Part shown: positions 1-64,000 of the stretch, piece by piece
Layout: each line of letters starts with the position of its first letter
How positions within the stretch are numbered: position 1 is the first letter of the stretch
Made by a program: the position numbers and the translations under genes
Assembly: GCA_965200245.1 (NCBI GenBank)
Contig: CBDATS010000008.1
Span: forward strand, 192,001-256,000
DNA from: a bacterium
GTDB taxonomy: Bacteria > UBA8248
Reading direction: 5' to 3'
Length of the DNA stretch: 64,000 nucleotides
Notes under the pieces: model-generated
Databases searched by the model: none
Told to the model about the DNA's origin: nothing
Seen by the model: the letters and a program-made list of their open reading frames with translations, nothing else

Positions 1-335
1 GGAAAGTGTCATTTGAAAGGGAAATATTATACCATGTCATACGCACAGCCCGCCAGCGGGAAGAGGATAATCTGCTCAGCTGGAGACGGGAGAGCATCTT
101 GCCCGACCTTGGGGGATGGAGAGAGAAGCAGACGTTCATTCGCACGTGCTTGTTTCCAAGACAATAGGAAAACATCTGCAATACAACTCGGATACCAATT
201 TCAAAAGCATGTTCTGGTAACCCTTTTAGATGTTTCCAATTGCAATTGCAGAACGAGCTACGTGGAGAACGAGACCTAAATAAAATTCCCACAAATAGTG
301 AAATTCTACACTTACAGATGGAAGTTGCGACGCTT

Positions 336-355
336 CCCCCCCCCCCCCCCCCCCC
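336..355. repeat. poly-C homopolymer (20 nt)
   Basis: Run of 20 C upstream of the aminotransferase; it produces the spurious poly-Pro N-terminal extension of ORF 240..1658. Confidence 0.9.
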
Positions 356-482
356 TCACGCCCCTTTGCGGGTGTGGGAGCGTGTGGTAGTATCTCGCGG
401 TCGTATTTCGGAACGAGAGGCCGATTGCAAGGGCGGTGTTTCTCATTCATTCCAAAAGTCTGATTCGAGTGAGGGAATAGTC

Positions 483-1658
483 TTGTCTGAAGAGTTGAAT
501 CCGCATCTGCGTTTGTTGCTGGGACCGGGGCCGAGCCCGGTTCATCCGAGAATCCTGAAAGCAATGAGTACCCACGTGGTGGGGCATCTCGATCCCGATT
601 TTCTGTCCGTCATGGACGACTGCCAGTCGATGCTGCGTAATCTGTTCAACACCCAAAACCAGGTGACATTCCCCGTATCTGGTACGGGCAGTGCTGCGAT
701 GGAGGCATCGATCTGCAACGTTGTCGAGCCGGGGGATAAGGCCATCATCTGCGTGAACGGCGTGTTCGGCGGACGCATGAGCGACGTAGCTTCCCGCTAC
801 GGGGCAGAGGTTGTCACGGTAGAGGCCCCTTGGGGGCAGCCCGTCGACCCACAGGACGTAAAGGCTGCTCTCGACGCGAATCCCGACGCCGTGATGGTCG
901 GCATCGTCCACGCGGAAACCAGTACGGGCGTTTTGCAGCCTGTGGAGGAAATCGGTGCAATGTGCCGCGATCACGGTGCGCTCTTGCTGCTCGATTGCGT
1001 CACCTCCCTGGGTGGAGTGCCCGTGGAACTCGACAAATGGGGGGTGGAGGTCGCCTACAGCGGTACGCAGAAATGCCTCGCTTGCCCACCGGGCGTTGCG
1101 CCCATCACTTTCAGCGAGCGCGCGCTCGGCAAGGTACGCGAGCGAAAATCGAAAGTAACGAGTTGGTATTTCGACGTGAGCATGGTGGAGAAATACTGGG
1201 GCAACGAGCGAGTCTATCACCACACGGGCCCGATTTCCATGAACTACGCAATCAGAGAGGCGCTGCGGGTCATCTTCGAAGAAGGTCTGGAAGCGCGCTT
1301 TGCGAGGCACGCTTTGGCGAGCAAGGCGCTCCAGGCGGGTGTCGAAGCACTTGGGCTTTCCATGTTCGCCCAAGAGGGCGCGCGCACGCCCACGCTCAAC
1401 ACCGTCGCGCTCACGGACGGGATGGAAGATGCCGCCGTTAGGAAGAGACTGCTCAACGATTTCAACATCGAGATCGGTGGCGGCCTGGGTGCCGTGGCGG
1501 GCAAGATATGGCGTATCGGGATGATGGGCCACGGTGCCATCCAGGCGAACGTGGTCTACCTTCTCTCGGCGCTTGAGGTAATTTTCTCCAAATTGGGGTA
1601 TATTACAAAAGCTGGAGATGGTGTCGGGGCTGCATCGCAGGTTTACGCGGTTTCCTGA
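483..1658 (+). CDS. alanine-glyoxylate / serine-pyruvate aminotransferase (class V PLP enzyme)
   Basis: LLLGPGPS, SGTGSAAMEA, VHAETSTG and SGTQKCLACPPG (PLP lysine) motifs. Start moved to TTG 483 behind the GAGGGA RBS; ORF-track start 240 is in the same frame. Confidence 0.9.
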   Translation: MSEELNPHLRLLLGPGPSPVHPRILKAMSTHVVGHLDPDFLSVMDDCQSMLRNLFNTQNQVTFPVSGTGSAAMEASICNVVEPGDKAIICVNGVFGGRMSDVASRYGAEVVTVEAPWGQPVDPQDVKAALDANPDAVMVGIVHAETSTGVLQPVEEIGAMCRDHGALLLLDCVTSLGGVPVELDKWGVEVAYSGTQKCLACPPGVAPITFSERALGKVRERKSKVTSWYFDVSMVEKYWGNERVYHHTGPISMNYAIREALRVIFEEGLEARFARHALASKALQAGVEALGLSMFAQEGARTPTLNTVALTDGMEDAAVRKRLLNDFNIEIGGGLGAVAGKIWRIGMMGHGAIQANVVYLLSALEVIFSKLGYITKAGDGVGAASQVYAVS

Positions 1659-1682
1659 TCGTTCGCCATAGGAGTTTTCCCG

Positions 1683-1883
1683 ATGTTTCCGATGAACATG
1701 GGCATTCCCGAACTTTTGGTCATCCTCGCGATATGCGTGCTGGTCTTCGGCGCGAAGCGCCTGCCCGAGATCGGATCGGGCCTCGCTCGCGGCATCAAGA
1801 GCTTCAAGAAGGGGATGAGTGACGACCCGGAACTGCCCGACAAGAATGAAGCGTCCGCAACTGGAGAGGGTGAAAAGGGCTGA
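1683..1883 (+). CDS. tatA: twin-arginine translocase TatA/E subunit
   Basis: [38 protein letters not shown] is the classic TatA TM + FG hinge + amphipathic helix. Confidence 0.95.
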
Positions 1884-2090
1884 TAGGACCGCTTTCCCCT
1901 CGCGCGTGACTTTCGAGGCGTCCGTTCCTCACCGGCTGGATGTCTCCTCTGAAAAGAGGAGGCGGATTTGCGGGCCAATGAGACCGGGCAGTTGATGAGC
2001 TTGGCAAGGCCTCGCAGGATGCGGCGCGGATCTCCGCTTTCAACGAGTACGCCGGGTGATCCCTGCCGCGAGCGTCCGTCATTTCTTTTG

Positions 2091-2123
2091 ACCAGCCCTG
2101 CGGGCGCAGCGGTTGGTTTTTTT
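2091..2123 (+). terminator. intrinsic terminator-like hairpin
   Basis: ACCAGCC-CTGC / GCAG-C-GGTTGGT stem followed by a T run; ends 4 nt before the moeA ATG. Confidence 0.6.
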
Positions 2124-2127
2124 CATT

Positions 2128-3387
2128 ATGAAGTCGGAGAGTCCGGTGGAATTCTTCAAGGTCGTATCGCCAAGAGAAGCGAAAGAGGCGCTTCGGGGTT
2201 TTCGGGCGCTTGGAGCCGAGAGTGTCTCCTCTTTCAACGCAGTGGGGCGCATCTTGGCCCACGACGTCCACTCCCCCGTCGATCTGCCCGATTTTCCGCG
2301 CTCCACGATGGACGGCTACGCGGTGCGGGCGTCGGATTCCTTCGGGGCGAACGATGCCATTCCCGCCTACTTGGACCTGGTCGGACAGGTGCCGATGGGG
2401 ACAGCACCCGCCTTTTCGGTGGGCCGGGGTGAGGCGGCACGTATCCTGACGGGCGGCATGGTGCCGGAGGGTGCTGACGCCGTGGTGATGGAAGAGTTCA
2501 CTTCGGCCCCCGACGCGGAGACACTGGAGGTGCGGCGTCCCGTCGCCGTAGGAGAAAACGTCCTCTCGATAGGCGATGACCTCCATAAAGACGAATTGAT
2601 GCTGCGGGCGGGCTCGCGTCTCAGAAGTCAGGATGTGGGCGCGCTCGCGGGTGTTGGCGTCACGTCTGTCGAGGTTTATCGCCGCCCCCGGGTGGCGATA
2701 CTTCCCACGGGGGACGAACTCATCGACCCGCGCGATACGCCCCGCGCGGGTCAAGTACGCGACATCAATCGCTTCTCCCTGGCGGCGGGGGTCATTGAGG
2801 CGGGAGGCGAACCCGAGACCGAAGACATCCTCCCGGACGATCTCGGCGTCATCAAAGAGCGTCTGGATCGGGCCATGGGCCGATCGGATGTCGTGCTCAT
2901 CTCGGGTGGAAGTTCCATGGGTCTTCGCGACTACACGGTCGAAGCCATCGACTCGCTGGGTGAGCCGGGCGTCTTGGTGCACGGAATTTCCATCAAGCCC
3001 GGCAAGCCGACCATCATCGGGAGAATCGTTCAGGGAGGAGAGGATAAAGCCGTTATTGGCATTCCGGGGCATCCAGTCTCGGCCCTTATGATCTTTCACG
3101 CCTTCGTCCGGCCCGTCATCCGGCAGTTGAGCGGCGAGGTCGTTCGCGCGAATGCGGGAGAGGAAGGCCTAATGGCTACTCTTTCGAGGAACTTGGCCTC
3201 GGCACCCGGACGCGAGGATATGGTTCGCGTCGCACTCGAAAAGAGTGGGATCGGGCATGTTGCGCATCCGCTCATGGGTAATTCTGCAATGATATCGACC
3301 ATGACGAAGGCGGACGGCTATATCACGATTCCGCTTGCAGCCGAGGGGTTGCGCGAGGGTGTGCAAGTGCGTGTGCATCTCTACTGA
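2128..3387 (+). CDS. moeA: molybdopterin molybdotransferase MoeA
   Basis: PDFPRSTMDGYAV, ILTGGMVPEGADAVVMEE, TGDEL, SGGSSMG, IKPGKP and GIPGHPVS motifs. Confidence 0.95.
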   Translation: MKSESPVEFFKVVSPREAKEALRGFRALGAESVSSFNAVGRILAHDVHSPVDLPDFPRSTMDGYAVRASDSFGANDAIPAYLDLVGQVPMGTAPAFSVGRGEAARILTGGMVPEGADAVVMEEFTSAPDAETLEVRRPVAVGENVLSIGDDLHKDELMLRAGSRLRSQDVGALAGVGVTSVEVYRRPRVAILPTGDELIDPRDTPRAGQVRDINRFSLAAGVIEAGGEPETEDILPDDLGVIKERLDRAMGRSDVVLISGGSSMGLRDYTVEAIDSLGEPGVLVHGISIKPGKPTIIGRIVQGGEDKAVIGIPGHPVSALMIFHAFVRPVIRQLSGEVVRANAGEEGLMATLSRNLASAPGREDMVRVALEKSGIGHVAHPLMGNSAMISTMTKADGYITIPLAAEGLREGVQVRVHLY

Positions 3388-3460
3388 GTACGGATGCGCG
3401 TAGTAAGTTGTTTCTCATTGTTTCAGGCGCAAGCGAATGAACAATTTGCCACTGGCCTAG

Positions 3461-5398
3461 GGGGGCCGGAAAATCTATCTTGAAAACATACCTCGAGAAG
3501 AGGCACTCTCGCGTCTTCTCGAGAAAATAGGCGACTTCCGCCTGGAAGAGGAGGAAATCGCTACGCCGGAGGCTTTGGGACGCGTGACCTCCCGGGCGAC
3601 CTACGCGCAGATTTCGAGTCCGCATTTTCACGCCGCCGCCATGGACGGGTACGCCCTCGCCTCGTCGGAAACCTCGGGAATAACCCCCGTGAGCCCCAAG
3701 GATTTTCTGCTCGGAGAAGAGGCTTACCCGATCGACACGGGCGACCCGATGCCCGAAGGAACGAACTGTGTCGTCATGATCGAGCATGTCCACGAGGCGA
3801 CCCCCGGTGCCATACGTATGGAGATGGCGCTCTCCCCCTGGCAGAACGTGCGCGTGGCGGGAGAAGACGTCGTAGAAGGTCAACTCATCCTCACGGCGGG
3901 ACATACTTTAAGGCCCTACGATCTGGGCGGTCTTCTCGCAGCGGGCGTCACGCGGGTGTGGGTGCGGCAGCGACCGAGGGTCGCCATCATCCCCACCGGC
4001 GATGAACTAGTGATAGCGGGTACAGATCTCAAACCAGGCGATCTGGTGGAGTTCAACTCGTGTGTCCTGTCTGCTTTCATCGCCGAATGGGGTGGAGAGG
4101 CACTGCCGGGTACGATTCTGGAAGATAGGTTCGAGGCCATCGAGTCTGCGGTGCGAGACGCGCTCGAAAGTGCCGATATCGTTTTGGTGAACGCGGGCTC
4201 ATCCGCCGGGCGTGAAGATCACACCGCCGCCGTCGTGGAGAAGTTGGGTGAACTACTCGTGCACGGCGTTGCCATCTTCCCCGGCAAGCCCACAATCCTG
4301 GGCGTTTGCGAGTCTGGATCAGGGTTACGCAAGCCCGTGCTCGGAATTCCGGGCTATCCGGTCTCGGCGGTACTGGCGCTTCAGGAGTTCGTACGGCCAC
4401 TGATTGCGCGCATGTCGGGCACGGTTCCAGGAGAAGAAGAGCGCATCAAAGCCTTCATGGGCCGGAAGAGCGCCTCAAGACTGGGGATGGAGGAATTCCT
4501 GCGCGTGAAACTCGGCCAGGTCGGCGAGCGGATGGTCTGCCTGCCCGCCAAGCGCGGGGCCAGTGTCATCAGTTCGCTCGTGGAGGCGGACGGCGTGGTG
4601 CGCGTGCCCGCTCACTCGGAGGGAGTCGAAACGGGCGAGGAGGTGACGGTAGAACTCTTGAGGCCACTATCCGATATTCAGGGTAACCTGCTTATGGCTG
4701 GCAGCCACGACAACGCCCTCGACCTGCTGGCGGGTGAATTGAAGGTACGCCACCACGATGCGCGTCTTTCTACCTCGGCGGTGGGTTCACTGGCGGGCCT
4801 CATCTCCGTGCGCGACGGCGAGGCTCACATTGCGAGCAGCCATCTGCTCGATCCGCAGACGGGAGAATACAACTGGCACTACATCGAGCGATATCTCAAG
4901 GGCCGCGAAGTCGTGGTGGTGAATTTCGTGCAAAGGGAACAGGGTATCCTGACGCCCAAGGGCAATCCCAAGGGGGTTACGGGCATCTCGGACTTGAGCC
5001 GCAATGATATCCACATAGTGAACCGCCAGAGCGGAGCGGGCACGCGGGTGCTGCTCGATCACTTGATGGAACGTGAGGGTCTCTCGCCAGCAGATGTCCG
5101 GGGCTATGAGCGGGTGGAAACCACACATATGGCAGTGGCCATGGCGGTGGCGGCTGGACGAGCGGACGGTGGTCTGGGTATATTCGCCGCCGCCAGAATA
5201 CTGAATCTCGATTTCATCCCGCTGGAGCGAGAACGGTTCGATTTTATCGTCCCCGCAGAGTACTGGGTGACACCCGCCATACAAAAGGTTATGGACATTT
5301 TGAATGACCGGGCTTTCCGGGATGCCGTGGAGGAACTCGGCGGGTATAATACGGCGTTGACTGGCCAGGTAATGGCTCCACCCCAAAGAGAAGGCTAG
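3461..5398 (+). CDS. MoeA paralogue fused to C-terminal periplasmic-binding-protein (molybdate/tungstate-binding-like) domain; 5' start anomalous
   Basis: AAMDGYA, TGDPMP, TGDEL and PGKP MoeA motifs, then GSHD...GSLAGL...NRQSGAGTRVLLD...THMAVA PBP-domain motifs. The frame stays open upstream of the ORF-track start to 3461 (GGRKIYLENIPREEAL), bounded by in-frame TAG 3458-3460. Confidence 0.88.
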   Translation, partial: GGRKIYLENIPREEALSRLLEKIGDFRLEEEEIATPEALGRVTSRATYAQISSPHFHAAAMDGYALASSETSGITPVSPKDFLLGEEAYPIDTGDPMPEGTNCVVMIEHVHEATPGAIRMEMALSPWQNVRVAGEDVVEGQLILTAGHTLRPYDLGGLLAAGVTRVWVRQRPRVAIIPTGDELVIAGTDLKPGDLVEFNSCVLSAFIAEWGGEALPGTILEDRFEAIESAVRDALESADIVLVNAGSSAGREDHTAAVVEKLGELLVHGVAIFPGKPTILGVCESGSGLRKPVLGIPGYPVSAVLALQEFVRPLIARMSGTVPGEEERIKAFMGRKSASRLGMEEFLRVKLGQVGERMVCLPAKRGASVISSLVEADGVVRVPAHSEGVETGEEVTVELLRPLSDIQGNLLMAGSHDNALDLLAGELKVRHHDARLSTSAVGSLAGLISVRDGEAHIASSHLLDPQTGEYNWHYIERYLKGREVVVVNFVQREQGILTPKGNPKGVTGISDLSRNDIHIVNRQSGAGTRVLLDHLMEREGLSPADVRGYERVETTHMAVAMAVAAGRADGGLGIFAAARILNLDFIPLERERFDFIVPAEYWVTPAIQKVMDILNDRAFRDAVEELGGYNTALTGQVMAPPQREG

Positions 5399-5402
5399 AA
5401 CG

Positions 5403-6386
5403 ATGGCGTTATTTGATCGGTACGGGCGCGCGCATGATGATTTGAGGATATCTGTGACGGATCGGTGCAATTTCCGGTGCTTCTACTGCATGCCGGAAGA
5501 GGGTATGACGTGGCTGTCGCACGAGGAAATTCTCAACTATGAAGAGATTACCCGCGTGGTTCACATCACTACCGAACTGGGGTTCACGAGCTATCACCTC
5601 ACGGGTGGCGAGCCGCTCATCCGCAAGGACTTGCACCGCCTCGTCGAACAGATGGTGGCAGTGCAGCCCGGTATGGACCTTGCCCTGACGACGAACGGCG
5701 TTTTTCTTCCAAAGATGGCGAAGGATCTCTATGCGGCGGGATTGAGGCGTGTGAACATCAGCCTGGATTCGATGGACGCGGGTAAATTCCTGTTCATGAC
5801 GCGTCGCGATGTGTTCGGGCAGGTGATGGAGGGCATCAAGGCGGCCGCGGAAGTCGGGTTCTCGCCCATCAAGATCAACGCGGTAGCGATCAAGGGGCTG
5901 AGCGAAGAGGAATTACCGCGCTTCGCCAAATGGTCGCGCGAGACGGGCTACATCGTGCGCTTCATCGAATACATGCCGCTTGATGCGGACCAGACTTGGG
6001 CGCACGAGAAAGTCTTGACAGCGGAGGAGATACTGGAAGGTCTATCCGTTGAGGGAGAACTCGAACTCGTAAGCGGTCATCCCTCGGACCCTGCGGTACG
6101 CTACCGTTATAAGGACGGGAAGGGCGAGGTGGGCGTAATCGCCTCGGTCACGCGGCCGTTTTGTCAGGATTGCAACCGCATCCGTCTCACGGCAGACGGC
6201 ATGGTGCGAACATGCCTGTTCTCCACGGTTGAGCATGACATCAAGAGGTTGCTCAGAGGCGGTGTGTCGAACGATGAGATAAAGGCTTGGCTCGCCGAGG
6301 TGGTGCGCACGAAGACGCCGGGTCATCTCATAGGCCAGAAGGAGTTCGTCCAGCCCGAACGCACCATGAGTGCTATCGGCGGCTAG
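5403..6386 (+). CDS. moaA: GTP 3',8-cyclase MoaA (radical SAM)
   Basis: LRISVTDRCNFRCFYCMP, LTGGEP, C-terminal FCQDCNRIRLTADG..RTCLF and terminal MSAIGG. Confidence 0.97.
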   Translation: MALFDRYGRAHDDLRISVTDRCNFRCFYCMPEEGMTWLSHEEILNYEEITRVVHITTELGFTSYHLTGGEPLIRKDLHRLVEQMVAVQPGMDLALTTNGVFLPKMAKDLYAAGLRRVNISLDSMDAGKFLFMTRRDVFGQVMEGIKAAAEVGFSPIKINAVAIKGLSEEELPRFAKWSRETGYIVRFIEYMPLDADQTWAHEKVLTAEEILEGLSVEGELELVSGHPSDPAVRYRYKDGKGEVGVIASVTRPFCQDCNRIRLTADGMVRTCLFSTVEHDIKRLLRGGVSNDEIKAWLAEVVRTKTPGHLIGQKEFVQPERTMSAIGG

Positions 6387-6492
6387 ATTTCCCGTATCTA
6401 GGTTCGGAATCAACCACTCATGTGATGAAGCGGTGCCTGCTCGCGAACCGCTGTTTCCGGCGAAATAAATTCACAAAACTTCCTTATTTATT

Positions 6493-7450
6493 GGGAATTA
6501 CATACTTGAATCCGCAAGTCTGAATATCCTGATTTTGCGTTTTCCGGGTGTATCTTTTCAGGTCACAGGCGGAATTGCTGTCAGAACCGGTGCATGCGCC
6601 GCCTTCTTCCATTCAGCCGATACACCGGAACTGACAGTAATTCGAACGTGGGCACTTTCGTATATGATTTCCCTTGTTGATACCAACCGTGATCGTCAAG
6701 GGACGCAGCCGTGATACGGCCTGGTTTTACCTCACCCGGGAGGAATGATCTGCTGTCCGCCAGGCACACGACCGCTGGCTCGCGCCGGACAGTTTCGACG
6801 CCACGGGCCGCCAGAAATGCCCGCCAGGCACCCTCACCCGCGCGCTTTGGTGAAAAGGCCTGTTCCCTCCGGACGATCAGCTGTCGTTCGGGGAAGAAAA
6901 TCGTGACACCCCAATCTCCCTAATTATGAGCCATAATAGGGATTATCATACAATCCGCCTTGAACAGACGCTGTTCCGTGGTGAGCCGGGGCGAAGACGG
7001 AAGGACGAGATAGCAGTTCTCGGCGTCGTCCTCCATCACATGCAGGTTGAAAGTCTCCGGCACCGAGATTCCGAACTCCTCGGATACCACGGCCCTCGGC
7101 TCGGAGATCAGACGGGTACGGAACTCTTCACTGTCGCCTGCCTTCTCGATCAGGTGCTCGCGCATCTCGGAAATAGATTTCATTCCGGTCTCCTTATCCT
7201 GAAAAAATGAGTATGGTTTGGTACCCTGATACTTTCGTTTTTTTGCATCGTCATCATGAACAGGGTATGGGATGTTCCGATGGGAAAGCAGGAAATTTTT
7301 CGATGGTTTTCCCGTTTTTCTGTTGGGGAACAGGCTTTCTCCCGGAAGCCCGTCCGTATGCCCCCTGTTCTCCCGGGAAACCGGCGGCCGAAGGCTCCGT
7401 TTTTCCAAAATTCAGGGAGCCAGACTTGCGGATTCAAGTATGTAATTCCC
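6493..7450. mobile_element. non-autonomous cargo-carrying transposon (MITE/MIC-like), 958 bp
   Basis: Perfect 30-bp terminal inverted repeats GGGAATTACATACTTGAATCCGCAAGTCTG (6493-6522) and its reverse complement (7421-7450). Flanked by 8-bp direct repeat TATTTATT (6485-6492, 7451-7458). No transposase inside. Confidence 0.93.
6924..7183 (-). pseudogene. NHLP-leader (proteusin-type) RiPP precursor with frameshift just before the double-glycine site
   Basis: ATG 7183 with AAGGAG RBS; MKSISEMREHLIEKAGDSEEFRTRLISEPRAVVSEEFGISVPETFNLHVMEDDAENCYLVLPSSPRLTTEQ is a typical NHLP leader. The -1 frame from ~6971 reads ASVQGG-LYDNPYYGS-stop (TAA 6924-6926). Confidence 0.85.
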
Positions 7451-7652
7451 TATTTATTCCTGTCCTGAATTCTATGAACACCGCTTTTGCACATCGCATT
7501 TCGTGGTTTTCCCAAGTCGTTTTTATGGAACTTCCTTGTGTCTAGAAACTTGACATTCGTGACTTTGTGATAAGATCGTGGGCACCTCAGCGTAGGACAC
7601 ATCGGGCGAAATATTCGCTCTCGGTGTTCTCTTTCGGAGGAACGCAGGAGAA

Positions 7653-9155
7653 ATGAGCAGAAGAACAGCCGCAGCCCTCGGCCTTGTACTTCTTATGATT
7701 GCGGGCGAGACCGTCGTCGCAGAGGCGGGCCGCCCCAGAAGGGGGAGTAGAAACCGCATCGTATCGGTTCAGGTACAAAAAGTCGCCGTGGGCCGCCTGG
7801 GCAGACGGTTGGCGGCCACGGGAACACTCCTGGCCCAGAGTGAAGTCAAGCTCATGTCCCGCGCCGAAGGTCAGGCGCAGGAGATACTGGTGCGCGAAGG
7901 AGCGCGCGTCGCAAAGGGGCAAATCCTTGCGCGCATTGATTCTACCATCAAGCGAATCGATTTGAAGTTGGCCGAAAGCGAACTCGCCGCCGCGCGGGCG
8001 AACCTGGCGAAATTGAAATCCGGAAGCAGACCTGAAGAAATTGCAGCAGCCGAGGCTGCCGTGGCCCAGTCGGAAGCGACTCGCAAGCGCAGCGAGGCGG
8101 AAATCACCTCCACCCTCGCCAGGCAGGAGGAAGCGGAAGCCAACGCACGTTCTTTGGGTGCCCTGCACAAAACAGGTGTCATCAGCGCGCAGGAGTGGCG
8201 CAAGGTAACGACCGAGGCGAATCGCGCTCGTGCGGACGTGGCCGAGCGCAGGGCGCGCCTCGCCGAGGACGCCGCGCGGGTCCGCGCGGCGCAGGAGAAG
8301 CTCAAGCTCGTGAAAATCGGCGCGCGCGCAGAGGATCTGGCAATGGCGCGGGCGGAAGTGCGTAAGCGTCTCCAGCAGGTGAGCCGTCTCAAGGTGGAGG
8401 TGGAATATTTCACTGTCCGCTCACCGATTTCAGGCGTCGTTACCGAAAGGAGAATCGAGCCAGGCGACCTTGCGGTGAACAGGGTACATTTGTTCACCAT
8501 CTCCCAGACGGACACGCTTCGCGCCCGGGTGCGGGTGAGTGAGCTGGATCTGCCGCTCATCAGAAAAGGCCAAGGGGCGCGTGTCGAGCTCGACGCCTAC
8601 CGGGGCCGTCCGTTCTCGGGGAAGTTGACGCGAATTTTCCCTAGTGTGGACCCGAGTTCACGCCAGCTTATCGTAGAGGTGGACGTGAAAAATACGGATT
8701 TCTCCCTGAGGCCCGGTCTTCTCGCCCGGGTGAAGTTTGAACCCCTGTTAGGCAGGCGAGCGATCAACCTGCCGGTTCACGCTGTCCTCTGGGACGGGGA
8801 CTTGCGCACCAAGGCAGGCGCCGTCTTCGTCGTCCAAAGCCTCCGACGGGGAGCGGGAAGAGGCGGGCCCGGAGGACAAGGCGGCCCAAGCAGGAGAAAT
8901 GAGGCGCGTAGCGGCGGACAGAGAGGCTCCGATAGGGGGAGTGGAGCCCGCAGGGGAACGGCCGAGGCGAGCGGGCGCAGCGGGGCAGGAAGGCGCGGTC
9001 CGCGCTTCATGGCGGTACGCCGTGAGGTGCGTTTGGGTGAGATGATCGACGGCCGCATCGAGATTCTCGGTGGTCTTCGTGCAGACGAGCGGGTGGTCGT
9101 GAGCGCCATCAGCCAGCTAAGGGACGGGCGTCCCATTCGGATCGTCGGGCCCTAA
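7653..9155 (+). CDS. RND efflux periplasmic adaptor (membrane fusion protein)
   Basis: Lipoyl half-motifs (ILVREGARVAKGQILARID; VRSPISGVV), long coiled coil, LRPGLLARV; directly upstream of an RND permease. Confidence 0.9.
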   Translation: MSRRTAAALGLVLLMIAGETVVAEAGRPRRGSRNRIVSVQVQKVAVGRLGRRLAATGTLLAQSEVKLMSRAEGQAQEILVREGARVAKGQILARIDSTIKRIDLKLAESELAAARANLAKLKSGSRPEEIAAAEAAVAQSEATRKRSEAEITSTLARQEEAEANARSLGALHKTGVISAQEWRKVTTEANRARADVAERRARLAEDAARVRAAQEKLKLVKIGARAEDLAMARAEVRKRLQQVSRLKVEVEYFTVRSPISGVVTERRIEPGDLAVNRVHLFTISQTDTLRARVRVSELDLPLIRKGQGARVELDAYRGRPFSGKLTRIFPSVDPSSRQLIVEVDVKNTDFSLRPGLLARVKFEPLLGRRAINLPVHAVLWDGDLRTKAGAVFVVQSLRRGAGRGGPGGQGGPSRRNEARSGGQRGSDRGSGARRGTAEASGRSGAGRRGPRFMAVRREVRLGEMIDGRIEILGGLRADERVVVSAISQLRDGRPIRIVGP

Positions 9156-9172
9156 GAAAAATTGGTGACCTC

Positions 9173-12100
9173 ATGCTGAGCCGAAGCTGTATCCGAAGAC
9201 CCGTGGGAACCATCATGGGCGTCGTGTGTGCACTGGTACTCGGTTTCTTCGCACTCACGCGGTTGCCAGTCGATTTTTTGCCCAGAATTATCTATCCGCG
9301 TATATTCATCGGCATCGATTTTGAAGGGGCCGACCCCAAGGTGGTCGAGGAGCAAGTCACCAAGGTGGTCGAGCGCGAACTCGCGACCACGCAAGGGGTG
9401 GTGCGCATATTCTCCATCAGCCGTGAAGGTGCAGCGCGCTTGTGGATGTTCTTCGATTTCACTCGCGACATCGATCTCGCGCTCCAGGACGCTATCAGCA
9501 AATTCAACGTCGCCAGAAGAAACCTGCCGCAAGAGATACAGGATCAACTCCAGAACACGCGCATTTTCAAGTCCGACCCGGCGCAGGTGCCCATCATCGA
9601 ATATGCGCTGTCTTCGAAAACTCTCAAAGGACCGCAGCTTCAGACCTGGGCGCGCAAGGTGCTCATCCCCCAACTCATGACCGTTCCAGGCATCGCCTCG
9701 GTAGAAGCGTTCGGCGGCCAGGACGAGGAGGTGCAGGTTCTCGTCGACCTGCCCAGGATGCAGGGCCTGGGCCTCGACCTGCCCGCCGTACTGAGAAGGA
9801 TGCGCGCTGAAAATAAGGATTTGGCCGCAGGACGGGTGAAGACTGTCCATCGGGAGTATTCGAGTCGGACGGCGGGTAAACTCAAGAGCGCAGGTGAACT
9901 TTCGCGCCTGATTTTCCCTACCAAGGACGGTCGGCGGGTCTATCTGCGTGATTTTGCCAAGGTGCAGGACGCTGGCAAGGAGCGGCGCATATTTGTTTGG
10001 CTGAACGGCGATGAGAGCGTCAAGGTTGTGGCCCTCAAGCAACCCGACGCGAACACAGTCTCCGTCGTAGATGGCCTGCGCGATAGACTTGCTTTCCTCA
10101 CGCGATACGGCATCGTGCCACCAGACATCACACTCGTCCCGATATCAGATCAGAGCTTCTTCATCCGTGCCTCGATCAAGAATGTCCTCTCTTCCGCCTT
10201 GGTGGGTGGCGCGTTGGCGATATTGGTAGTGCTTTGTTTCCTGGGGAGTCTCAGGCGCACGTTCATTATAGGCCTGGCAGTCCCGATTGCTTCTGTCTTC
10301 ACGTTTTTCCTTATGTGGGTATTGGGCTTTACTTTCAACATATTCAGCTTGGGAGGCGTGGCACTCGGCGTGGGAATGCTCGTGGACAACGCCATCGTCA
10401 TGCTCGAGAACATCTCGCGTCATCAGGGAGAAGGAGGCGACCCCGTGGAGGCGGCCGAGAGAGGCGCCGGTGAGGTGGAGAGTGCCATGGTCGCTTCCAC
10501 GCTCACGAACGTGGCTGCCGTTATGCCGTTTCTGCTGATCTCGGGCTACGTGGCGCTCCTGTTCCGGGAGTTGATACTCACCATCACGCTGGCTTTCATT
10601 TGCAGCCTCATGGTCGGCCTCACGGTGGTGGCCATGCTTTCCGCAAGACTGTTGCAGGTTCCTATGAGCAGCGGTTTCAGTCGCTTTCCGCTCTTCCGAC
10701 TTTTCATCCGGTTTGTGGACCTCGCCAACCGGCTGTACCGTTTTCTCTTGAGGCCGGTGCTCACTCTCCGCTGGGTGGTTATCATCCTCGCCCTGGTCAT
10801 CTGCACGAGCAGCTACACGCTCATTGGCAAGCTGGGTAACGAACTCCTGCCCCAGGTGGATGACGGACGGATCTCAGTCGACATTCGTTTTTCCCCGGGT
10901 GGGACCCTCGAATACACCAAACAGGTGACACGTGAGATTCACGACATGCTCGTGCGCGATCCTGCGGTGGACAAGGTGTTCGCCACGGCGGGGGGACGTC
11001 TTTTCGGAAGAAATTTTTCGCCATCCGCTTCTCGGGGCAGAATCGACGTGACGCTCAAAGATGGCGTGAGCGTGTTTGGCTACCTCAAGAAACTGAGGTC
11101 CCGCCTCTCTCGAATGACGTATCCCGACGCGCGGATTTACGCTTTCAAGAGCCGGGTACGCGGTCTTCGCACCTCCAACACCCGGCACAACAAAAGCTTC
11201 TCCCTGGGTGTTCGGGGCGAGGACTTACCCACGCTCAACCGCGTTGCCGAAGAAGTCGTCGAGAAGCTCCAGGGGGTGGCAGGGCTTCACAACGTGCAGA
11301 TGACCGAGGACAGGCCTCGCCCCGAGTTCCGCATCCAGGTGAATCGCGAGCGCGCGGCGGAACTCGGCTTATCCGTCGAGGACGTGGGCGACACTGTGGC
11401 CACTGCGATCGACGGCTCGATAGCTACATTCATCAACAGAGTGGACACACGCGTGCCGGTGCGGGTCAAGTTCTCCGATACCGAGATCAAGAGTGAACAG
11501 GATTTGGCGCAACTACCACTGTTTCCCCAGAATCAGAACTGGCGATCCACACGCCTGAACCATGTGGCGCATATTCGCTACGGACAAGGCAGTTCGGTCA
11601 TATCGCGAACGGATCAAAACCGCCTTATCCAGATAACGGGCGACATCCAGGGCCGCTCGCTGGGCGATGTGAGCGCGGACGTTCGCGAGCGGCTCAAGGA
11701 CGTCAACGTGCCGAGGGGTTATTTCATTTTGCCGGGAGAGGACGAGGAAAACCTCAAGAAATCGAATCGGGAGTTGATAATCCTGGCCCTGCTGGCGATA
11801 TTCCTAGTCTACACGGTGCTGGCCGTCCAGTACGACTCGCTCGTGAACCCCCTCGTCATCATCTTCGCAGTGCCGCCCGCGCTCACGGGCGCGCTCTGTG
11901 GTCTCTATCTCACTGGCACGCCTTTCGGCTCGACGGTGCTCATTGGTGTCATCCTGCTCGTGGGCATCGTGGTGAACAACTCCATCGTGATGATTGATTA
12001 CGTCGAGCGCTTGAGAGAACGCGGGATGGAGATACGTGACGCCATTGTAGAAGGGGCGTCGACGAGGCTGCGCCCGATTCTTATGACCACACTCACCACC

Positions 12101-12313
12101 ATTATCGCGCTCACTCCATTGGCGAGCGGCTGGGGGAAAGGGTCAGAGATGCTCAAGCCCTTGGGGCTGGTCGTGCTGAGCGGACTTTCGCTCTCTACCC
12201 TGTTCACGCTTTTCCTCGTGCCGTGCATCTATCTCGCTGCCCAGAACTTCGTGCAGAGCTTGAGGCGTGCCATAGGCTTGCACGAGACGAAATACACGGT
12301 GCCCACCGCGTAG
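9173..12313 (+). CDS. RND efflux permease (AcrB/AcrD/AcrF family)
   Basis: 1046 aa; RRPV N-terminus, GMLVDNAIVMLENI, GIVVNNSIVMID and RLRPILMTTLTT motifs. Confidence 0.95.
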   Translation: MLSRSCIRRPVGTIMGVVCALVLGFFALTRLPVDFLPRIIYPRIFIGIDFEGADPKVVEEQVTKVVERELATTQGVVRIFSISREGAARLWMFFDFTRDIDLALQDAISKFNVARRNLPQEIQDQLQNTRIFKSDPAQVPIIEYALSSKTLKGPQLQTWARKVLIPQLMTVPGIASVEAFGGQDEEVQVLVDLPRMQGLGLDLPAVLRRMRAENKDLAAGRVKTVHREYSSRTAGKLKSAGELSRLIFPTKDGRRVYLRDFAKVQDAGKERRIFVWLNGDESVKVVALKQPDANTVSVVDGLRDRLAFLTRYGIVPPDITLVPISDQSFFIRASIKNVLSSALVGGALAILVVLCFLGSLRRTFIIGLAVPIASVFTFFLMWVLGFTFNIFSLGGVALGVGMLVDNAIVMLENISRHQGEGGDPVEAAERGAGEVESAMVASTLTNVAAVMPFLLISGYVALLFRELILTITLAFICSLMVGLTVVAMLSARLLQVPMSSGFSRFPLFRLFIRFVDLANRLYRFLLRPVLTLRWVVIILALVICTSSYTLIGKLGNELLPQVDDGRISVDIRFSPGGTLEYTKQVTREIHDMLVRDPAVDKVFATAGGRLFGRNFSPSASRGRIDVTLKDGVSVFGYLKKLRSRLSRMTYPDARIYAFKSRVRGLRTSNTRHNKSFSLGVRGEDLPTLNRVAEEVVEKLQGVAGLHNVQMTEDRPRPEFRIQVNRERAAELGLSVEDVGDTVATAIDGSIATFINRVDTRVPVRVKFSDTEIKSEQDLAQLPLFPQNQNWRSTRLNHVAHIRYGQGSSVISRTDQNRLIQITGDIQGRSLGDVSADVRERLKDVNVPRGYFILPGEDEENLKKSNRELIILALLAIFLVYTVLAVQYDSLVNPLVIIFAVPPALTGALCGLYLTGTPFGSTVLIGVILLVGIVVNNSIVMIDYVERLRERGMEIRDAIVEGASTRLRPILMTTLTTIIALTPLASGWGKGSEMLKPLGLVVLSGLSLSTLFTLFLVPCIYLAAQNFVQSLRRAIGLHETKYTVPTA

Positions 12314-12432
12314 ACTCGGATCGCACGATGATAATATTATTCCTCTTCTCTGGATTTGCACGTCGAATACCCGTAGTATCCTCCGCTTCTGAGGGCTGTT
12401 TTTTCAATGGAGAGAGCATGGTCAGGAAAGGA

Positions 12433-13151
<719 letters not shown>

Positions 13152-13155
<4 letters not shown>

Positions 13156-13754
13156 GGATCGTTCTTGCGAGTGGAAATCCGGGAAAAGTACGCGAGGTAC
13201 GCGCCGCTCTCGAAGGAATGGACGTCGAACTGCTCAGTCCTGCCGAGGCGGGTATCGAGTTCGATGTCGAAGAGACAGGCTCCACTTATGCGGAAAACGC
13301 GCTCATCAAGGCGCAGGCCGCATGCCGGGAGAGCGGTCTTCCCGCTCTCGCGGACGATTCGGGCGTGGAGGTGGACGCGCTGCCGGGCGAATTGGGCGTC
13401 CGCTCCGCACGTTTTGGCGGTGGGGGGCTGAGCGATTTGGAGCGAAATGAGCTCCTGCTCGAAAGGTTGCGCGATGCACCTGACGCCGCGCGTAGTGCGC
13501 GTTACGTTTGTGTGCTGGCTTTCGTGAAGCTGGGTGGATGGTTCGGTTTTTACGAGGGAACCCTGCACGGACGAATACTTCGCGCCCCCAGAGGGGAAGG
13601 TGGTTTCGGCTACGACCCGCTCATGTATCTGCCCGAGCATGGTTGTGCCGTCTCTGAACTGCCGCTAGCAGTCAAGAACCGTATCAGCCATAGGGGAATC
13701 GCGCTCGCGGAGTTTCGCGTGTGGCTGGCTCACGAGACGATTGATGGGGCATAA
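13152..13754 (+). CDS. rdgB: non-canonical purine NTP pyrophosphatase RdgB/HAM1
   Basis: LASGNPGKVRE, EETGSTYAENALIKA, LADDSG, GFGYDP and KNRISHRG; ATGA overlap with rph. Confidence 0.96.
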
Positions 13755-13857
13755 TGGCAGAAATCATGTGGAATACGGTCGCCAAGACGACGAAGGCGGC
13801 CGGGGATGAGGACGACGCCTATTCTTAGATGAGGCACATAGACGGGAGAGATCAGAT

Positions 13858-14535
13858 ATGTCCAGGATCGAGATGATTCTACCCGAAGAGGCGGACGCCG
13901 ATGTGACCCGCTTTTACGAGGCTACCACCGCCATGCTTGGCCGCGTACCGCACTCGATGCGGGTCCTGGCCAGAACCCCACACGTCGCCAAGGCCATGTT
14001 GCCTTTCGTGGCGACGCTCCAGCGCGAGGGGGGAGGTAGCCTGCTGAAGGCCAAGGTCAAGGAGATGGTAGTCATCAAGACGAGCCATCTCAATGGGTGT
14101 GCGTACTGATATGCGCACAACACGTCGCTTGGTCAAGCGGCCGGAATCAGCGAAGAACAGGTGGAAGTTATTGGCACCGACGCCTACATGGAGTCGGATT
14201 TGTTCTCTCCGCGCGAGAAGGCGGCCATCCTGTGGGCGGAACACGTAACGCTCAACACCGCGCGCTCGCGGGACGATGTATTCGAGGAGGTGCGCAAGCA
14301 TTTCTCAGAAGCCGAGATCGTCGAACTCACGATGGTGAGCGGGCTGTTCAATCTCTTCAACCGTTACATGGATTCGCTCGGCATCCCGATCGAGGAGCAG
14401 AAAGAGGTGGACAAGATCAAGAAATCCCTTCACCTAGACGGCGGGAAGGTCAAGACCTACTATGAGACAATGGTGAAGCACTGGCCAGATGAATACCCTG
14501 AGCCCGACGCCCAGGACCCGAACAGAAACGCATAA
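13858..14535 (+). CDS. AhpD/carboxymuconolactone-decarboxylase-like selenoprotein (CxxU; TGA 14107-14109 read as Sec)
   Basis: ORFs 13858..14109 and 14161..14535 are one frame: KEMVVIKTSHLNGCAY-TGA-YAHN. TGA sits at the second Cys of the AhpD CxxC..H motif; downstream SPREKAAILWAEHVT...RKHFSEAEIVELT...FN is the CMD C-terminus. Confidence 0.85.
14124..14141 (+). promoter_or_regulatory. candidate bacterial SECIS hairpin
   Basis: GTCGCTT-GGTC-AAGCGGC stem-loop starting 14 nt after the in-frame TGA, with G-containing apical loop. Confidence 0.6.
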
Positions 14536-14546
14536 GCCGTCTCACG

Positions 14547-14587
14547 CAAGGAACCACCCCGGGGCAGGACTTCGGGGAGGTTCCTTG
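14547..14587. terminator. strong hairpin after the AhpD-like gene (terminator or REP-like)
   Basis: CAAGGAACC...GGTTCCTTG 9-bp arms plus CCCCG/CGGGG inner stem; no clear U tract. Confidence 0.45.
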
Positions 14588-14725
14588 TCGGACATGAATG
14601 TGAAGCTTCCTTGTTTGGTGACAGCGGGCCTGTACGCCGCTCTCGCTGGAAATCATCTGCTCGAATCATCCATAATATGACCCGTTCGCCGCGGGATGCG
14701 GCCTCTCCATTTCCGAGGTTTCCGC

Positions 14726-15190
14726 ATGAAGCGCATCTTCTGCATCGTCGCCGTACTCGCCTCATTCGTTTCCGCAGACGCGGAGACGAACGTGGAAGAA
14801 GTGCTAAAATGCCGGGTGAGTTACACCATCCTGAACGGCTACAAGGTAGAACAGATGGTGCGTATCACGCTTCCGGTCAAAGAGCGCGATCTGGCCGTCT
14901 GGCTGGTCGAACGGAAAAAGGGTGAGTTCAAAAAGCTGGCTTATCCTATTGGCGGCGAGGGAAGGCTGCTCATCACGCGTCCCTTCAACAAGGAGAAATC
15001 CGTCACCTATCCCTTCATTCTCACTTGGCAGCCCTTCGGCCGCTTTCGTATTACCGGATTTTTCCTGTCGAGAAGGTATTCGCACACCGTCGTGGTGCGC
15101 GACGAAAACGAGAAGAGAATCATCGAAATATTTCCCGCCTTTCCGGCCCACATCGCCACCAAGATCGCGCGCGGGGAGTGTGAGCGATAG
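14726..15190 (+). CDS. hypothetical secreted protein
   Basis: MKRIFCIVAVLASFVSADA signal peptide after a GAGG RBS; no recognisable domain. Confidence 0.65.
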   Translation: MKRIFCIVAVLASFVSADAETNVEEVLKCRVSYTILNGYKVEQMVRITLPVKERDLAVWLVERKKGEFKKLAYPIGGEGRLLITRPFNKEKSVTYPFILTWQPFGRFRITGFFLSRRYSHTVVVRDENEKRIIEIFPAFPAHIATKIARGECER

Positions 15191-15203
15191 AGGCGATAAA
15201 TGG

Positions 15204-15581
15204 ATGCTCAAGCGAGCCGTCCACCCCGGGGAAATCCTAAAGGAAGAACCAGCGAAATCCGGTGCCTCGCCCACCGAATTCGTGTACCGGAGCAGTGTGC
15301 CGCCTGATCGGGTCAGCCAGATCATCAACAGCGAGAGATGTATAACCGGAGATACATTCTTGTGCTTCGACCTCGAACCCGCGTTCTGGCTCCATCTACT
15401 GATTCATTTTGAACTCGCCCGCGCCGAGGAGGAATCAGGTGAGCGAATCCGCCTTCTACCTACGAGAGAAGATCAGCTGCCTTGGCCCGTAATGCCACGT
15501 GCGATTTCGATGAGAATGATGGTACGGGCTACCCCGTTACCCGCCTCGGTGGGGTTACACACCGTTTCCCTCGTTACCTGA
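15204..15581 (+). pseudogene. higA: degenerate HigA-family antitoxin
   Basis: MLKRAVHPGEILKEE...VPPDRVSQIINSERCITGDT...PAFWLHL; the ALRLARxFG segment is missing and no higB lies upstream. 3' end approximate. Confidence 0.7.
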
Positions 15582-15603
15582 ATTGTATTCCGCAATCCCC
15601 GAT

Positions 15604-16461
15604 CTACAAGTAACACCGCAGCAGTCTGATGCTTCTTTCCGCCGCAATACGGAAGGCGGGTTTCTGATCGATTTGCACCGATAGCACGCCCTCGTAACTG
15701 ATTTCGCGCAGTGCCCGGATGAAGTCGCCGAAGTGAATGTGTCCCGAACCCGGGTAGCCGCGCGTGGAATCAGCCACATGCACGTATTCAATCCACTCGC
15801 GCGCGGCGAAGATGGCTCCGGGGATGGAGGCGTCCTCGGAATTCATCCAGCAACTATCAATCATGAGACCGAGGCCTGCGTGGTTCTCGGCCTTCACGTA
15901 TTCCATCCCCTGACGCACCGTGTTGATGAAGTTCGTCTCATAGCGGTTGTAGGGTTCGATGTATATCTTCATGTTGCGTTCCGCGGCGTAGTCGGCGCCT
16001 GCGCGCATCGCATTTCGCATCCAGCCGTTCGAGGCTTCCCACATCTCGCCCGGAATACACGTGCCGCGAAACCGGCCGATGTTCACCCCCAAGGCGCCAA
16101 GTTTCTCGCCTGCTTCGATCAGAGATCGCAGCCGTGCGGCGCCTGCCTCGCGGATTTCGGCGTCAGGATGACACATCATCACCCCGTCCTGAAGTTCGCT
16201 GGGAGCCGAGCCTATCATCGTCACCGAAAGGCCCGAACGCGCGACCTCCAGCTCCACACCCTGAGCGTCGGGGTCTTTCGGGTCGCGCATGGCGACTTCC
16301 AGAGTGTCATAACCCAAATCCTTGAGCACGGTGAGATTTTCGCCGAAATCCCCGCGAACGCCTGGCATCAGGGGCGAGCGCACCTCGGGTGTGGTGATGA
16401 CGTAGCCTACACTCATACGGCTGGGCTCTGAGTATTCTGCGGCGTGTGGAGATATCGGCAT
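15604..16461 (-). CDS. sugar phosphate isomerase/epimerase (xylose-isomerase-like TIM barrel)
   Basis: IEPYNRYETNFINT, GLMIDS, YVHVADSTRGYPGSGHIHF motifs. Confidence 0.88.
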   Translation of the reverse strand: MPISPHAAEYSEPSRMSVGYVITTPEVRSPLMPGVRGDFGENLTVLKDLGYDTLEVAMRDPKDPDAQGVELEVARSGLSVTMIGSAPSELQDGVMMCHPDAEIREAGAARLRSLIEAGEKLGALGVNIGRFRGTCIPGEMWEASNGWMRNAMRAGADYAAERNMKIYIEPYNRYETNFINTVRQGMEYVKAENHAGLGLMIDSCWMNSEDASIPGAIFAAREWIEYVHVADSTRGYPGSGHIHFGDFIRALREISYEGVLSVQIDQKPAFRIAAERSIRLLRCYL

Positions 16462-16602
16462 TTCGCAGGTCTCCGAGATGAGGTTATTTCATGAAATTTT
16501 CCCAGAGGTTACGATTGTGCACACATATTGTCGAGTGGCGCAATGGGATTTTTCGAAAGGGAGCGCGAAGCCCCCCCCCCCAAAGTCGGAGGGCCATGAA
16601 CT

Positions 16603-17709
16603 TCATGTTCGGATGAGTAGCTGAAATGCGTATCCTGCAATCAGCGAACCCAGAATTCCGGATGCCAGGTAGATAGTGAAAGCTTTTCGTTTTACCAGCG
16701 CCCACACACCGGCCATGGCGGGCACACACGTGGCAGGACCCGCGATGAGAAAGGCCATGGCTGCACCCGTGCCCATGCCTGCGGCGAGGAGCCCTTTCGT
16801 GATGGGGATGGCAGCGACGCCTGAGGTATAGAGCGGAATCCCTACTGCGCTCGCCAGAGGAATCGACCAGGGGTTTTCGTTACCGAGTATCGCGCCTATC
16901 CATGCCGGGTCGATATAGTGGACGATGAGCGCTTCCAGGAAAAACGCCACGACCAGCCATTTTGCGAGATAAAACCCCACGTTCTTCGCCTGAGTGGCGA
17001 AACCGCTCCATGAAGGTATGGGTAATCTGGTGTCATACTGGTTTTTCCTCTCTCCAGGTGCGCCAGGTGCGATGATGCTTCTCAACTCACCATCAAGCTT
17101 CCCGCCCCGCCCGATGAGGTAAGTGGCGTAGCCCGCGCCCGCTCCTATAAGAATTGCACTGACGAGACGCGCGATAGCATAGTCCGTTCCCAGAACGCCC
17201 GCGGTCAGCACGAATTTCTCGGGGCTCATGAGGGGGGAACTGATCCAGAAGGCCATTGCGGGTCCTAGGGGGACACCGCTTGACAACATGGCGGCGATCA
17301 GTGGGATCACGCCGCAAGAACAAAAAGGAACTACCGCGCCCACCGCCGAAGCACTGGCGATGGCCATTCCCTGACGCTTATCGAACACCGCTTTTATCTT
17401 GTCGGCGTATCCAGCGACGGTGACCCATGCCGATATCCCAACGCTCAACAGGAAAAACGGCGCGATGTTCCAGAAGCTGTTCAACATGAATAAGAAGTTT
17501 CGTTTGATCTCCGAAGCGACGAGTCCTGTGGATACCTCACGTCCCGTCACCGCCCACATTATGAGTGCCAGAAGCACACCCATCGAGATGGAACACCACA
17601 GATAGGGAGAAGTCCACCCCGATTTCGGCGCAGGCGCGCAACAGGAGGCCTCATTGGCGGGTGGTGAGTTGCTTTCTCCAGTTGCATTTCTTTCTACTTC
17701 TGTGATCAT
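16603..17709 (-). CDS. permease, DUF318/ArsP-like family
   Basis: GAVVPFCSCGVIP, AMAFWISSPL, GIPLYT and AMAFLIAGPA duplicated-half signature; many TM helices; N-terminal SCC. Confidence 0.85.
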   Translation of the reverse strand: MITEVERNATGESNSPPANEASCCAPAPKSGWTSPYLWCSISMGVLLALIMWAVTGREVSTGLVASEIKRNFLFMLNSFWNIAPFFLLSVGISAWVTVAGYADKIKAVFDKRQGMAIASASAVGAVVPFCSCGVIPLIAAMLSSGVPLGPAMAFWISSPLMSPEKFVLTAGVLGTDYAIARLVSAILIGAGAGYATYLIGRGGKLDGELRSIIAPGAPGERKNQYDTRLPIPSWSGFATQAKNVGFYLAKWLVVAFFLEALIVHYIDPAWIGAILGNENPWSIPLASAVGIPLYTSGVAAIPITKGLLAAGMGTGAAMAFLIAGPATCVPAMAGVWALVKRKAFTIYLASGILGSLIAGYAFQLLIRT

Positions 17710-18200
17710 GAAGATAGCTCCTCGGCGGCGCGCGCGAGTTTCTCGATCGCGCGGACGATCTCTTCTTGTTCCTCGGGGGAGAAGGTGTCCAGAAGCACCC
17801 CGTCCTCAAGAGCGCAGCCTTCAGAAATGGTTGCTTGAAGCGCCGCGCCAGCCTCGCTGAGCACCAGACAGCAAACGCGTCGGTCTTCTTCCTTCATGCA
17901 GCGTTCAATCAGCCCGCGCTCGAAGAGCGGGTCTGCACAGCGCGTCACGCCACTCGGGGTGAGGTGCATCCGCTTGGCGATGACTCCCATGGCTAGAGGA
18001 GCCGATTCCGCACCTGCGAGCATGTGGAGAAGTGTCCACTGATTGTGGGTGATGTCATGGCGGCACACCGCTTCTCTGTCGGCGGGCTTTTTCTGATGAA
18101 AAAGATTATCAAGCGCCACGTGGAGCCTCGCGCCCAGTTCGTGGGTCTCAAGTGCTACCCCCGAACTGCAGTCCTGCAGCGTGTTGTCTGTTTCACTCAT
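17706..18200 (-). CDS. MarR family transcriptional regulator (Cys-rich)
   Basis: ITHNQWTLL...MGVIAKRMHLTPSGVTRCADPLFERGLIER...EDRRVCCLVLSEAG winged helix; ATGA overlap with the permease. Confidence 0.9.
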   Translation of the reverse strand: MSETDNTLQDCSSGVALETHELGARLHVALDNLFHQKKPADREAVCRHDITHNQWTLLHMLAGAESAPLAMGVIAKRMHLTPSGVTRCADPLFERGLIERCMKEEDRRVCCLVLSEAGAALQATISEGCALEDGVLLDTFSPEEQEEIVRAIEKLARAAEELSS

Positions 18201-18314
18201 AACTTCTCCGTGTCTTCGTTCCCAAACTGTTGAAACTCGGGCCAGTTAAGTGTGGCCTCCCAATCAAGAGAGAGTTGCGTATAACATCTCTTTTTCTGCG
18301 CACCTCAAATATAA

Positions 18315-18368
18315 ATTAAATCAATATTTGACTTAATCAAGTATAAGCTTGTTCAAATTTCATGTCAA
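18315..18368 (-). promoter_or_regulatory. sigma70 promoter of marR-permease with overlapping palindromic operator(s)
   Basis: Minus strand TTGACA (18368-18363), 17-nt spacer, TATACT (18345-18340). Imperfect palindromes ATTAAATCAA-TAT-TTGACTTAAT (18315-18337) and ATATTTGA-CTTAA-TCAAGTAT overlap the -10/+1 region. Confidence 0.75.
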
Positions 18369-18518
18369 GGGATTTTTCGAAGTAATTCAAAGAGACTAGT
18401 CTCGAGTAAAAATCGGGCTTGTTCCATCCCATCGCCATCCCTATACTCTGGTCGACTTATGCGGGTCTGGCCGACCCCTTGCCTTGCTTTTGCATTATGA
18501 GCCTTAAAGAGGAAGATT

Positions 18519-19409
18519 ATGGAACCCATCGCACTGGATGAAATCAGCGAAGATCAAGCTACCGGACGAATTGCGGCGATTTATGAGGATATCCGACAGG
18601 TGCTGCGCAGCACGCAGGTGAACCTCATCTACCGCACCCTTGCAGTGCATGAGGATTACTTTTGCGCGGCTTGGGATGCGCTCAGACCCAACGCTTCAAT
18701 CGTCTATTTCGAGCGCTGTGCAGACAACTTGAGGATGCGCATGACTCCGCCCATGCCGCCCGACGTTCCCGACCTAGGCGAAGAACTAGAAGACGAATTT
18801 GATTATTCACCGCAAGACCTGGCCGTTATTGACGGCGTGCTGGACATATACAACGATGCGAATCCCAAGAACCTCATTCTCGCGGCGGCGCTCAAGGGTG
18901 CCCTCAATGGCATGAAGATAGGTGGCATCCGTCCTGGATCGGAGTCGGACACCGATACATTGCCCAGCGGGCCACCTGCATCCATGCGTACCGAGAGCTT
19001 GGTGGATCCGAGCGGCGTCGATGATTCTTTGGGCGCTCTCTTTCAGGAGATTCGCGTGGCAACCGGAGGGCTGGGTAGCGTCTGGCGTTTGCTCGGGCAA
19101 CATCCCGTCTTCCTTGAGCGGGTGTGGCCGTTCTTGAAAGAAGAGATGGCGAAGGCGGGTTACCGGATCACCGTTAACCATGCGCAAGGTGCGGCGGCGG
19201 CTGCGGCACAGGAATTTCCCTTTCCCGTTGAACTTAGCAGGGAGAGGATCGTGGCACTGGGACTTTCCGAGAGTGAGATCGACTTGATCGATCAAAAACT
19301 CGATCGTTTCATTCACCTTATTCCCAGGACCAACACGCTCATCCTCCTCATGAAGGCGGCTTTGGTCGGTGAGAGCAAGGTGCGCAGAAAACCCTTCGAG
19401 GAGGATTAG
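18519..19409 (+). CDS. DehI-like (group I alpha-haloacid dehalogenase family) protein
   Basis: EISEDQATGRIAAIYEDIRQVLR...VNLIYRTLA...AWDALRP...FERCADNLR...YNDANPKNLI with an internally repeated second half; family call from memory of DehI N-termini. Confidence 0.65.
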   Translation: MEPIALDEISEDQATGRIAAIYEDIRQVLRSTQVNLIYRTLAVHEDYFCAAWDALRPNASIVYFERCADNLRMRMTPPMPPDVPDLGEELEDEFDYSPQDLAVIDGVLDIYNDANPKNLILAAALKGALNGMKIGGIRPGSESDTDTLPSGPPASMRTESLVDPSGVDDSLGALFQEIRVATGGLGSVWRLLGQHPVFLERVWPFLKEEMAKAGYRITVNHAQGAAAAAAQEFPFPVELSRERIVALGLSESEIDLIDQKLDRFIHLIPRTNTLILLMKAALVGESKVRRKPFEED

Positions 19410-19775
19410 AATTTGTTGCTCAAATAACGCGCTTGAATCGTTCGAGACGGAAAAATGTAAAACCCCGAAAGCCGCTGGACATTTCCGGTGGTTTTCATAT
19501 ACTGAGGTGCTCAATACAAAATTTGGGGAGAAGGGGGCGTTCGCGGGGCGGGGCCGAAAGGCCCCATGCCTGTGCATACTGGATGTATCTGATCGCCTAA
19601 CCGTCCCGGGCTTCTTTCCCCGTCAGCCGGATGTAGGTCGTTCTTTTCCCATTGACAGGATGGTTCTCCTTCGCGAAGCGTTGTTGACGATATCGATTTA
19701 TGATATTTTCTCTTGCCTTTCGGGCGGAGAATCGCCGCCTGCGAATGGGTTGCCACGCAAAAGACGTCGAGGCGG

Positions 19776-19852
<77 letters not shown>

Positions 19853-19922
19853 TATTTTCGGAAACTCGGATCGCCCTTCCCTCCATACGCGAGGCCACCG
19901 CGGGAGAAAGGGATGAAGGCAT

Positions 19923-19999
19923 GGTGGGTGTAGCTCAGTGGTTAGAGCGCCGGGTTGTGGCCCCGGAGGTCGGGGGTTCAAATCCCCTCACTCACCCCA
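19923..19999 (+). tRNA. tRNA-His (GTG)
   Basis: G-1, acceptor GTGGGTG/CACTCAC, C discriminator, CCA; anticodon arm CCGGG-TT-GTG-GC-CCCGG. Confidence 0.97.
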
Positions 20000-20057
20000 C
20001 GGCATTTACATTTTCTTGAGCGGAATCACTGTTCCGAACAAGACCAGCGGATATCAG

Positions 20058-20134
20058 GCGCCCGTAGCTCAATTGGATAGAGCGTCGGACTTCGGATCCG
20101 AAGGTTGTAGGTTCGAGTCCTACCGGGCGTGCCA
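20058..20134 (+). tRNA. tRNA-Arg (TCG)
   Basis: GCGCCCG...CGGGCGT GCCA; anticodon arm TCGGA-CT-TCG-GA-TCCGA. Confidence 0.96.
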
Positions 20135-20370
20135 TTGAAAATCAAGGGATTACAAAGAAAAATCAAATAGATAGAAGAAATTTATCTATTTGATTTTTCT
20201 CTCTGTACGTCTCTGTTTATCCTGAAATGTCCATGTAACAGCCATAAAAACGTCCACTCGATTTTTCTTCAAGTTACTGTCAGATATGGTTATGGGCTGA
20301 ATTGAAGAGGACGGCACATTCTTGCTGAAATGGGTCGGTCGCGCGTGACGCGCGGGGTTGTCATACATTC

Positions 20371-20520
20371 GTGCGCAATGGCTACCTGCCGTCTCGAGAG
20401 GTATTGACGGAAATTGGCCCGGTGCGGGTTCGTGTGCCGCGGACGCGGGACAGGAGTGGCGCGGGCCGGTGCTCCAGCCCGGAGTTGCTGCCACCTTACC
20501 TGAAGAAGACGAGGAGGGCT
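20371..20520 (+). pseudogene. IS256-family transposase fragment
   Basis: RNGYLPSREVLTEIGPVRVRVPRTRDRSG...LLPPYLKKT matches the IS256 RNGY...G.V...VPR.RDR...LPPY segment; rest absent. Confidence 0.85.
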
Positions 20521-21016
20521 TCAACCATGTGGTCATTGTCTCCAACAAACACCGCGAGAGAGACGGGCTTGGATGACGAGAAGGTCAGGTTGCGTTCGGG
20601 TCGGTGCCGGATAATGTCCCCATTAACCCTGCGGCCTAGTTTACGTCCCGAACCGTCGGAGATTACGCTTTCGAGCACCGAGTTCATTCATCTCTCGTAG
20701 AAATCCGCAATGGTACCTTGAGCGCATTTGGGAAGGGGTGCTTTGTTGGCGATGCCTAGGCATATCCAATTCTGAATGACAGGAAATTCCTTTCGCAGGG
20801 CCACAAAATCCAGGACGGTTGCCATATGTTTTTTGCTCATCAGCCTTTCTTACGGGAGCGTTTCTACCCGGCTGTTGCATAGCCACTCTCGAAATTCCTA
20901 GTTTACGTCCATATCCTGGACAACACGGCTCCCCAAAACGGCTACACTCGGAGAGCACGCCTGTTCAATCGGCTTGTTCTGCAGGCTGGTGAGCGACGAA
21001 ACCATTAGCGATAACA

Positions 21017-24000
21017 TCAGGCTCCCATCGGTCCGTTCTGCGGAGAATGCACGTCCACTTCTTCTCTCGTCAGCCATTTTCCTGCCCAGATACGCCATCC
21101 CAGACGCCCCATGTCGTTGCTGATTAAAGAGATGACAGGCACCAGGATCAGGGTGATGACAGTGGCGAAAAGGAGCCCGAAGCACATGCTGATTGCCATG
21201 GGAATAAGAAATTGCGCCTGAAAGCTCTGTTCCAGCAGCATCGGCCCCAACCCCGCGGCCGTCGTCACCGTTGTCAGAATAATCGCCCGCCATCTGGAAA
21301 CGCCGGCCAGATAAAGCGCATCCTCGACCGGCATTCCATCTTTGATACTCCGGTTCGCAAAACCCAGCAGCACCAAAGAGTCGTTCACCACCACGCCGGA
21401 AAGTGCCACGATCCCCAACACGCTCATAATGGATAGGGTGTGTCCCATGATGACATGGCCCCAGACGGCACCCACGACTCCAAACGGAATGGTTGCCATG
21501 ACGATGAGAGGCTGGAAGTAGCTCCTGAACAATATAGCCAAAATTGCAAAAATAACGGCAAGCGCAAAGGCAAAGGCACGAAGAAGGCTGGCAAATGAAT
21601 CTGCACTCGCTTGTGCCTGCCCCCCGAATCTATAGCGTGTTTCCTCGTGGCGACTCAATATCTTTGAAAAAAAATCTTTCTCCAGATCCGTTATGATTTC
21701 GGTGGGATTCGCACGTTTTGGGTCAACCTCGGCCGTCACGTTGACGACTCTGCTACCGGACATTCGCTTGATTTGATCCAGCCCTCGCGTCATCTTTACT
21801 TCTGCTACTTCGTGGAGCGGTACTTCTGCCCCCGAGGATGTTCTGATTCTGATTTCTCTCACATCCTCGATGGAATTCCTCTCATCCAGTGGATAGCGCA
21901 ACTTCATTTTTACGTCATCGCGCCCGCGTTGCAGGCGCAGAACCTGTAGCCCGAAAAAGCGTGCGCGCAACTGCTGTGCCAGATCGTCGAGGCTCACTCC
22001 CAGCACCCGGGCTTGGGGTTTTAGTGATGTTCGTAACTCGAGCTTCCCGTCTCTGAAATCGTTTTCGATGGTGTGAACCCCGGGATACCTCCTCAACTCC
22101 TGCGCAAACGCCATCGACACTTTTTTGAGGTCATTGATGTTATTCCCGTAAAATTGCACGTCGATGGGCTTTCCGCCAGGTGGCGTATTATTTATTGGGT
22201 GGAAGTGAAGGGTCACAACATCCGAAATTTCCCCCGTCTTGTCGCGCCATTGATTGGAAATTTCTTCCGAATTGATTCCCCTGGCTTCCGAGGGAAGCAA
22301 TTCGGCAAATAACAATCCTGCATGGCTGCCTCCCCTTCCGGGCATCGCAAATACGTGCTGGATAACCGGCTCCCCCGTTCTTGATTGCAAGTCTTTGTTG
22401 AGAGACAGGATTGCTTTCTCAATTTTTTCTGTGGCGAGTTTGGTTCGCTCTACCGGGGTGCCTCTGGGAAATTCGAAACCCGATACCAACCAGTCGGAAT
22501 CAAGCTTTGGGAAAAACAGGAACCTCACATGTCCGCCTACGGAAAGTCCTATCGTTAGCATAAAAATCGCCAACGCAATGGCAGCGACCAGGTACCTGGC
22601 GTCAAGGCAAAACTTCAGAATCGGCCCATAGATCCGGTGGATCAGCATGTTCACCGCCCTGTCGATAGCACCCCTGATACGTGATCCGAGCGTATCCTTC
22701 TTCGCAGGTCGGACCCAGTGGGCTAGGTGTGCTGGCAGGATGAACAGCGACTCGATGAGCGAGGCTATTAGAGCTGCGATGATGGCCAACGGGAGCATCG
22801 CCATAAACTTCCCGAGGTTGCCCTCCATCATCGTCAAGGGGATAAAAGCTACAATGGATGTCGTAACTGCGGCGATAACGGGCAAAATCACCTCATGACA
22901 ACCATCTATAGCAGCCTGAATACGATTTCCCCCCCTTTGCATATGAGAATAAATATTTTCAGCCACGACGATGGCGTCATCCACCAGGATTCCAAGAACC
23001 ATGATAAAGGAGAACATGGTTATCATGTTGAGCGAACCACCGGAGACATGCAGGAACCCGAGCGACGTCAGTAGGGAAACGGGAATTCCCATCGCCACCC
23101 AGAAAGAGAGGCGAATGTTCAAGAACAACCACAGGGAAATGAATACCAGCACAAGGCCAATGCGCCCGTTTCGCAAGAGAAGATCGAGACGGTTCTGTAT
23201 CAGGCGCGACCTGTCCCCCCAATACGAAAGGTGAAGCCCCTTGGGCAGTTCTTTTTGTTTTTTCTTTACGTATTCCTGGATTGTTTTCGCAATGCTGAGG
23301 GCGTCTTCCGCTCCCGTCCGAAATACCCTGATAAGTGTCGCTGGCTGTCCGTTGAACCGACCCGATTTGTCGTTTTCTTCAAAGCCGTCCGTCACGCGGG
23401 CGATGTCGCCGAGCCTCAGGATGGTGCCATCCGGGCGCGTAAGTATTTCAAGCTGCTCGAACTCCCTGCCCGTATAACGCTTTCCCAGCGTTCGGACTCT
23501 GATTCTTTGCTCCGAGGAGCGGATGTCCCCTCCCGAGAGTTCGAGTACGTTTCTGCGAATGATAGACGCAAGTTGAGCGAACGTAAGACCGTGACGCCGC
23601 CGCGTCTCCTCGGACACCTCAATCGTGATTTCCCACTCCCGCAATCCGTCCATCGTTATCTTGGAAATGTTGGGCATCCCCAATAAATCGTCTTTCACCT
23701 CAGTGGTCCTGCGCTTGAGAATCCACTCCGAAACTTCGCCATACAGTGAGAGATAGCCTACAATGGACCTTTGCTTTACTTCCGTGATTACAGGTTTTTC
23801 GATATCGGCGGGAAAAGTGTTGATGCGGTCAATCTCGGAACTGATATCTTCCATCAACTCCCGGGAGTCGTCTACCCAGGAATGCAGCTTCATGTTCACG
23901 TTGCAGCGGTGCTCGAAGGCGGTCGAGGTAATTTCTTTCACTCCCTCCACGCTGGAAATGGCTTCTTCAATCTTGATGCAGACGCCTTCTTCCACTTCTG

Positions 24001-24172
24001 CAGGGCTCGCGCCCTCCCATGTCACTTGGATGGTCACCGCGCTGAGCGAGAACTCCGGGAACTCTTCGCTTCTGATCTGGAAGACGGCGATAACGCCGAC
24101 GATGAGCATTATCACCATTAAAAGATTGGCAAAAACGGAATTATGGGCAACCCACTCTATAACTCGCTTCAT
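21017..24172 (-). CDS. RND transporter permease (AcrB/AcrD/AcrF family)
   Basis: 1051 aa; GASPAEVEEG, LGILVDDAIVVAENI, GVVVNDSLVL, RWRAIILTTVTT and QAQFLIPMAIS motifs. Confidence 0.93.
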   Translation of the reverse strand: MKRVIEWVAHNSVFANLLMVIMLIVGVIAVFQIRSEEFPEFSLSAVTIQVTWEGASPAEVEEGVCIKIEEAISSVEGVKEITSTAFEHRCNVNMKLHSWVDDSRELMEDISSEIDRINTFPADIEKPVITEVKQRSIVGYLSLYGEVSEWILKRRTTEVKDDLLGMPNISKITMDGLREWEITIEVSEETRRRHGLTFAQLASIIRRNVLELSGGDIRSSEQRIRVRTLGKRYTGREFEQLEILTRPDGTILRLGDIARVTDGFEENDKSGRFNGQPATLIRVFRTGAEDALSIAKTIQEYVKKKQKELPKGLHLSYWGDRSRLIQNRLDLLLRNGRIGLVLVFISLWLFLNIRLSFWVAMGIPVSLLTSLGFLHVSGGSLNMITMFSFIMVLGILVDDAIVVAENIYSHMQRGGNRIQAAIDGCHEVILPVIAAVTTSIVAFIPLTMMEGNLGKFMAMLPLAIIAALIASLIESLFILPAHLAHWVRPAKKDTLGSRIRGAIDRAVNMLIHRIYGPILKFCLDARYLVAAIALAIFMLTIGLSVGGHVRFLFFPKLDSDWLVSGFEFPRGTPVERTKLATEKIEKAILSLNKDLQSRTGEPVIQHVFAMPGRGGSHAGLLFAELLPSEARGINSEEISNQWRDKTGEISDVVTLHFHPINNTPPGGKPIDVQFYGNNINDLKKVSMAFAQELRRYPGVHTIENDFRDGKLELRTSLKPQARVLGVSLDDLAQQLRARFFGLQVLRLQRGRDDVKMKLRYPLDERNSIEDVREIRIRTSSGAEVPLHEVAEVKMTRGLDQIKRMSGSRVVNVTAEVDPKRANPTEIITDLEKDFFSKILSRHEETRYRFGGQAQASADSFASLLRAFAFALAVIFAILAILFRSYFQPLIVMATIPFGVVGAVWGHVIMGHTLSIMSVLGIVALSGVVVNDSLVLLGFANRSIKDGMPVEDALYLAGVSRWRAIILTTVTTAAGLGPMLLEQSFQAQFLIPMAISMCFGLLFATVITLILVPVISLISNDMGRLGWRIWAGKWLTREEVDVHSPQNGPMGA

Positions 24173-24330
24173 CGTGTGTCGTTCAGAAGGAACATCCGTG
24201 CGCTATAGGAAATCGGCTCGGCCCTCAAAATACGATTACACCTCGACTCGCCGATGAGCCAGGATGGAATCTGCGAACGGACAAATGTATTAACAACGCA
24301 GGCAAAACTCGTGTATCCTGCACATCCCAA
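24169..24330 (-). pseudogene. 5' fragment of a paralogue of the 24383-25408 gene
   Basis: LGCAGYTSFACVVNTFVRSQIPSWLIGESRCNRIL aligns with MKRTGYSDFASVLDTFIRSQIPPRLIDEPGWNRLL; TTG start with AGAAAGGAAG RBS; truncated at the RND gene. Confidence 0.8.
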
Positions 24331-24382
24331 CTTCCTTTCTCTCAGAAACCTGCCCTCGGCGCAAGTACCAACCATTTCTGTC

Positions 24383-25408
24383 TCACGCAGCGCGCAGGAA
24401 ACAAACGATGTAGCCTTTTACGCTGGTTTCCCGTTCCCCGATGACGACTTTAATATGATTGACGCCCCAAAAGAGGTGCATCATCTTGCCGTCGGGGCCG
24501 AAGAATCGCTCGCTGCCGATGCAACTGATCAGTGCGGCACCCTTGTCAGCCAGAAACCAGCCGCGGTCCGCCATCGGGGAGAGGAGCCTGCCCCATGCGC
24601 CGTGGTCGGTCGATTTGTTGAAATGGAGTTCCATTCCCATGCGCGGGCTCAGTCCTTCTCGCGTTAAATCGAGAGATAGATAGACACGGTCCGGGAAATT
24701 CTCGATCATCGTCAGAACGTCCTCGACAACCACCATGCGTCCGGGATGCCCCATAGCCTCCAGAAAGGCAGAGATTTTCGCCCGGGGACAAAACATCACC
24801 AATCTCATGGGCGAGGGATTGCGTCCTTGCATGACGGCGCACTAACTCAGGCGGGTATTCGGCGGAAAAACTCGCCAGATCCCTTCGAGAAAGTGCAAAC
24901 GACGAGGATCCGGCGCTCCCCCCGTGGCAAAAGCCAGCGCGGCGTCGACTATACCCGCGTTTAGGTGCTCTACGCGCCCGTCACGGCGAAGGTTGAGAAA
25001 CAGGCTTGGCAGGGGCAGACCGTGTTCTTTCAATGTGGAGGCAACATCGTATTCGAAAATCGCGGAATCGAACAGGCCAGAAAGAAAGGAGTCGGGACGT
25101 GCCAACTCATCAAAATAGTTCGCCAGGGCCGCGGTCGATGCGTCGGTTTCTTCCCGGTTGCCGCGCTCAATCAGCCAGCGCGCCATCGGCGAGTCCGGCA
25201 GAACCGCCAATGAAAAGTCGGCACCAGCTTCCGCGTCGGAAAGGTCACATTCGAAGCCGAATTTCGCGTCCGCCACAGAGGCGGGCAACTCCGACATCCC
25301 TTCAAGAAGACGATTCCACCCCGGCTCATCAATCAGCCGGGGCGGTATCTGCGAACGGATGAACGTGTCGAGCACAGAAGCAAAATCGCTATATCCCGTA
25401 CGTTTCAT
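24383..25408 (-). pseudogene. putative peptide prenyltransferase-like RiPP maturase interrupted by in-frame TAG (24844-24842)
   Basis: ORFs 24842..25408 and 24383..24832 are in frame (NTRLS-TAG-CAVMQGR). FGFECDL...ADF...FEYDV...PSLF...LSLDL...PRMGMEL...NHIKVV...KGY pattern resembles proteins found beside NHLP/Nif11 precursors; the function call is inference. Confidence 0.6.
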
Positions 25409-25527
25409 CTGGATTTTCCGACACCTCTATCCGGCGCGGAAAAACCGGAAGGGACCTGATATTTTGCTATCATCCACAACTCTAATACTGCCAATAATTA
25501 TCTCTTTGATTAAAATTAGCGGATATC

Positions 25528-25557
25528 AAGATTTGCGGATTTAAGGAAATAATTACC
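25528..25557. repeat. degenerate copy of the 6493-7450 element terminal inverted repeat
   Basis: AAGATTTGCGGATTTAAGGAAATAATTACC vs CAGACTTGCGGATTCAAGTATGTAATTCCC: 23/30 identical by manual alignment. Adjacent GGATAT also matches the sub-terminal sequence of the left IR. Confidence 0.75.
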
Positions 25558-25753
25558 TAGGATAGGGATACTGTGTGCTCCAAAATGTCAAAGGCCTCAG
25601 AAGCCGGGCACACAGGGAACATCTCACCCATGAGCGTGGGTTTGCCAACTCCTGTCTGGCCGCAATCACTTCAAACTCGTGATCCAAGACCCAAAAGGGC
25701 AGGACAAGGCATATGCGAGGGCGAAATTCCTGTTCTGACGAGGGTCAATAACG

Positions 25754-26710
25754 ATGCACTTCTCTCCTGACACAACGTGTCGTATGCGCGATGCGATCGA
25801 CAGGGGCTTGACGTTTCTCGATTCATGTGTGGGTCACGACGGGCAATGGCCTTCCTATTGCTCTGGACGGGTAGGGGACCAGTATATTCAAAAGCACGAA
25901 GAAGGGAGTCCCTTTTTCGCCATGCTGGGTGTTCTTTCCCTTTCGGAGATTGACGACTCGCGCGCGCGAAATATTGTGGGAAGGACGCGCCGGCACCTCT
26001 CTGAGACAATGCTCTATCTCGGTATCTGGAGATACTGGGATGCGCTGCCCCCCTATGCCGATGACTCTGCCGTAGGCTCACTGGCCCTCGGGCCGCATCC
26101 CCTGTTGCTCGCCGGACGCAATGTCGACCTGTTTCTCCGCCATCGCAACGACAGCGGCTTGTTTCTGACTTGGTTCGAGGGCCAGACACCCGAAAACGAC
26201 GTGGACTCCGTCGTTAATGCCAATGTGGTTGCCTACCTGGGTGACAATGGGGAGACGCGCCCCGCCCATGAGTGGTTGAAGTCGCTGGTGGAAGGCGGCG
26301 GGGACTTGAGCGAGACCATGGTCTACTATAAAGAGGATATGGACCTCTACGGCGCGCTCGTTCGAGCTAGCGAGTACGGCAAACCCGCCTTTGCAGGATT
26401 GCGTTCTAAACTCGGCCACCTGATTGAAAGCGCGTGTAAGGAAGGGGTGACCTACGGGGATCAGTTGCGCACCGCTCAAGCTCTAGTCGCGCTGGCGGAA
26501 CTTGACGCGTTGCCATCGCTGGCGAAACTCGAACAGACGATGGATTTCATTCTTTCGAAACAGAAAGCCGACGGCCGATGGCCGGAATCACCAGGTTCCT
26601 ATGGCCCCCGGCCGCCCGATCCGATTCGAACCCTGGTCTTTTGCTCCCAAGCTTATGATACCGTCCTATGCATTGAGGCGTTGCACAAGGTTTTGGCCAG
26701 AGCCGCCTGA
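25754..26710 (+). CDS. prenyltransferase/squalene-hopene-cyclase-repeat protein (class II terpene cyclase-like)
   Basis: QW-type repeats (FLDSCVGHDGQW; FILSKQKADGRW), LPPYADDSA at the DxDD position, and DVDSVVNANVV motif. Confidence 0.7.
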   Translation: MHFSPDTTCRMRDAIDRGLTFLDSCVGHDGQWPSYCSGRVGDQYIQKHEEGSPFFAMLGVLSLSEIDDSRARNIVGRTRRHLSETMLYLGIWRYWDALPPYADDSAVGSLALGPHPLLLAGRNVDLFLRHRNDSGLFLTWFEGQTPENDVDSVVNANVVAYLGDNGETRPAHEWLKSLVEGGGDLSETMVYYKEDMDLYGALVRASEYGKPAFAGLRSKLGHLIESACKEGVTYGDQLRTAQALVALAELDALPSLAKLEQTMDFILSKQKADGRWPESPGSYGPRPPDPIRTLVFCSQAYDTVLCIEALHKVLARAA

Positions 26711-26767
26711 GATATCCCTCATATTCCAATATCTACCCAGCACGCCCCGATACAGTTTCGGCACTGC

Positions 26768-27064
26768 TCACCGGCCCTTGTGGCCTATGGAGATTGATCT
26801 CTTCTTCTGCCTTCGATGTGGTGGTGAAGAATCCCTGCACAGCCCTGCTAACTGTTCATCGGTCAAACGCGGGCTGAGAGGTAACATCAGATGAGTGCGT
26901 TCCATGTTGTCTTCATGAACCTCCAACTTGGATCCATCCGGGAAATTCACCGTAGAACTCTGCCGCGGTGACTGATATCGGCTCATTCAACGGCCAGGCC
27001 CGGACCGCTTCATCGTGTCCGCCTTGCCGAGGATGTCTTCTCCGATCTGCTTTACCGGGCACAT
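26768..27064 (-). pseudogene. second NHLP-leader RiPP precursor, multiply frameshifted
   Basis: Stitching frames gives MCPVKQIGEDILGKAD/DEAVRAWPLNEPISVTAAEF/VNFPDGSKLEVHEDNMERTHLMLPLSPRLTDEQLA/AVQG.., colinear with the precursor at 6924-7183. Confidence 0.8.
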
Positions 27065-27598
27065 CGTACATCCGCTCTCGAAAGAATAGGCATGGATTAT
27101 ATGGCCCGCAATGCGTTTCCCTGCATTGTTATCACGGCATATCAATGAAGTCCCCGTCCCGGAACTTAACCAGATGTCCAACGCCTCGCTGTTCTGCATG
27201 TTCCGTCGCTATCGCCATATGCGGCTCGCAACGGGTCAATCCGGTGGCAGACACGCCGAGTCCCCCACCGGCCAAATCGCACACCTGCACAGCCTGTAAC
27301 CGGTGCTCAGCACCCGTCTGCCCGGGTCGGGGGTACATCTCCGCACTATGGTGTGAAAAGTCGCAACATGGCTTCCTCGTAGGTTGTTGTGCCCGTCCTT
27401 CATATCCCGAGATGCAATTCCAGTGGTCTGGCCAATTTCATGAGACTGGTCAAACCCGTAATAAACGGAAATGGTTTTAGGATATTTATTTCACATGAGG
27501 TAATTTGTGCGACGGTTTTCTGGACACCTTCATGACGAGACGAAGTTGCCCGGAACATTCCAGGGTAACAACAAAGGGCGCAGGGACGACGGCGCTTC

Positions 27599-30541
27599 TC
27601 ACGCCGACTGGCGCTTTAGGAAATCGCGAAACAGGCCATCGGCCTCACTGAGTTCCTCGAACGTGCCTTCCCGGACAACCTTCCCGGCCTGAAGAACATA
27701 TATGCGGCTCGCCTGGCGGATGGTGGAGATACGATGAGCAATGACGACCCGCGTTGCACTGGCTTTCTCTATGCCTTCCATGGTCAATTTCTGGCTCTTC
27801 GCATCAAGCCAACTGGTGGCTTCGTCAAGAAACAATATGCTTGGCTTGCGCACCAGCGCCGCCGCAATGCGGATGCGTTGTTGTTGTCCGCCGGAAAAGG
27901 TCGAGCCGGTTCCACCCATCGGAGTGTGCATTGCCATCGGCATGGCGGAGATTTCCTCGTTAACCGCAGCCTGCCTGGCCGCCTGCCAGGCGTCGTCTAT
28001 GCTAAGGTTTTCATCCACGCCATTGATGTTACTCATCACTGTGCCCGGCAGCAGGCTGTTTTCCTGCATAACCACGCCGATCTGGCGGCGAATAGAATCG
28101 GGATTGAGGCGGGCAAGATCGTGGCCGTCGTAATAGACCGTGCCGGAAGACGGCGTTTCGAGGCCGAGTGCGAGGCGGACGAGAGTGCTTTTCCCCGACC
28201 CGGATTCCCCAACGATGGCGATGAACTCGCCCGATTTCGCGCGGATTGTTACGTCGTCGAGAACGAGTGGGTCAGATTCCGAATAGCGAAAACTCACATG
28301 GTCGAAGAGGATTTCGCCGCTCAATTTCACTTCTACTCCGTCATGCATCCCACCCTCGGGCAGTTCTTCCATGATTTCCCGTGACTGTTCTCCAGAAGGA
28401 ACAAGCGATGCGATCGTCTCGAATGACAGACTGAACATAATGATCGATCCGACGAACATCATTGACGCAGAGTAAACGACCAGGAAGTCTCCGATCGAGA
28501 AATGAGCCCTGTCCTGGGTGAACGCGACGGCGATGACCGCAGCAGTCCACAAGGGAGGAACAGAAAGGGCGAACGCCACCAGGCATTCGTTCACCCGTGA
28601 AATACTGATCTCGGCCAGCTTCTGGTCCCGGTACTGTCGTGCCCACCATGCGTAAGCGGACGGCTCGGCCCCTGTCGCCCTCAATTTGCCTATTCCGTTG
28701 ATTAGCTGGAAAAGATGACTAGCCAGCTTGCGCACGGCACTGAAACGGCGTCGGTGATGTTTGATCTGGAGCAGGCCAAGGGCGGCGGTGAGACCTAGAG
28801 TCACGATGCCAAGGACGAGAATCAGCCATCCCATCGCGGTATTGTAGACAAAAACCAGAGCGAAGGTTGGAAACAGGAACAGCATGGATAGTATTGCGCC
28901 GGACGCTATAGCAGAAAACTGGTCGCGAATAACCTGGAACGTCATGGCCCGCGTCGCCAGTTCGCCGGCGGTGAACTGGCGGAAAAACGCCGGGCGTAGC
29001 CGCAGGAGGCGATCCCATATCGCTGCCACGACGCGAGTAGTAGCCCGGCCTTCGATTCGCATCATCGCTGTACCGCGCAACATGTTCAGGAATCCCGTCG
29101 TCACTGCCATCAGCAACAACAGACCGGTCACATATACCAACGGCCTATGTTCGCCCGCCGGCGCCAATATGTCAGCCAAAAGACCGATGACTGTGGCAGG
29201 AACCAGCAGAATTGCGCCAGCGATTATGCCCGCTAGTATCACCTGAATGAAATCCTGAGTCTGCTTCCAGAATGCGGTACGGAGGAGGTCACGGGGACTG
29301 GCTGGTCGATCGGTAGGCAGGGGACGATGCACCATCACGGCATCGTCATTAAACTCGGCGGCATTCGCCGCAGTTACGCGCCGGGATGCGCCCGACAGAG
29401 GATCGATGCAACGATACCATCCGAGACGCCCGGGAATTAGCGCGACCGGCTGGCCATCGTTGCGTCGAGACGCAATCATCGCGCCACTGTCTCCATACCA
29501 CCATCGATCTTCCTCCTTCAGTCGTATGCATCGAACGCGCAAACCCGATGCAATCAGGACCGCATTGAGGTCGTTTTTCGCTTCAGCGGTTTCAGGGACC
29601 TGAATGGGTATGTCTTCATGGGCACCGACGAGCTGCAAAGCTGCAAGGAGTCCGGATTCATCGTCAAACTCTTGACGACGGAATTGGTCGATAACGGAGA
29701 AAAGACGATGCCGAGAAGCAGACTTGTTCTGTCTGCGCCATGTTGTCCGGTCGCGCTGGAAGTTCGCCTCGTCTGCAAGCAGCAGTAGGCGGTTAAGGGC
29801 CTCGACTGCAAGCGCGAGTCGATGAAACTCCGGCAAATGGAGGGACACCAGGTCGGCAAGCGCTATATCTTGGGAGGACATTGCTTCGATCTCGGCCGAC
29901 TCGGGCAGCGTAGCCCAGATTCCGGGGCTGAGCGGCATCAACCCCGACTGTCCAGAACCTGCCTCTTCCGTGCCTAGATAGGACGCCCGGACATCAAGGC
30001 CATGAAACCAGATAACTCCCCGTTCCGAAGAGATGATACCCGATGCGGTTAGCGTCAATCCGGCTTCAAGCAAGCTGTCGGCACGTGGCCTCGGGTCGAT
30101 ATCGCGAATGATCGCTTCGGCGAATTCGCGAACCCAGGTATCGACCTGTTCAGTCAAGGCGGCACGTGCCATCTGATCGGGCAGGCAGTCCAGCAATTCC
30201 GCGAGCGGCACCGGGCGCAGAATCGCACCGGGAAGTCCCTTGGCAATCAGACTAAACCCGGAACTATCATCACTGTTCTGGCCAAACAGGATGCGACCGC
30301 GTCGTGCGCGAACCATGTGCTTGAAAGCTGATGTGGTGTTATCGTCATGACACTCAACCACGAAAACATCGACCGTGCCACGTTCCACAACCCAGGCCAT
30401 GTTCGAGTCGTCAAGCCGCATTGGCCGGTTGCCGGCGCAGGGAACAGGTTTTCCGAGGGAGCACAAAATCTCTGCGAATCCAGCGCCATCGCCGGGTTGT
30501 TCCGATGTGGTATTGCGATTAGGCTGATCGGATGAGTTCAT
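27599..30541 (-). CDS. NHLP/NHLM bacteriocin system ABC transporter, ATP-binding/permease subunit (no peptidase)
   Basis: N-terminal WVVERGTVDVF extension, WWYGDSGAMIA, TM domain, GESGSGKST, FSGGQQQR and LFLDEATS. Confidence 0.9.
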   Translation of the reverse strand: MNSSDQPNRNTTSEQPGDGAGFAEILCSLGKPVPCAGNRPMRLDDSNMAWVVERGTVDVFVVECHDDNTTSAFKHMVRARRGRILFGQNSDDSSGFSLIAKGLPGAILRPVPLAELLDCLPDQMARAALTEQVDTWVREFAEAIIRDIDPRPRADSLLEAGLTLTASGIISSERGVIWFHGLDVRASYLGTEEAGSGQSGLMPLSPGIWATLPESAEIEAMSSQDIALADLVSLHLPEFHRLALAVEALNRLLLLADEANFQRDRTTWRRQNKSASRHRLFSVIDQFRRQEFDDESGLLAALQLVGAHEDIPIQVPETAEAKNDLNAVLIASGLRVRCIRLKEEDRWWYGDSGAMIASRRNDGQPVALIPGRLGWYRCIDPLSGASRRVTAANAAEFNDDAVMVHRPLPTDRPASPRDLLRTAFWKQTQDFIQVILAGIIAGAILLVPATVIGLLADILAPAGEHRPLVYVTGLLLLMAVTTGFLNMLRGTAMMRIEGRATTRVVAAIWDRLLRLRPAFFRQFTAGELATRAMTFQVIRDQFSAIASGAILSMLFLFPTFALVFVYNTAMGWLILVLGIVTLGLTAALGLLQIKHHRRRFSAVRKLASHLFQLINGIGKLRATGAEPSAYAWWARQYRDQKLAEISISRVNECLVAFALSVPPLWTAAVIAVAFTQDRAHFSIGDFLVVYSASMMFVGSIIMFSLSFETIASLVPSGEQSREIMEELPEGGMHDGVEVKLSGEILFDHVSFRYSESDPLVLDDVTIRAKSGEFIAIVGESGSGKSTLVRLALGLETPSSGTVYYDGHDLARLNPDSIRRQIGVVMQENSLLPGTVMSNINGVDENLSIDDAWQAARQAAVNEEISAMPMAMHTPMGGTGSTFSGGQQQRIRIAAALVRKPSILFLDEATSWLDAKSQKLTMEGIEKASATRVVIAHRISTIRQASRIYVLQAGKVVREGTFEELSEADGLFRDFLKRQSA

Positions 30542-32708
30542 GGTAAAGACCCATTCCTATTGCCATTAACTCCTCATGCGTGCCGCGCTGAACCTCCTTG
30601 CCGTGCTCAAGTACCACGATCAGGTCACTGTCTCGGATAGTGCTCAACCTGTGCGCGACGATTAGACAGGTGCAGCCACGTCGGCGTATCGCATCGTCAA
30701 TCTGCAACTCACTCACGGCGTCGAGTGCGCTGGTGGCCTCATCGAGAATCAGGACAGATGGGTTGCTTGTCAACGCCCGAGCGATCTCCAGACGTTGCCG
30801 TTGCCCCCCGCTGAAATTGCGCCCGCCCTCTTCGACTGCCGAGGCATAGCCCAGTGGGCGGGAGGTGATTTCTTCATGAATAGCTGCGTCACACGCCGCC
30901 GCCACGAGCGTGTGATCGGGTATCGTCGGGTTCCACAGGGCCAGGTTGTCATTCACGGTGCCAGCAAAAAGAACGATATTCTGGTCCACCATCGAGACGG
31001 AACTGGTAAGTATCTCACGAGGTATCTCGCTCCGAAGGTGGCCGTCAAACCGGACTTCACCGGACCAAGGCTGGTAAATACCAGCAACCAGAAGAGATAG
31101 TGTCGATTTGCCGGAGCCGCTCGGCCCTACGATTGCTACGCGCTGTCCCGGCTCAATTGTGAGATTGAAATTCTCGATCAATGGAGGACGATTTGGTTGA
31201 AAACCGAAGGTGACATTGTTGAGTTCCACGCGGCCAACGAGTTGCATCCGCCGGTTCAGCGTGACAACCCTTTCCGACTCGGTCCCTTCATCTCCGGCGA
31301 GTTCTTCGTCCAACTCGGCATCCAGTACATCATCCAGCCTGCGTAGATTGGCAGACATGGTTTGCAGTATGTTGGCGAACTGGACGAACCTTCCCACCGG
31401 TTGCAGGAAATTCATCGTCAGGACGTAAAAGGCGGTAAGTACACCAAGCGTCATTTCACCCGACATCACCCGCCACCCACCAAAGCCGATGACCAAGGCA
31501 GAACCGAGTACAAGAACCGTTGGCAGCAGCGATTGGACGACATGGCCGAGTTCCATGAATTTTTGTCTCGCGTTGATTTCACGTGCTTGATAGCCGCTGA
31601 AACGCGAGAAGAAACTGTTTTCCGAAGCGGTTGCCCTCAGCGTGTCCATGATGCTCAACCCGGCCATGCCGTGGCCCATCATCCTGCCCTGCTCATGGAG
31701 CAATGCATGGTTATGGTCGGTTTGCAGTTTCGTGACATAATGCATTACAAAGAGGCAAAGCAGGCCGAGCCCACCGACCGCAGCGCCCAGCAACGGTTCG
31801 AGATAGAGCATCAGAACCAGGAAGGCCAAGCTCATGATCAGTTGAATGACGATTCCTATCAACTGGACGGATCCGATCGATGCGATCAGGTCGATCATCT
31901 GCATGCGTGAGGTCAAATCGCCTGCGAAGCGGCGGCTGAAAAACTTCATTGGCAAACGCATTAATCGGTTCAGGTAGCGGTCCGATTGCTGGATGGACAG
32001 GACAAGAGAAACCTTTCGTAGTATGCGCATCTGGAGCCATGTCAACACATAAGATGAAAGGCCGACTGCAATGGTCAATCCGAGCACGATGCCGATCCAG
32101 TCATCCTGCGCATCGCCGATAACATGGTCTACGAAGGCGGATAGCAATATTGGCAGGGCGAGCCCAGACAGCACCAAGAGCAGGCCGCAGATGATGGCGT
32201 AGGCGAGAGCCGGACGCACGGGGTTCAGCCATGGCCAGAACTGTTTGAGCACTCCGGGAGGTGGTTCACTGGTCTCAAAGGATGGTCCCGGCTCCATTTC
32301 CATGGCAACGCCGGTAAAGCATCGGTCGAATTCGTCTTCACTGATAATACGGTGTCCCACCGCTGGATCGTTCACATAGTAACGGCCGTTTTCAACCCCC
32401 TCTAGGACGACAAAATGCCGGAACTCCCAGAACAGGATGAGTGGGATTTTCATTGGTGGCAGTTGGTGAAGTTCCTTGCGCCATGCCGAAGGTTGCAGAC
32501 CGTAGACGCGGGCCGCCTTGACAATGTCGGCGGCGCTGGCACCATCGCGTCCGACGGCGCAAGCCTCGCGTAACTCCTGTAGCGGAACCCATTTTCCCAG
32601 ATACGCGAGGATAATGCCGAGGCAAGCTGCACCGCATTCCGTGTTTTCGAGTTGCAAAAGTATAGGGGTGCGAACGCGAGCGCCGGACCTGCGTCTGAAC
32701 AAGGCCAT
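30519..32708 (-). CDS. NHLP/NHLM bacteriocin system ABC transporter with C39 peptidase
   Basis: RVRTPILLQLENTECGAACL and FWEFRHFVVLEG (catalytic Cys/His intact), GPSGSGKST, FSGGQRQRLEIARAL. Confidence 0.95.
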   Translation of the reverse strand: MALFRRRSGARVRTPILLQLENTECGAACLGIILAYLGKWVPLQELREACAVGRDGASAADIVKAARVYGLQPSAWRKELHQLPPMKIPLILFWEFRHFVVLEGVENGRYYVNDPAVGHRIISEDEFDRCFTGVAMEMEPGPSFETSEPPPGVLKQFWPWLNPVRPALAYAIICGLLLVLSGLALPILLSAFVDHVIGDAQDDWIGIVLGLTIAVGLSSYVLTWLQMRILRKVSLVLSIQQSDRYLNRLMRLPMKFFSRRFAGDLTSRMQMIDLIASIGSVQLIGIVIQLIMSLAFLVLMLYLEPLLGAAVGGLGLLCLFVMHYVTKLQTDHNHALLHEQGRMMGHGMAGLSIMDTLRATASENSFFSRFSGYQAREINARQKFMELGHVVQSLLPTVLVLGSALVIGFGGWRVMSGEMTLGVLTAFYVLTMNFLQPVGRFVQFANILQTMSANLRRLDDVLDAELDEELAGDEGTESERVVTLNRRMQLVGRVELNNVTFGFQPNRPPLIENFNLTIEPGQRVAIVGPSGSGKSTLSLLVAGIYQPWSGEVRFDGHLRSEIPREILTSSVSMVDQNIVLFAGTVNDNLALWNPTIPDHTLVAAACDAAIHEEITSRPLGYASAVEEGGRNFSGGQRQRLEIARALTSNPSVLILDEATSALDAVSELQIDDAIRRRGCTCLIVAHRLSTIRDSDLIVVLEHGKEVQRGTHEELMAIGMGLYHELIRSA

Positions 32709-33625
32709 TACCGAGAGGATGGTCCCGTATTGGCCAGAAGGGCCAGTGGCGATACCGTCTCCAGAATGATATGGATCCGGCAGGGCGCGGCATCTGACGG
32801 TACCGTATTTGGTTGTCCAAGCATGATTAGGCGCACCATATGTAGAGGCATTCTTTCTTTCCTCTCACCTTCTGCCAAAGCTATGCGGGACAACCACGCG
32901 GGTGGTAGTGACGCTCTGGGGGCTACTGTTTTTACCTCGGCAGGCACGGACTGCTGGTTGCGCAGATTGTCGATGATGACGCGCGCCCTCATACTCTTTC
33001 GCAGTTTCTGCGCCCGCGCCGGCGGAAGAAATGCCAAGATTTCCAGACCATCGTCTCCGCCTCTGCGCAGATCCGATACTGGCGTGCCGACATCCACGGC
33101 TTGTCCGACATGAAGATGAAACGCCGACACTACGCCCGAATAGGGAGCGACAATCGCGCTCGCAGCTCGGTGTGCGAGCAGTCCTACCAGCTCTTGGCGG
33201 GCCACCGCCAGAAGCCCGCCGTCGAAATTGGTACCTGGTCCGTCTTGACTGGCCTCGCGCTCCAACAAGGCGATTCTCTTCCGCAGAACGGTCAGTTGTG
33301 TATCGAGTTCTGGCAACCGAAGGCGAGCAATCGGCTGGCCCTCGGCAACTTCGTCGTTCACTCGAACCAGAATTTCCGACACGGTGCCCGTCGTTCCGGA
33401 CAGTATGGTATGACGCTCTCCCGAACGCAGGATGAAGCCGTTCGCGGTCATGCTTCGTTCCAGGCTGCCAAACGCCAACCAGACGCAAGCGGCGGCGAAT
33501 GCGATAAGAAAACCGGTCAGGATGAGCCATTCATGCGGCGCCGTAATGCGCAGCAAATCATCCAGAGGATCCGGATTTGATTGCCTGAGAATGGCACGTT
33601 CCCGAAAGAGCCCTAGCGTAAACAT
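32708..33625 (-). CDS. NHLP/NHLM bacteriocin system secretion protein (HlyD family)
   Basis: LFRERAI..QSNPDPLDDLLRITAPHEW N-terminus, single TM, lipoyl motifs; first gene of the exporter triad. Confidence 0.9.
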   Translation of the reverse strand: MFTLGLFRERAILRQSNPDPLDDLLRITAPHEWLILTGFLIAFAAACVWLAFGSLERSMTANGFILRSGERHTILSGTTGTVSEILVRVNDEVAEGQPIARLRLPELDTQLTVLRKRIALLEREASQDGPGTNFDGGLLAVARQELVGLLAHRAASAIVAPYSGVVSAFHLHVGQAVDVGTPVSDLRRGGDDGLEILAFLPPARAQKLRKSMRARVIIDNLRNQQSVPAEVKTVAPRASLPPAWLSRIALAEGERKERMPLHMVRLIMLGQPNTVPSDAAPCRIHIILETVSPLALLANTGPSSR

Positions 33626-33956
33626 TGTCAGGCAAACCCGCTTTCATACATCTAGTTAGGCAGAAGTAACTATATCAAAGGATAAACTTAACAAAAAAAA
33701 AACCAATGTCAATACCGCACCATGAGTGGCTGCCAGCCATTTCCCGGTGAAAGGAGGAAAGAAGAGCCAGTCCCCATTGATTCCATAACCTTGGGAAGAT
33801 CGACGAGAATCAAGCCGCCTCCGAGAAACTCATTTCCCGGTAGAACCAAACGCCGCCTTTCTGTTGCAATTCTCTGTCCCGCCCTCTAGGATATTCTGAG
33901 TTTCCGCGAATCCGTTCCAGGAACTGTCACCCATCCAAAACCGCGAGGATACAGGC

Positions 33957-35654
33957 GTGAAATCCACATTCATTCTCACCATTGCTATCTTTACCTTATT
34001 CACAGCGAATGCGGCCCATTTTGCACGCGGCGCAGATGGGCATCTGCGCATCATTTACTGGCAGGCACCTTCCACCATGAACCCCTATCTCTCGGGCGGC
34101 ACCAAGGAGATAGAGGCCGCATCGCTGGTTCTGGAGCCCCTCGCGCGTTACGACCAAAACGGGAACATGGGGCCCTGGCTCGCCGAGCGGGTTCCCACGC
34201 TGGAAAACGGCGGTGTCTCGAAGGATTTGCGCACCATCACTTGGAAGCTCAAGAGCGGTCTCAAGTGGGCCGACGGAACAGCGGTGACAGCGAAGGACGT
34301 GGTGTTTACTTGGAAATACTGCACGCATCCCCAAGGGGGGTGTTCGCAGAGCGAGAAATACAACGATGTGAAGAACGTCGAGGCCTTGGACGCGCTCACA
34401 ATGCGTGTGACCTTCGGTATCCCAAAACCTTTTCCCTACGGGCCGTTTGTCGGCGCGCAGGCGCCTATCATCAAGGCGGCACAGTTCGCCGACTGCTTGG
34501 GCGCCAAGGCACCGCGTTGTACCGACGCCAATTTCAAGCCCGTGGGCACGGGTCCTTTCTCCGTAGCAGAGTTTCGTCCGAACGACGTCATCTCTTTCGT
34601 GGCCAACCCCAACTACCGCGACCCGGCAAAGCCGGCCTTCGCGCGTGTGACCTTCAAGGGAGGTGGCGACGCAGCGGCGGCGGCCCGATCGGTCCTGGAG
34701 ACTGGCGAGTTTGACTACGCCTGGAACTTGCAACTTGCCCCCGACGTGCTGGCGAACATGAAAAAGGCGGGCAAGGGAGTGGTCATATCCTCGTTCGGTA
34801 CGCTGGTCGAGCGCATCGTCGTGAACCTGACGAATCCCGATTCCAAACTCGGCAAGGAGCGCTCCACTGTCAAGCACCCGCATCCTTTCCTTTCTGACCC
34901 AAGCGTGCGTAAGGCGCTTTCGATGGCCATCGATAGAAAACTGCTCGTGGAAATCGGCTATGGACCCGCCGGCAGGCCGATTTGCAACATTCTCCCCGCC
35001 CCCATCATCTATAAGTCTACTGCCAACGACGGTTGCCTCAAGCAAGACATTCCCGGCGCGAACAAGTTACTGGATAAGGTGGGTTGGAAGCGCGGGCCGG
35101 ACGGCGTGCGGCGCAAAAACGGTGTGAAACTCTCGATTCTCTACCAGACTTCCACCAACGCCGTACGACAGGATTTCCAGGCTCTCATCAAGCAGTGGTG
35201 GTCCAAAATCGGTGTAGAGACAGAACTTCGCAACATCAGTGCCTCGGTGTTCTTTGGTGGCGATCCAGCAAGCGGCGACACCTTTCAGAAATTCCAGGCA
35301 GATGTGGAGATGTACGCCAACAACTTCGACGGCACGGATCCGGAATCCTACATGGCGAACTGGGCGTGCAAGGAAGTACCGAGTCCCGCTACACAGTGGC
35401 AAGGCAACAACGTGCCGCGCTACTGTGATCCTGCCTACGACGTGCTCGTCTCCAGGATGGCGCGCGCGGGCGCGCTGAAAGAACGCGCCCGCCTCGCCAA
35501 GGCCATGAACGACAAGCTAATGCAAGCTTACGTGCTCATACCGCTAGTCGACCGCGGGCGCGTATCGGCCCATTCGAAAAAGTTGAGCGGCGTGGTTCTG
35601 AACACCTGGGACTCGGAACTGTGGAACATCGCCGACTGGCGCCGCGTCAAATAG
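33957..35654 (+). CDS. peptide/oligopeptide ABC transporter substrate-binding protein
   Basis: Signal peptide; WQAPSTMNPYLSGGTKE, KWADGTAVTAKDVVFTW and PVGTGPF SBP family 5 motifs. Confidence 0.95.
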   Translation: MKSTFILTIAIFTLFTANAAHFARGADGHLRIIYWQAPSTMNPYLSGGTKEIEAASLVLEPLARYDQNGNMGPWLAERVPTLENGGVSKDLRTITWKLKSGLKWADGTAVTAKDVVFTWKYCTHPQGGCSQSEKYNDVKNVEALDALTMRVTFGIPKPFPYGPFVGAQAPIIKAAQFADCLGAKAPRCTDANFKPVGTGPFSVAEFRPNDVISFVANPNYRDPAKPAFARVTFKGGGDAAAAARSVLETGEFDYAWNLQLAPDVLANMKKAGKGVVISSFGTLVERIVVNLTNPDSKLGKERSTVKHPHPFLSDPSVRKALSMAIDRKLLVEIGYGPAGRPICNILPAPIIYKSTANDGCLKQDIPGANKLLDKVGWKRGPDGVRRKNGVKLSILYQTSTNAVRQDFQALIKQWWSKIGVETELRNISASVFFGGDPASGDTFQKFQADVEMYANNFDGTDPESYMANWACKEVPSPATQWQGNNVPRYCDPAYDVLVSRMARAGALKERARLAKAMNDKLMQAYVLIPLVDRGRVSAHSKKLSGVVLNTWDSELWNIADWRRVK

Positions 35655-35698
35655 GCCCGCGCGCCGCATAAGGACACAGCGAGCGAAGCGTCCGAGCG

Positions 35699-36706
35699 AT
35701 GGCGACCTACACGTTGAGGCGGTTGGTTTTCGCCGTTCCTACGCTGTCTTTCATCAGTCTTGTCATATTTCTGTTGCTCGACTTGGCGCCAAGCGACCCG
35801 ACGGCGAGTCTGCCGCTTACGATTCCGCCCGAGGTGCGCCAGAAAATCCGCGAGTCCCTGGGCTTGGGACAGCCCATCCACATCCGATATCTGTTGTGGT
35901 GCAAACAGTTTTTCATCAACGAGCCGCTGAACGTTATAGATGCACTGCTCGGCGTCTCGGGCGACTCCGGGCGGCTCCGTGTACTGAGCTGGCAGACGCG
36001 CTCCCCGGTTGTGGACTTGATAATCGAGCGCCTGCCGCAAACCCTTTGGGTCGTGGGGCTTTCCTACGTGCTTGGCGTCTTGATTGCGATACCCCTCGGC
36101 ATCGTCTCGGCATACAGGCAATACAGTTGGTTCGATCAGATAAGCACTTTCGTTTCCACCGTAGGGTTTTCGGTGCCGACGTTCTTTACCGGCGTGTTGA
36201 TGATCGTGGTGTTCTCCGTCAGCCTCGGCTGGTTTCCATCCATCTATGACACCACACATCGCGTGGTGGACTGGAGCAGCTTTCTCGTGCAGGCGCGTCA
36301 AATGGCGATGCCGGTATTCGTGCTCGCCCTCTATAACGCAGCCCAGATCGCTCGCTTCATGCGTGCTTCCATGCTTGAGAACTTAGGCCAAGACTATGTA
36401 CGCACCGCCAGAGGCAAGGGCTTGCATGAGCGATGGATTCTCTTTGTCCACGTCCTGCGCAACTCGATGATTCCCGTTGTCACCGTCATCGCACTCGGTG
36501 TGCCCCAGGTCTTTGGAGGGGCCATCATCACCGAGCAGATTTTCAAAGTGAACGGGCTGGGGCAGTTGCTCATTGTCGCCATCCAGGGGGGAGACTTGCC
36601 GACCGTACAGACACTGACTTTCATCTTCGCGGGGCTGATCGTGGGGTTCAACCTCGTGGCCGACATCCTCTACGGGGTTCTGGACCCCACCATTCGCTAT
36701 GATTAG
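35699..36706 (+). CDS. peptide ABC transporter permease (OppB/DppB type)
   Basis: RFMRASMLENLGQDYVRTARGKGL EAA loop; ITEQIF..NGLG. Confidence 0.95.
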   Translation: MATYTLRRLVFAVPTLSFISLVIFLLLDLAPSDPTASLPLTIPPEVRQKIRESLGLGQPIHIRYLLWCKQFFINEPLNVIDALLGVSGDSGRLRVLSWQTRSPVVDLIIERLPQTLWVVGLSYVLGVLIAIPLGIVSAYRQYSWFDQISTFVSTVGFSVPTFFTGVLMIVVFSVSLGWFPSIYDTTHRVVDWSSFLVQARQMAMPVFVLALYNAAQIARFMRASMLENLGQDYVRTARGKGLHERWILFVHVLRNSMIPVVTVIALGVPQVFGGAIITEQIFKVNGLGQLLIVAIQGGDLPTVQTLTFIFAGLIVGFNLVADILYGVLDPTIRYD

Positions 36707-37571
36707 CGCAAGACGCGGTGCATGGGCGCAGTTCCGCACCCACCGGGGGGCGATGATAGGGGCGGGGATTCTGATCGTTGCGGCGCTGGCTGTCACTCTC
36801 GGCCCGCTCCTTTGGACCATCGATCCGCACCTCATCGACATACGCGCTCGCAACAGGGGAATCAGTCTGGCACATCCACTCGGAGCCGACCGCCTCGGCC
36901 GCGACACCTTGGCGCGCATGCTTGCGGGCGGGCGCGTTTCACTCGCGGTGGCGGGCGCCGCCATGGGCCTGGCCCTCTCAGTGGGCGCCGTGATCGGGGT
37001 GGTTTCTGGCTACTTCAGGCGGCTGGATGGCCCGCTCATGCGTCTTGCTGACCTTTTTCTGGCGCTGCCGCTTCTGCCGCTTCTGCTCGTGATCATCGCT
37101 CTGTTTCGCGACGCCCTGCGCACTGCCTTCGGGCCCGAGACCGGTATCTTCATCCTTATCGCCTCGGTGATCGGCCTGACTTCTTGGATGAAGACCGCCC
37201 GCATCGTGCGCGGCGAGGTGCTCGCCCTCAAGGAGCGCGAGTTCGTGCTCGCTTCAGGCGCGCTTGGGGCGTCCACGGGACGCATCATCTTCCGCCACAT
37301 CCTGCTAGGCGTCGTCTCGTCCATTATGATCTCGGCAGCCTTGGGCGTAGGCGACGCCATCATCACCGAATCGGCTCTCTCCTTCTTGGGACTGGGTTTT
37401 CCGCCGGACTTTCCCACTTGGGGGAGGCTGCTCTATGACTCGACCGATTATCTCCAGCAATACCCCGAGCGCGTCCTTTGGCCCGGCCTCGCGATTTCGC
37501 TCACCGTGTTGAGCATCAACTACGTGGGCGATGGGCTGCGCGACGCGCTCGACCCCCGATCGCGGGCATGA
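36699..37571 (+). CDS. peptide ABC transporter permease (OppC/DppC type)
   Basis: HPLGADRLGRD, REFVLASGALGAS, ESALSFLGLG and GDGLRDALDP. Confidence 0.95.
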   Translation: MISARRGAWAQFRTHRGAMIGAGILIVAALAVTLGPLLWTIDPHLIDIRARNRGISLAHPLGADRLGRDTLARMLAGGRVSLAVAGAAMGLALSVGAVIGVVSGYFRRLDGPLMRLADLFLALPLLPLLLVIIALFRDALRTAFGPETGIFILIASVIGLTSWMKTARIVRGEVLALKEREFVLASGALGASTGRIIFRHILLGVVSSIMISAALGVGDAIITESALSFLGLGFPPDFPTWGRLLYDSTDYLQQYPERVLWPGLAISLTVLSINYVGDGLRDALDPRSRA

Positions 37572-37738
37572 TCGCAGCCCGCCCGAAGCACCTTTCCGGG
37601 CGAACCTGGATGCGCTTTCATCCTTGCGCAGACGAGTGAGCTCTGGCACGATTCATCCTCGGTAGAATACTCTCAAGACATGGCAATACGCCGGTTCGAA
37701 TGTTCTGACCGGCGCCCCTTTGTACAGGAACGACCGAC

Positions 37739-38191
37739 ATGGCCGATAATCAGAACGTCACCTTCATTTGCCCCGCGTGTGGGAAGAACGAACTGCCTCT
37801 TGAGGGCGCAGGCGATCCAAACGAAATCCTCTACATCGAACTCGCGGAAATGGATACCTGCGACGAGGCGCAGACGGCGCGCTTCGTCTTTGGCGATTCG
37901 TTCACCAAAGGTTTCGGAGGCGTGGTGCGCGACGTGGACGCGGAAGGAGAGGAACGCGTGCGCTGGGTTCCCCCGAGGGCGGTGGTGGCGTATCACTTCG
38001 CGAGAAACGAAGAGCGAATCGGCTATGCAGAGCCGATGAACGACTTCTACCCCCAGCCGCTCTACCGCAATCTCTCAAAGGGCGGAGACGTGGAGAATGT
38101 ATTCGTCGCCATGGCGTTTCTACCCCACAACGAGTCCATGACGTCCCAGATGCGTGCACGGGGAGAGGCGCTTGCCAAAGCTCTGGGGTAA
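37739..38191 (+). CDS. hypothetical protein with N-terminal CxxC
   Basis: AGGA RBS, coding-like GC3, FICPACGK; no family recognised. Confidence 0.6.
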   Translation: MADNQNVTFICPACGKNELPLEGAGDPNEILYIELAEMDTCDEAQTARFVFGDSFTKGFGGVVRDVDAEGEERVRWVPPRAVVAYHFARNEERIGYAEPMNDFYPQPLYRNLSKGGDVENVFVAMAFLPHNESMTSQMRARGEALAKALG

Positions 38192-38845
38192 AGAGTCGCT
38201 GAAAAAACGCTGATTTCGATAGACCCAACCGGGAAGAAGGTCCATAGCGGATAGGCTCCTGTGCCTGTCCGAGTTGCAACCTGAGGGACAGCCCCGAGGA
38301 GGGGTTGTCACTACCAAGCAGTTCAGCCTTGTTCGTCTTAGGAACGCAAGAAGTGGTCGACGCTTGGTGTCATCCTCGAACAGATTGTTATCTATTGAGT
38401 TACATGATATTTCGAACTCTCATCTAATCTCCTGGTCTCAACATGAAATCAAAACGAAAGCGGATTCATTGCAAGTGTCGCATATCACCTTGTGCCCGAG
38501 TCGGGCAAACATTCTTCCGGCCGTGACGATAGTGACAGCAACGGCTCGTTATCCTGTTCGAACACGGCAGACCCGATTCGGTGTTTTCGCGACTCGACCC
38601 AGGTGATGCAGTAGTCCCCTCTGTCATTGCCCGGACAAACAATTCCCGTGCCGGCAAGATGATGAGAAGGATGGACTCTCCCGACAAAATCACACTGGAA
38701 CAAGAAGATAAAGCATACCGCCTGGCACGATGGGTTGCCGATGTAACAGGTCCACATCATCGACCTTGAGCCTGGCAGGGTTTTCCACTCCATTTGAGGA
38801 AAAACGCTCTGCACTCCCAATCCGTTGGACGAGAAAGCAATCATC

Positions 38846-38887
38846 TGGAACGAGAGGACGGACAAGTGGAACGAGAGGACGGACAAG
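38846..38887. repeat. 21-bp tandem duplication
   Basis: TGGAACGAGAGGACGGACAAG twice in direct tandem. Confidence 0.9.
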
Positions 38888-39311
38888 AAAATGCAGCAAG
38901 CCCGGAAGTGGCGCAAACGGATGATCGAGCTATTGACTCACCGCATTTTCAATTCATCGGGCAAGAGAACCTCCTTCGAGTCTGTGGTACATTTGCGCCG
39001 CCACTCTGGCACCTAATCGCGTGACCATTGACAGGAGTGGTTACGTTGAAAGAGAATCACCGGCTAGATAGGTTCGTATCTGCACTGGAGAATACTCCTT
39101 GCGGAACACGAATTGATGGCAAGGCATCTGACACCGCCCGGTTTCCGGAGAAAATCGATGGCCGAAGCATATCTCCAGCGGCTTCTCGATTACGGTACCG
39201 TAAAGCACGGTTCACAGATGTTTCCAAAGCTTTATGAGGGTGGATGAGAACTGACCCATAGAAAACCAGGGGTGACGAGTTATATCCTTGCGTATAAATG
39301 GAGTGGGAAAG

Positions 39312-40164
39312 ATGAAAAACTTGCTGACCGCAGTGCTGGTTACCTTGTTGGCAACCGGAATGGCTCAAGCGCAGCAACCCGATCCCGACAAGCCCGTGAT
39401 GACCAAAGTCACTGAGGGAGTCTATCACTATTTCCACCACCACTACTCGAGCCTCGTCGTAGTTACCGACGAAGGCGTAATCGTCACCGACCCTTCAGGT
39501 GCAGCGCGGGCAGCGGTGATGCGCAAGGAAATCCGCAAGCTCACCGACCTGCCGGTGAAGAAGGTGATCTATTCGCATGATCATTTCGATCATTCGCGAG
39601 GTGGCCAGATATTCAAGGACGAGGGAGCAGAATTCATCGCTCATGAAAAATGCATTGAACTGATGAGCCGGGACCTGGAAAAACAGGTGGTTCTGCCCGA
39701 CGTAACCTATAGCGACAAGATGAGTGTGCAACTCGGCGGCAAGACCGTGAATCTACACTATTACGGCCCCAATGACGGCGACTGTATGAGCGTGATCCAC
39801 ATGCCAAGGGAAAAGTTCTGGTTGCCGTGGACTGGCATCTATAAGGCTACGTGAACGAACCCTATCGCCTCAACACGCACAACTATATCGCTATCCTCAA
39901 TACCATGAAGCGGGTCCGCAAGGAACTGGATTTTGACTTCGTGATTTCGGGGCACATGCCAAAGTCGTCGCCGGAGCAGTTCGAAGAAGATTTCCGCTTC
40001 AACTAGGCTCTGTTCAACGCCGTATGGAAAGGCAGGCAGGCAAATCGGTGGCGGAACTGAAGTGATCTGTCAAGCTGCCCGAGTTTAGCCACTGGCGTGG
40101 GTATGAACGGAATCTGCCCGCTCACGTCGAACGAATGGCCTATTCGATCTGGCATGGAAATTGA
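39312..40164 (+). pseudogene. secreted metallo-beta-lactamase-fold protein, inactivated
   Basis: Signal peptide and SHDHFDH motif. Frameshift at the A run ~39811-39814, TAA 39842, TAG 40004 and a further shift; remnants VISGH and VKLPEFSHWRGYE..LPAHVERM continue to TGA 40162-40164. Confidence 0.85.
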
Positions 40165-40709
40165 GTTTGAACGCTGGGGAGTGCGTGTACAGACGAATCG
40201 CCCGGAACTTCTCACTAAACCGATACTGAAAATCGAAGTTGGAGTCGTGCGGATATCGTGGGCGCATTTCGCCTTGTTGAGACAGGCGATCACTGATGGA
40301 GGTCAAGTCTCCTGCTCAATCTTCTGTTCAGTCCATGGAATCATGGAACATCCACATTAGGAATATTACTGCCAGAAACACCACCAGGTTATCGTTACGC
40401 ATGCTTCTCGGACCCTCCATGCCATCGCTTGTTTTGTTTGATTATCCTGGCTGAATCCTGCCATACCTTGGTAGGCGATGCTTTCTGGAACATGAGCATG
40501 GGATTTCAAAGTGACACTACGCTTCTTTGCGTGCGTGCGGGAAGTAACGTGCTCAGGACCCTGGGACTCTGGACTGGATCACGCAGGACTTCCGGCCCGT
40601 GGCGTCCGTGCCCCGAGGCCAGCCAGGTTCTGGTCTCAGAACAGATTGTTATTTCCCCGAACTTCCAAGGTGTTGATCACGCGCTTGGTGAGTCTATAGC
40701 TTTCTATGG

Positions 40710-42158
40710 TCAGTTCCCCAGTTTTTCCCGGAGTATTTCCTGTAAGGCCTTGGGGTTTGCCTTGCCTTGCGTGGCTTTCATGGCTTGGCCCACGAAAAAG
40801 CCCATAAGCTTCGTTTTCCCGCCCCGGTAGGCTTCGACTTCATCCGGGTTCGATGCGAGTACCCCTTCCACGACGCTCTCGATAGCACCCGTGTCGGTAA
40901 TCTGCCGAAGGCCCTTCTCCTCCACAATGGTCTCGGGGTCCTTTCCGCCCTCTGCCATTTCGTCAAACACGGATTTTGCGATTTTCCCGCTGATGACGCT
41001 GTCCGTAATGAGCGCAATCATCCCGGCCAGCCGCTCGGGGGATATGGGGCATTCCTCAATACCGATCTTTCGTTCGTTCAACAGGCGCAAGACGTCGCCC
41101 ATCACCCAGTTGCTCGCCGCCTTTGCTTGTTCCTTTCCGGTAACCGCGACGACCCTGTCGAAATAAGCCGCCAGTTCCTTCTCCGCCGTGAGTACTTCCG
41201 CGTCGTAGCGGGGGAGACCGAACTCCTCTCGAAAGCGTATGCTTTTTGCGTCGGGCAGTTCCGGCATTAGCGCACGAATCTCATCGATCCATCTCGCGTC
41301 CACAGTCAAGGGGACCAGATCGGGGTCGGGGAAATAACGGTAATCATGCGCGTATTCCTTTGAGCGCATGCCACGCGTCACGCCTGTGGACTCGTCCCAA
41401 AGTCTGGTCTCCTGATGAATGGCCCCGCCCGCATCCAGGATTCCGCGCTGGCGCTCCTCTTCGTATTCGAGAGCGTGCCGGAGGTTCCGGAAAGAGTTCA
41501 TGTTCTTGATTTCCACCTTTTCGCCGAATTTTTCGGACCCTGATGGCCTCAGCGAAATGTTGGCATCGCAGCGCAGGCTGCCTTCTTGCATGTTGCCGTC
41601 AGATATCCCCAGATAGCGCACCAGAGTCCTTAGTTTTCTCATGTAGGATTCCGCGTCTGCGGGGTTTCTGAGTTCGGGCTCGGAGACGATTTCCAGAAGC
41701 GGCACTCCGGCGCGGTTAAGATCGGAATAGGAATGGTTCGGGTCTCCCAGTTCGTCTCCATGAATCAGCTTGCCGGCGTCTTCTTCCATATGGATTCTCG
41801 TGAGGTTGACGCGCATTTCCCGTCCGTCATTGGTTACGAAATGAACGCTTCCCCCCACACAGATGGGATCTTCGTACTGGCTGATTTGATAGCCCTTGGG
41901 CAGATCTGGATAGAAATAATGCTTTCTGGCGAACCGGCATACCGGCGCAATGTCCGCCCCCACGGCCAGCCCGAGTTTCAGGGTGAATTCCACGACCTCG
42001 CGGTTCAGAACGGGCAACACGCCGGGCAGCCCGAGGTCCACCGTGCAAGTGTGCTCGTTCGGGTTGCCCCCGAACGCGGTGCTCGAACCGCAGAATATCT
42101 TGCTTTTCGTGTTCAACTGGGCGTGCACTTCGAGGCCGATCACTGTTTCGTATTCCAT
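40710..42158 (-). CDS. gatB: aspartyl/glutamyl-tRNA amidotransferase subunit B
   Basis: MEYETVIGLEVHAQL, RKHYFYPDLPKGYQISQY, HMEEDAGK and DYRYFPDPDL. Confidence 0.98.
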   Translation of the reverse strand: MEYETVIGLEVHAQLNTKSKIFCGSSTAFGGNPNEHTCTVDLGLPGVLPVLNREVVEFTLKLGLAVGADIAPVCRFARKHYFYPDLPKGYQISQYEDPICVGGSVHFVTNDGREMRVNLTRIHMEEDAGKLIHGDELGDPNHSYSDLNRAGVPLLEIVSEPELRNPADAESYMRKLRTLVRYLGISDGNMQEGSLRCDANISLRPSGSEKFGEKVEIKNMNSFRNLRHALEYEEERQRGILDAGGAIHQETRLWDESTGVTRGMRSKEYAHDYRYFPDPDLVPLTVDARWIDEIRALMPELPDAKSIRFREEFGLPRYDAEVLTAEKELAAYFDRVVAVTGKEQAKAASNWVMGDVLRLLNERKIGIEECPISPERLAGMIALITDSVISGKIAKSVFDEMAEGGKDPETIVEEKGLRQITDTGAIESVVEGVLASNPDEVEAYRGGKTKLMGFFVGQAMKATQGKANPKALQEILREKLGN

Positions 42159-42183
42159 CGTCTCCCTCAATCGAAAATATAGT

Positions 42184-43656
42184 TCACAGTGGCGGTAGCG
42201 CTTCGTGGTGTGTTGTCGCGTTTTCGAACGCCGCCGCCGCTTGAAGGATGGTTTGTTCCGCAAAAGGTTTTCCCGTCAATTGAAGCCCTATCGGCAATCC
42301 TCCTGAGGTAAATCCACAGGGCACGCTGATACCGGGAAGACCGGCCAGATTACAGGGAATGGTCAGGATGTCGGAGAGGTACATGCTAATGGGGTCGTCG
42401 AGGCGTTCACCGATCTCGAACGCGGGAGTTGGCGTCGTGGCCGACAGCACGGCATCCACTTCGTCGAATACGGCCTTGAAATCCCGGCAAACCAGCGTGC
42501 GGACTTTTTGCGCTTTCGTGTAGAAGGCGTCGTAATACCCCGAAGAGAGCGCATAGGTGCCCAGCATGATGCGGCGTTTCACCTCATCGCCGAAGCCGTT
42601 TTCCCGACTCGTCGCGTACATGCCAAACAGGGAGCCGTATGCGGATTCCCCTTGCTTTCGTACTCCGAAGCGCACCCCATCGTAACGCGCGAGGTTGCTG
42701 CTCGCCTCCGCGGGAGCGAGGATGTAATAGACTGGCAGGGCGTATTCAGTGTGGGGGAGGGAGATATCGAGAATTTCCGCTCCTTGCTCCTCGAATACGA
42801 TGATTGCCTCTCGAACCGCTGTCTCGACCTCGGGGTCCATCCCCTCGATGAAGTATTCTTTGGGTATGCCGATCCTGAATCCCCGAACCCCGGCGTCGAT
42901 GCCTTTCGTGTAGTCGAACACGGGTGCATCGGCTGAAGTTGAATCTCGATAGTCGTGGCCGCTCACGGCACTCAGTAAAACGGCGGCGTCCCGGACGTTT
43001 TTCGCGAACGGACCGATTTGGTCCAGAGAACTGGCGAAGGCGATGAGTCCGTAGCGCGAAATGCGTCCGTAGGTGGGTTTCATACCCACCACGCCGCAGC
43101 ACGCGGCCGGCTGGCGTATGGAACCCCCGGTATCCGAACCCAGGGAAACGACGCAGGATCGCGCCGCGACTGCGGCAGCGGACCCACCGCTGCTGCCTCC
43201 AGGAATGGTGTTCAGATTCCATGGGTTGCGTGTCGGCCCGAATGCGCTTTGCTCGCAGGATGAGCCCATGGCGAATTCATCCATGTTCAATTTGCCGAGG
43301 ATGACCGCGCCCGCCTCTTTGAGCCGGCCCACGACAGTGGCGTCATACGGTGCTTCGAAATTTTCCAGAAACCGGGAAGCGCATGTGGTCTTCGTACCTT
43401 TCATGCAAAGGAGGTCCTTAATGGCCACGGGAACTCCCAGAAGGGGAGAACTGTGGTCACCAGCGCCGATTATTGCATCGGCGGCGCGGGCGGCGGCGAT
43501 AGCATCTTCTTCGAGAACGCTCAAGTAGACGTGCACTCTCTCTTCCGTCTCGTCGATGCGTTCGAGATAGATTCTGGTCAACTCTTCCGCGCTGAATTCC
43601 CTGGCTCTCAGGCTCTTCGCGATTTCCGTGATGCCGAGATGAAGTAGTTCGTTCAT
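42184..43656 (-). CDS. gatA: glutamyl-tRNA amidotransferase subunit A
   Basis: [37 protein letters not shown] and SSNLARYDG amidase signature. Confidence 0.98.
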
Positions 43657-43776
43657 TTCCACCCCTTGTCGATTTGTTCGTCAATACGCCTCGAATCGAG
43701 AGAAAACGCCAGAAACGGCCCGCTCGTCAAACTCTAGCTGCCGGAACTTTTCGCGGGCCCAACCGTTCGGTTTCCC

Positions 43777-44529
43777 TCATGGCCGGCGCAGCAAAAAAGT
43801 GGCGTAGCCGAGAAGCTGCTTCCCGCCGCCGTCGTGGTAGATTTCGAGGTCTTGCTGCCATCTGTCCAGCACGTCCTGGGCTTCGCGTGAATCCGCATAC
43901 TCAAGCCGGTTTTCGATAATGGAGCGCGCTTGGGGAGCCAGGAAAGATTCCCAGGCGTTTTCCGATTCATGTTCCACGAATTCCACGTTATATCCCTGCT
44001 CGGTAAGTTGACCGTAGAACTCTTCCACGTCAATCGGCTCGCAGGGAAGGTAGGCGTCGAGCCATCTTGCCAATCGCTTGGAGTCGATGTCTTCATCTTC
44101 TGGTTTCCAGACCAGGCCCGAGAAGGTGATCCATCCCCCGGGTTTCACGATGCGGCCCAGGCTTTCCAGTTTGTCCTCGGCGTTCGAGGGGTGGGCGGGA
44201 CCACATAATAGCGCCAAGTCGAAGTAATCATCGTCGAAGGGGAAATCATCGCTCGAATGGATCAGCAAATCGACGAGATGGGACAGATCTTCGAAGAGGA
44301 TGCGCCGCCTTCCGTCTTCCACGAACTCGGGCCGAACATCCATTCCAATCGCCGCACAGCCGAACATCTGCGCGAGTGCAATGATGCTACCCGCCTTGCC
44401 GCACGATGCGTCGAACACCAGAATATCCGCCGACAAGCCGATGTGTTCGCCAATCTTTTTCAGTGTATCTACCGATATGGGGACGAGGAATTGATTGTGT
44501 TTGAATCGCTCGAATCGGTCGGGTTGCAT
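43777..44529 (-). CDS. class I SAM-dependent methyltransferase-like protein
   Basis: LVFDASCGKAG motif I-like, FPFDDDYFDL and RIVKPGG. Confidence 0.75.
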   Translation of the reverse strand: MQPDRFERFKHNQFLVPISVDTLKKIGEHIGLSADILVFDASCGKAGSIIALAQMFGCAAIGMDVRPEFVEDGRRRILFEDLSHLVDLLIHSSDDFPFDDDYFDLALLCGPAHPSNAEDKLESLGRIVKPGGWITFSGLVWKPEDEDIDSKRLARWLDAYLPCEPIDVEEFYGQLTEQGYNVEFVEHESENAWESFLAPQARSIIENRLEYADSREAQDVLDRWQQDLEIYHDGGGKQLLGYATFLLRRP

Positions 44530-44550
44530 GAAACGGGTTATGGATCAGTC

Positions 44551-44658
44551 TTAAAAAATCGAGAGACCGATTAAATCGAGCATCAGAATAATCGTGCTCA
44601 GCCCCAGTATTCCACCGATGATGAGGGCTACCAAACCGAAAAGTTTTCCGTACACCAT
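44551..44658 (-). CDS. small (35 aa) membrane protein, absent from the ORF track
   Basis: GGAG RBS; MVYGKLFGLVALIIGGILGLSTIILMLDLIGLSIF-TAA fills the gap between co-oriented genes. Confidence 0.65.
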   Translation of the reverse strand: MVYGKLFGLVALIIGGILGLSTIILMLDLIGLSIF

Positions 44659-44689
44659 GATTGCTTTCTCCCGACGATATGTGCACCGG

Positions 44690-45607
44690 CTATTTCTTTT
44701 TTCCTTTTCTCGTTGCTGCGGCAGGCTGAGATTTGCTGATCTGCATGAATACCTTGCCGTCCTTGAGCACCGTAACGCTGCCCGTGGACTCGCTGATGGC
44801 GAACGACAAGGCGCTGCTCACTTCCGTTATACCCGCTCCGGCCATGTGACGCGAACCCAATCCGGGGGGCAGGTCGTTTTCCGCCGCCGCGTTCAGGTGT
44901 CTGCCAGCGGCTTCGACTATACCATCTCCGCGAATGATGAACGCACCGTCGATGGCACTGAATTCCTTGATGGTCTCGCGCAGGGCCGGGTCCATGATGT
45001 TTCTTTGCTCTTCCGGGTAGCCATGGAAGGGGTTGATGACGAGTTGGCGCGAATATTGAAGCACGAGATCATGGTCTCCGAGAACGAAGAGTGCGCCGCG
45101 GGGCTTTCCTTCCCGCCCTTCGGCGCCGAGTTCAAGAGCGAGTGATAGAACCGTTTCGAACACCTTCGGGTCGACGCCCTCGACAGCGCTTTGCGTTTCC
45201 GACGTTTGGAGCATTTCCTTTTCACGGTCTAAATGAAAGACCATAAGGGTGTCAATTTCTTCGTTCTCGGGCAAGCCAGAGAGGCAGACCACGGTGTCGT
45301 TCTGCGTGATGGAACCTTCACTCAAGGCGATGACGACCCCCATTTTGATGATATCGATCCGGTTCAGGGACAAGGCGGGCAATTGCATGACCTTGCAACC
45401 CCGTTTTTCCAGTTCTTTGTAAAGGTTGGGAGAACAGGTAGTGGTGAAATGCTCCAAGCCGGCGGGGAGGTCCATCAAGGCGTCCAGATCCTTCATCGCG
45501 TCCGCGTGAATGAATATGGCCTTGGCCTCCAGTGCATCGCAGATATGAGATGCTGCGGCGATGATGCTCTCGCTGAGGCCTGTTTGTTTTTCCGCCGTTC
45601 CGGTCAC
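44690..45607 (-). CDS. diadenylate cyclase (DisA_N domain, DacZ-like)
   Basis: EGREGKPRGALF, KEFSAIDGAFII (DGA), GLGSRHMAG (RHR-like) and ISESTGSVT. Confidence 0.88.
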   Translation of the reverse strand: MTGTAEKQTGLSESIIAAASHICDALEAKAIFIHADAMKDLDALMDLPAGLEHFTTTCSPNLYKELEKRGCKVMQLPALSLNRIDIIKMGVVIALSEGSITQNDTVVCLSGLPENEEIDTLMVFHLDREKEMLQTSETQSAVEGVDPKVFETVLSLALELGAEGREGKPRGALFVLGDHDLVLQYSRQLVINPFHGYPEEQRNIMDPALRETIKEFSAIDGAFIIRGDGIVEAAGRHLNAAAENDLPPGLGSRHMAGAGITEVSSALSFAISESTGSVTVLKDGKVFMQISKSQPAAATRKGKKK

Positions 45608-45609
45608 CT

Positions 45610-47076
45610 TTACCCCTTTCCTTCCAGCACCACGTAGAAAGTTGAACCCTGCCGCTCGACTACCAGCAGGTTCCCCTTGTTTTCTCTTTTTTTCAGCGCT
45701 TCTCGCAACTGCTCCGTGTCGCCGACCTCCTTGCGGTTGGCTTCCACGATGACGTCGCCCCGGCGAAGGCCGGCGGCCGCCGCAGGACTGTCTGGCAATA
45801 TGTTGGTGATGACGACGCCTTTTTCCACTTTCGCCCCGATTTGCTTTCTGAGTTCAGGGGTCAGGTTTTGTCCCTCGATGCCCAGATGTTTTTTGAGTGC
45901 GGGTTTTGCTTTAGCGATTTTTGTGGAACTGGGCAACTGGGCAACTGTCAGCTTGAACACGCGCTTGTCGCCGTCGCGTATAATGCCGACTTCGGCGGTG
46001 GAGCCCGGCTTCAGGTCGGCCGCTGCGTTGGAGAGTTGACGGGGGTTTTCGATTTTTTTCTCGTTGATGCTTATGATCAGGTCGCCTCTTTTAATGCCGG
46101 CTTTTTCCGCAGGCGCGTTCTCGACCACGTTGGTGACAAGGGCGCCCTGGGTTTCCTTGAGACCCAATTGTTTTGCCAGGCTCTCATTGACGGGTTGAAT
46201 GGACACGCCCAGAAAACCGCGGGTCACCACTCCCGTGCGAAGTTGGGGAAGCAGCTTTTTCGCCATGTTGATTGGTATTGCGAAACCGATGCCGATATTG
46301 CCACCGCCTCTGCTGAAAATGGCGGTGTTGATTCCCACAACATTTCCGTTCAAATCGAAGAGCGGCCCGCCGCTGTTTCCCGGATTGATGGAGGCGTCGG
46401 TCTGGATGAAATTGTCGAATCGGCTTGAGCCAATGACGCGCGCCTTGGCGCTCACGATTCCCGCCGTCACCGTGTGGGACAATCCGAACGGATTGCCGAT
46501 GGCCATCACCCAGTCGCCCACGCGAAGTTTTTCGCTGTCGCCGAGTTTCACCATGGTGAACGTATCTCCGGGTTTCGTTTCCACTTCCAGCAGCGCGATG
46601 TCGGTTTGGGGGTCCCGGCCAACGACCTTCGCTTTTCGTGTTTTTTGATCCTTGAAGCGGACCGTAATTTTCGATGCGTTTTCGATTACGTGATTATTCG
46701 TGATGATCAACCCCTTCTCGCTCACGATGAACCCCGAGCCCAGGTTTTGCCGTTTGGGTCGTGGCTGTGAACGGCCACGAGGATCGGGGCCGAAGGGCCC
46801 TTCAAAGAAATACCGGAAGAATTCGTTCCATCTGTCATCGGGAAATCTGGGGAACCCGCCCCGTGAACTCGCTCTAGCCTCGCTTTCCGTACTGATGTTC
46901 ACTACCGAGGGGCTTAGTTTTTCAGCCAGCCCGGCAAGGGAAGGCAGCTTTCCCGCGCTGACTGTGGACTGGGCACTTGAGGGTGCGAAAAACAGGGTCA
47001 GGCACAGGAATACAGTAATGAGGGCCGAGGTTGAACTCAGAGATTTGAGTTTTGGAAAGTGGGGAGAATTCCGCAT
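45610..47076 (-). CDS. degP: Do/DegQ-family periplasmic serine protease with two PDZ domains
   Basis: GSGFI, TNNHV, DIALL, IQTDASINPGNSGGPL and RGFLGV; start at MRNSPHF (47076). Confidence 0.93.
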   Translation of the reverse strand: MRNSPHFPKLKSLSSTSALITVFLCLTLFFAPSSAQSTVSAGKLPSLAGLAEKLSPSVVNISTESEARASSRGGFPRFPDDRWNEFFRYFFEGPFGPDPRGRSQPRPKRQNLGSGFIVSEKGLIITNNHVIENASKITVRFKDQKTRKAKVVGRDPQTDIALLEVETKPGDTFTMVKLGDSEKLRVGDWVMAIGNPFGLSHTVTAGIVSAKARVIGSSRFDNFIQTDASINPGNSGGPLFDLNGNVVGINTAIFSRGGGNIGIGFAIPINMAKKLLPQLRTGVVTRGFLGVSIQPVNESLAKQLGLKETQGALVTNVVENAPAEKAGIKRGDLIISINEKKIENPRQLSNAAADLKPGSTAEVGIIRDGDKRVFKLTVAQLPSSTKIAKAKPALKKHLGIEGQNLTPELRKQIGAKVEKGVVITNILPDSPAAAAGLRRGDVIVEANRKEVGDTEQLREALKKRENKGNLLVVERQGSTFYVVLEGKG

Positions 47077-47343
47077 TTTTTTCCCTTCTATAAGAATCAG
47101 ACATGTTGGCGGCAAAGAACACCACAACACCGTTTTAGATATACCAAAGTTCCATCGATGTGAAAAATCGACAAATACCTGAGAACAAGATAGATTATCG
47201 CTTTGGTTTCGCTTCGCGCGATTGGTGAGGTGAAGTTCACGGCTGTACGCATCGACGCGAGGCGGGAGGAGGGATATTCTCTCCCTCGTCCGTTCGAGAA
47301 CCGCTCCAGCGTCACCCGGGAGAGTTTTTTCAGTGATGCGCGC

Positions 47344-48219
47344 ATGAGCCCAGAATCCCAAACCATTCTGCTCGCCATTTCGGCGGCTTTCGTCAGCGCA
47401 GCGACGAACATCACCTTCACGCCCGCTCTGCGTCAGATGGGTTCGTTCGCCCTCGCCCAGTTCAACAACCTGGGTAATACCATCATGCTGGGGGCCATCG
47501 GTTTCTGGTTCTATGCGCCGGGGAGTTTTCGCTGGGAGGCGTTTGCCTGGTTCGGCGTTTTGGGCGTGATGAACTACAGCATCAACCGCTGGGTCTTCTA
47601 CACGGGCATGAACATCGTCGGACCCTCGCGCCATATCACCATCAGGAGCATGGTTCCGCTTCCCAGCCTGATTCTGGCCGTCATCTTCCTGGGAGAAGAA
47701 CCCAGCCGGTGGGTTACGCTCGGCACGGTTCTCGTCGTCTTTGGAATTGCCGCCGTGAGTTATGAACCCTCGGGCGGAAGATGGTTCCGCGTTGGGATAG
47801 GCTGGTCGCTCATGAGCATGTTCATGCTGGTCGCAAGTGCTTTCATGCGCAAGCAGGGAATGTCGTATATGGCGGCACCGGCACTGCTCACGGCATGGTC
47901 GGCCCTGGTCGCGATTCCGACTTCCGAGGCCTTCCGGCATTTTCTACCGAAGCGGTATTTCGAGTGGGGCTCGAAGCGCTACATTCCGTTGCTCGTTTTC
48001 GGAACAACAATCAACGGGCTGATGCAGATACTCATCAACCTCTCGCTCAAGGGAAAACTCTCGCTTGCGGTTCCCATCCTGAGCAGCACGCCGATTTTCG
48101 CCTTGTGTCTTTCCGCGTTGTTCCTGCGCGACATCGAACGCTTGAACGCGCGCGTGGTGTTCGGCATTTTTATCGCCGTTCTGGGCATCGTGGCCGTGAG
48201 CATCGGTAGGCACGGCTAA
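47344..48219 (+). CDS. DMT/EamA family transporter
   Basis: About 10 hydrophobic helices in two EamA repeats; LILAVIFLGEEP. Confidence 0.85.
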   Translation: MSPESQTILLAISAAFVSAATNITFTPALRQMGSFALAQFNNLGNTIMLGAIGFWFYAPGSFRWEAFAWFGVLGVMNYSINRWVFYTGMNIVGPSRHITIRSMVPLPSLILAVIFLGEEPSRWVTLGTVLVVFGIAAVSYEPSGGRWFRVGIGWSLMSMFMLVASAFMRKQGMSYMAAPALLTAWSALVAIPTSEAFRHFLPKRYFEWGSKRYIPLLVFGTTINGLMQILINLSLKGKLSLAVPILSSTPIFALCLSALFLRDIERLNARVVFGIFIAVLGIVAVSIGRHG

Positions 48220-48226
48220 GCTGGCC

Positions 48227-49096
48227 ATGGACAACACGATGGGAGTCGTCTGGGCGCTGGCCGCCGCTGTCATGGCGGCGTTCACGGGGGTTCTCGCCGC
48301 GCGGCCCCTGCGGAACATGGGTCTGATGTCCGCCACCCTGCTCACAAACGTCTTCAACATGCTCGTTCTGGCCCTTTTCGGCTGGTGGGAATATAAGGCA
48401 GAAGATGTCACGCTCGAAGGCATGCTCTGGTTTGCCCTGCTGGGCGTCACCGCCTACAGCTACGGGCGTCTGGTCTATTACAAGGCGATAGACTCCATCG
48501 GTCCGCCCAGGCTGATGACGCTCATGAGCACTTCCCCTTTGCTGAGCTTGCTGTTGGCTGTTCTGTTCCTGGGCGAAGAGCCCGGCATGGCCATTCTGGC
48601 GGGCACGGGCCTCGTGGTGGCGGGTGTCATTCTGGTGAGCTACGAACCCGCCAGGGGGCGCTGGTTCCAGCCTGGGATTCTCTGGGGTTTCGCCAGTGCC
48701 ATCTCGCTGGGCGTGAGCGTGTTCATCAGAAAGAAAGGCCTCGACGCCATGCCAAGTATCGCGCTTACAGTGGCGTGGTCGAACATGGTGAGCATCCCCA
48801 TCATCTATGGGCTCAGGTTTTTCACACCTCCCGCACTGTTCGACTGGGGGCCACGCTGGGCGGTTGCAATGATCATACTGGTTGGCGTGCTGAACTCAGG
48901 CAACCAGCTTCTCTACAATCTCGCTATCATCAACGCAGAGGTCAGCGTGGTCGGCCCCATCATCGCTTCGATGCCGATATTCTCCGTTTTTTTCACGGTC
49001 CTGATGCTACGTGACATGACGCGTGTGCGGCCCAGGCTCGTGGTGGGCGTATGCGTGACGGTGACAGGCATGACTGCTGTCGCCCTGGGCCGCTGA
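48227..49096 (+). CDS. DMT/EamA family transporter (tandem paralogue)
   Basis: Same architecture; shares VSYEP..GRWF..GI.W with the upstream gene. Confidence 0.85.
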   Translation: MDNTMGVVWALAAAVMAAFTGVLAARPLRNMGLMSATLLTNVFNMLVLALFGWWEYKAEDVTLEGMLWFALLGVTAYSYGRLVYYKAIDSIGPPRLMTLMSTSPLLSLLLAVLFLGEEPGMAILAGTGLVVAGVILVSYEPARGRWFQPGILWGFASAISLGVSVFIRKKGLDAMPSIALTVAWSNMVSIPIIYGLRFFTPPALFDWGPRWAVAMIILVGVLNSGNQLLYNLAIINAEVSVVGPIIASMPIFSVFFTVLMLRDMTRVRPRLVVGVCVTVTGMTAVALGR

Positions 49097-49135
49097 TGAA
49101 CCGGTTTTACACGCGAGAAGCTCCGCCGCCCCGCA

Positions 49136-49822
49136 TTGACACCATTCTACTCGCGTGAAAGGATCGGGGAATACATCGTTAACCCAGCGGGCGTTTGCCG
49201 CCTCCCGCCTTTATACAAGGAGAGACATTTGGCTCGGTGTATAAGTCTTTGTGTTATGGCGTGTCTGGCGGTTTTTCCGGCTCTCGCTTCTTTCTCGCAT
49301 CAGGCGCAAGCCGCGGGAGAAGATGTCGTTTTCATCAAGGCGTTTTATCCCCTCGATGAGCCGAGGTTTCACTGTGTCGACATTCCCGGACACCGGGACC
49401 GCGTGAGAACCGACGCCGCCCTCCTCGTCCACACCTGCAAGGAGGGTATCTGGAATCTGGACGAGCGCTTCGACCCCGCTGCCGTCAGGAAGGGCAGTCT
49501 CCGGATGCCCGAATACAATCTGTGCGTCGCCGCCGTTTCCGCTGCAGAAGGTGCCAAACTCATGCTTAGAAAATGCGACGGTTCAGCCCTTCAGAACTGG
49601 CACTTTTCGAACTACCGCATAACCCTCAAGGCGCACCCTAATGTGTGTCTCACCATTGGCCCTGAGCCCTCGCGCCTTACGCGGGGCGGACGCAGGCTGC
49701 CGAGCCGTCACATGGCGCGCTCGCTGGCTCTCGAGGCGTGTTCAGAAGAAGCGCTCGAAAGACAGCTCTGGCGGATGGAGAAACCCATGGAACGCACCGG
49801 CTCCATTATGCCGTTCAAGTGA
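49136..49822 (+). CDS. secreted ricin-type beta-trefoil lectin-like protein (start uncertain)
   Basis: Signal-like segment, LDEPRFHCVDIPG, CDGSALQNW and CSEEALERQLW (QxW repeats with Cys pairs). Confidence 0.7.
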   Translation: MTPFYSRERIGEYIVNPAGVCRLPPLYKERHLARCISLCVMACLAVFPALASFSHQAQAAGEDVVFIKAFYPLDEPRFHCVDIPGHRDRVRTDAALLVHTCKEGIWNLDERFDPAAVRKGSLRMPEYNLCVAAVSAAEGAKLMLRKCDGSALQNWHFSNYRITLKAHPNVCLTIGPEPSRLTRGGRRLPSRHMARSLALEACSEEALERQLWRMEKPMERTGSIMPFK

Positions 49823-49956
49823 GACGCTTCCGATTTAGCGAAAAATTTCTCTTAGCTACTAGTTCTGTTTGGTATGTCTTGACTGTGCCCTTGGCGCAGG
49901 GACCTGCTCGTGGCGGATAATGCGTCCTCGTCGTACGAGGCGTGGCTTGCGCGCTT

Positions 49957-50802
49957 TGGGCGCGGGTCTCACACCCACACAGAAAGCAGGTCTTCGCTAC
50001 GGCAGGAGCGACGCCGAGACGGGAGGCAGTGTAGAAGTAGGCGGTGGGCTACGCCATTTTCTGGCTTAGGCGGCTAGCGATCATGAGGAATGAACGCAAA
50101 TGGCTTGATGTGCCTCGCGCTGGGAGAGGGGGGGGACGTGGTTTGTCCATGCGGTTGGGTTCTTCCCTGGGGATCTCGTTGGACAGGGTGGAGAGTCTCT
50201 GGAATGAGCGCAATGCGGCGGGCCTGTTCAAAAGCGGGGCATTCGATCCTGACGCGCGTTTCGACGCGAAGCTTGGCTACGGTCTGGACGGGATAAGTAG
50301 CCTTCTCACTCCCTACGGCGGCATGGACGATCAATTCCGTTCCTCGAAAGCGCATCACATGGATATTGTTAGGGTAGTGGATTTTCTGGTGAGCGAGGGC
50401 GTGCGCGAGGTGTTTCTCATCGGCACGAGCAGGGGAACGGTGTCCGTTGGCTATCTGGCTTCGGTAATGAAACATGCAAATGTCAAGGGCTACGTCCTCA
50501 CGGCCAGCATGGCGGACATCGTCTTTTATGCGGAGAAGATCGAAAACCCCGCCTTGATGGTACATCACACAGACGATGAGTGTAGAGTTACAGGCTATAC
50601 CGATGCGGTGGCTTCATACCGCACCATCACGAGAAGTCACCGAAAAAGTTTTGTCACCGTGAGCGGAGGAGACACGCCGCAGGTCAGCAACCCGTGCCGT
50701 GCGCTGACCGCGCACGGGTTCTTGGGCGTGGAGCGCGAGACGGTAGCCGCCATCGTCGACTGGATGAACGGGAAAGCGCCACCTAGGCACGTGAATCGGT
50801 AG
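49957..50802 (+). pseudogene. chimera: autotransporter-like beta-domain remnant joined to the C-terminal part of an alpha/beta hydrolase
   Basis: LTP..GLRYGRSDAETGGSVEVGGGLR / GRGLSMRL..LW..RFDAKLGYGL..LLTPYGG to ~50322, then FRSSKAH..VFLIGTSRGTVS..HHTDDEC..NPCRALTAHGFLG. Confidence 0.65.
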
Positions 50803-50817
50803 CTTCTAGCGTCCGCA

Positions 50818-51642
50818 CTACTTCTTCCTTGCGGAGATGAGCCTCGCCTGCATGGGTACCGCGATGATTCCATCATTATCGTATTCGCGCAGCATCGAGG
50901 CGAGGGCTTCACGTATCTTTTCCCTGGCTTCCAGGGTTTGCGAGGCGAGGCGAGAGGCCGTACGAACGGTGGACTTCTCGAACACCTCGATAATGCGAGC
51001 AGGTTCTTCCGCTCTCATGTAGAGGGTAAATCCTGAAATCTCGGGTGTGGTGAAGCCCGCCGCTTCCATCACATACGTGCATTTGTCATCGTCTTCTAGG
51101 AAGGGCTTGGGCGGGCCAGCCACCAGGGGGACGTCCGTGTCCCCGTATTCTGTAATGGCCCGCATCATGAGCGAGCGGTGGCCCGCGTCGTGCGTCCAGG
51201 CAGTGAAGGCGAGTTTTCCTTCCGGTTTCAACACCCTTGTGGCCTCGGCCAGCGCTACTTCCGGATACGGGAAGTGGAGAAAACCGAAGTTGCTTGCCAC
51301 GGCGTCGAAGCGTCCGTCTTCAAAGGGCAGATCCTCCGCGTCGCAGTGCCGGAACTCGGCCCCCGGCCAGCGTCGCGACGCCTCGGCAATCATGTCCGGT
51401 GCGAAATCAGCCCCCACCACCGTACAGCCGCGCATGAGTGCGCCCGCCGAGACGACACCTGTTCCGCAGGCGAGATCAAGCAGGTGCGTTCCGAAGCGCG
51501 CGTCCGCAGCATCCAGCAACGTCGGGACCGCCTGCGCGGTGACAACGCCGAACAGATCGTTGTATTCACCCGCCGCACCGTTCCAGCCCGTGCGCTCGAA
51601 CTCGCGGAAAGCTTCGGGGTCGTACCCGGGTGTCTCACTCAT
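50818..51642 (-). CDS. class I SAM-dependent methyltransferase (UbiE-like)
   Basis: LLDLACGTG, DAEDLPFEDGRFDAV and RVLKPEG. Confidence 0.92.
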   Translation of the reverse strand: MSETPGYDPEAFREFERTGWNGAAGEYNDLFGVVTAQAVPTLLDAADARFGTHLLDLACGTGVVSAGALMRGCTVVGADFAPDMIAEASRRWPGAEFRHCDAEDLPFEDGRFDAVASNFGFLHFPYPEVALAEATRVLKPEGKLAFTAWTHDAGHRSLMMRAITEYGDTDVPLVAGPPKPFLEDDDKCTYVMEAAGFTTPEISGFTLYMRAEEPARIIEVFEKSTVRTASRLASQTLEAREKIREALASMLREYDNDGIIAVPMQARLISARKK

Positions 51643-51729
51643 GCTCTCTCCTTGGTCTGGTTTCAGTTTGCCGAAACGCCGTGCGCGATGAGGTTTACGC
51701 CATACATCTCTTACTGACCTCCCCGCTAT

Positions 51730-51810
51730 TCACTTCAGGGTCCCGCGTGCGTCCACCATTTCGAATTCCGGGTGTTCGAACACACTGCCCTCGGCATCCA
51801 CGACCACCAT
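51730..51810 (-). pseudogene. short 5' gene remnant
   Basis: (QPPL)MVVVDAEGSVFEHPEFEMVDARG-stop, protein-like. Resembles N-termini of an uncharacterised radical SAM family (from memory). Confidence 0.4.
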
Positions 51811-52043
51811 TAGTGGGGGCTGGTTTTTGCCTCCACAAAAGAGGAGTGTACCCGAGAGTCTTCGCTTTGTTCTGCACTCCTCGAACCAAGGTGATAACCT
51901 AGCAGAACTCGACCTCTCGTCGCCAGCTTGCAGACCTTGCCAGCAGCCTTTGGTTTCGCAATACTTGCAGTTTCTCCCCGTACATGGGATGGGGTTTCTT
52001 TTTGCAAAACGAATCGTGATCGCACAAAACGGAGGACGCCCAC

Positions 52044-52874
52044 GTGAGTCCCGAAGAACAACTTTCTAGAGTCGCTTTGGTGATATCGGAAACCCAGCGC
52101 CTCTCTGCTTTATGGCGAGCTTTTTCGGACGTACGCTGGGAAATGGATACGTTCTGCCCCGGCTGGCGGGCGCGCCATGCGGTCTCCCATCTGGTGACTG
52201 GAGGCGATTTCTACGCGAACTCTATTCGCCGGGCACTGGAAGGTCTGCCGCCCGAACCTCCCTATGGGAGCAACGTGAAGGAATTTTTCGCCATCCGCGC
52301 CGCCAAGGGCGAGGAACTCATGGCCCTGCCCAGGGACGAGATGATGGATGCTTTCGACGTCTCGGCCGCGAAAGTGAACGACGCGCTTTCGGGCATCACC
52401 GCCAGCGATCTCGGCAAGCTCGGTTTCCATCCCCGGGGCCTCACGCGGCTCGATGCCTGGATCGGGCTGCGCCTCGTCGAACTCGTGGCGCACGACTGGG
52501 ACGTCCGCTATGGTGAAGACGCGGAGGCCTGCGTTTCCGCTGAGGGCGTGGAGGGGATCATGACCTTCTTGCCGGAGAGCCAGAGCCGCCTTTTCGGCGT
52601 CCGTGAGAACCCGCCGTTCGATGGGCGTTTCCTCTTCCGCTCCAAAATGCCCGATCGCACCTGGACGCTCACTGTCGCCGGTGAGAAGGCGGAAGAATCC
52701 GCTCACACGTCCGGTACGCACGACGCCATAATCACGACGGACGGCGAGGCGCACTTCCTTTTGCTTTACGGGCGCGCAAAGCGCGATGCCATGGAAGCCG
52801 CAGGCCGCCTGACGATAGAAGGCGACGCGGAACTGGCGAGCCAACTTTTGTGCGTTTTGTATACGAATTATTGA
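52044..52874 (+). CDS. maleylpyruvate isomerase N-terminal/DinB-superfamily protein with C-terminal SCP2-like domain
   Basis: TFCPGWRARHAVSHL and RLVELVAHDWDV; C-terminal LLYGR...GRLTIEGD. Confidence 0.85.
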   Translation: MSPEEQLSRVALVISETQRLSALWRAFSDVRWEMDTFCPGWRARHAVSHLVTGGDFYANSIRRALEGLPPEPPYGSNVKEFFAIRAAKGEELMALPRDEMMDAFDVSAAKVNDALSGITASDLGKLGFHPRGLTRLDAWIGLRLVELVAHDWDVRYGEDAEACVSAEGVEGIMTFLPESQSRLFGVRENPPFDGRFLFRSKMPDRTWTLTVAGEKAEESAHTSGTHDAIITTDGEAHFLLLYGRAKRDAMEAAGRLTIEGDAELASQLLCVLYTNY

Positions 52875-52896
52875 TTCGAAGAGGAGAAAGACTCCA

Positions 52897-53790
52897 ATGT
52901 CGCCGATAGCGAAAGTCGATGGTTACGTCTATTATCCGGGGAGCCAGACGCGTATCGACGCCATGCGCCCCGCCGATCCGGAGAAAACCCCTTGGACGCC
53001 GTTGCCGAAGCCGCTCTCTGAATGTAAGGTCACCCTCGTTTCCACGGCAGGTATACTCATGAAGGGAGATGTCTCCTTCGACTACGAGCGTGAGTGGCGC
53101 GAGCCGCACTGGGGGGACCCCACCCACCGCGAGATTCCCAAAACGGCCGCTCAGGATGATTGCGAATACTCGCACCTGCACATCAATACCGAGTATTTGA
53201 AAAAAGACAGAAACGTGGCGTTCCCGGTGGATATTTTCTTGGGCTACGAGCGCGAAGGGAAAATCGGCGCGCTGGCCGACACCCTCTACTCCACGATGGG
53301 CTATACGCCCAACTTCCATCCCCTGCTCAAGAAGACGGCTCCTCTCATGGCTGAGAAGATGCATTCAGAAGGCGTGGATGCTGCGTTACTCATCCCCGTC
53401 TGACCGCTTTGCATGCGGTCCGTGAGCCTGCTGCAAAGAAAACTTGAAGAATTGGGAATTGCCACCGTCTCGATATGCAACCAGCCGGAAGTCTCGGAGA
53501 AGGTCTGCGTGCCGAGAGCGGTCTTTATCCAGTATCCCTTCGGGCGCATGCTGGGAGACGTGGGTGACAGAGGCGGCCAGCGCGCGGTTTGCGATGACAT
53601 GTGCGCACATTTGCAAGAAGCCACCGGTCCGAACGCTTACCGGCATCTCTCGCACGAGTGGCCCGAACCGCCCGAGGAAACCCAGTGGAAACCGCTTACG
53701 CCAGCACCCATGCATGTCCTGCGTAACAACGGCACGGCGCCCAAAGGACTCGCCCACTATCAAGACGATGAGCGCCCTGATTTGACTTAA
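52897..53790 (+). CDS. PrdB/GrdB-like (glycine/sarcosine/betaine/D-proline reductase component B family) selenoprotein (TGA 53401-53403 = Sec)
   Basis: PWTPLPKPLSECKVTLVSTAG...DRNVAFP...GVDAALLIPV-TGA-PLCMRSVSLLQRKLEELGIATVSI...VPRAVFIQYPFGRMLG; the two ORFs are in frame and give UxxC. Confidence 0.9.
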
Positions 53791-53853
53791 GCGTTCCGTA
53801 TCGGTTCCGGCGCGGACCATGTTGTAAGGGCAGGTTGTGAACTGTCTCTATGA

Positions 53854-54189
53854 CTAGAACAAACGACCGCCGATGCGCGCGCCCTTGTCGTCGGGTGCGA
53901 TGAGCACTACCTCGCCCCGCTCATCCGGAACACCGAGAGTCAGGACTTCGGACATGAACGGCCCGATCTGTCTCGGCGGAAAGTTCACCACGGCGAGTAC
54001 GAGTTTTCCTTCGAGTTCTTCTTTCGTGTAGAGCGCGACAATCTGCGCGGAGGATTTCCTGATTCCCAACTCTTCGCCGAAATCGATCCAAAGCTTATAG
54101 GCCGGTTTTCTCGCCTCGGGAAAATCCGCCGCCTTAATGACGCGCCCCAGGCGGACATCCAGCTTGTCGAAATCCTCCATCGTCGCCAC
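53854..54189 (-). CDS. csaA: tRNA-binding/export chaperone CsaA
   Basis: FPEARKPAYKLWIDFG, KSSAQI and VVNFPPRQIGPFMSEVLTLG. Confidence 0.95.
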   Translation of the reverse strand: MATMEDFDKLDVRLGRVIKAADFPEARKPAYKLWIDFGEELGIRKSSAQIVALYTKEELEGKLVLAVVNFPPRQIGPFMSEVLTLGVPDERGEVVLIAPDDKGARIGGRLF

Positions 54190-54231
54190 TTTCGTTTTTC
54201 TCCTTGGTCGTCGTGTGTCGGAGTACTCTGG

Positions 54232-55125
54232 TTAATCTATTGGCTCTCCTTGTGTTCTTTCCATCTCCAGAATTTCTGCGCGCAACTTTTGCGTGATGGG
54301 GCCGGGGGCGGGAATGCTCCGCCCGTCCACCTCGGCTACCGCGTGCACCCGGCTGAAGGATGAGGTGAGAAAACATTCATCCGCCGTGTAGAGGTCATAG
54401 AGCGTTAGGTCGGCCTCTTCTGCAGGGAGCCCCACTTCGGAGGCGATTTCGAGCACGACTTTTCGGGTGATTCCGTCGAGCACGTTGTGAGCCTTGGGCG
54501 TCTTGAGCATGCCGTCTTTTCCGATGAAGATGTTTTCTCCTGGCGCTTCCGCCACGAAGCCACGAATGTCGAGCAGAATCGCCTCATCGAAACCCGATTC
54601 CACGGCTTCTATTCTTGCCATTACGTTGTTCAGGTAGTTGAGCGATTTCACGCGCGCCTCGAAGGATTCCGAGGGTACCTTGCGAACGCCCGCCGTCTTG
54701 AGGCGAAGGCCCGCTCCCTTCGCCCTGTAGCTCGAACCTGTTTCCGCCGGCGGTGCAGGGTCGTGCAAAAGCACGGCGAGCGTCGCTTTCTCCGTCACTC
54801 TCGGGTCGAGCAGGGGATAACCTGCACCGCGTGAAATGACGACGCGAAGATACACGTCATCCACGCCGGAGCGCTGGACGCATTCCTTAACGACGCCTGC
54901 GATTCGTTCGCGCGATTCGGGCAGTTCCAGCTTAAGGGCGCGCGCCGAGCGTTCCATGCGGTCCAGGTGATCCTGAAACCGGAAGATGCGCCGGTTCGTC
55001 ACCGTCATCGACTCGAACAGGCCGTCCCCGTAGAGAAACCCGTGGTCGAAGGCGGAAACCTTGGCCTCATCTGTTACGGTAAATTTGCCGTTCACGTAGC
55101 AGATATAGGACACGGTGTTACCCAT
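54232..55125 (-). CDS. class IV aminotransferase (branched-chain/D-amino acid)
   Basis: DHGFLYGDGLFE, KSLNYLNN, EAPGENIF, LDGITR and ADECFLT. Confidence 0.92.
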   Translation of the reverse strand: MGNTVSYICYVNGKFTVTDEAKVSAFDHGFLYGDGLFESMTVTNRRIFRFQDHLDRMERSARALKLELPESRERIAGVVKECVQRSGVDDVYLRVVISRGAGYPLLDPRVTEKATLAVLLHDPAPPAETGSSYRAKGAGLRLKTAGVRKVPSESFEARVKSLNYLNNVMARIEAVESGFDEAILLDIRGFVAEAPGENIFIGKDGMLKTPKAHNVLDGITRKVVLEIASEVGLPAEEADLTLYDLYTADECFLTSSFSRVHAVAEVDGRSIPAPGPITQKLRAEILEMERTQGEPID

Positions 55126-56014
55126 CCCTTTTCGCGACTTCAAGAATAGCGGCGGCGAAAGTTTCCGGCTTCTCTCGCTGGACGAAGTGCCCAGCGCCCT
55201 CCACCAGAACCCTATGGTATCCACCGGTGAAATACTGCTCTTTACCCTCGGAACTCTCCGGCCGTGACGCCCCGTCCTCGGCACCTTGAATAAGAACTGT
55301 CGGCACCGATATGTCCGGCAGGCCCGTCATGAAGCTTTCCGCGTCCTCATACCTGGGATCGGGCGTTTCATACCCCCAGCGGTAGCGATAGGAGTGCAGC
55401 ACGACCTCCACGAAGTCCGGGTTTTCGAAAGAACGCGCGGTGGCTGCATATTCCGCATCTGAAAAATCCCAGCCCGGCGACCATGTCCTCCAGAGTTCGC
55501 GGCAAAAACCGGCGGCATCCTCCTCAAGCGCATCGCGGCCCCTGTCGGTGCAGAAAAACCACTGGTACCAGTATGCGCGCACCTGATCGATCGGCATCCG
55601 CTGCTGGGGGCGTCCCGTGCCGTAGCCTGCGGGACTTACGATGAGAGCATTCAGACGCTTGGGACGCATGGCGGCTACGCAGTAAGAAGCCCGTGCGCCC
55701 CAGTCGTGCCCCACGAGGGTGAAGCGATCGAGTTCCAGCGCGTCGGCGAAAGCGGTGATGTCGGAGGCAAGCGCCGTGTACTGTGCGCTTCTCGGTGTGG
55801 TGGGATCAAGGAAACGCGTAGGGCCGAATCCCCGCACATAGGGACAAAGCGTCCTGAAGCCCGCGTCGTTCAAGATGGGAGTGATGCGGTCCCACGTCCG
55901 AATGTCGTCCGGGAAGCCGTGCACCAGAATGGCGGGCGAGGCTGTCTCGTCGCCCACCTCTTCATAGCCGATTTCGAGCGCAGGAATCTGAATCGATTTG
56001 AGCGCACCTGGCAT
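55118..56014 (-). CDS. alpha/beta hydrolase (epoxide-hydrolase-like)
   Basis: LVHGFPD, VGHDWGA, YWYQWFF and GAGHFVQRE. Confidence 0.92.
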   Translation of the reverse strand: MPGALKSIQIPALEIGYEEVGDETASPAILVHGFPDDIRTWDRITPILNDAGFRTLCPYVRGFGPTRFLDPTTPRSAQYTALASDITAFADALELDRFTLVGHDWGARASYCVAAMRPKRLNALIVSPAGYGTGRPQQRMPIDQVRAYWYQWFFCTDRGRDALEEDAAGFCRELWRTWSPGWDFSDAEYAATARSFENPDFVEVVLHSYRYRWGYETPDPRYEDAESFMTGLPDISVPTVLIQGAEDGASRPESSEGKEQYFTGGYHRVLVEGAGHFVQREKPETFAAAILEVAKRDG

Positions 56015-56034
56015 CTCGGTTTTTCAACCCTCAC

Positions 56035-56778
56035 TCAGATTGCGCACCAACCGTCGTCCACGATCAGGTCGAGGCCGTGCACCGCGCTTGCGTCGTCAGA
56101 CGCAAGGAACAACGCAGCACCTGCCATCTCCGCCGTGGTGATATAGGCCCGGCCTGTGGGCGTGTAGCTCGCCATGAGCTTCACGAATTCCGGGTCGTCC
56201 TGCAGGTGCTGGTTGAGTGGCGTGGCCGTGTTGCCCGGCGAGATGCAGTTCACGTTGATGCCGCACTTGGATATCTCCGCCGCCAGTGCGCGCGTGATCA
56301 TGTAGACCCCGCCCTTGCTCGCGCAGTAGGGGACCGCGTTGGGAAAGGCATGCGTCGCGGCGATGGAGGCCATAAAGATGATCTTTCCGTATTTCTTCTC
56401 TTTCATGATGGGCACGATGGCCTGCGAGAGCAGGAAATTGCCTTTGAGGTTGATGTCGATGATGTCGTCCCATTCCTGTTCGCTGTAACCCTCGAGTTCC
56501 TTGTTGATCATGATGCCGTGGTTACCGACAAGTATGTCTACAGTACCGAACGTGCTCACCACGTCCGCCACCATAACGTCAACCGCCGACTTGACCGACA
56601 CATCGCACGGAAACGCCTGGGCCGTATCGCCTATCTCCGCCGCCAGAGCTTCTCCTTTTTCCGCCGTGCGGTTCACGATGGCGACCCTCGCGCCTTCTTC
56701 CGCGAAGCGGCGGCAGATAGCCTCGCCGATTCCCTGCGAGCCGCCCGTGACGATGGCGACCTTGTCCTTTAGCTTCAT
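56035..56778 (-). CDS. short-chain dehydrogenase/reductase
   Basis: TGGSQGIG, YCASKGG and NCISPG. Confidence 0.95.
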   Translation of the reverse strand: MKLKDKVAIVTGGSQGIGEAICRRFAEEGARVAIVNRTAEKGEALAAEIGDTAQAFPCDVSVKSAVDVMVADVVSTFGTVDILVGNHGIMINKELEGYSEQEWDDIIDINLKGNFLLSQAIVPIMKEKKYGKIIFMASIAATHAFPNAVPYCASKGGVYMITRALAAEISKCGINVNCISPGNTATPLNQHLQDDPEFVKLMASYTPTGRAYITTAEMAGAALFLASDDASAVHGLDLIVDDGWCAI

Positions 56779-57074
56779 GGGCGTCACCTCCCTTAACGCA
56801 ACGAAAAAAGAAAAAATATTTACCGCTCATGATACCGCCGTTTTGGTAGAGAGGAAAGAGGTGCCTCTGGAGGGGTGGGATTTTTGGGATGGAGATAAAC
56901 TGAATTTTGGAAAGTCTCTTTTTGGAGGCACTATTCATATATATGCCACTAAAAAAAGGATTAAATACTTTTTAATTACAGCAAAATGTATCTTGTGACA
57001 TTTATTTTTAGGACATATATTGATTGTATTGGTGTTTCGATTTGGTGAAGGCGAGCATTGAAGGAGGTATTGGT

Positions 57075-58061
57075 ATGAGGACCGTGCATCCGGAAACTTT
57101 GAAAATCTTGCGTAAGAAGATGGGCTTGAGTCAGGAGGGGTTGGCAGAGGCATCGAAGGTCTCGAAAAAGACGATTGCCCGCATTGAAACCAGAAAAGGA
57201 GGGAAAACGCGGGCAAGTACAGTGGATGAACTTGCCAAGGCTCTGCGCGTCAAGCCCGAAAAATTGGGAAAGGAACCAGACCACGAAGCGATGCATAATG
57301 AGGAACTCCGAATAAAGTATGGTTGGGGCGTAGTAAACATTAGGCTCGATGGTGAAACCCTGATCGCTTACGACTTGGTAGCGGCACAGTATGGGGTTCA
57401 CATGCTGAACGTCATCAATGCGGCGCCGTTGCTCTTCACACTTCTTGCGGAGATGAGCTTGGCCGAACGCCGCCGCCGCTCTCAAGAAGTAAAGCTGGCT
57501 TTGGAAGACTTTTCGCCAGCTCTTGTGGAGTTCTATTCAAACACCGACAAATATCTTGAAGATTATATTACCGAGTATGAGGACAGTACCAGTTTCGATG
57601 TCGTCATGCCTGCTCTGCTCGACGATTTACAGCGCTCGGGTTTAAATCGTCGTTTCGACCTGTTTTCGTATGGCATGGACGGAATGTTTGAAAATTATAT
57701 TGAAGGCAACCCTTTTGAGAATTTCTTAAAGCGATTAGCCAAGGAAGTGGGTTCCAACAATGACGCGCTTAATCCCGAAGAAATCGAGTTCGACCTCAAT
57801 ACCTATCATAGTAGCACCTCTCTTTTTGCAACATTTCGAAAAAACCTCACAGGCCGTTCTAGGCGTGCTGATTTCGCATTGTCCAGAGGATATGTCCGCA
57901 TCCATCAAATTCCCAAAGATCTATTAGGCGATGACGCCGAGCCCGAGCGCGTGAAATGGCTGGAGGCAAAAGTGCCTGATGGAGATTGGGATGAATATGA
58001 GAAAGTGAAGACAGTTATCGATACCCTTAGATCTCGTATGAAAGGAGACGGAAATGTTTGA
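57075..58061 (+). CDS. XRE-family HTH protein with long uncharacterised C-terminal region
   Basis: AAGGAGG RBS; LKILRKKMGLSQEGLAEASKVSKKTIARIE...LAKALRV. Confidence 0.85.
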   Translation: MRTVHPETLKILRKKMGLSQEGLAEASKVSKKTIARIETRKGGKTRASTVDELAKALRVKPEKLGKEPDHEAMHNEELRIKYGWGVVNIRLDGETLIAYDLVAAQYGVHMLNVINAAPLLFTLLAEMSLAERRRRSQEVKLALEDFSPALVEFYSNTDKYLEDYITEYEDSTSFDVVMPALLDDLQRSGLNRRFDLFSYGMDGMFENYIEGNPFENFLKRLAKEVGSNNDALNPEEIEFDLNTYHSSTSLFATFRKNLTGRSRRADFALSRGYVRIHQIPKDLLGDDAEPERVKWLEAKVPDGDWDEYEKVKTVIDTLRSRMKGDGNV

Positions 58062-58422
58062 ATACGAGATATCCAAACATGCTATGACCCGCATGAGCCA
58101 GCGAGGGGTTCAGGATGAGGACATCGAGTTGGTCCTGATGTGCGGGACGCAAATCGGCCCCGACGAGTGGCTAATGAAGCAGAAGGATGCGAATCGCGAA
58201 ATCGCCAAACGTGAGCGCGTGATCCAGCGGCTGAAAAAGGAATTTTCAAGGGTGCGGGCCATAGATCGCCGGATTGTCGATATCAAGCGCGAGATACAGA
58301 AGATTGAAAGGCTGAGCCGCAAGCAACTCAAAGTCGTCACTATAGGCGGCATGATTCTCACCTGCTATTCGTCCAGCCGCGCGGACCTGAGGCGGACGCT
58401 GTTCAGAAGGAGGGCTTCGTAA
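58054..58422 (+). CDS. DUF4258-like small basic protein
   Basis: ISKHAMTRMSQRGVQDEDIELVL.CG...VVTIGGMILTCY pattern; overlaps the HTH gene stop. Confidence 0.7.
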   Translation: MFEYEISKHAMTRMSQRGVQDEDIELVLMCGTQIGPDEWLMKQKDANREIAKRERVIQRLKKEFSRVRAIDRRIVDIKREIQKIERLSRKQLKVVTIGGMILTCYSSSRADLRRTLFRRRAS

Positions 58423-58619
58423 TGGCTGTGAAAACACTATTGGTGATAACTCTATTAGCAGTTGGTGCACTGTTCAATGAAATGCTAATGACCTTCATCA
58501 TTCAGGCAGTCGTCGGTATCCTTTGCGCTGTCGGAGTGTTCGCCGCTCTAGCTATCCTTCAAGTTGTTGCGGACTGGAGTTATAAGTACTTCAGAGGTAA
58601 GGAGTACGAAAGGAGATAG
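58422..58619 (+). CDS. small two-helix membrane protein
   Basis: TAATG coupling; two hydrophobic stretches and a basic C-terminus. Confidence 0.6.
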   Translation: MAVKTLLVITLLAVGALFNEMLMTFIIQAVVGILCAVGVFAALAILQVVADWSYKYFRGKEYERR

Positions 58620-58727
58620 AAGGTTAACTCCACCCTTTCCAGAAATTGTAACGAGTGGCTCTTAAAACTACATGTTGACTCCAGTGAATGGAGTTTCTAA
58701 TTCTCGTTTGCTTTTCACAGAGAGAAA

Positions 58728-59219
58728 ATGTTCGTGCCCCTCAGCGAAGAGACGGTCGCCGAGCTTGTGAAGCGGCGGAAATCGCCAGAAGAGTCCCTGG
58801 ACCATATCATATCGAGGCTTCTTGCGAATTCGGAACCGGAAGAAGCCGTGGAAGCGGTTACGCCTCCGCCTTCCCGGAAACTGCGCCTTGTCGAGAAATA
58901 CACGGTCGAGATCCTTGACTATCCGGTTGGGGCAAACAGCCTCGGCAAGCTGCAGGCAAACGTGGTTGATGCGGTTTGTGAACTCGACCCCGATGTGGTG
59001 GAGAGGTTGGCGACCATGAAGGCGCGGGAACGGAGATATGTGGCGCGATCGCGCGATGGTGTTCACCTGAGCAGCCCGCACCTTCCAGTGCTCAGGACGC
59101 ATTCGGGATGGTACGTAAGCAAGAATGTTGGCCGAGAGGACGTAAAGCGCTTTCTCAAGGCGTTGTGTGTGGCCACGGGCCTTGAATTTGGCACCGACAT
59201 CCGTTTCGGTACAATCTAG
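58728..59219 (+). CDS. SeqA-like protein (RHH N-terminus + SeqA-C-like domain)
   Basis: ESLDHIISRLL N-terminal ribbon-helix-helix; RERRYVARS...GWYVSKNVG...LKALC C-terminus, compared by eye to SeqA. Confidence 0.5.
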   Translation: MFVPLSEETVAELVKRRKSPEESLDHIISRLLANSEPEEAVEAVTPPPSRKLRLVEKYTVEILDYPVGANSLGKLQANVVDAVCELDPDVVERLATMKARERRYVARSRDGVHLSSPHLPVLRTHSGWYVSKNVGREDVKRFLKALCVATGLEFGTDIRFGTI

Positions 59220-59266
59220 GATTGGATTCAGGGAGGGTATCTCACGCGGCGTTCGAGGATATTCCC

Positions 59267-61069
59267 CTAGGCTCCCCTCAACTCTTCGCGGCGAGCCACC
59301 GTGGCCACATCGTCCACCTCGCCGTTCTCGTTGAGGGCGACGCCGTAGATATCGAAGGCGCGCTCTTTGGTGATCCACTTCTCCTCCACATCCTCGCGCA
59401 CCTTCTCAACGGGCCTCTCGTGCGGCGGGCCGTAACCGCCCCCGCCCGTGCAGTAAGACGCCACGTTCTCGCCGGGTTTCAGGATGATGTCCGCACAGGC
59501 GGGGAGATCTTCCAGTGAGCCGTCCTCGCGCATGAGGAAGTTCTGGCAGACAGCTCCGTTCAGCCCGCCCAGGGTTCCCTTCGAGGCGTTTATCGCGCCG
59601 TCCGACACGTAGACGACTTCGAGGTTTCCCCCGCCCACGGGGCCGTATTCGCAATAGCCTGAAGGCGCGCCTGTCGTCCTGCCGGCGCCCTCGGTGTCGG
59701 GCATGAGACGTCTCGTCTTGATGTAGATGGGGAAGTGAAGTTCGTCCAGTTCGATGCTGTCCACGAAGCACATGCCCGCGTTGCCCGCGTGGAGGATGGT
59801 GAGCCAGGCGTCGGTCTTGCCGGCGCCCGCGCCGCCGGTAACCATCAGAAAGAGATGGTTCACGAAGGGTTCGTTGTCGTTTCTCGGGTCGAAGCCCGAG
59901 ATGACGCCCATCGAGGCAGGAAAAATCGGCCCGCATTCCGCGAGGCCGATGCCGTCCTGAATCTTCGAGAACGCGCGCTGCACGGGATTCGTCACGCGGT
60001 CGGCGAGGTTGGTGGTGGCCACGGACATCGAAGTGGGGTGCTTGCCGCCTCCCGCAACGGAACCCTCTCGAATCAGTACGTTGATACGCCGGAAACTGCC
60101 CGCGTTCGTGGGCACGATATCGTCGATGCTGTTGAACACACCTATCATCGCGCCGGTGCGCGCGCAGGCCTCGCTCAGGTTCAAGCCACAGGGCATGGCG
60201 TCCGGATTGTCGCGCAAGTCCACCTCGATGGTGGCCTTCTTGTTGTCGATCCGCACGTGCGCGGCAATGGGAATTCCCTCTTCCGGCGTACCGGGCACGG
60301 GATCGTGCGTGCTGTGGGCAGTGGCCTCGCCAGTGGGGAGTTTTTTGATGGCGGAGATCATGAGCTTCTCGCTGTAGTCGAACCATTCTTTCGAGAAATC
60401 GTGAAGCGTCTCCCAGCCGTATTCATCCCCCATGGCGAGTACCTCGCGCTCGCCGATTCGGGCAGCGCCGATCATGGCGAGGTAATCGCCGTACCACTGC
60501 TCGGGCACGCGGATGCGCATCCGGCAGAAGTTGATGAAGTCCTCGTTGTCCTTGCAGTTCTCCTGTACCTTGGTGGGCGGGAAGATGAGTGCACCTTCTT
60601 CATACACGTCGCGCGCGTGGCCCATGTAGGTTGTGGGTTGACTGCATCCGCAATCCGCTTGGTGAGCCTTCACCCACACGGTGAACTGATGTTCTCCCTT
60701 CTTGTCGATGACGGGCACGAGGATGGTATGATCCGCCGGGTGCGAGCAGCCGTGGTAGGGCGAGTTGTGAAGATACGCATCGCCGCGTTTCAGGTTGGGG
60801 TGCAGGTCCATCATTGAGCGGGCCATCAGGTCCGCCCCGCTCAGGTGGTGAATGGGCAGGGATTCCGCACCCGTTAGCAGTTCACATTCGCGCGTCACGA
60901 CAGAAGTGGAAAAATCGCGTGCCAGGTTCAGCACACCGGAACGGCCCGTACGCAGGAGCGTGTTCGCCATTTTGGTGGTCACGGCGTCGAAGCGCTTGTG
61001 CAGTACCGCGAGGGTGATGGGGTCTAATTTCGGTTTTCGTTTCGCGCGTCTCGTTTTTGCTCTCGCCAT
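59267..61069 (-). CDS. hydantoinase B/5-oxoprolinase family protein
   Basis: LDPITLAV, ARDFS, NSPYHGCSHPAD, AHQADCG, EGAGRTTG and TGGGGYG. Confidence 0.93.
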   Translation of the reverse strand: MARAKTRRAKRKPKLDPITLAVLHKRFDAVTTKMANTLLRTGRSGVLNLARDFSTSVVTRECELLTGAESLPIHHLSGADLMARSMMDLHPNLKRGDAYLHNSPYHGCSHPADHTILVPVIDKKGEHQFTVWVKAHQADCGCSQPTTYMGHARDVYEEGALIFPPTKVQENCKDNEDFINFCRMRIRVPEQWYGDYLAMIGAARIGEREVLAMGDEYGWETLHDFSKEWFDYSEKLMISAIKKLPTGEATAHSTHDPVPGTPEEGIPIAAHVRIDNKKATIEVDLRDNPDAMPCGLNLSEACARTGAMIGVFNSIDDIVPTNAGSFRRINVLIREGSVAGGGKHPTSMSVATTNLADRVTNPVQRAFSKIQDGIGLAECGPIFPASMGVISGFDPRNDNEPFVNHLFLMVTGGAGAGKTDAWLTILHAGNAGMCFVDSIELDELHFPIYIKTRRLMPDTEGAGRTTGAPSGYCEYGPVGGGNLEVVYVSDGAINASKGTLGGLNGAVCQNFLMREDGSLEDLPACADIILKPGENVASYCTGGGGYGPPHERPVEKVREDVEEKWITKERAFDIYGVALNENGEVDDVATVARREELRGA

Positions 61070-61080
61070 ATCCTGTGCTC

Positions 61081-63147
61081 CTAGAGCGTGATGAACAGAC
61101 TGCCGCTTTCCGTGCGCTTGGCCTTGGCGCCGGGGTCGATGACCACCGTCGTGAACGGAGACTCGATGATGGCCGGTCCGCGCATCACCTCTCCCCGTTT
61201 CATGGAATCGAACGCCGCCACACGCGCGTTCACGAGTCCCTTGCTTGGGAAGTAGGCCTTTCGCCTTTTGGGGAGCGTTGTTTCGTGAATCGCCTCGCGG
61301 ACGAGTCTGCCGAAGTGGCCCTCCCTCAGCTTGCACCGCGCCACGGCGCGCCAGCCGACGAACTCGACTTCAGAAGAAGGATCACGGAAGGCAAAGACCT
61401 CCTCGTGCACGTCATCGAACGTCGCCCGAGTGCGTGCCACGTCTTTTTTCGAGCGAAAGCGTTTGATGGGAAGCCCCAGGTCGATTTCCCATATCTGGTG
61501 CTTGTAGCGTGCCTCAACGTAGAATTCCGTCGCGCTCTCCACCGCGCCCTTGCCGGGTCCGCGAATGAAAGCGCGGCAACGCTCGCCGAGCGATTTCAGT
61601 GTCGCGTTAGCGCCACTGAAGTCAAAACGGTCCGTCACGGTGAAGAACATCGAACGGTAATCGGCGTGCAGGTCGCTCATCATCGCACCCGCGGCGGAAA
61701 GCGCGGCGCCCACTTCAGGGATGACGAGGCCCTGGCAACCCAACCGCTTGGCGATGGCGACCGAGTTCAGGCCTGCCGCGCCGCCTCCGCCGATCAATAC
61801 CGCGCCTCTGGGGTCGATTCCCTGGTGGATGGTGATCTCCTCGATCGCACCAACCATGTTCTCCGTCGCGAGACGCAGGATGGCCGAAGCCGCCTCTTGA
61901 AGAGAAAGCCCGAGTGGATCGGCCACATTTTGGGAGATTGCCTTCTCGGCTTCGGCGGGGTTGAGCGTCATTGCCCCGCCGAGGAAATAATCGGGGTCGA
62001 TGTGGCCGAGGACCAAAGAGGCGTCCGTCAAGGTGGGCCGCGTTCCACCCCGGCCATAGCAGGCGGGTCCCGGTTCAGCACCCGCGCTCTGCGGCCCCAC
62101 GTGAAGGAGTCCGCCCTCATCCACCCAGGCGATGCTGCCACCGCCTGCGCCGATACTCTTCACGTCCACGGACGGGAATCCCAGTATGTGGCCCCGGTAA
62201 CGCTGGCCGAGCCAGGTTTCCGGCGTCATGGGTATCTCACCCCGGCGCACGAGGCTCACGTCGTAGGTGGTGCCGCCCGTATCAGCCACAATCGCCGTAG
62301 CCGCCTTGGCGTCGATCTGTGAGAAGTGCCTGCCCGCGATAGGCGCCATCGAAGGCCCCGAACCTACCGAGTGGATGGGTGCTTGGGCGAGTTCTCCTGC
62401 GTCCATCACGCCACCTTTGGAAGTAAGCATCAGGAGCCGACCGGAGAATCCCGCCACCTTGAGCCGTTCCTGAAGGCCGCCGATGTAGCGCGACATCAGG
62501 GGTTTCAGGGAGGCGTCGATGCAGGCGGAAGACGCCCGGCGGTACTCGCGAAGAATCGGGTTCAGAACGTGCGAGAGGGTGAAGGGCACGCCATTCAGGT
62601 GTTTTTCAAGCAGGCGCCCCACACCGATCTCATGCACCGGGTTCACGGTGGACCACAGCAGGGAGACGGCCACCGCCTCCACTTCCTTTTCTTTTAGCGC
62701 TTTGATGATTCCGAGAACTCCCGTTTCGTCGAGTGGTTCGTACACGCTGCCGTCAGCACCGATGCGTTCTGGCACCTCGTAGGTGAGCGCTCGCGGAATG
62801 TAGGGCTTGGGGAATGGCACCAAAAAGTTGAACGGCTCCATGCGCCCGCCCTCGCGCAGCACGAGAATGTCGGGGTGCCCTTTGGTAGTCAGAAAAGCGG
62901 TTCTGGCCGTGTTGCCCGTCACAATGGCGTTGGTGGCGTGGGTGGTGCCGTGGATGAAGAGTTCGCCCTGGGCGAGGAGTTTCTCGGTGCTCGTCGAGAG
63001 CGCCTCGGCCGCCGCCTCTATCGCTGCGAGAATACCCTCCACGGGATCCTGCGGCGTCGTGGGGGCCTTGAACATGTGGAGGCGGCCCCCCTTGTCCTCA
63101 AGTACCAAGTCGGTGAAGGTCCCGCCCGTATCGACTGCGAATCGCAT
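61081..63147 (-). CDS. hydantoinase A/5-oxoprolinase family protein
   Basis: DTGGTFTD, HGTTHATNA, SGPS, DTGGTTYD, SIGAGGGSIA and GPQSAGAEPGPACYGRGG. Confidence 0.95.
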   Translation of the reverse strand: MRFAVDTGGTFTDLVLEDKGGRLHMFKAPTTPQDPVEGILAAIEAAAEALSTSTEKLLAQGELFIHGTTHATNAIVTGNTARTAFLTTKGHPDILVLREGGRMEPFNFLVPFPKPYIPRALTYEVPERIGADGSVYEPLDETGVLGIIKALKEKEVEAVAVSLLWSTVNPVHEIGVGRLLEKHLNGVPFTLSHVLNPILREYRRASSACIDASLKPLMSRYIGGLQERLKVAGFSGRLLMLTSKGGVMDAGELAQAPIHSVGSGPSMAPIAGRHFSQIDAKAATAIVADTGGTTYDVSLVRRGEIPMTPETWLGQRYRGHILGFPSVDVKSIGAGGGSIAWVDEGGLLHVGPQSAGAEPGPACYGRGGTRPTLTDASLVLGHIDPDYFLGGAMTLNPAEAEKAISQNVADPLGLSLQEAASAILRLATENMVGAIEEITIHQGIDPRGAVLIGGGGAAGLNSVAIAKRLGCQGLVIPEVGAALSAAGAMMSDLHADYRSMFFTVTDRFDFSGANATLKSLGERCRAFIRGPGKGAVESATEFYVEARYKHQIWEIDLGLPIKRFRSKKDVARTRATFDDVHEEVFAFRDPSSEVEFVGWRAVARCKLREGHFGRLVREAIHETTLPKRRKAYFPSKGLVNARVAAFDSMKRGEVMRGPAIIESPFTTVVIDPGAKAKRTESGSLFITL

Positions 63148-63290
63148 TCCTCGCCTCCCGCCGTCAACCGCGCCATGGCCGGCGCGGTTGAGGTTTGTAA
63201 ATCGCTATCTGCGCAGAAATGATGAATTCACGCACAATATATCACTTTTCAGGTGGTGGGGCGAAAGGAGCTATGCCGAAAATGTGCGCA

Positions 63291-63974
63291 TCAAGCGTCG
63301 CGCACATGCGCGTAATAACGGGCGAGACGATCGGCGGAAACGCCCAGTGCAAAAAGGATACTCAGTCCCCACCAGATCGTGAGGCACTTGGGCTTGCCCC
63401 AGACGTCGATGCGCCGCCCGCTGGTGACGACCGGCGTCTTGATGACGGCCAACCGCCCGAAAGCCCTCATTCTCCGGCTCAGGTCCGAGTCCTCGAACAG
63501 GGGCATGTCGGCGTAGCCGCCCATGCGATCGAAAACGTCGTGCCGGATGAAGATGCACTGATCGCCTAAGAAGAGTTTTGCCATCTTTGCGCGCGTGTTG
63601 GCGCTGAAGCTGATAAAGCGGCTGAAGCGGTCTTCGCGATCAAAACTGTGGAGAAAGCCCCCGCCCGCCACGTCGCCCGCGTACATGATGTCCTCGATAT
63701 CCCGCAAGGCCCCCGGCGGCAGGAGAGTGTCGCAGTGAAGAAACAGGATTGTCTCCCCCTCCGCGTGTGCAGCACCGGCATTCATCTGGCGCGCGCGGCC
63801 GGGCTCGGATTCGACGATGAGAGCACGCCCTTCCGCCATGGCATGGGTATCGTCCGTGCTTCCCCCGTCTGCGAGGATGATCTGCTTGTCCCCCGGTTGG
63901 GCGTCGAGCATCTCGAACATACCCGGCAGGCGCGGTGCTTCGTTCAGAACTGGCGCGACGATGGAGATCATCAC
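63291..63974 (-). CDS. family 2 glycosyltransferase (TIGR04283-like)
   Basis: ISIVAPVLNEA, ADGGSTD, GRARQMNAGA, LFLHCDT, GDQCIF, LFED and TSGRR. Confidence 0.88.
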   Translation of the reverse strand: MMISIVAPVLNEAPRLPGMFEMLDAQPGDKQIILADGGSTDDTHAMAEGRALIVESEPGRARQMNAGAAHAEGETILFLHCDTLLPPGALRDIEDIMYAGDVAGGGFLHSFDREDRFSRFISFSANTRAKMAKLFLGDQCIFIRHDVFDRMGGYADMPLFEDSDLSRRMRAFGRLAVIKTPVVTSGRRIDVWGKPKCLTIWWGLSILFALGVSADRLARYYAHVRDA

Positions 63975-64000
63975 GGAATCCTTCTTCGGAACCGGTCGTT

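Follow-up and report, generated by a model that had tools for sequence, protein, structure and literature searches.

In the genome of a sponge-associated bacterium, we found genes for NHLP-leader RiPP precursors inside short cassettes that are bounded by IS1595-like terminal inverted repeats (IRs) and carry no transposase, and the cassette described here is a true insertion that has recently been mobile. We hold it to be likely that this cassette is a non-autonomous, IS1595-derived mobile insertion cassette (MIC) whose genome-specific family has multiplied and scattered NHLP precursor genes. The mobility of the element and the link between cassette and cargo are demonstrated, and the multiplication step has left its marks in the form of terminal repeats, target-site duplications (TSDs), empty sites and near-identical copies at different sites. 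The host genome comprises 3.68 Mb in 15 contigs, designated with the prefix C below. The window, i.e. the whole stretch of 64,000 nucleotides that was analysed, corresponds to C8:192001-256000, and positions given without a contig refer to it; the sequencing runs that contain this stretch are labelled sponge metagenomes.

A perfect inverted-repeat element between moaA and an efflux operon

Direct reading of the sequence and a repeat finder delimited a 958-bp element at 6493-7450 (Table 1). Its first 30 nucleotides and the reverse complement of its last 30 are the same 30-mer, GGGAATTACATACTTGAATCCGCAAGTCTG (30/30), and the octamer TATTTATT abuts both ends (8/8). The element holds an NHLP-leader gene of 87 codons on the minus strand (ATG at 7183-7181, stop at 6922-6920), which scored above the TIGR03793 cut-off and is preceded by its own RBS. 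Since the three further ORFs that were scanned match no NCBIfam family, we regard the element as devoid of a transposase, and a tblastn search with an IS1595 transposase as the query likewise found no match inside any cassette of the genome. Domain matches identified both neighbours, placing the element between moaA and an RND operon. A first-pass annotation of the window had described the element in these terms, i.e. with respect to its length, perfect IRs, AT-rich 8-bp TSD, missing transposase, RBS-equipped NHLP gene and location, and our analysis bears it out on each of them. It had further named the NHLP gene as the sole recognisable cargo, a description that has to be given up, as a 3' fragment of a GNAT acetyltransferase gene of approximately 165 bp also lies inside.

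Table 1. Features of the window element, its neighbours and the NHLP export locus, followed by the TSDs of the cassette family
Feature	Position	Strand	Evidence or remark
moaA (Radical_SAM + Mob_synth_C)	5403-6386		neighbour of element
TSD, left copy, TATTTATT	6485..6492	.	read in sequence; related single octamer TATATTTC at G006/G008 empty sites
IR-L, 30 bp	6493..6522	+	30/30 to IR-R; first 24 nt 22/24 to IS1595-family IS ends
Left arm, conserved, downstream of cargo gene	6523..6689	.	8-element alignment and nhmmer left-arm model
Long hairpin in left arm	~6568-6646	.	fold dG -42.3 kcal/mol, z -3.6
GNAT acetyltransferase gene, captured 3' fragment (...IVKGRSRDTAWF...ALW, stop)	6690..6853	+	alignment to C15:340180-340911
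Donor-locus intergenic spacer after GNAT fragment	to ~6917	+	alignment to C15 GNAT locus
NHLP-leader precursor gene, 87 aa	6920..7183	-	TIGR03793 65 bits, cut-off 50.9
Right arm, conserved, upstream of cargo gene; presumed promoter region	7184..7420	-	alignment; nhmmer right-arm model
RBS AAGGAG, 7 nt 5' of ATG	7190..7195	-	read in sequence; kept in element alignment
IR-R, 30 bp	7421..7450	-	direct reading and repeat finder
TSD, right copy, TATTTATT	7451..7458	.	read in sequence
HlyD-type adaptor	7653-9155		neighbour of element
AcrB-type pump	9173-12313		neighbour of element, follows the adaptor
NHLP bacteriocin export system	27599..33625	-	~20 kb from window element
Exporter, second ABC subunit	27599-30541	-	TIGR03797 684 bits, cut-off 709
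Exporter, C39-peptidase ABC transporter	30519-32708	-	TIGR03796 902 bits, cut-off 853; Pfam Peptidase_C39
Exporter, HlyD-type adaptor	32708-33625	-	TIGR03794 partial, 82 bits, below cut-off
TSD 8/8	window copy		TATTTATT
TSD 8/8	C4:84522 (692-bp copy)		AAAATTCA
TSD 8/8	688-bp element around tandem genes C4:1959-2469		AAACAATT
TSD 8/8	C4:1426664		AAAAATTC
TSD 7/8	C4:570771; C4:1371916; C2:243327-244331		
TSD 6/8	two elements		
TSD 4/8 or fewer	three elements		no recognisable TSD

The hairpin in the left arm consists of two inverted copies of a repeat of approximately 50 bp that is common across the genus (congener search, query positions 1192-1241). Because scanning the element for promoters revealed no sigma-70 consensus, a promoter in the right arm can only be presumed.

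The homology of the window copy to canonical elements is broken at approximately 6690-6970. A known RNA was considered as the content of these extra 270 bp and rejected: the region 6300-7700 has no Rfam match at E<=1, and the insert is in fact the GNAT gene fragment. At gathering thresholds, Rfam recognised three tRNAs and nothing else in the whole window. The full-length GNAT gene (C15:340180-340911, Pfam Acetyltransf_3) stands tail to tail with an NHLP gene without IRs, and sequence orthologous to the captured fragment is present in 22/22 congeners (query positions 1288-1454). As the junction of the fragment falls at a microhomology of 13-14 nt (…GATCGTCAAGG) that is shared with the C4:1371916-type cassette, we conclude that the fragment entered by recombination between a cassette and the chromosomal locus. 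The same GNAT fragment is contained in the 1005-bp elements of the family.

Empty sites in congeners

Both genes that flank the element are present in all 22 congeners, and the element lies between them in none (0/22; DNA search with window positions 5403-9155 as the query). According to BLAST coordinates, moaA is separated from the adaptor (MFP) gene by 52 bp in the congener G006 and by 42 bp in G008, where in both cases the spacer aligns with both window flanks and the single octamer TATATTTC replaces TATTTATT-element-TATTTATT; an empty site in relatives, on which the initial reading of the element had made its case depend, is thus present. A second copy, located at C4:570771-571728, differs from the window copy at 3 of 958 positions (99.7% identity) and is flanked by AGTATTTC and AATATTTC (TSD 7/8). 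Its site is empty in all 15 congeners in which the two flanks share a contig, and the spacer of G018 contains one octamer at this position. The window element is a true insertion and has recently been mobile.

The assembly is 95.8% complete with 8% estimated contamination, and its contig ends often lie inside repeats of the cassette family, features that would suit the reading in which a repeat was misplaced between moaA and the efflux operon when the 15-contig MAG was put together. Contigs from DNA run X2 nevertheless cover 5900-6522 and 7420-8100 and cross both junctions without a mismatch, X2 being possibly the source sample and hence not an independent one, and the TSD is perfect, which leaves an assembly artefact extremely improbable. 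No read that joins both flanks, as expected for an empty-site allele, was found among four sequencing runs; the raw-read run X9 gave 18 reads only.

A family of cassettes with NHLP cargo

When up to seven mismatches were allowed, the genome yielded 32 IR-like ends, compared with 0 for a reversed-pattern control, and these ends are therefore not a product of chance. A tblastn search with the window ORF revealed approximately 36 NHLP genes; with tandem genes merged and one contig-end duplicate dropped (C15:1-4816 is identical to C2:1023-5838), they form 30 loci, 12 of which lie in a complete IR pair, 10 next to one IR (upstream of the gene in 9 and downstream in 1) and 8 without any IR, with part of the upstream arm retained in 6 of these 8. 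The nhmmer model of the right arm had 39 matches in the genome. All 12 complete IR pairs enclose one or two NHLP genes, a result that speaks against the one-off capture which the first-pass annotation had set against its proposal of mobile precursor cassettes.

Complete elements are 599-1005 bp long, and an alignment of eight of them revealed the order IR-L, left arm of approximately 190 bp with the hairpin, a short unalignable stretch encoding the C-terminal part of the leader together with the core, leader, RBS, right arm of approximately 240 bp and IR-R. Two NHLP genes are arranged in tandem in the element at C2:304598-305596, and the one around C4:1959-2469 appears to hold two tandem genes as well. 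TSDs match at 8/8 positions in four of the 12 elements, at 7/8 in three, at 6/8 in two and at 4/8 or fewer in three (Table 1); the G+C content of the genome is 57%, and the insertion targets are all AT-rich. In young copies, identity ends exactly at the ends of the IRs, as exemplified by a 1005-bp pair (C2:243328 and C15:315993) that is 100% identical.

Ordinary duplication and homologous recombination might also have expanded the family, in which case the IRs would be remnants of an old IS that were copied passively. Such a history would accommodate the NHLP loci that have one IR (10/30) or none (8/30), and recombination among copies is indeed clear, both from the microhomology at the GNAT junction and from breaks of identity at the boundary between leader and core. 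Both the TSDs and the empty sites, however, contradict it: seven complete elements have TSDs of 7-8/8 at unrelated AT-rich sites, both young copies have precise empty sites in congeners, and the identity between young copies ends precisely with the IRs. We consider this explanation very unlikely.

The leader matched 36 times in the host genome versus 0-7 times in each of 41 relatives. Since the relatives have so few NHLP genes, with no more than 45% identity to the window leader, the expansion of the family is specific to the host genome as far as these sequence comparisons go. The 30-mer IR, searched with up to three mismatches, had no match in the 41 family relatives. Its 24-mer version, again with up to three mismatches, detected a small number of elements in four congeners, whose cargo is different, and gave one match in a further family within the same class. 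IRs of the same type bound units of 729 bp and 1090 bp in G026 and G017 (34-39% G+C), which contain small unrelated ORFs and neither an NHLP gene nor a transposase gene. A metagenome scan returned three loci, none of which had NHLP cargo.

Conserved leaders and variable cores

Comparison of 16 type-1 genes revealed a mean pairwise nucleotide identity of 0.89 for the leader and of 0.61 for the tail, i.e. the cleavage site and the core, with corresponding values of 0.73 for the 250 bp upstream and 0.59 for the 150 bp downstream. Leader dN/dS had a median of 0.31 and was below 1 in 102/105 pairs, which are drawn from 15 genes and are not independent of each other. In 15/16 type-1 tails, a G-G/A/S site is followed by a core of 3-16 residues rich in Tyr, Trp, Asp and Gly, for example YYDWDDAF, YWGDVPNHV or QYDPFGGRIP. 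These patterns suggest that the leaders are under purifying selection and that the cassette cargo is, or was, functional. As 12 complete and at least 10 one-ended copies keep the leader and differ in the core, transposition appears to have multiplied the precursor genes.

The leader of the window copy is intact, and its C-terminal 16 residues are atypical, ending in ...LTTEQRLFKADCMIIPIMAHN. The G-G/A/S cleavage motif, present in 15 of the 16 type-1 paralogues compared, is absent from this precursor, which is probably defective and not a working substrate. The idea of mobile precursor cassettes that the first-pass annotation had put forward stands for the family, in which 12/12 IR pairs carry NHLP genes, but the very copy from which it was derived probably supplies no working precursor. 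Because the most recently moved version carries a probably dead precursor, movement of the cassette seems to be independent of a working cargo.

This raises the question of whether a selfish, MITE-like element simply captured an NHLP gene once and spread, leaving the precursors unused or decaying and the core variety a result of drift, truncation and read-through. The precursor of the two youngest copies without a cleavage motif would fit such a history, as would the frameshifted or stop-less copies (C2:3349, C2:26427 and C4:1517706) and at least one core, RLDIF of C15:101324, which starts at the precise point where a 640-bp match to another copy (100% identity) stops, and which continues into unrelated DNA. 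RNA libraries X6 and X7, which cover family sequence, leave room for it as well, being compatible with silent and with transcribed copies alike: the depth of family sequence relative to the flanking genes, which sums over all copies, is similar to that in DNA run X2 and no higher. Purely selfish spread is nevertheless difficult to reconcile with the low leader dN/dS, with the retention of the cleavage site and a short aromatic-rich core in nearly all type-1 genes, with the conservation of the RBS and the upstream arm, or with the maintenance of a dedicated NHLP exporter in the genome, and we judge it rather improbable.

An NHLP exporter and a candidate modifying enzyme

The first-pass annotation had placed NHLP machinery approximately 20 kb from the element, and the locus at this position is an NHLP export system (Table 1), i.e. 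exporter and leader protease. No modifying enzyme was recognised beside the exporter or beside the window copy; the ORFs next to the exporter (24383-27480) had no usable family matches, nor had those next to the P450 locus described below. The exporter, with its C39 peptidase, is a candidate for cleaving the cassette leaders in trans.

A cytochrome P450 of 430 aa is encoded at C2:3836-5128, with a cassette IR on one side and another NHLP gene (core NLYY) on the other, and an ABC-transporter fragment lies downstream of this locus. P450s that cross-link aromatic residues are known from RiPPs, and the C2 enzyme possibly modifies the aromatic-rich cassette cores.

An IS1595-family IS with nearly identical ends in an Arenicellales MAG

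A search with a degenerate IR pattern in one genome per species matched solely an Arenicellales MAG (OY843749.1). This MAG contains three copies of a 1.23-kb IS, the ends of which (GGGAATTACATACATAAATCCGCA) match the cassette IR at 22/24 positions and which encodes a 309-aa transposase with the IS1595 hallmark (NF033547, 186 bits, cut-off 75). It also contains six cargo-less 215-bp MITEs, five of which (5/6) have perfect AT-rich 8-bp TSDs, and its NHLP-like genes are located elsewhere, outside these IS and MITE elements. The initial suggestion of an IS1595-type origin is supported by this autonomous IS. The cassette itself combines the features of an IS1595 derivative, namely IS1595-like IRs, an 8-bp TSD and passenger DNA without a transposase; 8-bp target duplications are typical of IS1595, and this is the family known for IS copies that carry passenger genes.

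An autonomous relative in the cassette's own genome had also been envisaged, and none with cassette-matching ends was found in the 95.8%-complete assembly. Likewise, no transposase was detected beside the nine lone or one-sided IRs, and no cassette-type IR near the degraded IS1595 transposase remnants of the genome. One intact IS1595 transposase is encoded at C14:1779-2777 and is 41% identical to the Arenicellales enzyme. It lies in a 5.9-kb transposon (C14:1703-7627) with 22/30 IRs and a perfect 8-bp duplication, AAACCGAA; the ends of this transposon are weakly similar to the cassette IRs, with only GGGAATTAT and a shifted ACTTGA in common, and its transposase is at most a candidate mobiliser. 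Other repeats of the genome (IS256-like on C1, IS1-like at C4:615xxx and a mutator-like IS at C4:705182) were examined and rejected, as their ends are unrelated.

Model for the spread of the cassette

Under the explanation we favour, i.e. that of an IS1595-derived MIC family spreading NHLP precursors, an IS1595-type DDE transposase acting in trans would bind the cassette at its 30-bp terminal repeats and integrate it at AT-rich octamers between genes, with duplication of 8 bp; the insertion itself is observed. The passenger would be a self-contained expression unit made up of approximately 240 bp of conserved upstream DNA, the RBS, the precursor gene and a downstream hairpin. Transposition would multiply and scatter precursors for one RiPP pathway, with the leader held by purifying selection and the aromatic-rich core free to vary. 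Release of the mature peptides would fall to the NHLP C39-peptidase ABC exporter, and the P450 beside another NHLP gene may modify them. The window copy would be the youngest and yet a degenerate member, which recombined with the IR-less NHLP locus beside the GNAT gene, lost its cleavage motif and moved as a selfish element, irrespective of any function of its cargo.

An extension of this model is tentative, and we regard it as possible rather than probable: the symbiont might build and reshuffle a combinatorial RiPP library, in which IS1595-type transposition copies a promoter-leader-core unit, cores are swapped at the junction between leader and core, and a single stationary, promiscuous set of P450 and NHLP exporter processes the products. 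If true, this would be the first RiPP precursor expansion that is traceable to a defined transposition mechanism. How sets of many precursors with one leader and many cores originate is an open question for RiPP libraries of the prochlorosin type. With a defined unit of 0.6-1 kb and a candidate transposase family, it becomes accessible to a transposition assay, and the cassette cores can be taken directly as candidate substrates of both the exporter and the neighbouring P450. For genome annotation, our data suggest that short IR-bounded units may hide RiPP precursors far from biosynthetic clusters.

Relation to known mobile elements and RiPP systems

In a search of the open-access literature, we came across no report of RiPP or NHLP precursor genes located in MITE- or MIC-type elements, and we know of no MIC family with amplified RiPP-precursor passengers. 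Like the cassette, MICs (such as MIC231 of the Bacillus cereus group) and IS1595 transporter IS have IS-type terminal inverted repeats (TIRs) and a TSD around passenger DNA, and MICs share with it the lack of a transposase, being moved in trans by a related IS. In contrast to these known elements, the cassette carries as its passenger a RiPP precursor gene equipped with expression signals, and it has been amplified to at least 12 copies, with core peptides that vary from passenger to passenger. The terms MIC, MITE and transporter IS are defined, with citation of Siguier et al. 2009, in PMC3129680.

The closest parallel among RiPPs is provided by the prochlorosins (ProcA) of marine picocyanobacteria, the expansions of which are associated with TnpA_REP transposases according to Laurenceau et al. 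(bioRxiv 10.1101/2020.03.09.984088); in a later note, the authors state that there is no strong evidence either way on causality (10.1101/2020.03.09.984088). Prochlorosins resemble the cassettes in having dozens of scattered precursors that combine a conserved leader with a hypervariable core, one presumed promiscuous pathway and a suspected mobile-element driver. The link described for them consists of co-localisation only, involves a Y1 (HUH) transposase and concerns Nif11-type leaders that feed LanM, whereas the precursors studied here have NHLP leaders and lie inside TIR-bounded units with TSDs and empty sites, which together are direct evidence of DDE-type transposition. Cassette cores also differ from those of prochlorosins in that they have no Cys, Ser or Thr pattern.

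RiPP genes on or near mobile DNA are known from bacteriocin and lantibiotic transposons and from transposases that flank TOMM/NHLP clusters (PMC4603692). These systems move or flank whole clusters including the enzymes, in contrast to the cassettes, which mobilise the substrate gene alone and leave enzymes and exporter stationary. As regards transposases, the accessible sections of PMC4603692 and PMC10783134 mention only those near RiPP clusters, and PMC9426513 reports many NHLP clusters in sponge symbionts in a main text in which 'transpos' does not occur.

The 215-bp MITEs of OY843749.1 share with the cassette the type of ends (22/24), an AT-rich 8-bp TSD and the reliance on a transposase supplied in trans. 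They are, however, short and non-coding, whereas the cassette has a length of 600-1005 bp and a gene that appears to be under purifying selection. With its 958 bp and a gene of 87 codons, the window element is better described as a MIC than as a MITE.

Near-identical copies part at the leader/core junction

Within the genome under study, two pairs of near-identical copies lose their likeness exactly at the boundary between the conserved leader and the variable core of the NHLP precursor gene. One pair is 100% identical up to this point (C5:328952-329591 and C15:101341-101980) and the other 99.8% (C2:304738-305343 and C4:1844-2449), and past the junction both encode differing cores or no core. 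A break in identity at this position could reflect either core exchange by recombination or truncation. Two further cassettes, C4:72368-73059 and C4:84522-85213, are 100% identical and lie in the same orientation with 12 kb between them; the target duplication is perfect at one and missing at the other, and the pair may have arisen by recombination or may form a composite arrangement.

The IR family in related and other genomes, and an IS1595-family transposon

Two units bounded by cassette-type IRs were found in the congeners G026 and G017 (see the table). Both are AT-rich (34-39% G+C), neither contains a transposase, and they enclose small unknown ORFs of 141, 84, 155 and 56 aa; the IR family therefore bears other cargo in related genomes. 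The Arenicellales MAG OY843749.1 (loci L030-L038) offers a textbook case of an autonomous IS paired with its own MITE, in which three 1.23-kb IS1595-family copies and six cargo-less MITEs of 215 bp have identical ends. The flanks do not match at the IS copies and at one MITE, which suggests inversions between copies.

In the genome under study, a 5.9-kb IS1595-family transposon (C14:1703-7627, locus L059) has IRs that match each other at 22 of 30 positions (GGGAATTATACGG...) and is flanked by a perfect 8-bp duplication, AAACCGAA. Nested in it are two DDE_Tnp_1 transposase genes.

Additional observations

The left-arm hairpin of the cassette consists of two inverted copies of a repeat of about 50 bp (window 6594-6643), which occurs in many copies per genome in all 22 congeners and is similar to the repeats at the termini of a different IS family (C4:705182-706424) in the genome under study.

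Locus C2:3836-7374 (L061), present a second time at C15:1-4816, contains divergent genes for a 430-aa cytochrome P450 and an NHLP precursor with a core of just NLYY. After them come an unknown ORF of 357 aa and a fragmentary NHLP-type ABC exporter. The locus may encode an NHLP RiPP modified by the P450, which is the candidate enzyme for maturing the aromatic-rich cores of the cassettes.

A solo IR-like sequence with seven mismatches to the cassette IR (window 25528-25557) has no adjoining NHLP gene and sits between unknown ORFs, closely adjoining the NHLP exporter operon.

Positions of further features in the window and of elements on other contigs and in congeners
Feature	Position	Strand	Remarks
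MoeA-like protein with fused C-terminal PBP_like (periplasmic-binding-type) domain	window 3575-5398		immediately upstream of moaA
tRNA cluster, 3 genes	window 19776-20131	+	Rfam RF00005, 70-78 bits
Intact transposase, 332 aa	C14:1779-2777		inside the IS1595-family transposon
HicB-family ORF	C14:8769-9218		just outside the same transposon
Unit with cassette-type IRs	L081:1501-2229		G026; 7/8 duplication
Unit with cassette-type IRs	L079:1501-2590		G017

Follow-up and report, generated by a model that had tools for sequence, protein, structure and literature searches.

Probable remains of a proteusin-type gene cluster with separate prenyltransferase-like and class II terpene-cyclase-like genes

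Export genes and precursor remnants

The window, i.e. the whole stretch of 64,000 nucleotides that was analysed, carries between positions 24383 and 33625 a prenyltransferase-like gene (gene A), a divergently oriented class II terpene-cyclase-like gene (gene B), the remnant of an NHLP precursor gene and three genes for export (Table 1). The complete HlyD/C39-ABC/ABC triad named in the original prediction is present, as three NCBIfam models match at 27599-33625 on the minus strand. The transporter with the C39 peptidase scores 902.2 bits and exceeds the cut-off of its model (853.3 bits). The second ABC protein (683.9 bits, cut-off 709.4) and the adaptor (81.9 bits, cut-off 156.2) stay below theirs; adaptors in related loci are similarly short, with stop-to-stop frames of ~300-330 aa. 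Together with the TIGR03793 leader, all models of the NHLP/Nif11 bacteriocin export system (TIGR03794, TIGR03796 and TIGR03797) thus find a match in the window. Haft et al. reportedly listed, in 2010, cyclodehydratase, LanM and radical SAM proteins as the usual partners of this system. These partners are absent from the window: in agreement with the prediction, a scan of 41 further window ORFs revealed no YcaO, LanM or RiPP-type radical SAM protein, the sole radical SAM protein being MoaA (5403-6386), which possesses a Mob_synth_C domain.

Table 1. Features of the cluster and of the additional precursor gene in the window
Feature	Position	Strand	Basis
NHLP precursor copy 1, with intact leader and a frame loss where leader and core meet	6920..7183	-	TIGR03793, 65.0 bits (model positions 3-70 of 77 only)
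Tail of copy 1 in the minus-1 frame: ASVQGG (lost end of the leader with GG site) / LYDNPYYGS (core)	6924..6971	-	translation
Gene A, ABBA-type peptide prenyltransferase-like, 341 codons, one in-frame stop	24383..25408	-	read-through frame, homologues, AlphaFold, Foldseek
In-frame TAG inside gene A	24842..24844	-	aligns to Trp in P0001-P0003; model strand 185-191
Gene B, single-domain class II terpene-cyclase-like, 318 aa, full length	25754..26710	+	family profile vs PDB sequences
Y-A-D-D (Y101) replacing the family acid motif D-x-D-[D/S/T]	26054..26065	+	codon TAT; GAT in L001
Copy 2, remnant of an NHLP precursor that changes frame three times or more	26768..27080	-	TIGR03793, three-frame translation, DNA alignment with L001
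NHLP export ABC permease/ATPase, 980 aa	27599..30541	-	TIGR03797 E 2.6e-205; Pfam ABC_tran, ABC_membrane
NHLP export ABC transporter with C39 leader peptidase, 729 aa	30519..32708	-	TIGR03796 E 2.1e-271; Peptidase_C39 E 1.2e-32
HlyD-type adaptor of NHLP export, 305 aa	32708..33625	-	TIGR03794 E 4.3e-23, partial; Pfam HlyD_3

The precursor remnant noticed earlier was recovered by TIGR03793, which matches the ORF at 26768-26986(-) with its model positions 35-72 of 77 (E 5.5e-5); the preceding leader part of this copy 2 lies in two other frames and reaches up to ~27080. Copy 1, a second NHLP gene that was found in addition and that lies outside the 24383-33625 span, clears the cut-off of the same model (50.9 bits), covering only model positions 3-70 of 77. 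In comparison to locus L001, which provides the nearest relative, it has a 4-base gap immediately 3' of ...GAACAG, and its minus-1 tail corresponds to ...SEQMASISGG / GHGGTYP of L001.

The prenyltransferase-like and cyclase-like genes

The prenyltransferase-like gene had been described as split. Its family assignment held, but the split is a nonsense codon rather than a boundary between two genes, since both ORFs (188 and 149 aa) belong to one frame of 341 codons that is broken by a single TAG. The gene A sequence has no match in Pfam, NCBIfam or PDB sequences. Its family comprises 792 representatives at E<=1e-3, and the intact homologues P0001-P0003 share 60-64% identity with the window gene (P0002, 63%). 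The AlphaFold model of P0002, that is of an intact homologue and not of the window protein, has a mean pLDDT of 94.0 and a pTM of 0.91 and shows an alpha-alpha-beta-beta unit repeated five times to form a barrel. A Foldseek search of the PDB with this model returned 62 matches at E<=1e-3, and those listed are ABBA prenyltransferases only, among them FunA, PagF, CloQ, AnaPT, PatF, DMATS1, CymD and Orf2/NphB, with moderate TM-scores of 0.37-0.54 and sequence identities of 7-18%. Hence, the family of gene A has the prenyltransferase fold that had been predicted. The near-invariant polar residues (E52, D63, E118, R201, H317, K319, K330 and Y332 in P0002) are located on the barrel strands of the model and, the stop aside, are retained in the window gene.

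A barrel of this kind could also act as a precursor-binding scaffold or as another type of Trp-modifying enzyme, the core being offered to partner enzymes. In favour of such roles, relatives of gene A exist as fusions with a methyltransferase (P0165), with a sulfotransferase (P0180) or with a 2OG-Fe(II) oxygenase (L081), PatF, which we take to be an inactive ABBA protein, is among the Foldseek matches, and no isoprenoid-supply gene such as a prenyl diphosphate synthase is found in the window or in 12 related loci that were scanned. However, we consider this very improbable. ABBA barrels that bind diphosphates have Arg, Lys, His, Tyr and Glu at inward-alternating strand positions, and this is also the pattern of these conserved residues in gene A. 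Moreover, gene B would require a prenylated substrate, and the 109 flanking ORFs of 12 loci include no other prenyltransferase, nor any polyprenyl synthase, YcaO, LanM or radical SAM protein, which leaves gene A as the sole candidate supplier of this substrate. As to the fusions, a methyltransferase-prenyltransferase fusion has a precedent in AgeMTPT, as cited in PMC13290415.

For gene B, the single sequence yielded no match among PDB sequences and a weak match to Pfam SQHop_cyclase_C (21 bits, cut-off 26.1). The family profile, in contrast to the single sequence, matches squalene-hopene cyclase (3e-21), AstC (2e-15), MstE (0.004) and the beta domain of drimenol synthase (9mhs_B, 1.9e-19, positions 22-309 of 317). 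In the latter alignment, the DxD of gene B is in register with the catalytic DxDTT motif and its middle Asp aligns to D333, a column at which one PDB entry has a D-to-N exchange; according to PMC9128629, D333N abolishes cyclisation. Judged by these profiles, gene B is a class II terpene-cyclase-like protein, as anticipated. It is intact, with YADD at the DxDD position and one canonical QxxxGxW repeat (residues 270-276), which is again what had been noticed at first.

The profile matches might still reflect a common alpha/alpha-barrel fold, with gene B serving a non-terpenoid role, e.g. peptide binding or hydrolysis. Scores of the single sequence below the curated cut-offs would fit this idea, and the NHLP leader-like domain at the front of the protein in two relatives and at locus L023 could mark it as exported cargo. 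Nonetheless, we give such a role hardly any weight: the match to drimenol synthase extends over 288 of 317 positions with the acid motif in register, DxD is found in all 81 relatives, and a Nostoc plasmid protein combines the gene B domain (E 2.4e-81) with a UbiA prenyltransferase in one chain. In addition, 73 ORFs scanned at loci with gene B only include polyprenyl synthetase-like (L031, L032) or UbiA (L056, L068) neighbours.

Lesions in the window copy

The pathway type that had been predicted, an isoprenoid-modified RiPP pathway, is supported, but to judge from its lesions it has most likely ceased to function in the window genome. First, the stop codon of gene A replaces a conserved Trp that lies in a barrel strand of the model. 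As the aligned residue is Trp in P0001-P0003, TAG is one base away from the sole Trp codon TGG (the homologues' codon being deduced from protein), and TAG must be considered an ordinary stop here, since it closes 12 of 38 Pfam-supported window genes. Second, gene B carries Tyr at an otherwise invariant Asp: each of the 81 relatives found at the loci has both the first and the middle Asp of the acid motif, and the window protein alone among 82 family members has Tyr for the first. This is its only departure at 32 columns of at least 90% conservation, and the catalytic middle Asp is present. Third, both precursor genes have lost the frame at the leader/core junction. Finally, whole-looking genes are limited to the three export genes.

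It appears unlikely, with the odds well against it, that the cluster remains active in a variant form, in which the halves of gene A are made apart and assemble, YADD confers an altered chemistry, and copy 1 is either read in the frame it now has (tail RLFKADCMIIPIMAHN) or rescued by a minus-1 ribosomal shift that restores ASVQGG-LYDNPYYGS. An ATG does follow three codons after the TAG, but it lacks a Shine-Dalgarno-like sequence before it, and the stop falls within a barrel strand of the model even though the near-invariant polar residues are kept. Likewise, both NHLP copies would need one minus-1 shift at the same spot, and yet the site has neither a slippery heptamer nor a homopolymer, and copy 2 contains extra frame changes upstream. 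Retention of the middle Asp and of 31 of 32 conserved columns in gene B is compatible with activity, as are the intact exporters, but the first Asp is present in all 81 relatives. Dispensability of the Gly-Gly site for an NHLP precursor, for which PalX is an example (PMC10853753), would also help such a variant. With four independent lesions gathered in so small a cluster, decay is the better explanation.

It is equally unlikely that the lesions arose through faulty assembly or sequencing, with an undamaged cluster in the organism itself. The window probably derives from a metagenome-type assembly, and long-read assemblies commonly err by frameshift; however, two of the lesions (TAG, and TAT as compared to GAT in L001) are substitutions rather than indels, the copy 1 frameshift is the 4-base gap outside a homopolymer, and long genes in the vicinity run without interruption (1051, 1046, 980, 776 and 729 aa).

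Relatives, proposed pathway and known systems

The intact relatives from uncultured bacteria are of more interest than the window copy. Co-occurrence of the genes with NHLP precursors, which the original prediction had made a point of, was counted over 80 loci: the 30 closest comprise 23 with a prenyltransferase-like gene and 21 with NHLP genes, 21 having both, and the corresponding numbers for all 80 are 31, 27 and 24. Exporter genes accompany gene A and NHLP genes in 16 of the 30 closest loci. For 18 of 32 strong gene A copies, an NHLP gene ends at most 600 nt upstream on the same strand, and the clades of gene A paralogues track the classes of precursor cores. The window gene A is only 29-33% identical to copies that adjoin precursors, its closest homologues P0001-P0003 being known without context. 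Gene B of the window is sister to that of L001, where genes A and B are adjacent and co-directional in contrast to their divergent arrangement in the window, and belongs to a clade tied to NHLP clusters (35 rows, 27 of them from loci having gene A or NHLP genes). The relatives come from MAGs that bear the labels Nitrospirales, Acidobacteria, Alpha- and Gammaproteobacteria, Spirochaetia and others. Precursor tails in relatives are short and contain Trp in 67 of 69 cases, which is terminal in 42; the ancestral window core LYDNPYYGS and the L001 core GHGGTYP both lack Trp.

Taken together, we take the region, with a probability of roughly three in four, for what is left of a RiPP pathway of the proteusin type (NHLP leader). 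In its working form, this pathway would add an isoprenoid to a short core, on an aromatic residue close to the C-terminus, and then cyclise the added chain. The chemistry, prenyl donor, acceptor residue and order of steps that we propose for the intact relatives are as follows. The precursor would be bound via its leader (NHLP leader of ~75 aa, Gly-Gly site, median tail of 21 aa), and gene A, a soluble ABBA-barrel prenyltransferase, would transfer a prenyl group from a prenyl diphosphate to the core, usually to a C-terminal or near-C-terminal Trp. Subsequently, the middle Asp of the DxD in the single-domain cyclase encoded by gene B may protonate the terminal double bond, leading to ring closure in the peptide-attached chain. 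Cleavage at Gly-Gly and export of the product would be accomplished by the C39-ABC protein, the second ABC protein and the HlyD-type adaptor.

This pathway is of the same kind as that of the fused prenyltransferase-cyclase maturases, with the two activities in separate genes here. The abstract of Hubrich et al. 2024 is said to call the maturases 'commonly' fused. The precedent invoked in the original prediction exists in NctPC and ChrPC, which mature RiPPs that bear cyclised isoprenoids (Hubrich et al., Chem 2024; reviewed in PMC13290415) and whose product has been named 'steromaze' (PMC13647313). As far as described in PMC13290415, they likewise pair a peptide prenyltransferase with a class II terpene cyclase of a single domain, both working on a ribosomal precursor, and the prenyltransferase domain of NctPC is an ABBA barrel of low similarity to cyanobactin prenyltransferases with Trp as acceptor; the likeness is one of description. 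Differing from these systems, the relatives here carry precursor arrays, mostly Trp-terminal, and the window copy is decayed.

Further enzymes resemble single components. MppC from a Nif11/LanM lanthipeptide cluster of Moorena producens is, in the account of PMC12715784 and compared by description only, a leader-dependent, soluble alpha-beta-beta-alpha prenyltransferase that needs a long Nif11/NHLP-type leader and modifies a near-C-terminal Trp; no cyclase is described for mpp in that account. A gene A domain on a Pseudanabaena plasmid resides in a similar Nif11 and LanM cluster, with a precursor ending in ...IPPIKW. PalX of Paenibacillus alvei shares the NHLP-type precursor and a very short aromatic core (DNVRRFFW) prenylated at its C-terminal Trp, but PalQ is a ComQ/trans-IDS-like, all-helical enzyme rather than an ABBA barrel, and the three-gene cluster, as far as presented there, has neither cyclase nor export triad (PMC10853753). 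Gene B shares with drimenol synthase (C-domain), AstC and MstE, besides profile homology, the DxD[T/D] acid motif with its essential middle Asp (PMC9128629). Their substrates are free prenyl diphosphates or small meroterpenoids, unlike that proposed for gene B, and they have Asp where the window protein has Tyr; drimenol synthase possesses a HAD domain, whereas gene B is a stand-alone domain except for three cases in which an NHLP leader-like domain precedes it.

In marine sponge microbiomes, srp proteusin clusters, as characterised in PMC10858898 and PMC12615548, encode Trp-terminal NHLP precursors with leader-dependent modification, such as SrpE with the core LCCCW, together with the YcaO protein SrpC and the brominase SrpI. 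The window has no YcaO or halogenase, in contrast to these clusters. Locus L023 resembles them, as its precursor ends in ...EEQLEAISAG-LCCCW and a YcaO gene immediately precedes a gene A copy; it also contains the fusion of a leader to gene B.

Family and predicted fold of the prenyltransferase-like gene

The original prediction described the prenyltransferase-like gene of the cluster (gene A) as split. An interruption is indeed present, but not a division into two genes: the two ORFs listed for it (188 and 149 aa) lie in a single frame of 341 codons that contains one in-frame TAG. The window protein has no match in Pfam or NCBIfam. A word-indexed search returned only three relatives (60–64% identical, 328–370 aa, all uninterrupted) and, as a fourth protein, the window's own N-terminal piece. 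A profile built from these three close relatives and searched against 1.84 billion representatives retrieved 792 proteins at E ≤ 1e-3, most of them ~350 aa long; the count falls to 234 at 1e-10 and to 41 at 1e-30. Even with the threshold relaxed to E ≤ 10, none of 106 aligned family members matched any Pfam prenyltransferase family; four further members matched no curated prenyltransferase model in Pfam or NCBIfam, and the profile yielded no match among PDB sequences.

An AlphaFold2 model was made on the gene A alignment with P0002, a homologue 63% identical to the window protein, as the first sequence (mean pLDDT 94.0, pTM 0.91). The elements of this model follow the order (helix-helix-strand-strand)x5, and a Foldseek search against the PDB gave 62 matches at E ≤ 1e-3, all those listed being ABBA prenyltransferases. 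They comprise FunA (2.4e-6), PagF (4.2e-6), CloQ, AnaPT, PatF, DMATS1, CymD, Orf2/NphB, EpzP, PirF, LimF, AmbP1/3, IptA and DciF, with TM-scores of 0.37–0.54 and sequence identities of 7–18%. The near-invariant polar residues E52, D63, E118, R201, H317, K319, K330 and Y332 are located on strands of the model. The prenyltransferase fold that had been proposed for this gene is hence corroborated through a homologue, and gene A is predicted to encode an ABBA prenyltransferase-like protein, the fold being modelled on the 63%-identical relative and not on the window protein. A Chou-Fasman and hydrophobic-moment estimate, which gave (HH EE)x5 for gene A, was superseded by the AlphaFold model; it was discarded because it assigned many false strands to gene B, a protein with all-helical solved homologues.

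Gene A domains also occur fused with a methyltransferase, behind a sulfotransferase and as a tandem pair (P0165, P0180 and P0144, respectively). On the Pseudanabaena galeata plasmid pPg_03 (L081, 8962–10755), one protein comprises a gene A domain and a 2OG-Fe(II) oxygenase; encoded beside it are LanM, a protein with weak similarity to gene B, and a Nif11 precursor whose C-terminus reads ...IPPIKW.

Relation of gene B to class II terpene cyclases

Gene B, the class II terpene-cyclase-like gene, is only weakly recognisable when taken alone (SQHop_cyclase_C 21 bits versus a cut-off of 26.1), and its single sequence found no match in the PDB. A profile of 29 family members matched the PDB sequences of squalene-hopene cyclase (3e-21), a bacterial drimenol synthase (9mhs_B, 1.9e-19, in one stretch covering profile positions 22–309 of 317), AstC (2e-15) and, weakly, MstE (0.004). 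Further matches were two 360-aa chains named 'squalene-hopene cyclase' (8paj, 8pak) and a 'prenylcyclase' (6ij1). As judged from these profile matches, gene B is a predicted single-domain class II terpene-cyclase-like protein.

The acid motif of the family, P-P-D-l-D-d-T, aligns with P-D-D-L-D-T-T of drimenol synthase, and in a second PDB entry the middle Asp of the motif is replaced by Asn. As reported in PMC9128629, the D333N exchange in the DxDTT motif of drimenol synthase abolished cyclisation; the corresponding middle Asp of gene B, D103, is present and in register with D333. All 81 gene B domains from related loci retain the first as well as the middle Asp. In the window, the position of the first Asp is occupied by Tyr (Y101, encoded by TAT; GAT in L001, the locus carrying the nearest relative of gene B), which is the sole deviation among the 32 columns with a conservation of 90% or more.

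A gene-B-type domain (E 2.4e-81) is furthermore part of a 1218-aa protein encoded on plasmid pC052_D of Nostoc sp. C052 (L082, 7060–10716), where it is combined with a PhyH dioxygenase, a UbiA prenyltransferase and TPR repeats. At loci that carry gene B only, 73 neighbouring ORFs were scanned; polyprenyl synthetase-like genes (L031, L032) and UbiA genes (L056, L068) are among them. The Nostoc UbiA fusion and these neighbours support a putative isoprenoid role for the gene B family. Around the Nostoc fusion, glycosyltransferase and sulfotransferase genes are found, with no RiPP genes nearby.

Three gene B relatives (P0018, P0027 and L023 9641–10948) possess an N-terminal NHLP leader-like domain, as recognised by TIGR03793 on P0018 (54.1 bits) and by NHase_alpha on L023, with a linker of ~50 aa between this domain and the cyclase domain. 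Such a leader domain might dock the cyclase onto a leader-binding prenyltransferase or might serve as an export mark. Three other relatives (P0006, P0009, P0031) carry the precomputed Pfam tag PF28380.1, a model absent from the Pfam version searched, and thus a curated family for the gene B domain may already exist.

Linkage with NHLP precursors and comparison with known systems

With the gene B alignment as seed, a genome scan identified 125 relatives, and the best 80 loci were kept and searched with profiles for gene A, NHLP precursors (the leader type of proteusin RiPP precursors, TIGR03793) and exporters. Homologues of genes A and B had been expected to co-occur with NHLP precursors, and in 21 of the 30 closest loci gene A and an NHLP gene are indeed both found beside gene B. 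Seven of these 30 have neither gene A nor NHLP, and in two of the seven (L016, L027) the exporter triad is still present.

Genes found beside gene B relatives (numbers of loci)
Loci	Gene A within 10 kb	NHLP	A + NHLP	Exporter	A + NHLP + exporter
Best 80 of 125	31	27	24	31	18
30 closest	23	21	21	22	16
Remaining 50	8	6	3	9	2

A tree built from 82 gene B domains places the window copy as sister of the L001 copy (73% identity); L001 stems from a MAG labelled Nitrospirales. Both copies belong to a well-supported clade of 35 rows, 27 of which come from loci with gene A or NHLP. For 18 of the 32 strong gene A copies, an NHLP gene on the same strand ends no more than 600 nt upstream. In the gene A tree, one clade is associated with precursors ending in ...[D/N/P/V]W and another with cores of the type ...FWDD[W/F] or ...GWGQS... 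In L001 itself (3234–7773), the trio of NHLP, A and B genes directly follows cas9, cas1 and cas2.

To describe the precursors of the relatives, 69 NHLP ORFs that have a full leader followed by a short tail were counted, five matches being excluded as fusions or for long tails or partial leaders. Trp is present in the tail of 67 of the 69, within the last five residues in 52 and at the C-terminus in 42; it accounts for 7.4% of tail residues (n=1520), and the median tail measures 21 aa. The number of Trp-ended NHLP genes per cluster reaches 12 and that of prenyltransferase paralogues six, as exemplified by L011 (12 NHLP ORFs, three A, one B), L017 (11 NHLP ORFs, four A, one B) and L018 (six NHLP ORFs, six A, three B). 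The gene A family, an uncharacterised, predicted ABBA prenyltransferase family without Pfam or NCBIfam model and without a solved structure, is now tied to Trp-ended proteusin precursors. JmjC-domain proteins are encoded within two multi-precursor clusters and a PrnB-like (Trp-chemistry) protein beside another (L017 11115–12665; L024 1041–2750; L011 3440–4462); these neighbours may be further tailoring enzymes.

Besides gene A, a scan of 109 flanking ORFs at 12 of the loci turned up no prenyltransferase; genes for a polyprenyl synthase, YcaO, LanM or a radical SAM protein were likewise lacking. If gene B cyclises a prenyl group, the sole candidate for attaching that group at these 12 loci is therefore gene A. 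Genes A and B are unfused in the window and in the related loci. An apparent A+B fusion in L039 was rejected, as a deletion joins two-thirds of A to half of B, and P0088 consists of a gene B fragment followed by gene A. No longer gene B fusion was found among proteins of 763–2175 aa; prenyltransferase-cyclase fusions are expected at 557–763 aa.

The first report of cyclised-isoprenoid peptides dates from 2024 and concerns fused enzymes; here, the same two predicted activities are encoded by separate genes, and separate A and B genes beside NHLP precursors and an NHLP exporter are present in MAGs of many bacterial phyla. The abstract of Hubrich et al. (2024) reportedly speaks of 'commonly' fused architectures and is said to predict such units for proteusin, Nif11 and lasso peptides. 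In the account of a 2026 review (PMC13290415), with Hubrich et al., Chem 2024, as the original source, NctPC contains an ABBA-fold prenyltransferase domain of low similarity to cyanobactin prenyltransferases fused to a cyclase domain similar to the monodomain cyclase MstE, and Trp is geranylgeranylated and the chain then cyclised; ChrPC pairs a cyclase domain with a prenyltransferase domain that is trans-IDS-like. The window, too, encodes a prenyltransferase-like and a class II cyclase-like protein beside a ribosomal precursor, but it differs from both systems by its separate genes, other hosts and other precursor sets. NctPC acts on Trp; 67 of the 69 tails of the relatives contain this residue, and the cores of the window and L001 contain Tyr without Trp. 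Judged by description and domain type, the window's system would work like the NctPC/ChrPC kind.

Related systems are described in three papers. The ABBA prenyltransferase MppC depends on the leader and modifies a Trp of a Nif11 lanthipeptide (PMC12715784), the C-terminal Trp of the NHLP precursor PalX is the target of prenylation by PalQ (PMC10853753), and srp clusters of sponge microbiomes encode SrpE with the core LCCCW (PMC10858898). The latter core is identical to that of a precursor ending in ...EEQLEAISAG-LCCCW in L023 (2888–17506), a locus from a MAG labelled Pseudomonadales, which links the gene A family to an srp-like cluster as well. A YcaO gene directly precedes a gene A copy in this locus, and one of the leader::gene B fusions is also encoded there. 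The L023 cluster additionally comprises an amine-oxidase-type flavoprotein, a fatty-acid-desaturase-domain protein and two ABC exporters. The literature searched, which left out Hubrich 2024, Moosmann 2020 and Nguyen 2021, yielded reviews and related systems but no account of prenyltransferase and cyclase genes that are unfused and accompanied by NHLP precursors. On a broader reading, which we regard as improbable, such unfused A+B clusters could represent a large, mostly uncharted source of peptides with cyclised terpenoids, residing in uncultured bacteria that are probably associated with sponges. For natural-product discovery, intact relatives such as L006, L011, L017, L018 and L021 lend themselves to heterologous expression.

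State of the cluster in the window

The layout of the window agrees with the original prediction in several respects. The two putative activities reside in separate, divergently oriented genes, with gene B running toward the NHLP remnant, which is located downstream of the exporter genes on the same strand and matches TIGR03793 as a fragment. The exporter triad is complete, as the C39-ABC transporter, the second ABC subunit and the HlyD-type adaptor, the latter in a short form common to the loci of the relatives, are all matched by NHLP export models of NCBIfam. No YcaO, LanM or RiPP-type radical SAM gene was found in the window, where MoaA is the sole radical SAM protein (41 further ORFs scanned). 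The second ABC subunit carries an N-terminal extension of ~296 aa that lies outside the TIGR03797 model and has no Pfam match.

Features of the window (window positions)
Feature	Position	Strand	Match or remark
NHLP precursor, copy 1	6920–7183	–	TIGR03793, 65.0 bits (cut-off 50.9), model positions 3–70 of 77
Frame exit in copy 1	6965–6975		after GAACAG (...EQ)
Adaptor + AcrB-like RND efflux pair	7653–12313		adjoins copy 1
tRNA genes	19776–20134		Arg-tct, His-gtg, Arg-tcg
Lone AcrB-like RND gene without adaptor	21017–24172		adjoins gene A
Gene A	24383–25408	–	prenyltransferase-like
In-frame TAG of gene A	24842–24844	–	codon 189
Gene B	25754–26710	+	318 aa, cyclase-like
NHLP precursor remnant, copy 2	~26768–27080	–	TIGR03793, 22.9 bits as fragment, positions 35–72, E 5.5e-5
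Frame exit in copy 2	~26850–26870		after GAACAG (...EQ)
Second ABC subunit	27599–30541	–	TIGR03797, 683.9 bits, just below cut-off 709.4
C39-peptidase ABC transporter	within 33625–27599	–	TIGR03796, 902.2 bits, above cut-off
HlyD-type adaptor	within 33625–27599	–	TIGR03794, E 4.3e-23, 81.9 bits (cut-off 156.2)

The TAG of gene A is aligned to Trp in all three close homologues and falls within strand 5 of the model barrel. Recoding of TAG in this genome was ruled out because TAG serves as an ordinary stop in 12 of 38 confident window genes, and a generally error-ridden assembly is unlikely since the long neighbouring genes are unbroken. Both precursor genes are affected as well. Copy 1, which is located far outside the span first noted, has four bases fewer than L001 directly after ...RLTTEQ; its minus-1 frame reads ASVQGG-LYDNPYYGS-stop and its zero frame RLFKADCMIIPIMAHN. 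Copy 2 passes into the minus-1 frame at the corresponding point and has two more frame changes upstream, so that the earlier parts of its leader are found in two other frames. That is, the GG-type site and the core are out of the leader frame in both window copies; in L001 and the other precursors of relatives listed, they are in frame. No slippery site or homopolymer was detected at the frame exits of the two copies, and their common minus-1 junction may be a coincidence, a shared lesion or programmed.

We place the probability at about three in four that the cluster in the window is decaying while its exporters remain intact, which for this genome would mean a secondary-metabolite cluster in mid-decay. 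Another reading, which we regard as improbable, is that the window and L001 form a Trp-free branch of prenyltransferase-cyclase proteusins, in which very short Tyr-containing cores would be prenylated on Tyr or another non-indole site and then cyclised. It draws on the absence of Trp and presence of Tyr in both the ancestral core of the window (LYDNPYYGS) and that of L001 (GHGGTYP), and if it were true, the divergence of gene A, the Tyr-for-Asp exchange and the common minus-1 junction would be features of a working variant rather than of decay. Gene A is 29–33% identical to the A copies beside precursors and ~32% to that of L001, and gene B is 72–73% identical to its L001 counterpart. Acceptor chemistry on Tyr or another non-indole site is not reported for this prenyltransferase-cyclase pair in the literature searched.

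Beyond decay, the region might have a history as an island: a distance of ~0.9 kb separates the tRNA cluster from the RND pump gene next to gene A, and the GC content is 0.52–0.57 across 20–34 kb versus 0.58–0.61 on either side. No att-like direct repeat was found between the tRNA cluster and position 34100. An Rfam scan of the window returned nothing beyond the three tRNAs, promoter and terminator scans performed no better than on shuffles, and synteny with L001 is absent beyond the NHLP, A and B genes. AcrB-like RND genes adjoin both precursor copy 1 and gene A, and a 68-aa ORF without family match is all that separates the lone AcrB-like gene from gene A.

Follow-up and report, generated by a model that had tools for sequence, protein, structure and literature searches.

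A probable IS1595-family scar between two divergent RiPP genes and a transposase-less cassette with ends of the same type carrying an NHLP precursor gene

Introduction

Precursors of the NHLP/Nif11 type are found in dispersed families, of which the prochlorosins are an example. Insertion sequences (ISs) of the IS1595 family were reportedly treated by Siguier, Gagnevin and Chandler in 2009, with transporter ISs carrying passenger genes among them. Cassettes that carry qnr are one example of mobile insertion cassettes. A further example is MIC231 of IS231, from the Bacillus cereus group, to which PMC3129680 refers; the IS derivatives recognised in that paper include solo inverted repeats (IRs), mobile insertion cassettes, MITEs and transporter ISs, and those with passenger genes are described there for IS1595. 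According to PMC10045372, target duplications of 8 bp are produced by the IS1016 group within the IS1595 family.

Here we analyse a stretch of bacterial DNA of 64,000 nucleotides (contig CBDATS010000008.1, positions 192,001 to 256,000; hereafter the window), in which a cassette bounded by IRs lies at 6493-7450 and a single further end of the same type lies at 25512-25557, between two divergent genes of a RiPP cluster. The ends in the window share their terminal sequence with elements that encode an inward-reading transposase with PF12762 and PF12760 domains, the cassette has an AT-rich 8-bp target duplication, and members of the family have passengers, such as the DNA methylase of the element at locus L001 described below, all of which recall IS1595-family ISs; unlike these, the copy at 25.5 kb has no transposase, partner or duplication, and no IS1595 transposase is found in the whole window. 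In the segment 6493-7450 the three features of a mobile insertion cassette are present, namely IS-type IRs, a target repeat and a non-transposition gene without a transposase, and it differs from the described cassettes in that its ends are of the IS1595 type, its cargo comprises gene scraps and an NHLP precursor gene whose 3' end is abnormal, and its mobility in trans is putative. Like the prochlorosins, the precursor family of the window comprises several paralogs whose leader is conserved and whose short cores vary, some of them far from modification genes, whereas one dispersed copy is located here inside a transposon-derived cassette and the partner enzyme is ABBA-prenyltransferase-like instead of a lanthionine synthetase. 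Finally, the 25.5-kb end resembles the solo IRs mentioned in PMC3129680 in being single, intergenic and beside a rearranged region, and departs from them in being unusually well kept (22-27 of 30 positions) and in having a biosynthetic gene that is read inward from it.

Results

The cassette, 958 bp in length, sits between moaA and the gene of an RND adaptor. Its IRs (6493-6522 and 7421-7450) are identical at 30 of 30 positions, in arms that reach 48 nt at 83% identity, and the direct repeat TATTTATT, of 8 bp, is present immediately outside both ends (6485-6492 and 7451-7458). No transposase ORF was found inside the segment, and its anatomy can be regarded as established. The label of MITE was ruled out by the length of 958 bp and by the presence of an 87-codon gene with a family match. 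We hypothesize that the cassette could be mobilised by a cognate IS1595 transposase encoded elsewhere in the genome.

The gene carried by the cassette (6923..7183, minus strand) is read inward from the right end and encodes an NHLP-leader RiPP precursor of 87 aa with an atypical C-terminus (TIGR03793, E=4e-18). Its leader is 74-90% identical to those of eight paralogs found elsewhere (P0039-P0046), in which the cores are short, Trp/Tyr-rich and of 6-10 residues. In its 3' end (6923-6975), after the motif LTTEQ, the cassette precursor has neither the GG/GA site nor a Trp/Tyr-rich core, both of which are present in all eight close paralogs, and since it is deprived of the cleavage site and the core of its family the cargo of the cassette may be dead. 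The exact protein occurs on two contigs, and the length listed for its longest contig, 1,540,790 nt, is also listed for P0041-P0044 and P0046. A third left end, placed at 6938-6962 (plus strand, with a gap of 3 nt), was considered as well and dropped, its gapped score being below 10 against shuffle maxima of 10-16; this candidate coincides with the point at which the precursor departs from its family, and is statistically indistinguishable from chance.

The remaining content of the cassette is made of fragments. The segment 6689..6817 (plus strand) is the tail of a GNAT gene, ~43 codons long and interrupted by an in-frame stop, which is 73% identical to a plasmid GNAT gene by blastn (E=8e-8) and matches an Azotobacter plasmid GNAT at 26 of 43 residues by tblastn (E=7e-16). 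This tail and the precursor gene are convergent. Adjoining the left IR there is a conserved block (6558..6695, minus strand), which, in an alignment made by eye, is the same as the tail into which paralog P0044 of another genome reads through; the block gave no Pfam match at E up to 10, and its 45-aa translation had no match among 1.84 billion protein representatives. Within the block, 53 nt (6594-6646) recur at 20268-20319 on the opposite strand (79%, E=3e-6), the second copy lying between a tRNA-Arg gene and a scrap of an IS256/Mutator-like transposase. The content of the cassette resembles a chromosomal piece that was captured and has since partly decayed.

The site at 25.5 kb had been described in an earlier note as a degenerate copy of the same terminal repeat, with 23 of 30 positions identical to the right IR in the same orientation, located ~120 bp upstream of the start codon of a prenyltransferase-like gene, and with a RiPP gene read inward from this end in both places. 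The identity and the orientation were confirmed by ungapped comparison of 25528-25557 (plus strand) with the right IR (7421-7450) and by shuffling, the start codon, at 25408, and the inner edge of the 30-mer are 120 bp apart, and inward reading holds for the precursor in the cassette and for the prenyltransferase-like gene at 25.5 kb alike. Within the 64-kb window this 30-mer ranks third, behind the two perfect copies of the IR, and the runner-up reaches 18/30. Neither 200 order-1 shuffles of the window nor 200 shuffles of its low-GC 100-mers, pooled to 4.2 kb, ever attained 23/30 (maximum 21 in both cases), and with gaps the site scored 17, whereas 100 shuffles did not exceed 16. The similarity is not limited to the terminal 30 nt: the subterminal extension (25512..25527, plus strand) is a second 16-mer containing GCGGAT, in tandem with the 16-mer of the IR itself, and 25512-25557 as a whole matches the left arm of the cassette at 31 of 46 positions without gaps, or at 76% over 46 alignment columns. 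The 9-mer TTGCGGATT, expected 0.8 times in the window, is found five times (the complete list being 6509, 7426, 20702, 25533 and 39530), and three of these occurrences are the IR copies. A search of plasmids with the 46-mer returned only 15 matches, all in replication genes of Bacillus with E values of 0.2-3, which we take as chance.

In order to identify the family to which these ends belong, a degenerate 26-mer fitting all three copies of the window was searched in 185,579 species genomes, the source genome not being among them, and eight loci were obtained, representing seven distinct places, where about one chance match is expected by our own estimate from information content. The pattern fixed 22 of its 26 positions, at which agreement is by construction, and the independent support consequently comes from the transposase, the pairing of IRs and the flanks. 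Three of the loci (L001, L002 and L008) are copies of the end in a single Nitrosomonadaceae MAG (OZ252054.1), with differing flanks. In these, an ORF of 308 aa begins ~90 bp inward of the end and contains PF12762 (DDE_Tnp_IS1595, E=1.7e-42) and a PF12760 zinc ribbon, a gene for an N6/N4 DNA methylase follows behind the transposase, and a sigma-70 promoter with 12 of 12 consensus positions (TTGACA-17-TATAAT) is situated directly inside the end, ahead of the transposase ORF. Small indels between the three copies shift the ORF boundaries. The L001 protein shares 39% and 49% identity with plasmid-borne transposases annotated as IS1595 family, and the ends located ~70 bp upstream of these transposases have the GGG...ATACT start in common with it (16/26). 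A second transposase-less cassette of this end family is found at L006/L007, where an inverted pair of ends, 26/26 identical, encloses 729 bp (positions 2001-2729 of L006, MAG record OZ253442.1) between the flanks AATTTTAT and TATTTTAT; its ORFs include no match to a transposase, and one of them, of 141 aa and without a known family, is read inward from one end. Two other loci, L003 (inside an ORF of 115 aa) and L005 (without a transposase), look like chance matches. NHLP genes were found within 2 kb of none of the five credible loci of the end family outside the window, where the cargo consists of the transposase, the DNA methylase and unknown ORFs, and the end family thus has no RiPP link outside the window.

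On this comparison the repeat of the window is identified as the terminal IR of an IS1595-family transposable element, an assignment in favour of which we also count the 8-bp duplication of the cassette, as it fits those of the IS1016 group. An origin from IS256 had been weighed on account of the 8-bp duplication and of the IS256-like scrap nearby, and was dropped because an IS1595 transposase was found behind the same end. The membership of the 25.5-kb copy in the end family is established: it carries the terminal sequence linked to the transposase of PF12762 elements, in part by construction, and on the 26-nt family end it scores 23/26, the same as the IRs of the cassette. Over 30 nt, it agrees with the ends of other genomes at 22-27 positions, the IRs of the cassette doing so at 24-26; against the L001 end its score is 24/30. 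The closest relative is the end at L004, which is separated from a contig start by 4 nt, has ordinary genes on its inner side and is therefore of doubtful status as an IS end; it matches the 25.5-kb copy at 27/30 (at 8 of the 11 pattern-free positions of the 30-mer, by our own count), with an alignment that extends over 43 nt at 84%, and is thus closer to this copy than is the IR of the window cassette. Since the 25.5-kb copy is as near to the ends of unrelated bacteria as the cassette IRs are, it represents a separate lineage within the end family rather than a worn copy of the cassette IR. The designation as a degenerate copy of the same repeat consequently stands as regards the shared family, identified here as IS1595, and has to be given up as regards decay, in view of the 27/30 match to L004.

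The outer terminus is placed at 25557, and the body of the element would thus extend leftward. In every comparison the homology between elements ends after ~43-46 nt, so that the inner boundary of the relic cannot be fixed. The end occupies an AT-rich (GC 0.467) divergent promoter region of 345 bp between the prenyltransferase-like gene and a gene for a 318-aa protein. Scans for sigma-70 promoters detected a single weak candidate in this region, directed outward (25488-25516); none directed inward was found, either here or in the 6493-7450 cassette.

A partner for the 25.5-kb end is absent from the window. Both strands of the 64 kb were searched, without and with gaps, using the cassette IR, 30 or 46 nt of the 25.5-kb copy, and the family end at lengths of 26 and 30 nt; no other match exceeded 17-18 of 26-30 positions, which is within the range of the shuffles, and the earlier note, which had failed to find the partner as well, is borne out on this point. 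The segment 20701-20710, proposed there as a partial match to the missing end, scores 13/30 when the full 30-mer is placed in register and is attributed to chance. A duplication of the flanking 8-mer, which the same note had suggested looking for, does not exist in the window either, where the outer flank TAGGATAG occurs once. Matches to PF12762 or to NCBIfam models of IS1595 transposases were sought in 50 long ORFs and in the small ORFs around both sites, and none was found.

The gene inward from the lone end (24386..25408, minus strand) has 341 codons, including an in-frame TAG at 24842-24844. At the position of this TAG all three homologs found (328-370 aa, 60-64% identical) have Trp, and the gene is either a pseudogene or the TAG is a base-call error. 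No Pfam match was obtained. The structure of a homolog was modelled with AlphaFold2 (mean pLDDT 62, pTM 0.63, from an alignment of 4 sequences) and compared with known structures using Foldseek, which gave 72 PDB matches at E<=0.001, and among the matches listed all are ABBA aromatic prenyltransferases (TM ~0.4-0.5). With modest confidence, the product would be prenyltransferase-like by fold, and the label used previously fits this result. Its GC content (0.576) and that of the 318-aa gene (0.575) are close to that of the window (0.570). The start codon is 149 bp from the outer terminus of the end, the corresponding distances of transposases or cargo in other elements being 90, 109 and 267 bp.

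To the left of this gene a diverged duplicate of its 5' end is present at 24222..24362 (minus strand; 67% over 143 columns to 25299-25437, E=9e-14), comprising an ORF of 68 aa that resembles the N-terminus of the prenyltransferase and ~30 nt of the leader of the gene. The duplicate ends abruptly at the start codon of an RND pump gene (24172), beside which there is no adaptor gene, and this arrangement suggests the loss of a tandem paralog and, at a later time, insertion or recombination of the RND pump block. Further to the left, a fragment of an IS256/Mutator-type transposase (20329..20510, plus strand; NF033543 E=7.6e-4, PF00872 E=0.015) lies next to tRNA-Arg and has no relation to the IS1595-type ends. 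Three tRNA genes are located at 19776-20134, and a search with Rfam found nothing besides these in the window.

On the opposite side, the 318-aa protein is encoded at 25754..26710 (plus strand), divergently from the prenyltransferase-like gene, and contains a weak squalene-cyclase/prenyltransferase repeat (PF13243, E=2e-4, below the family cut-off). Among its 31 homologs, P0019 (435 aa) has an N-terminal NHLP leader domain, a fusion that ties the 318-aa family to NHLP systems. The same length of 30,032 nt is listed for the longest contig of a homolog of this protein (P0011) and of a homolog of the prenyltransferase-like protein (P0002), and relatives of the two genes may therefore share one contig elsewhere. 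Next to the 318-aa gene lies a second NHLP precursor gene (26768..27199, minus strand), which is decayed, its leader being spread over three reading frames (TIGR03793 partial, E=5.5e-5) with at least two frameshifts; matches by tblastn are confined to the C-terminal half of the leader, at 35-47% identity. As the large ORFs around 26768-27199 are intact, decay is likelier than an assembly error.

Discussion

We consider it likely that 25512-25557 is a lone end of the IS1595 family, a scar that remains in the promoter region from which two RiPP genes diverge. A member of the family, be it a cassette, a transporter IS or a complete IS, would once have terminated at 25557, and its other end would have been lost, probably through rearrangements just left of the prenyltransferase-like gene. 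We invoke rearrangement on that side because of the truncated prenyltransferase paralog, the RND pump without an adaptor, the IS256-like scrap and the tRNA cluster. A single end is not movable by ordinary cut-and-paste, and the one at 25.5 kb would consequently be a scar now, probably inactive today and at most a part of the promoter region of the flanking genes, while the same end family is still paired 18 kb away in the cassette. Nevertheless, one feature counts against a pure scar: a prenyltransferase-like gene read inward from the end at a cargo-like distance is what would be predicted if the end belonged to a cassette.

It had been proposed in the earlier note that the same element family moved both the precursor and the maturase genes, so that the cluster may have been assembled from IR-bounded cassettes. 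In this form the lone end would be the remnant of an IR-bounded cassette or transporter IS that delivered the prenyltransferase, and IS1595-type cassettes would have built the RiPP system and spread its precursors, which we regard as rather unlikely. In its favour, a genuine cassette with ends of this family and an NHLP precursor inside is present in the window, the prenyltransferase-like gene is situated inward of the lone end and is read in that direction, and passenger-carrying transporter ISs have been described for IS1595 (PMC3129680). Moreover, there are several precursor paralogs, five of which share their listed longest contig with the protein of the window, and one, P0044, continues into the block that adjoins the left IR of the cassette. 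However, the 25.5-kb end is without a partner and without a target duplication in 64 kb, which leaves a past of the prenyltransferase gene as cargo unsupported; its GC content is that of the window; the pair formed with the 318-aa gene may predate the insertion, if relatives of both do share the contig of 30,032 nt; the cargo of 6493-7450 is scrap-like, with a coreless precursor, a stopped GNAT tail and a repeated block; and NHLP genes are missing from the five end-family loci elsewhere. What survives of the proposal is the shared end family and the location of a precursor within a cassette; transport of the maturase gene as cargo, and assembly of the cluster from IR-bounded cassettes, find no support. 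A wider version, according to which NHLP precursors with Trp/Tyr cores and an ABBA prenyltransferase partner are copied on IS1595-derived transposase-less cassettes, with the modification genes delivered or reshuffled in the same way, appears to us unlikely.

The shared sequence could be the binding site of a regulator that controls the precursor and the modification genes together, and no transposon end at all, and such a role would agree with the position of both copies 120-240 bp ahead of the start codons of RiPP genes, and with the two tandem GCGGAT-containing 16-mers of the 25.5-kb copy. This is nonetheless very improbable, given that the precursor is flanked by a perfect inverted pair and an 8-bp duplication, which puts one copy downstream of the gene, and that the same sequence flanks IS1595 transposase genes in unrelated bacteria; in addition, judging from the positions of TTGCGGATT, neither the export operon nor the second precursor has the site upstream of it, and a search of the cluster ORFs for regulator genes (Pfam/NCBIfam families) gave none. 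That the 23/30 match is a mere chance likeness within AT-rich intergenic DNA we find hardly credible. Both the region and the IR are indeed AT-rich, and the plasmid search with the 46-nt query stayed at chance level, but neither set of 200 shuffles, drawn from the whole window and from its low-GC pool, ever reached 23, the copy agrees better with the independent end at L004 than with the window cassette, and the similarity extends to 43-46 nt.

Scars of ISs and cassettes are routine, and a lone end is in itself ordinary; what is mildly new at this locus is a RiPP precursor as cargo between IS1595-type ends, together with another end of that family, which lies at the promoter of the prenyltransferase-like gene that goes with this precursor. 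A full-text literature search on RiPP precursors within MITE-like elements, in which records were judged by titles and the openings of abstracts, gave no paper that seemed to treat this subject. If several of the precursor paralogs were bounded by IRs, this would provide a concrete mechanism for the origin of dispersed precursor libraries, and the 26-nt end would become a practical marker for orphan precursors. Likewise, if the copying of precursors on cassettes were true, transposition would be an engine that builds and diversifies the RiPP precursor repertoire. On the other hand, three likely pseudogenes were flagged, and the cluster may be decaying rather than being built.

The genes for NHLP bacteriocin export lie beyond the second precursor (27599..33625, minus strand) and encode ABC2 (TIGR03797, E=2.6e-205), ABC1 with a C39 peptidase (TIGR03796, E=2.1e-271) and an HlyD-type adaptor (TIGR03794, E=4.3e-23). 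The adaptor (32708-33625) has 305 aa against the 421 positions of the model, to which it is matched in two stretches, and may be shortened.
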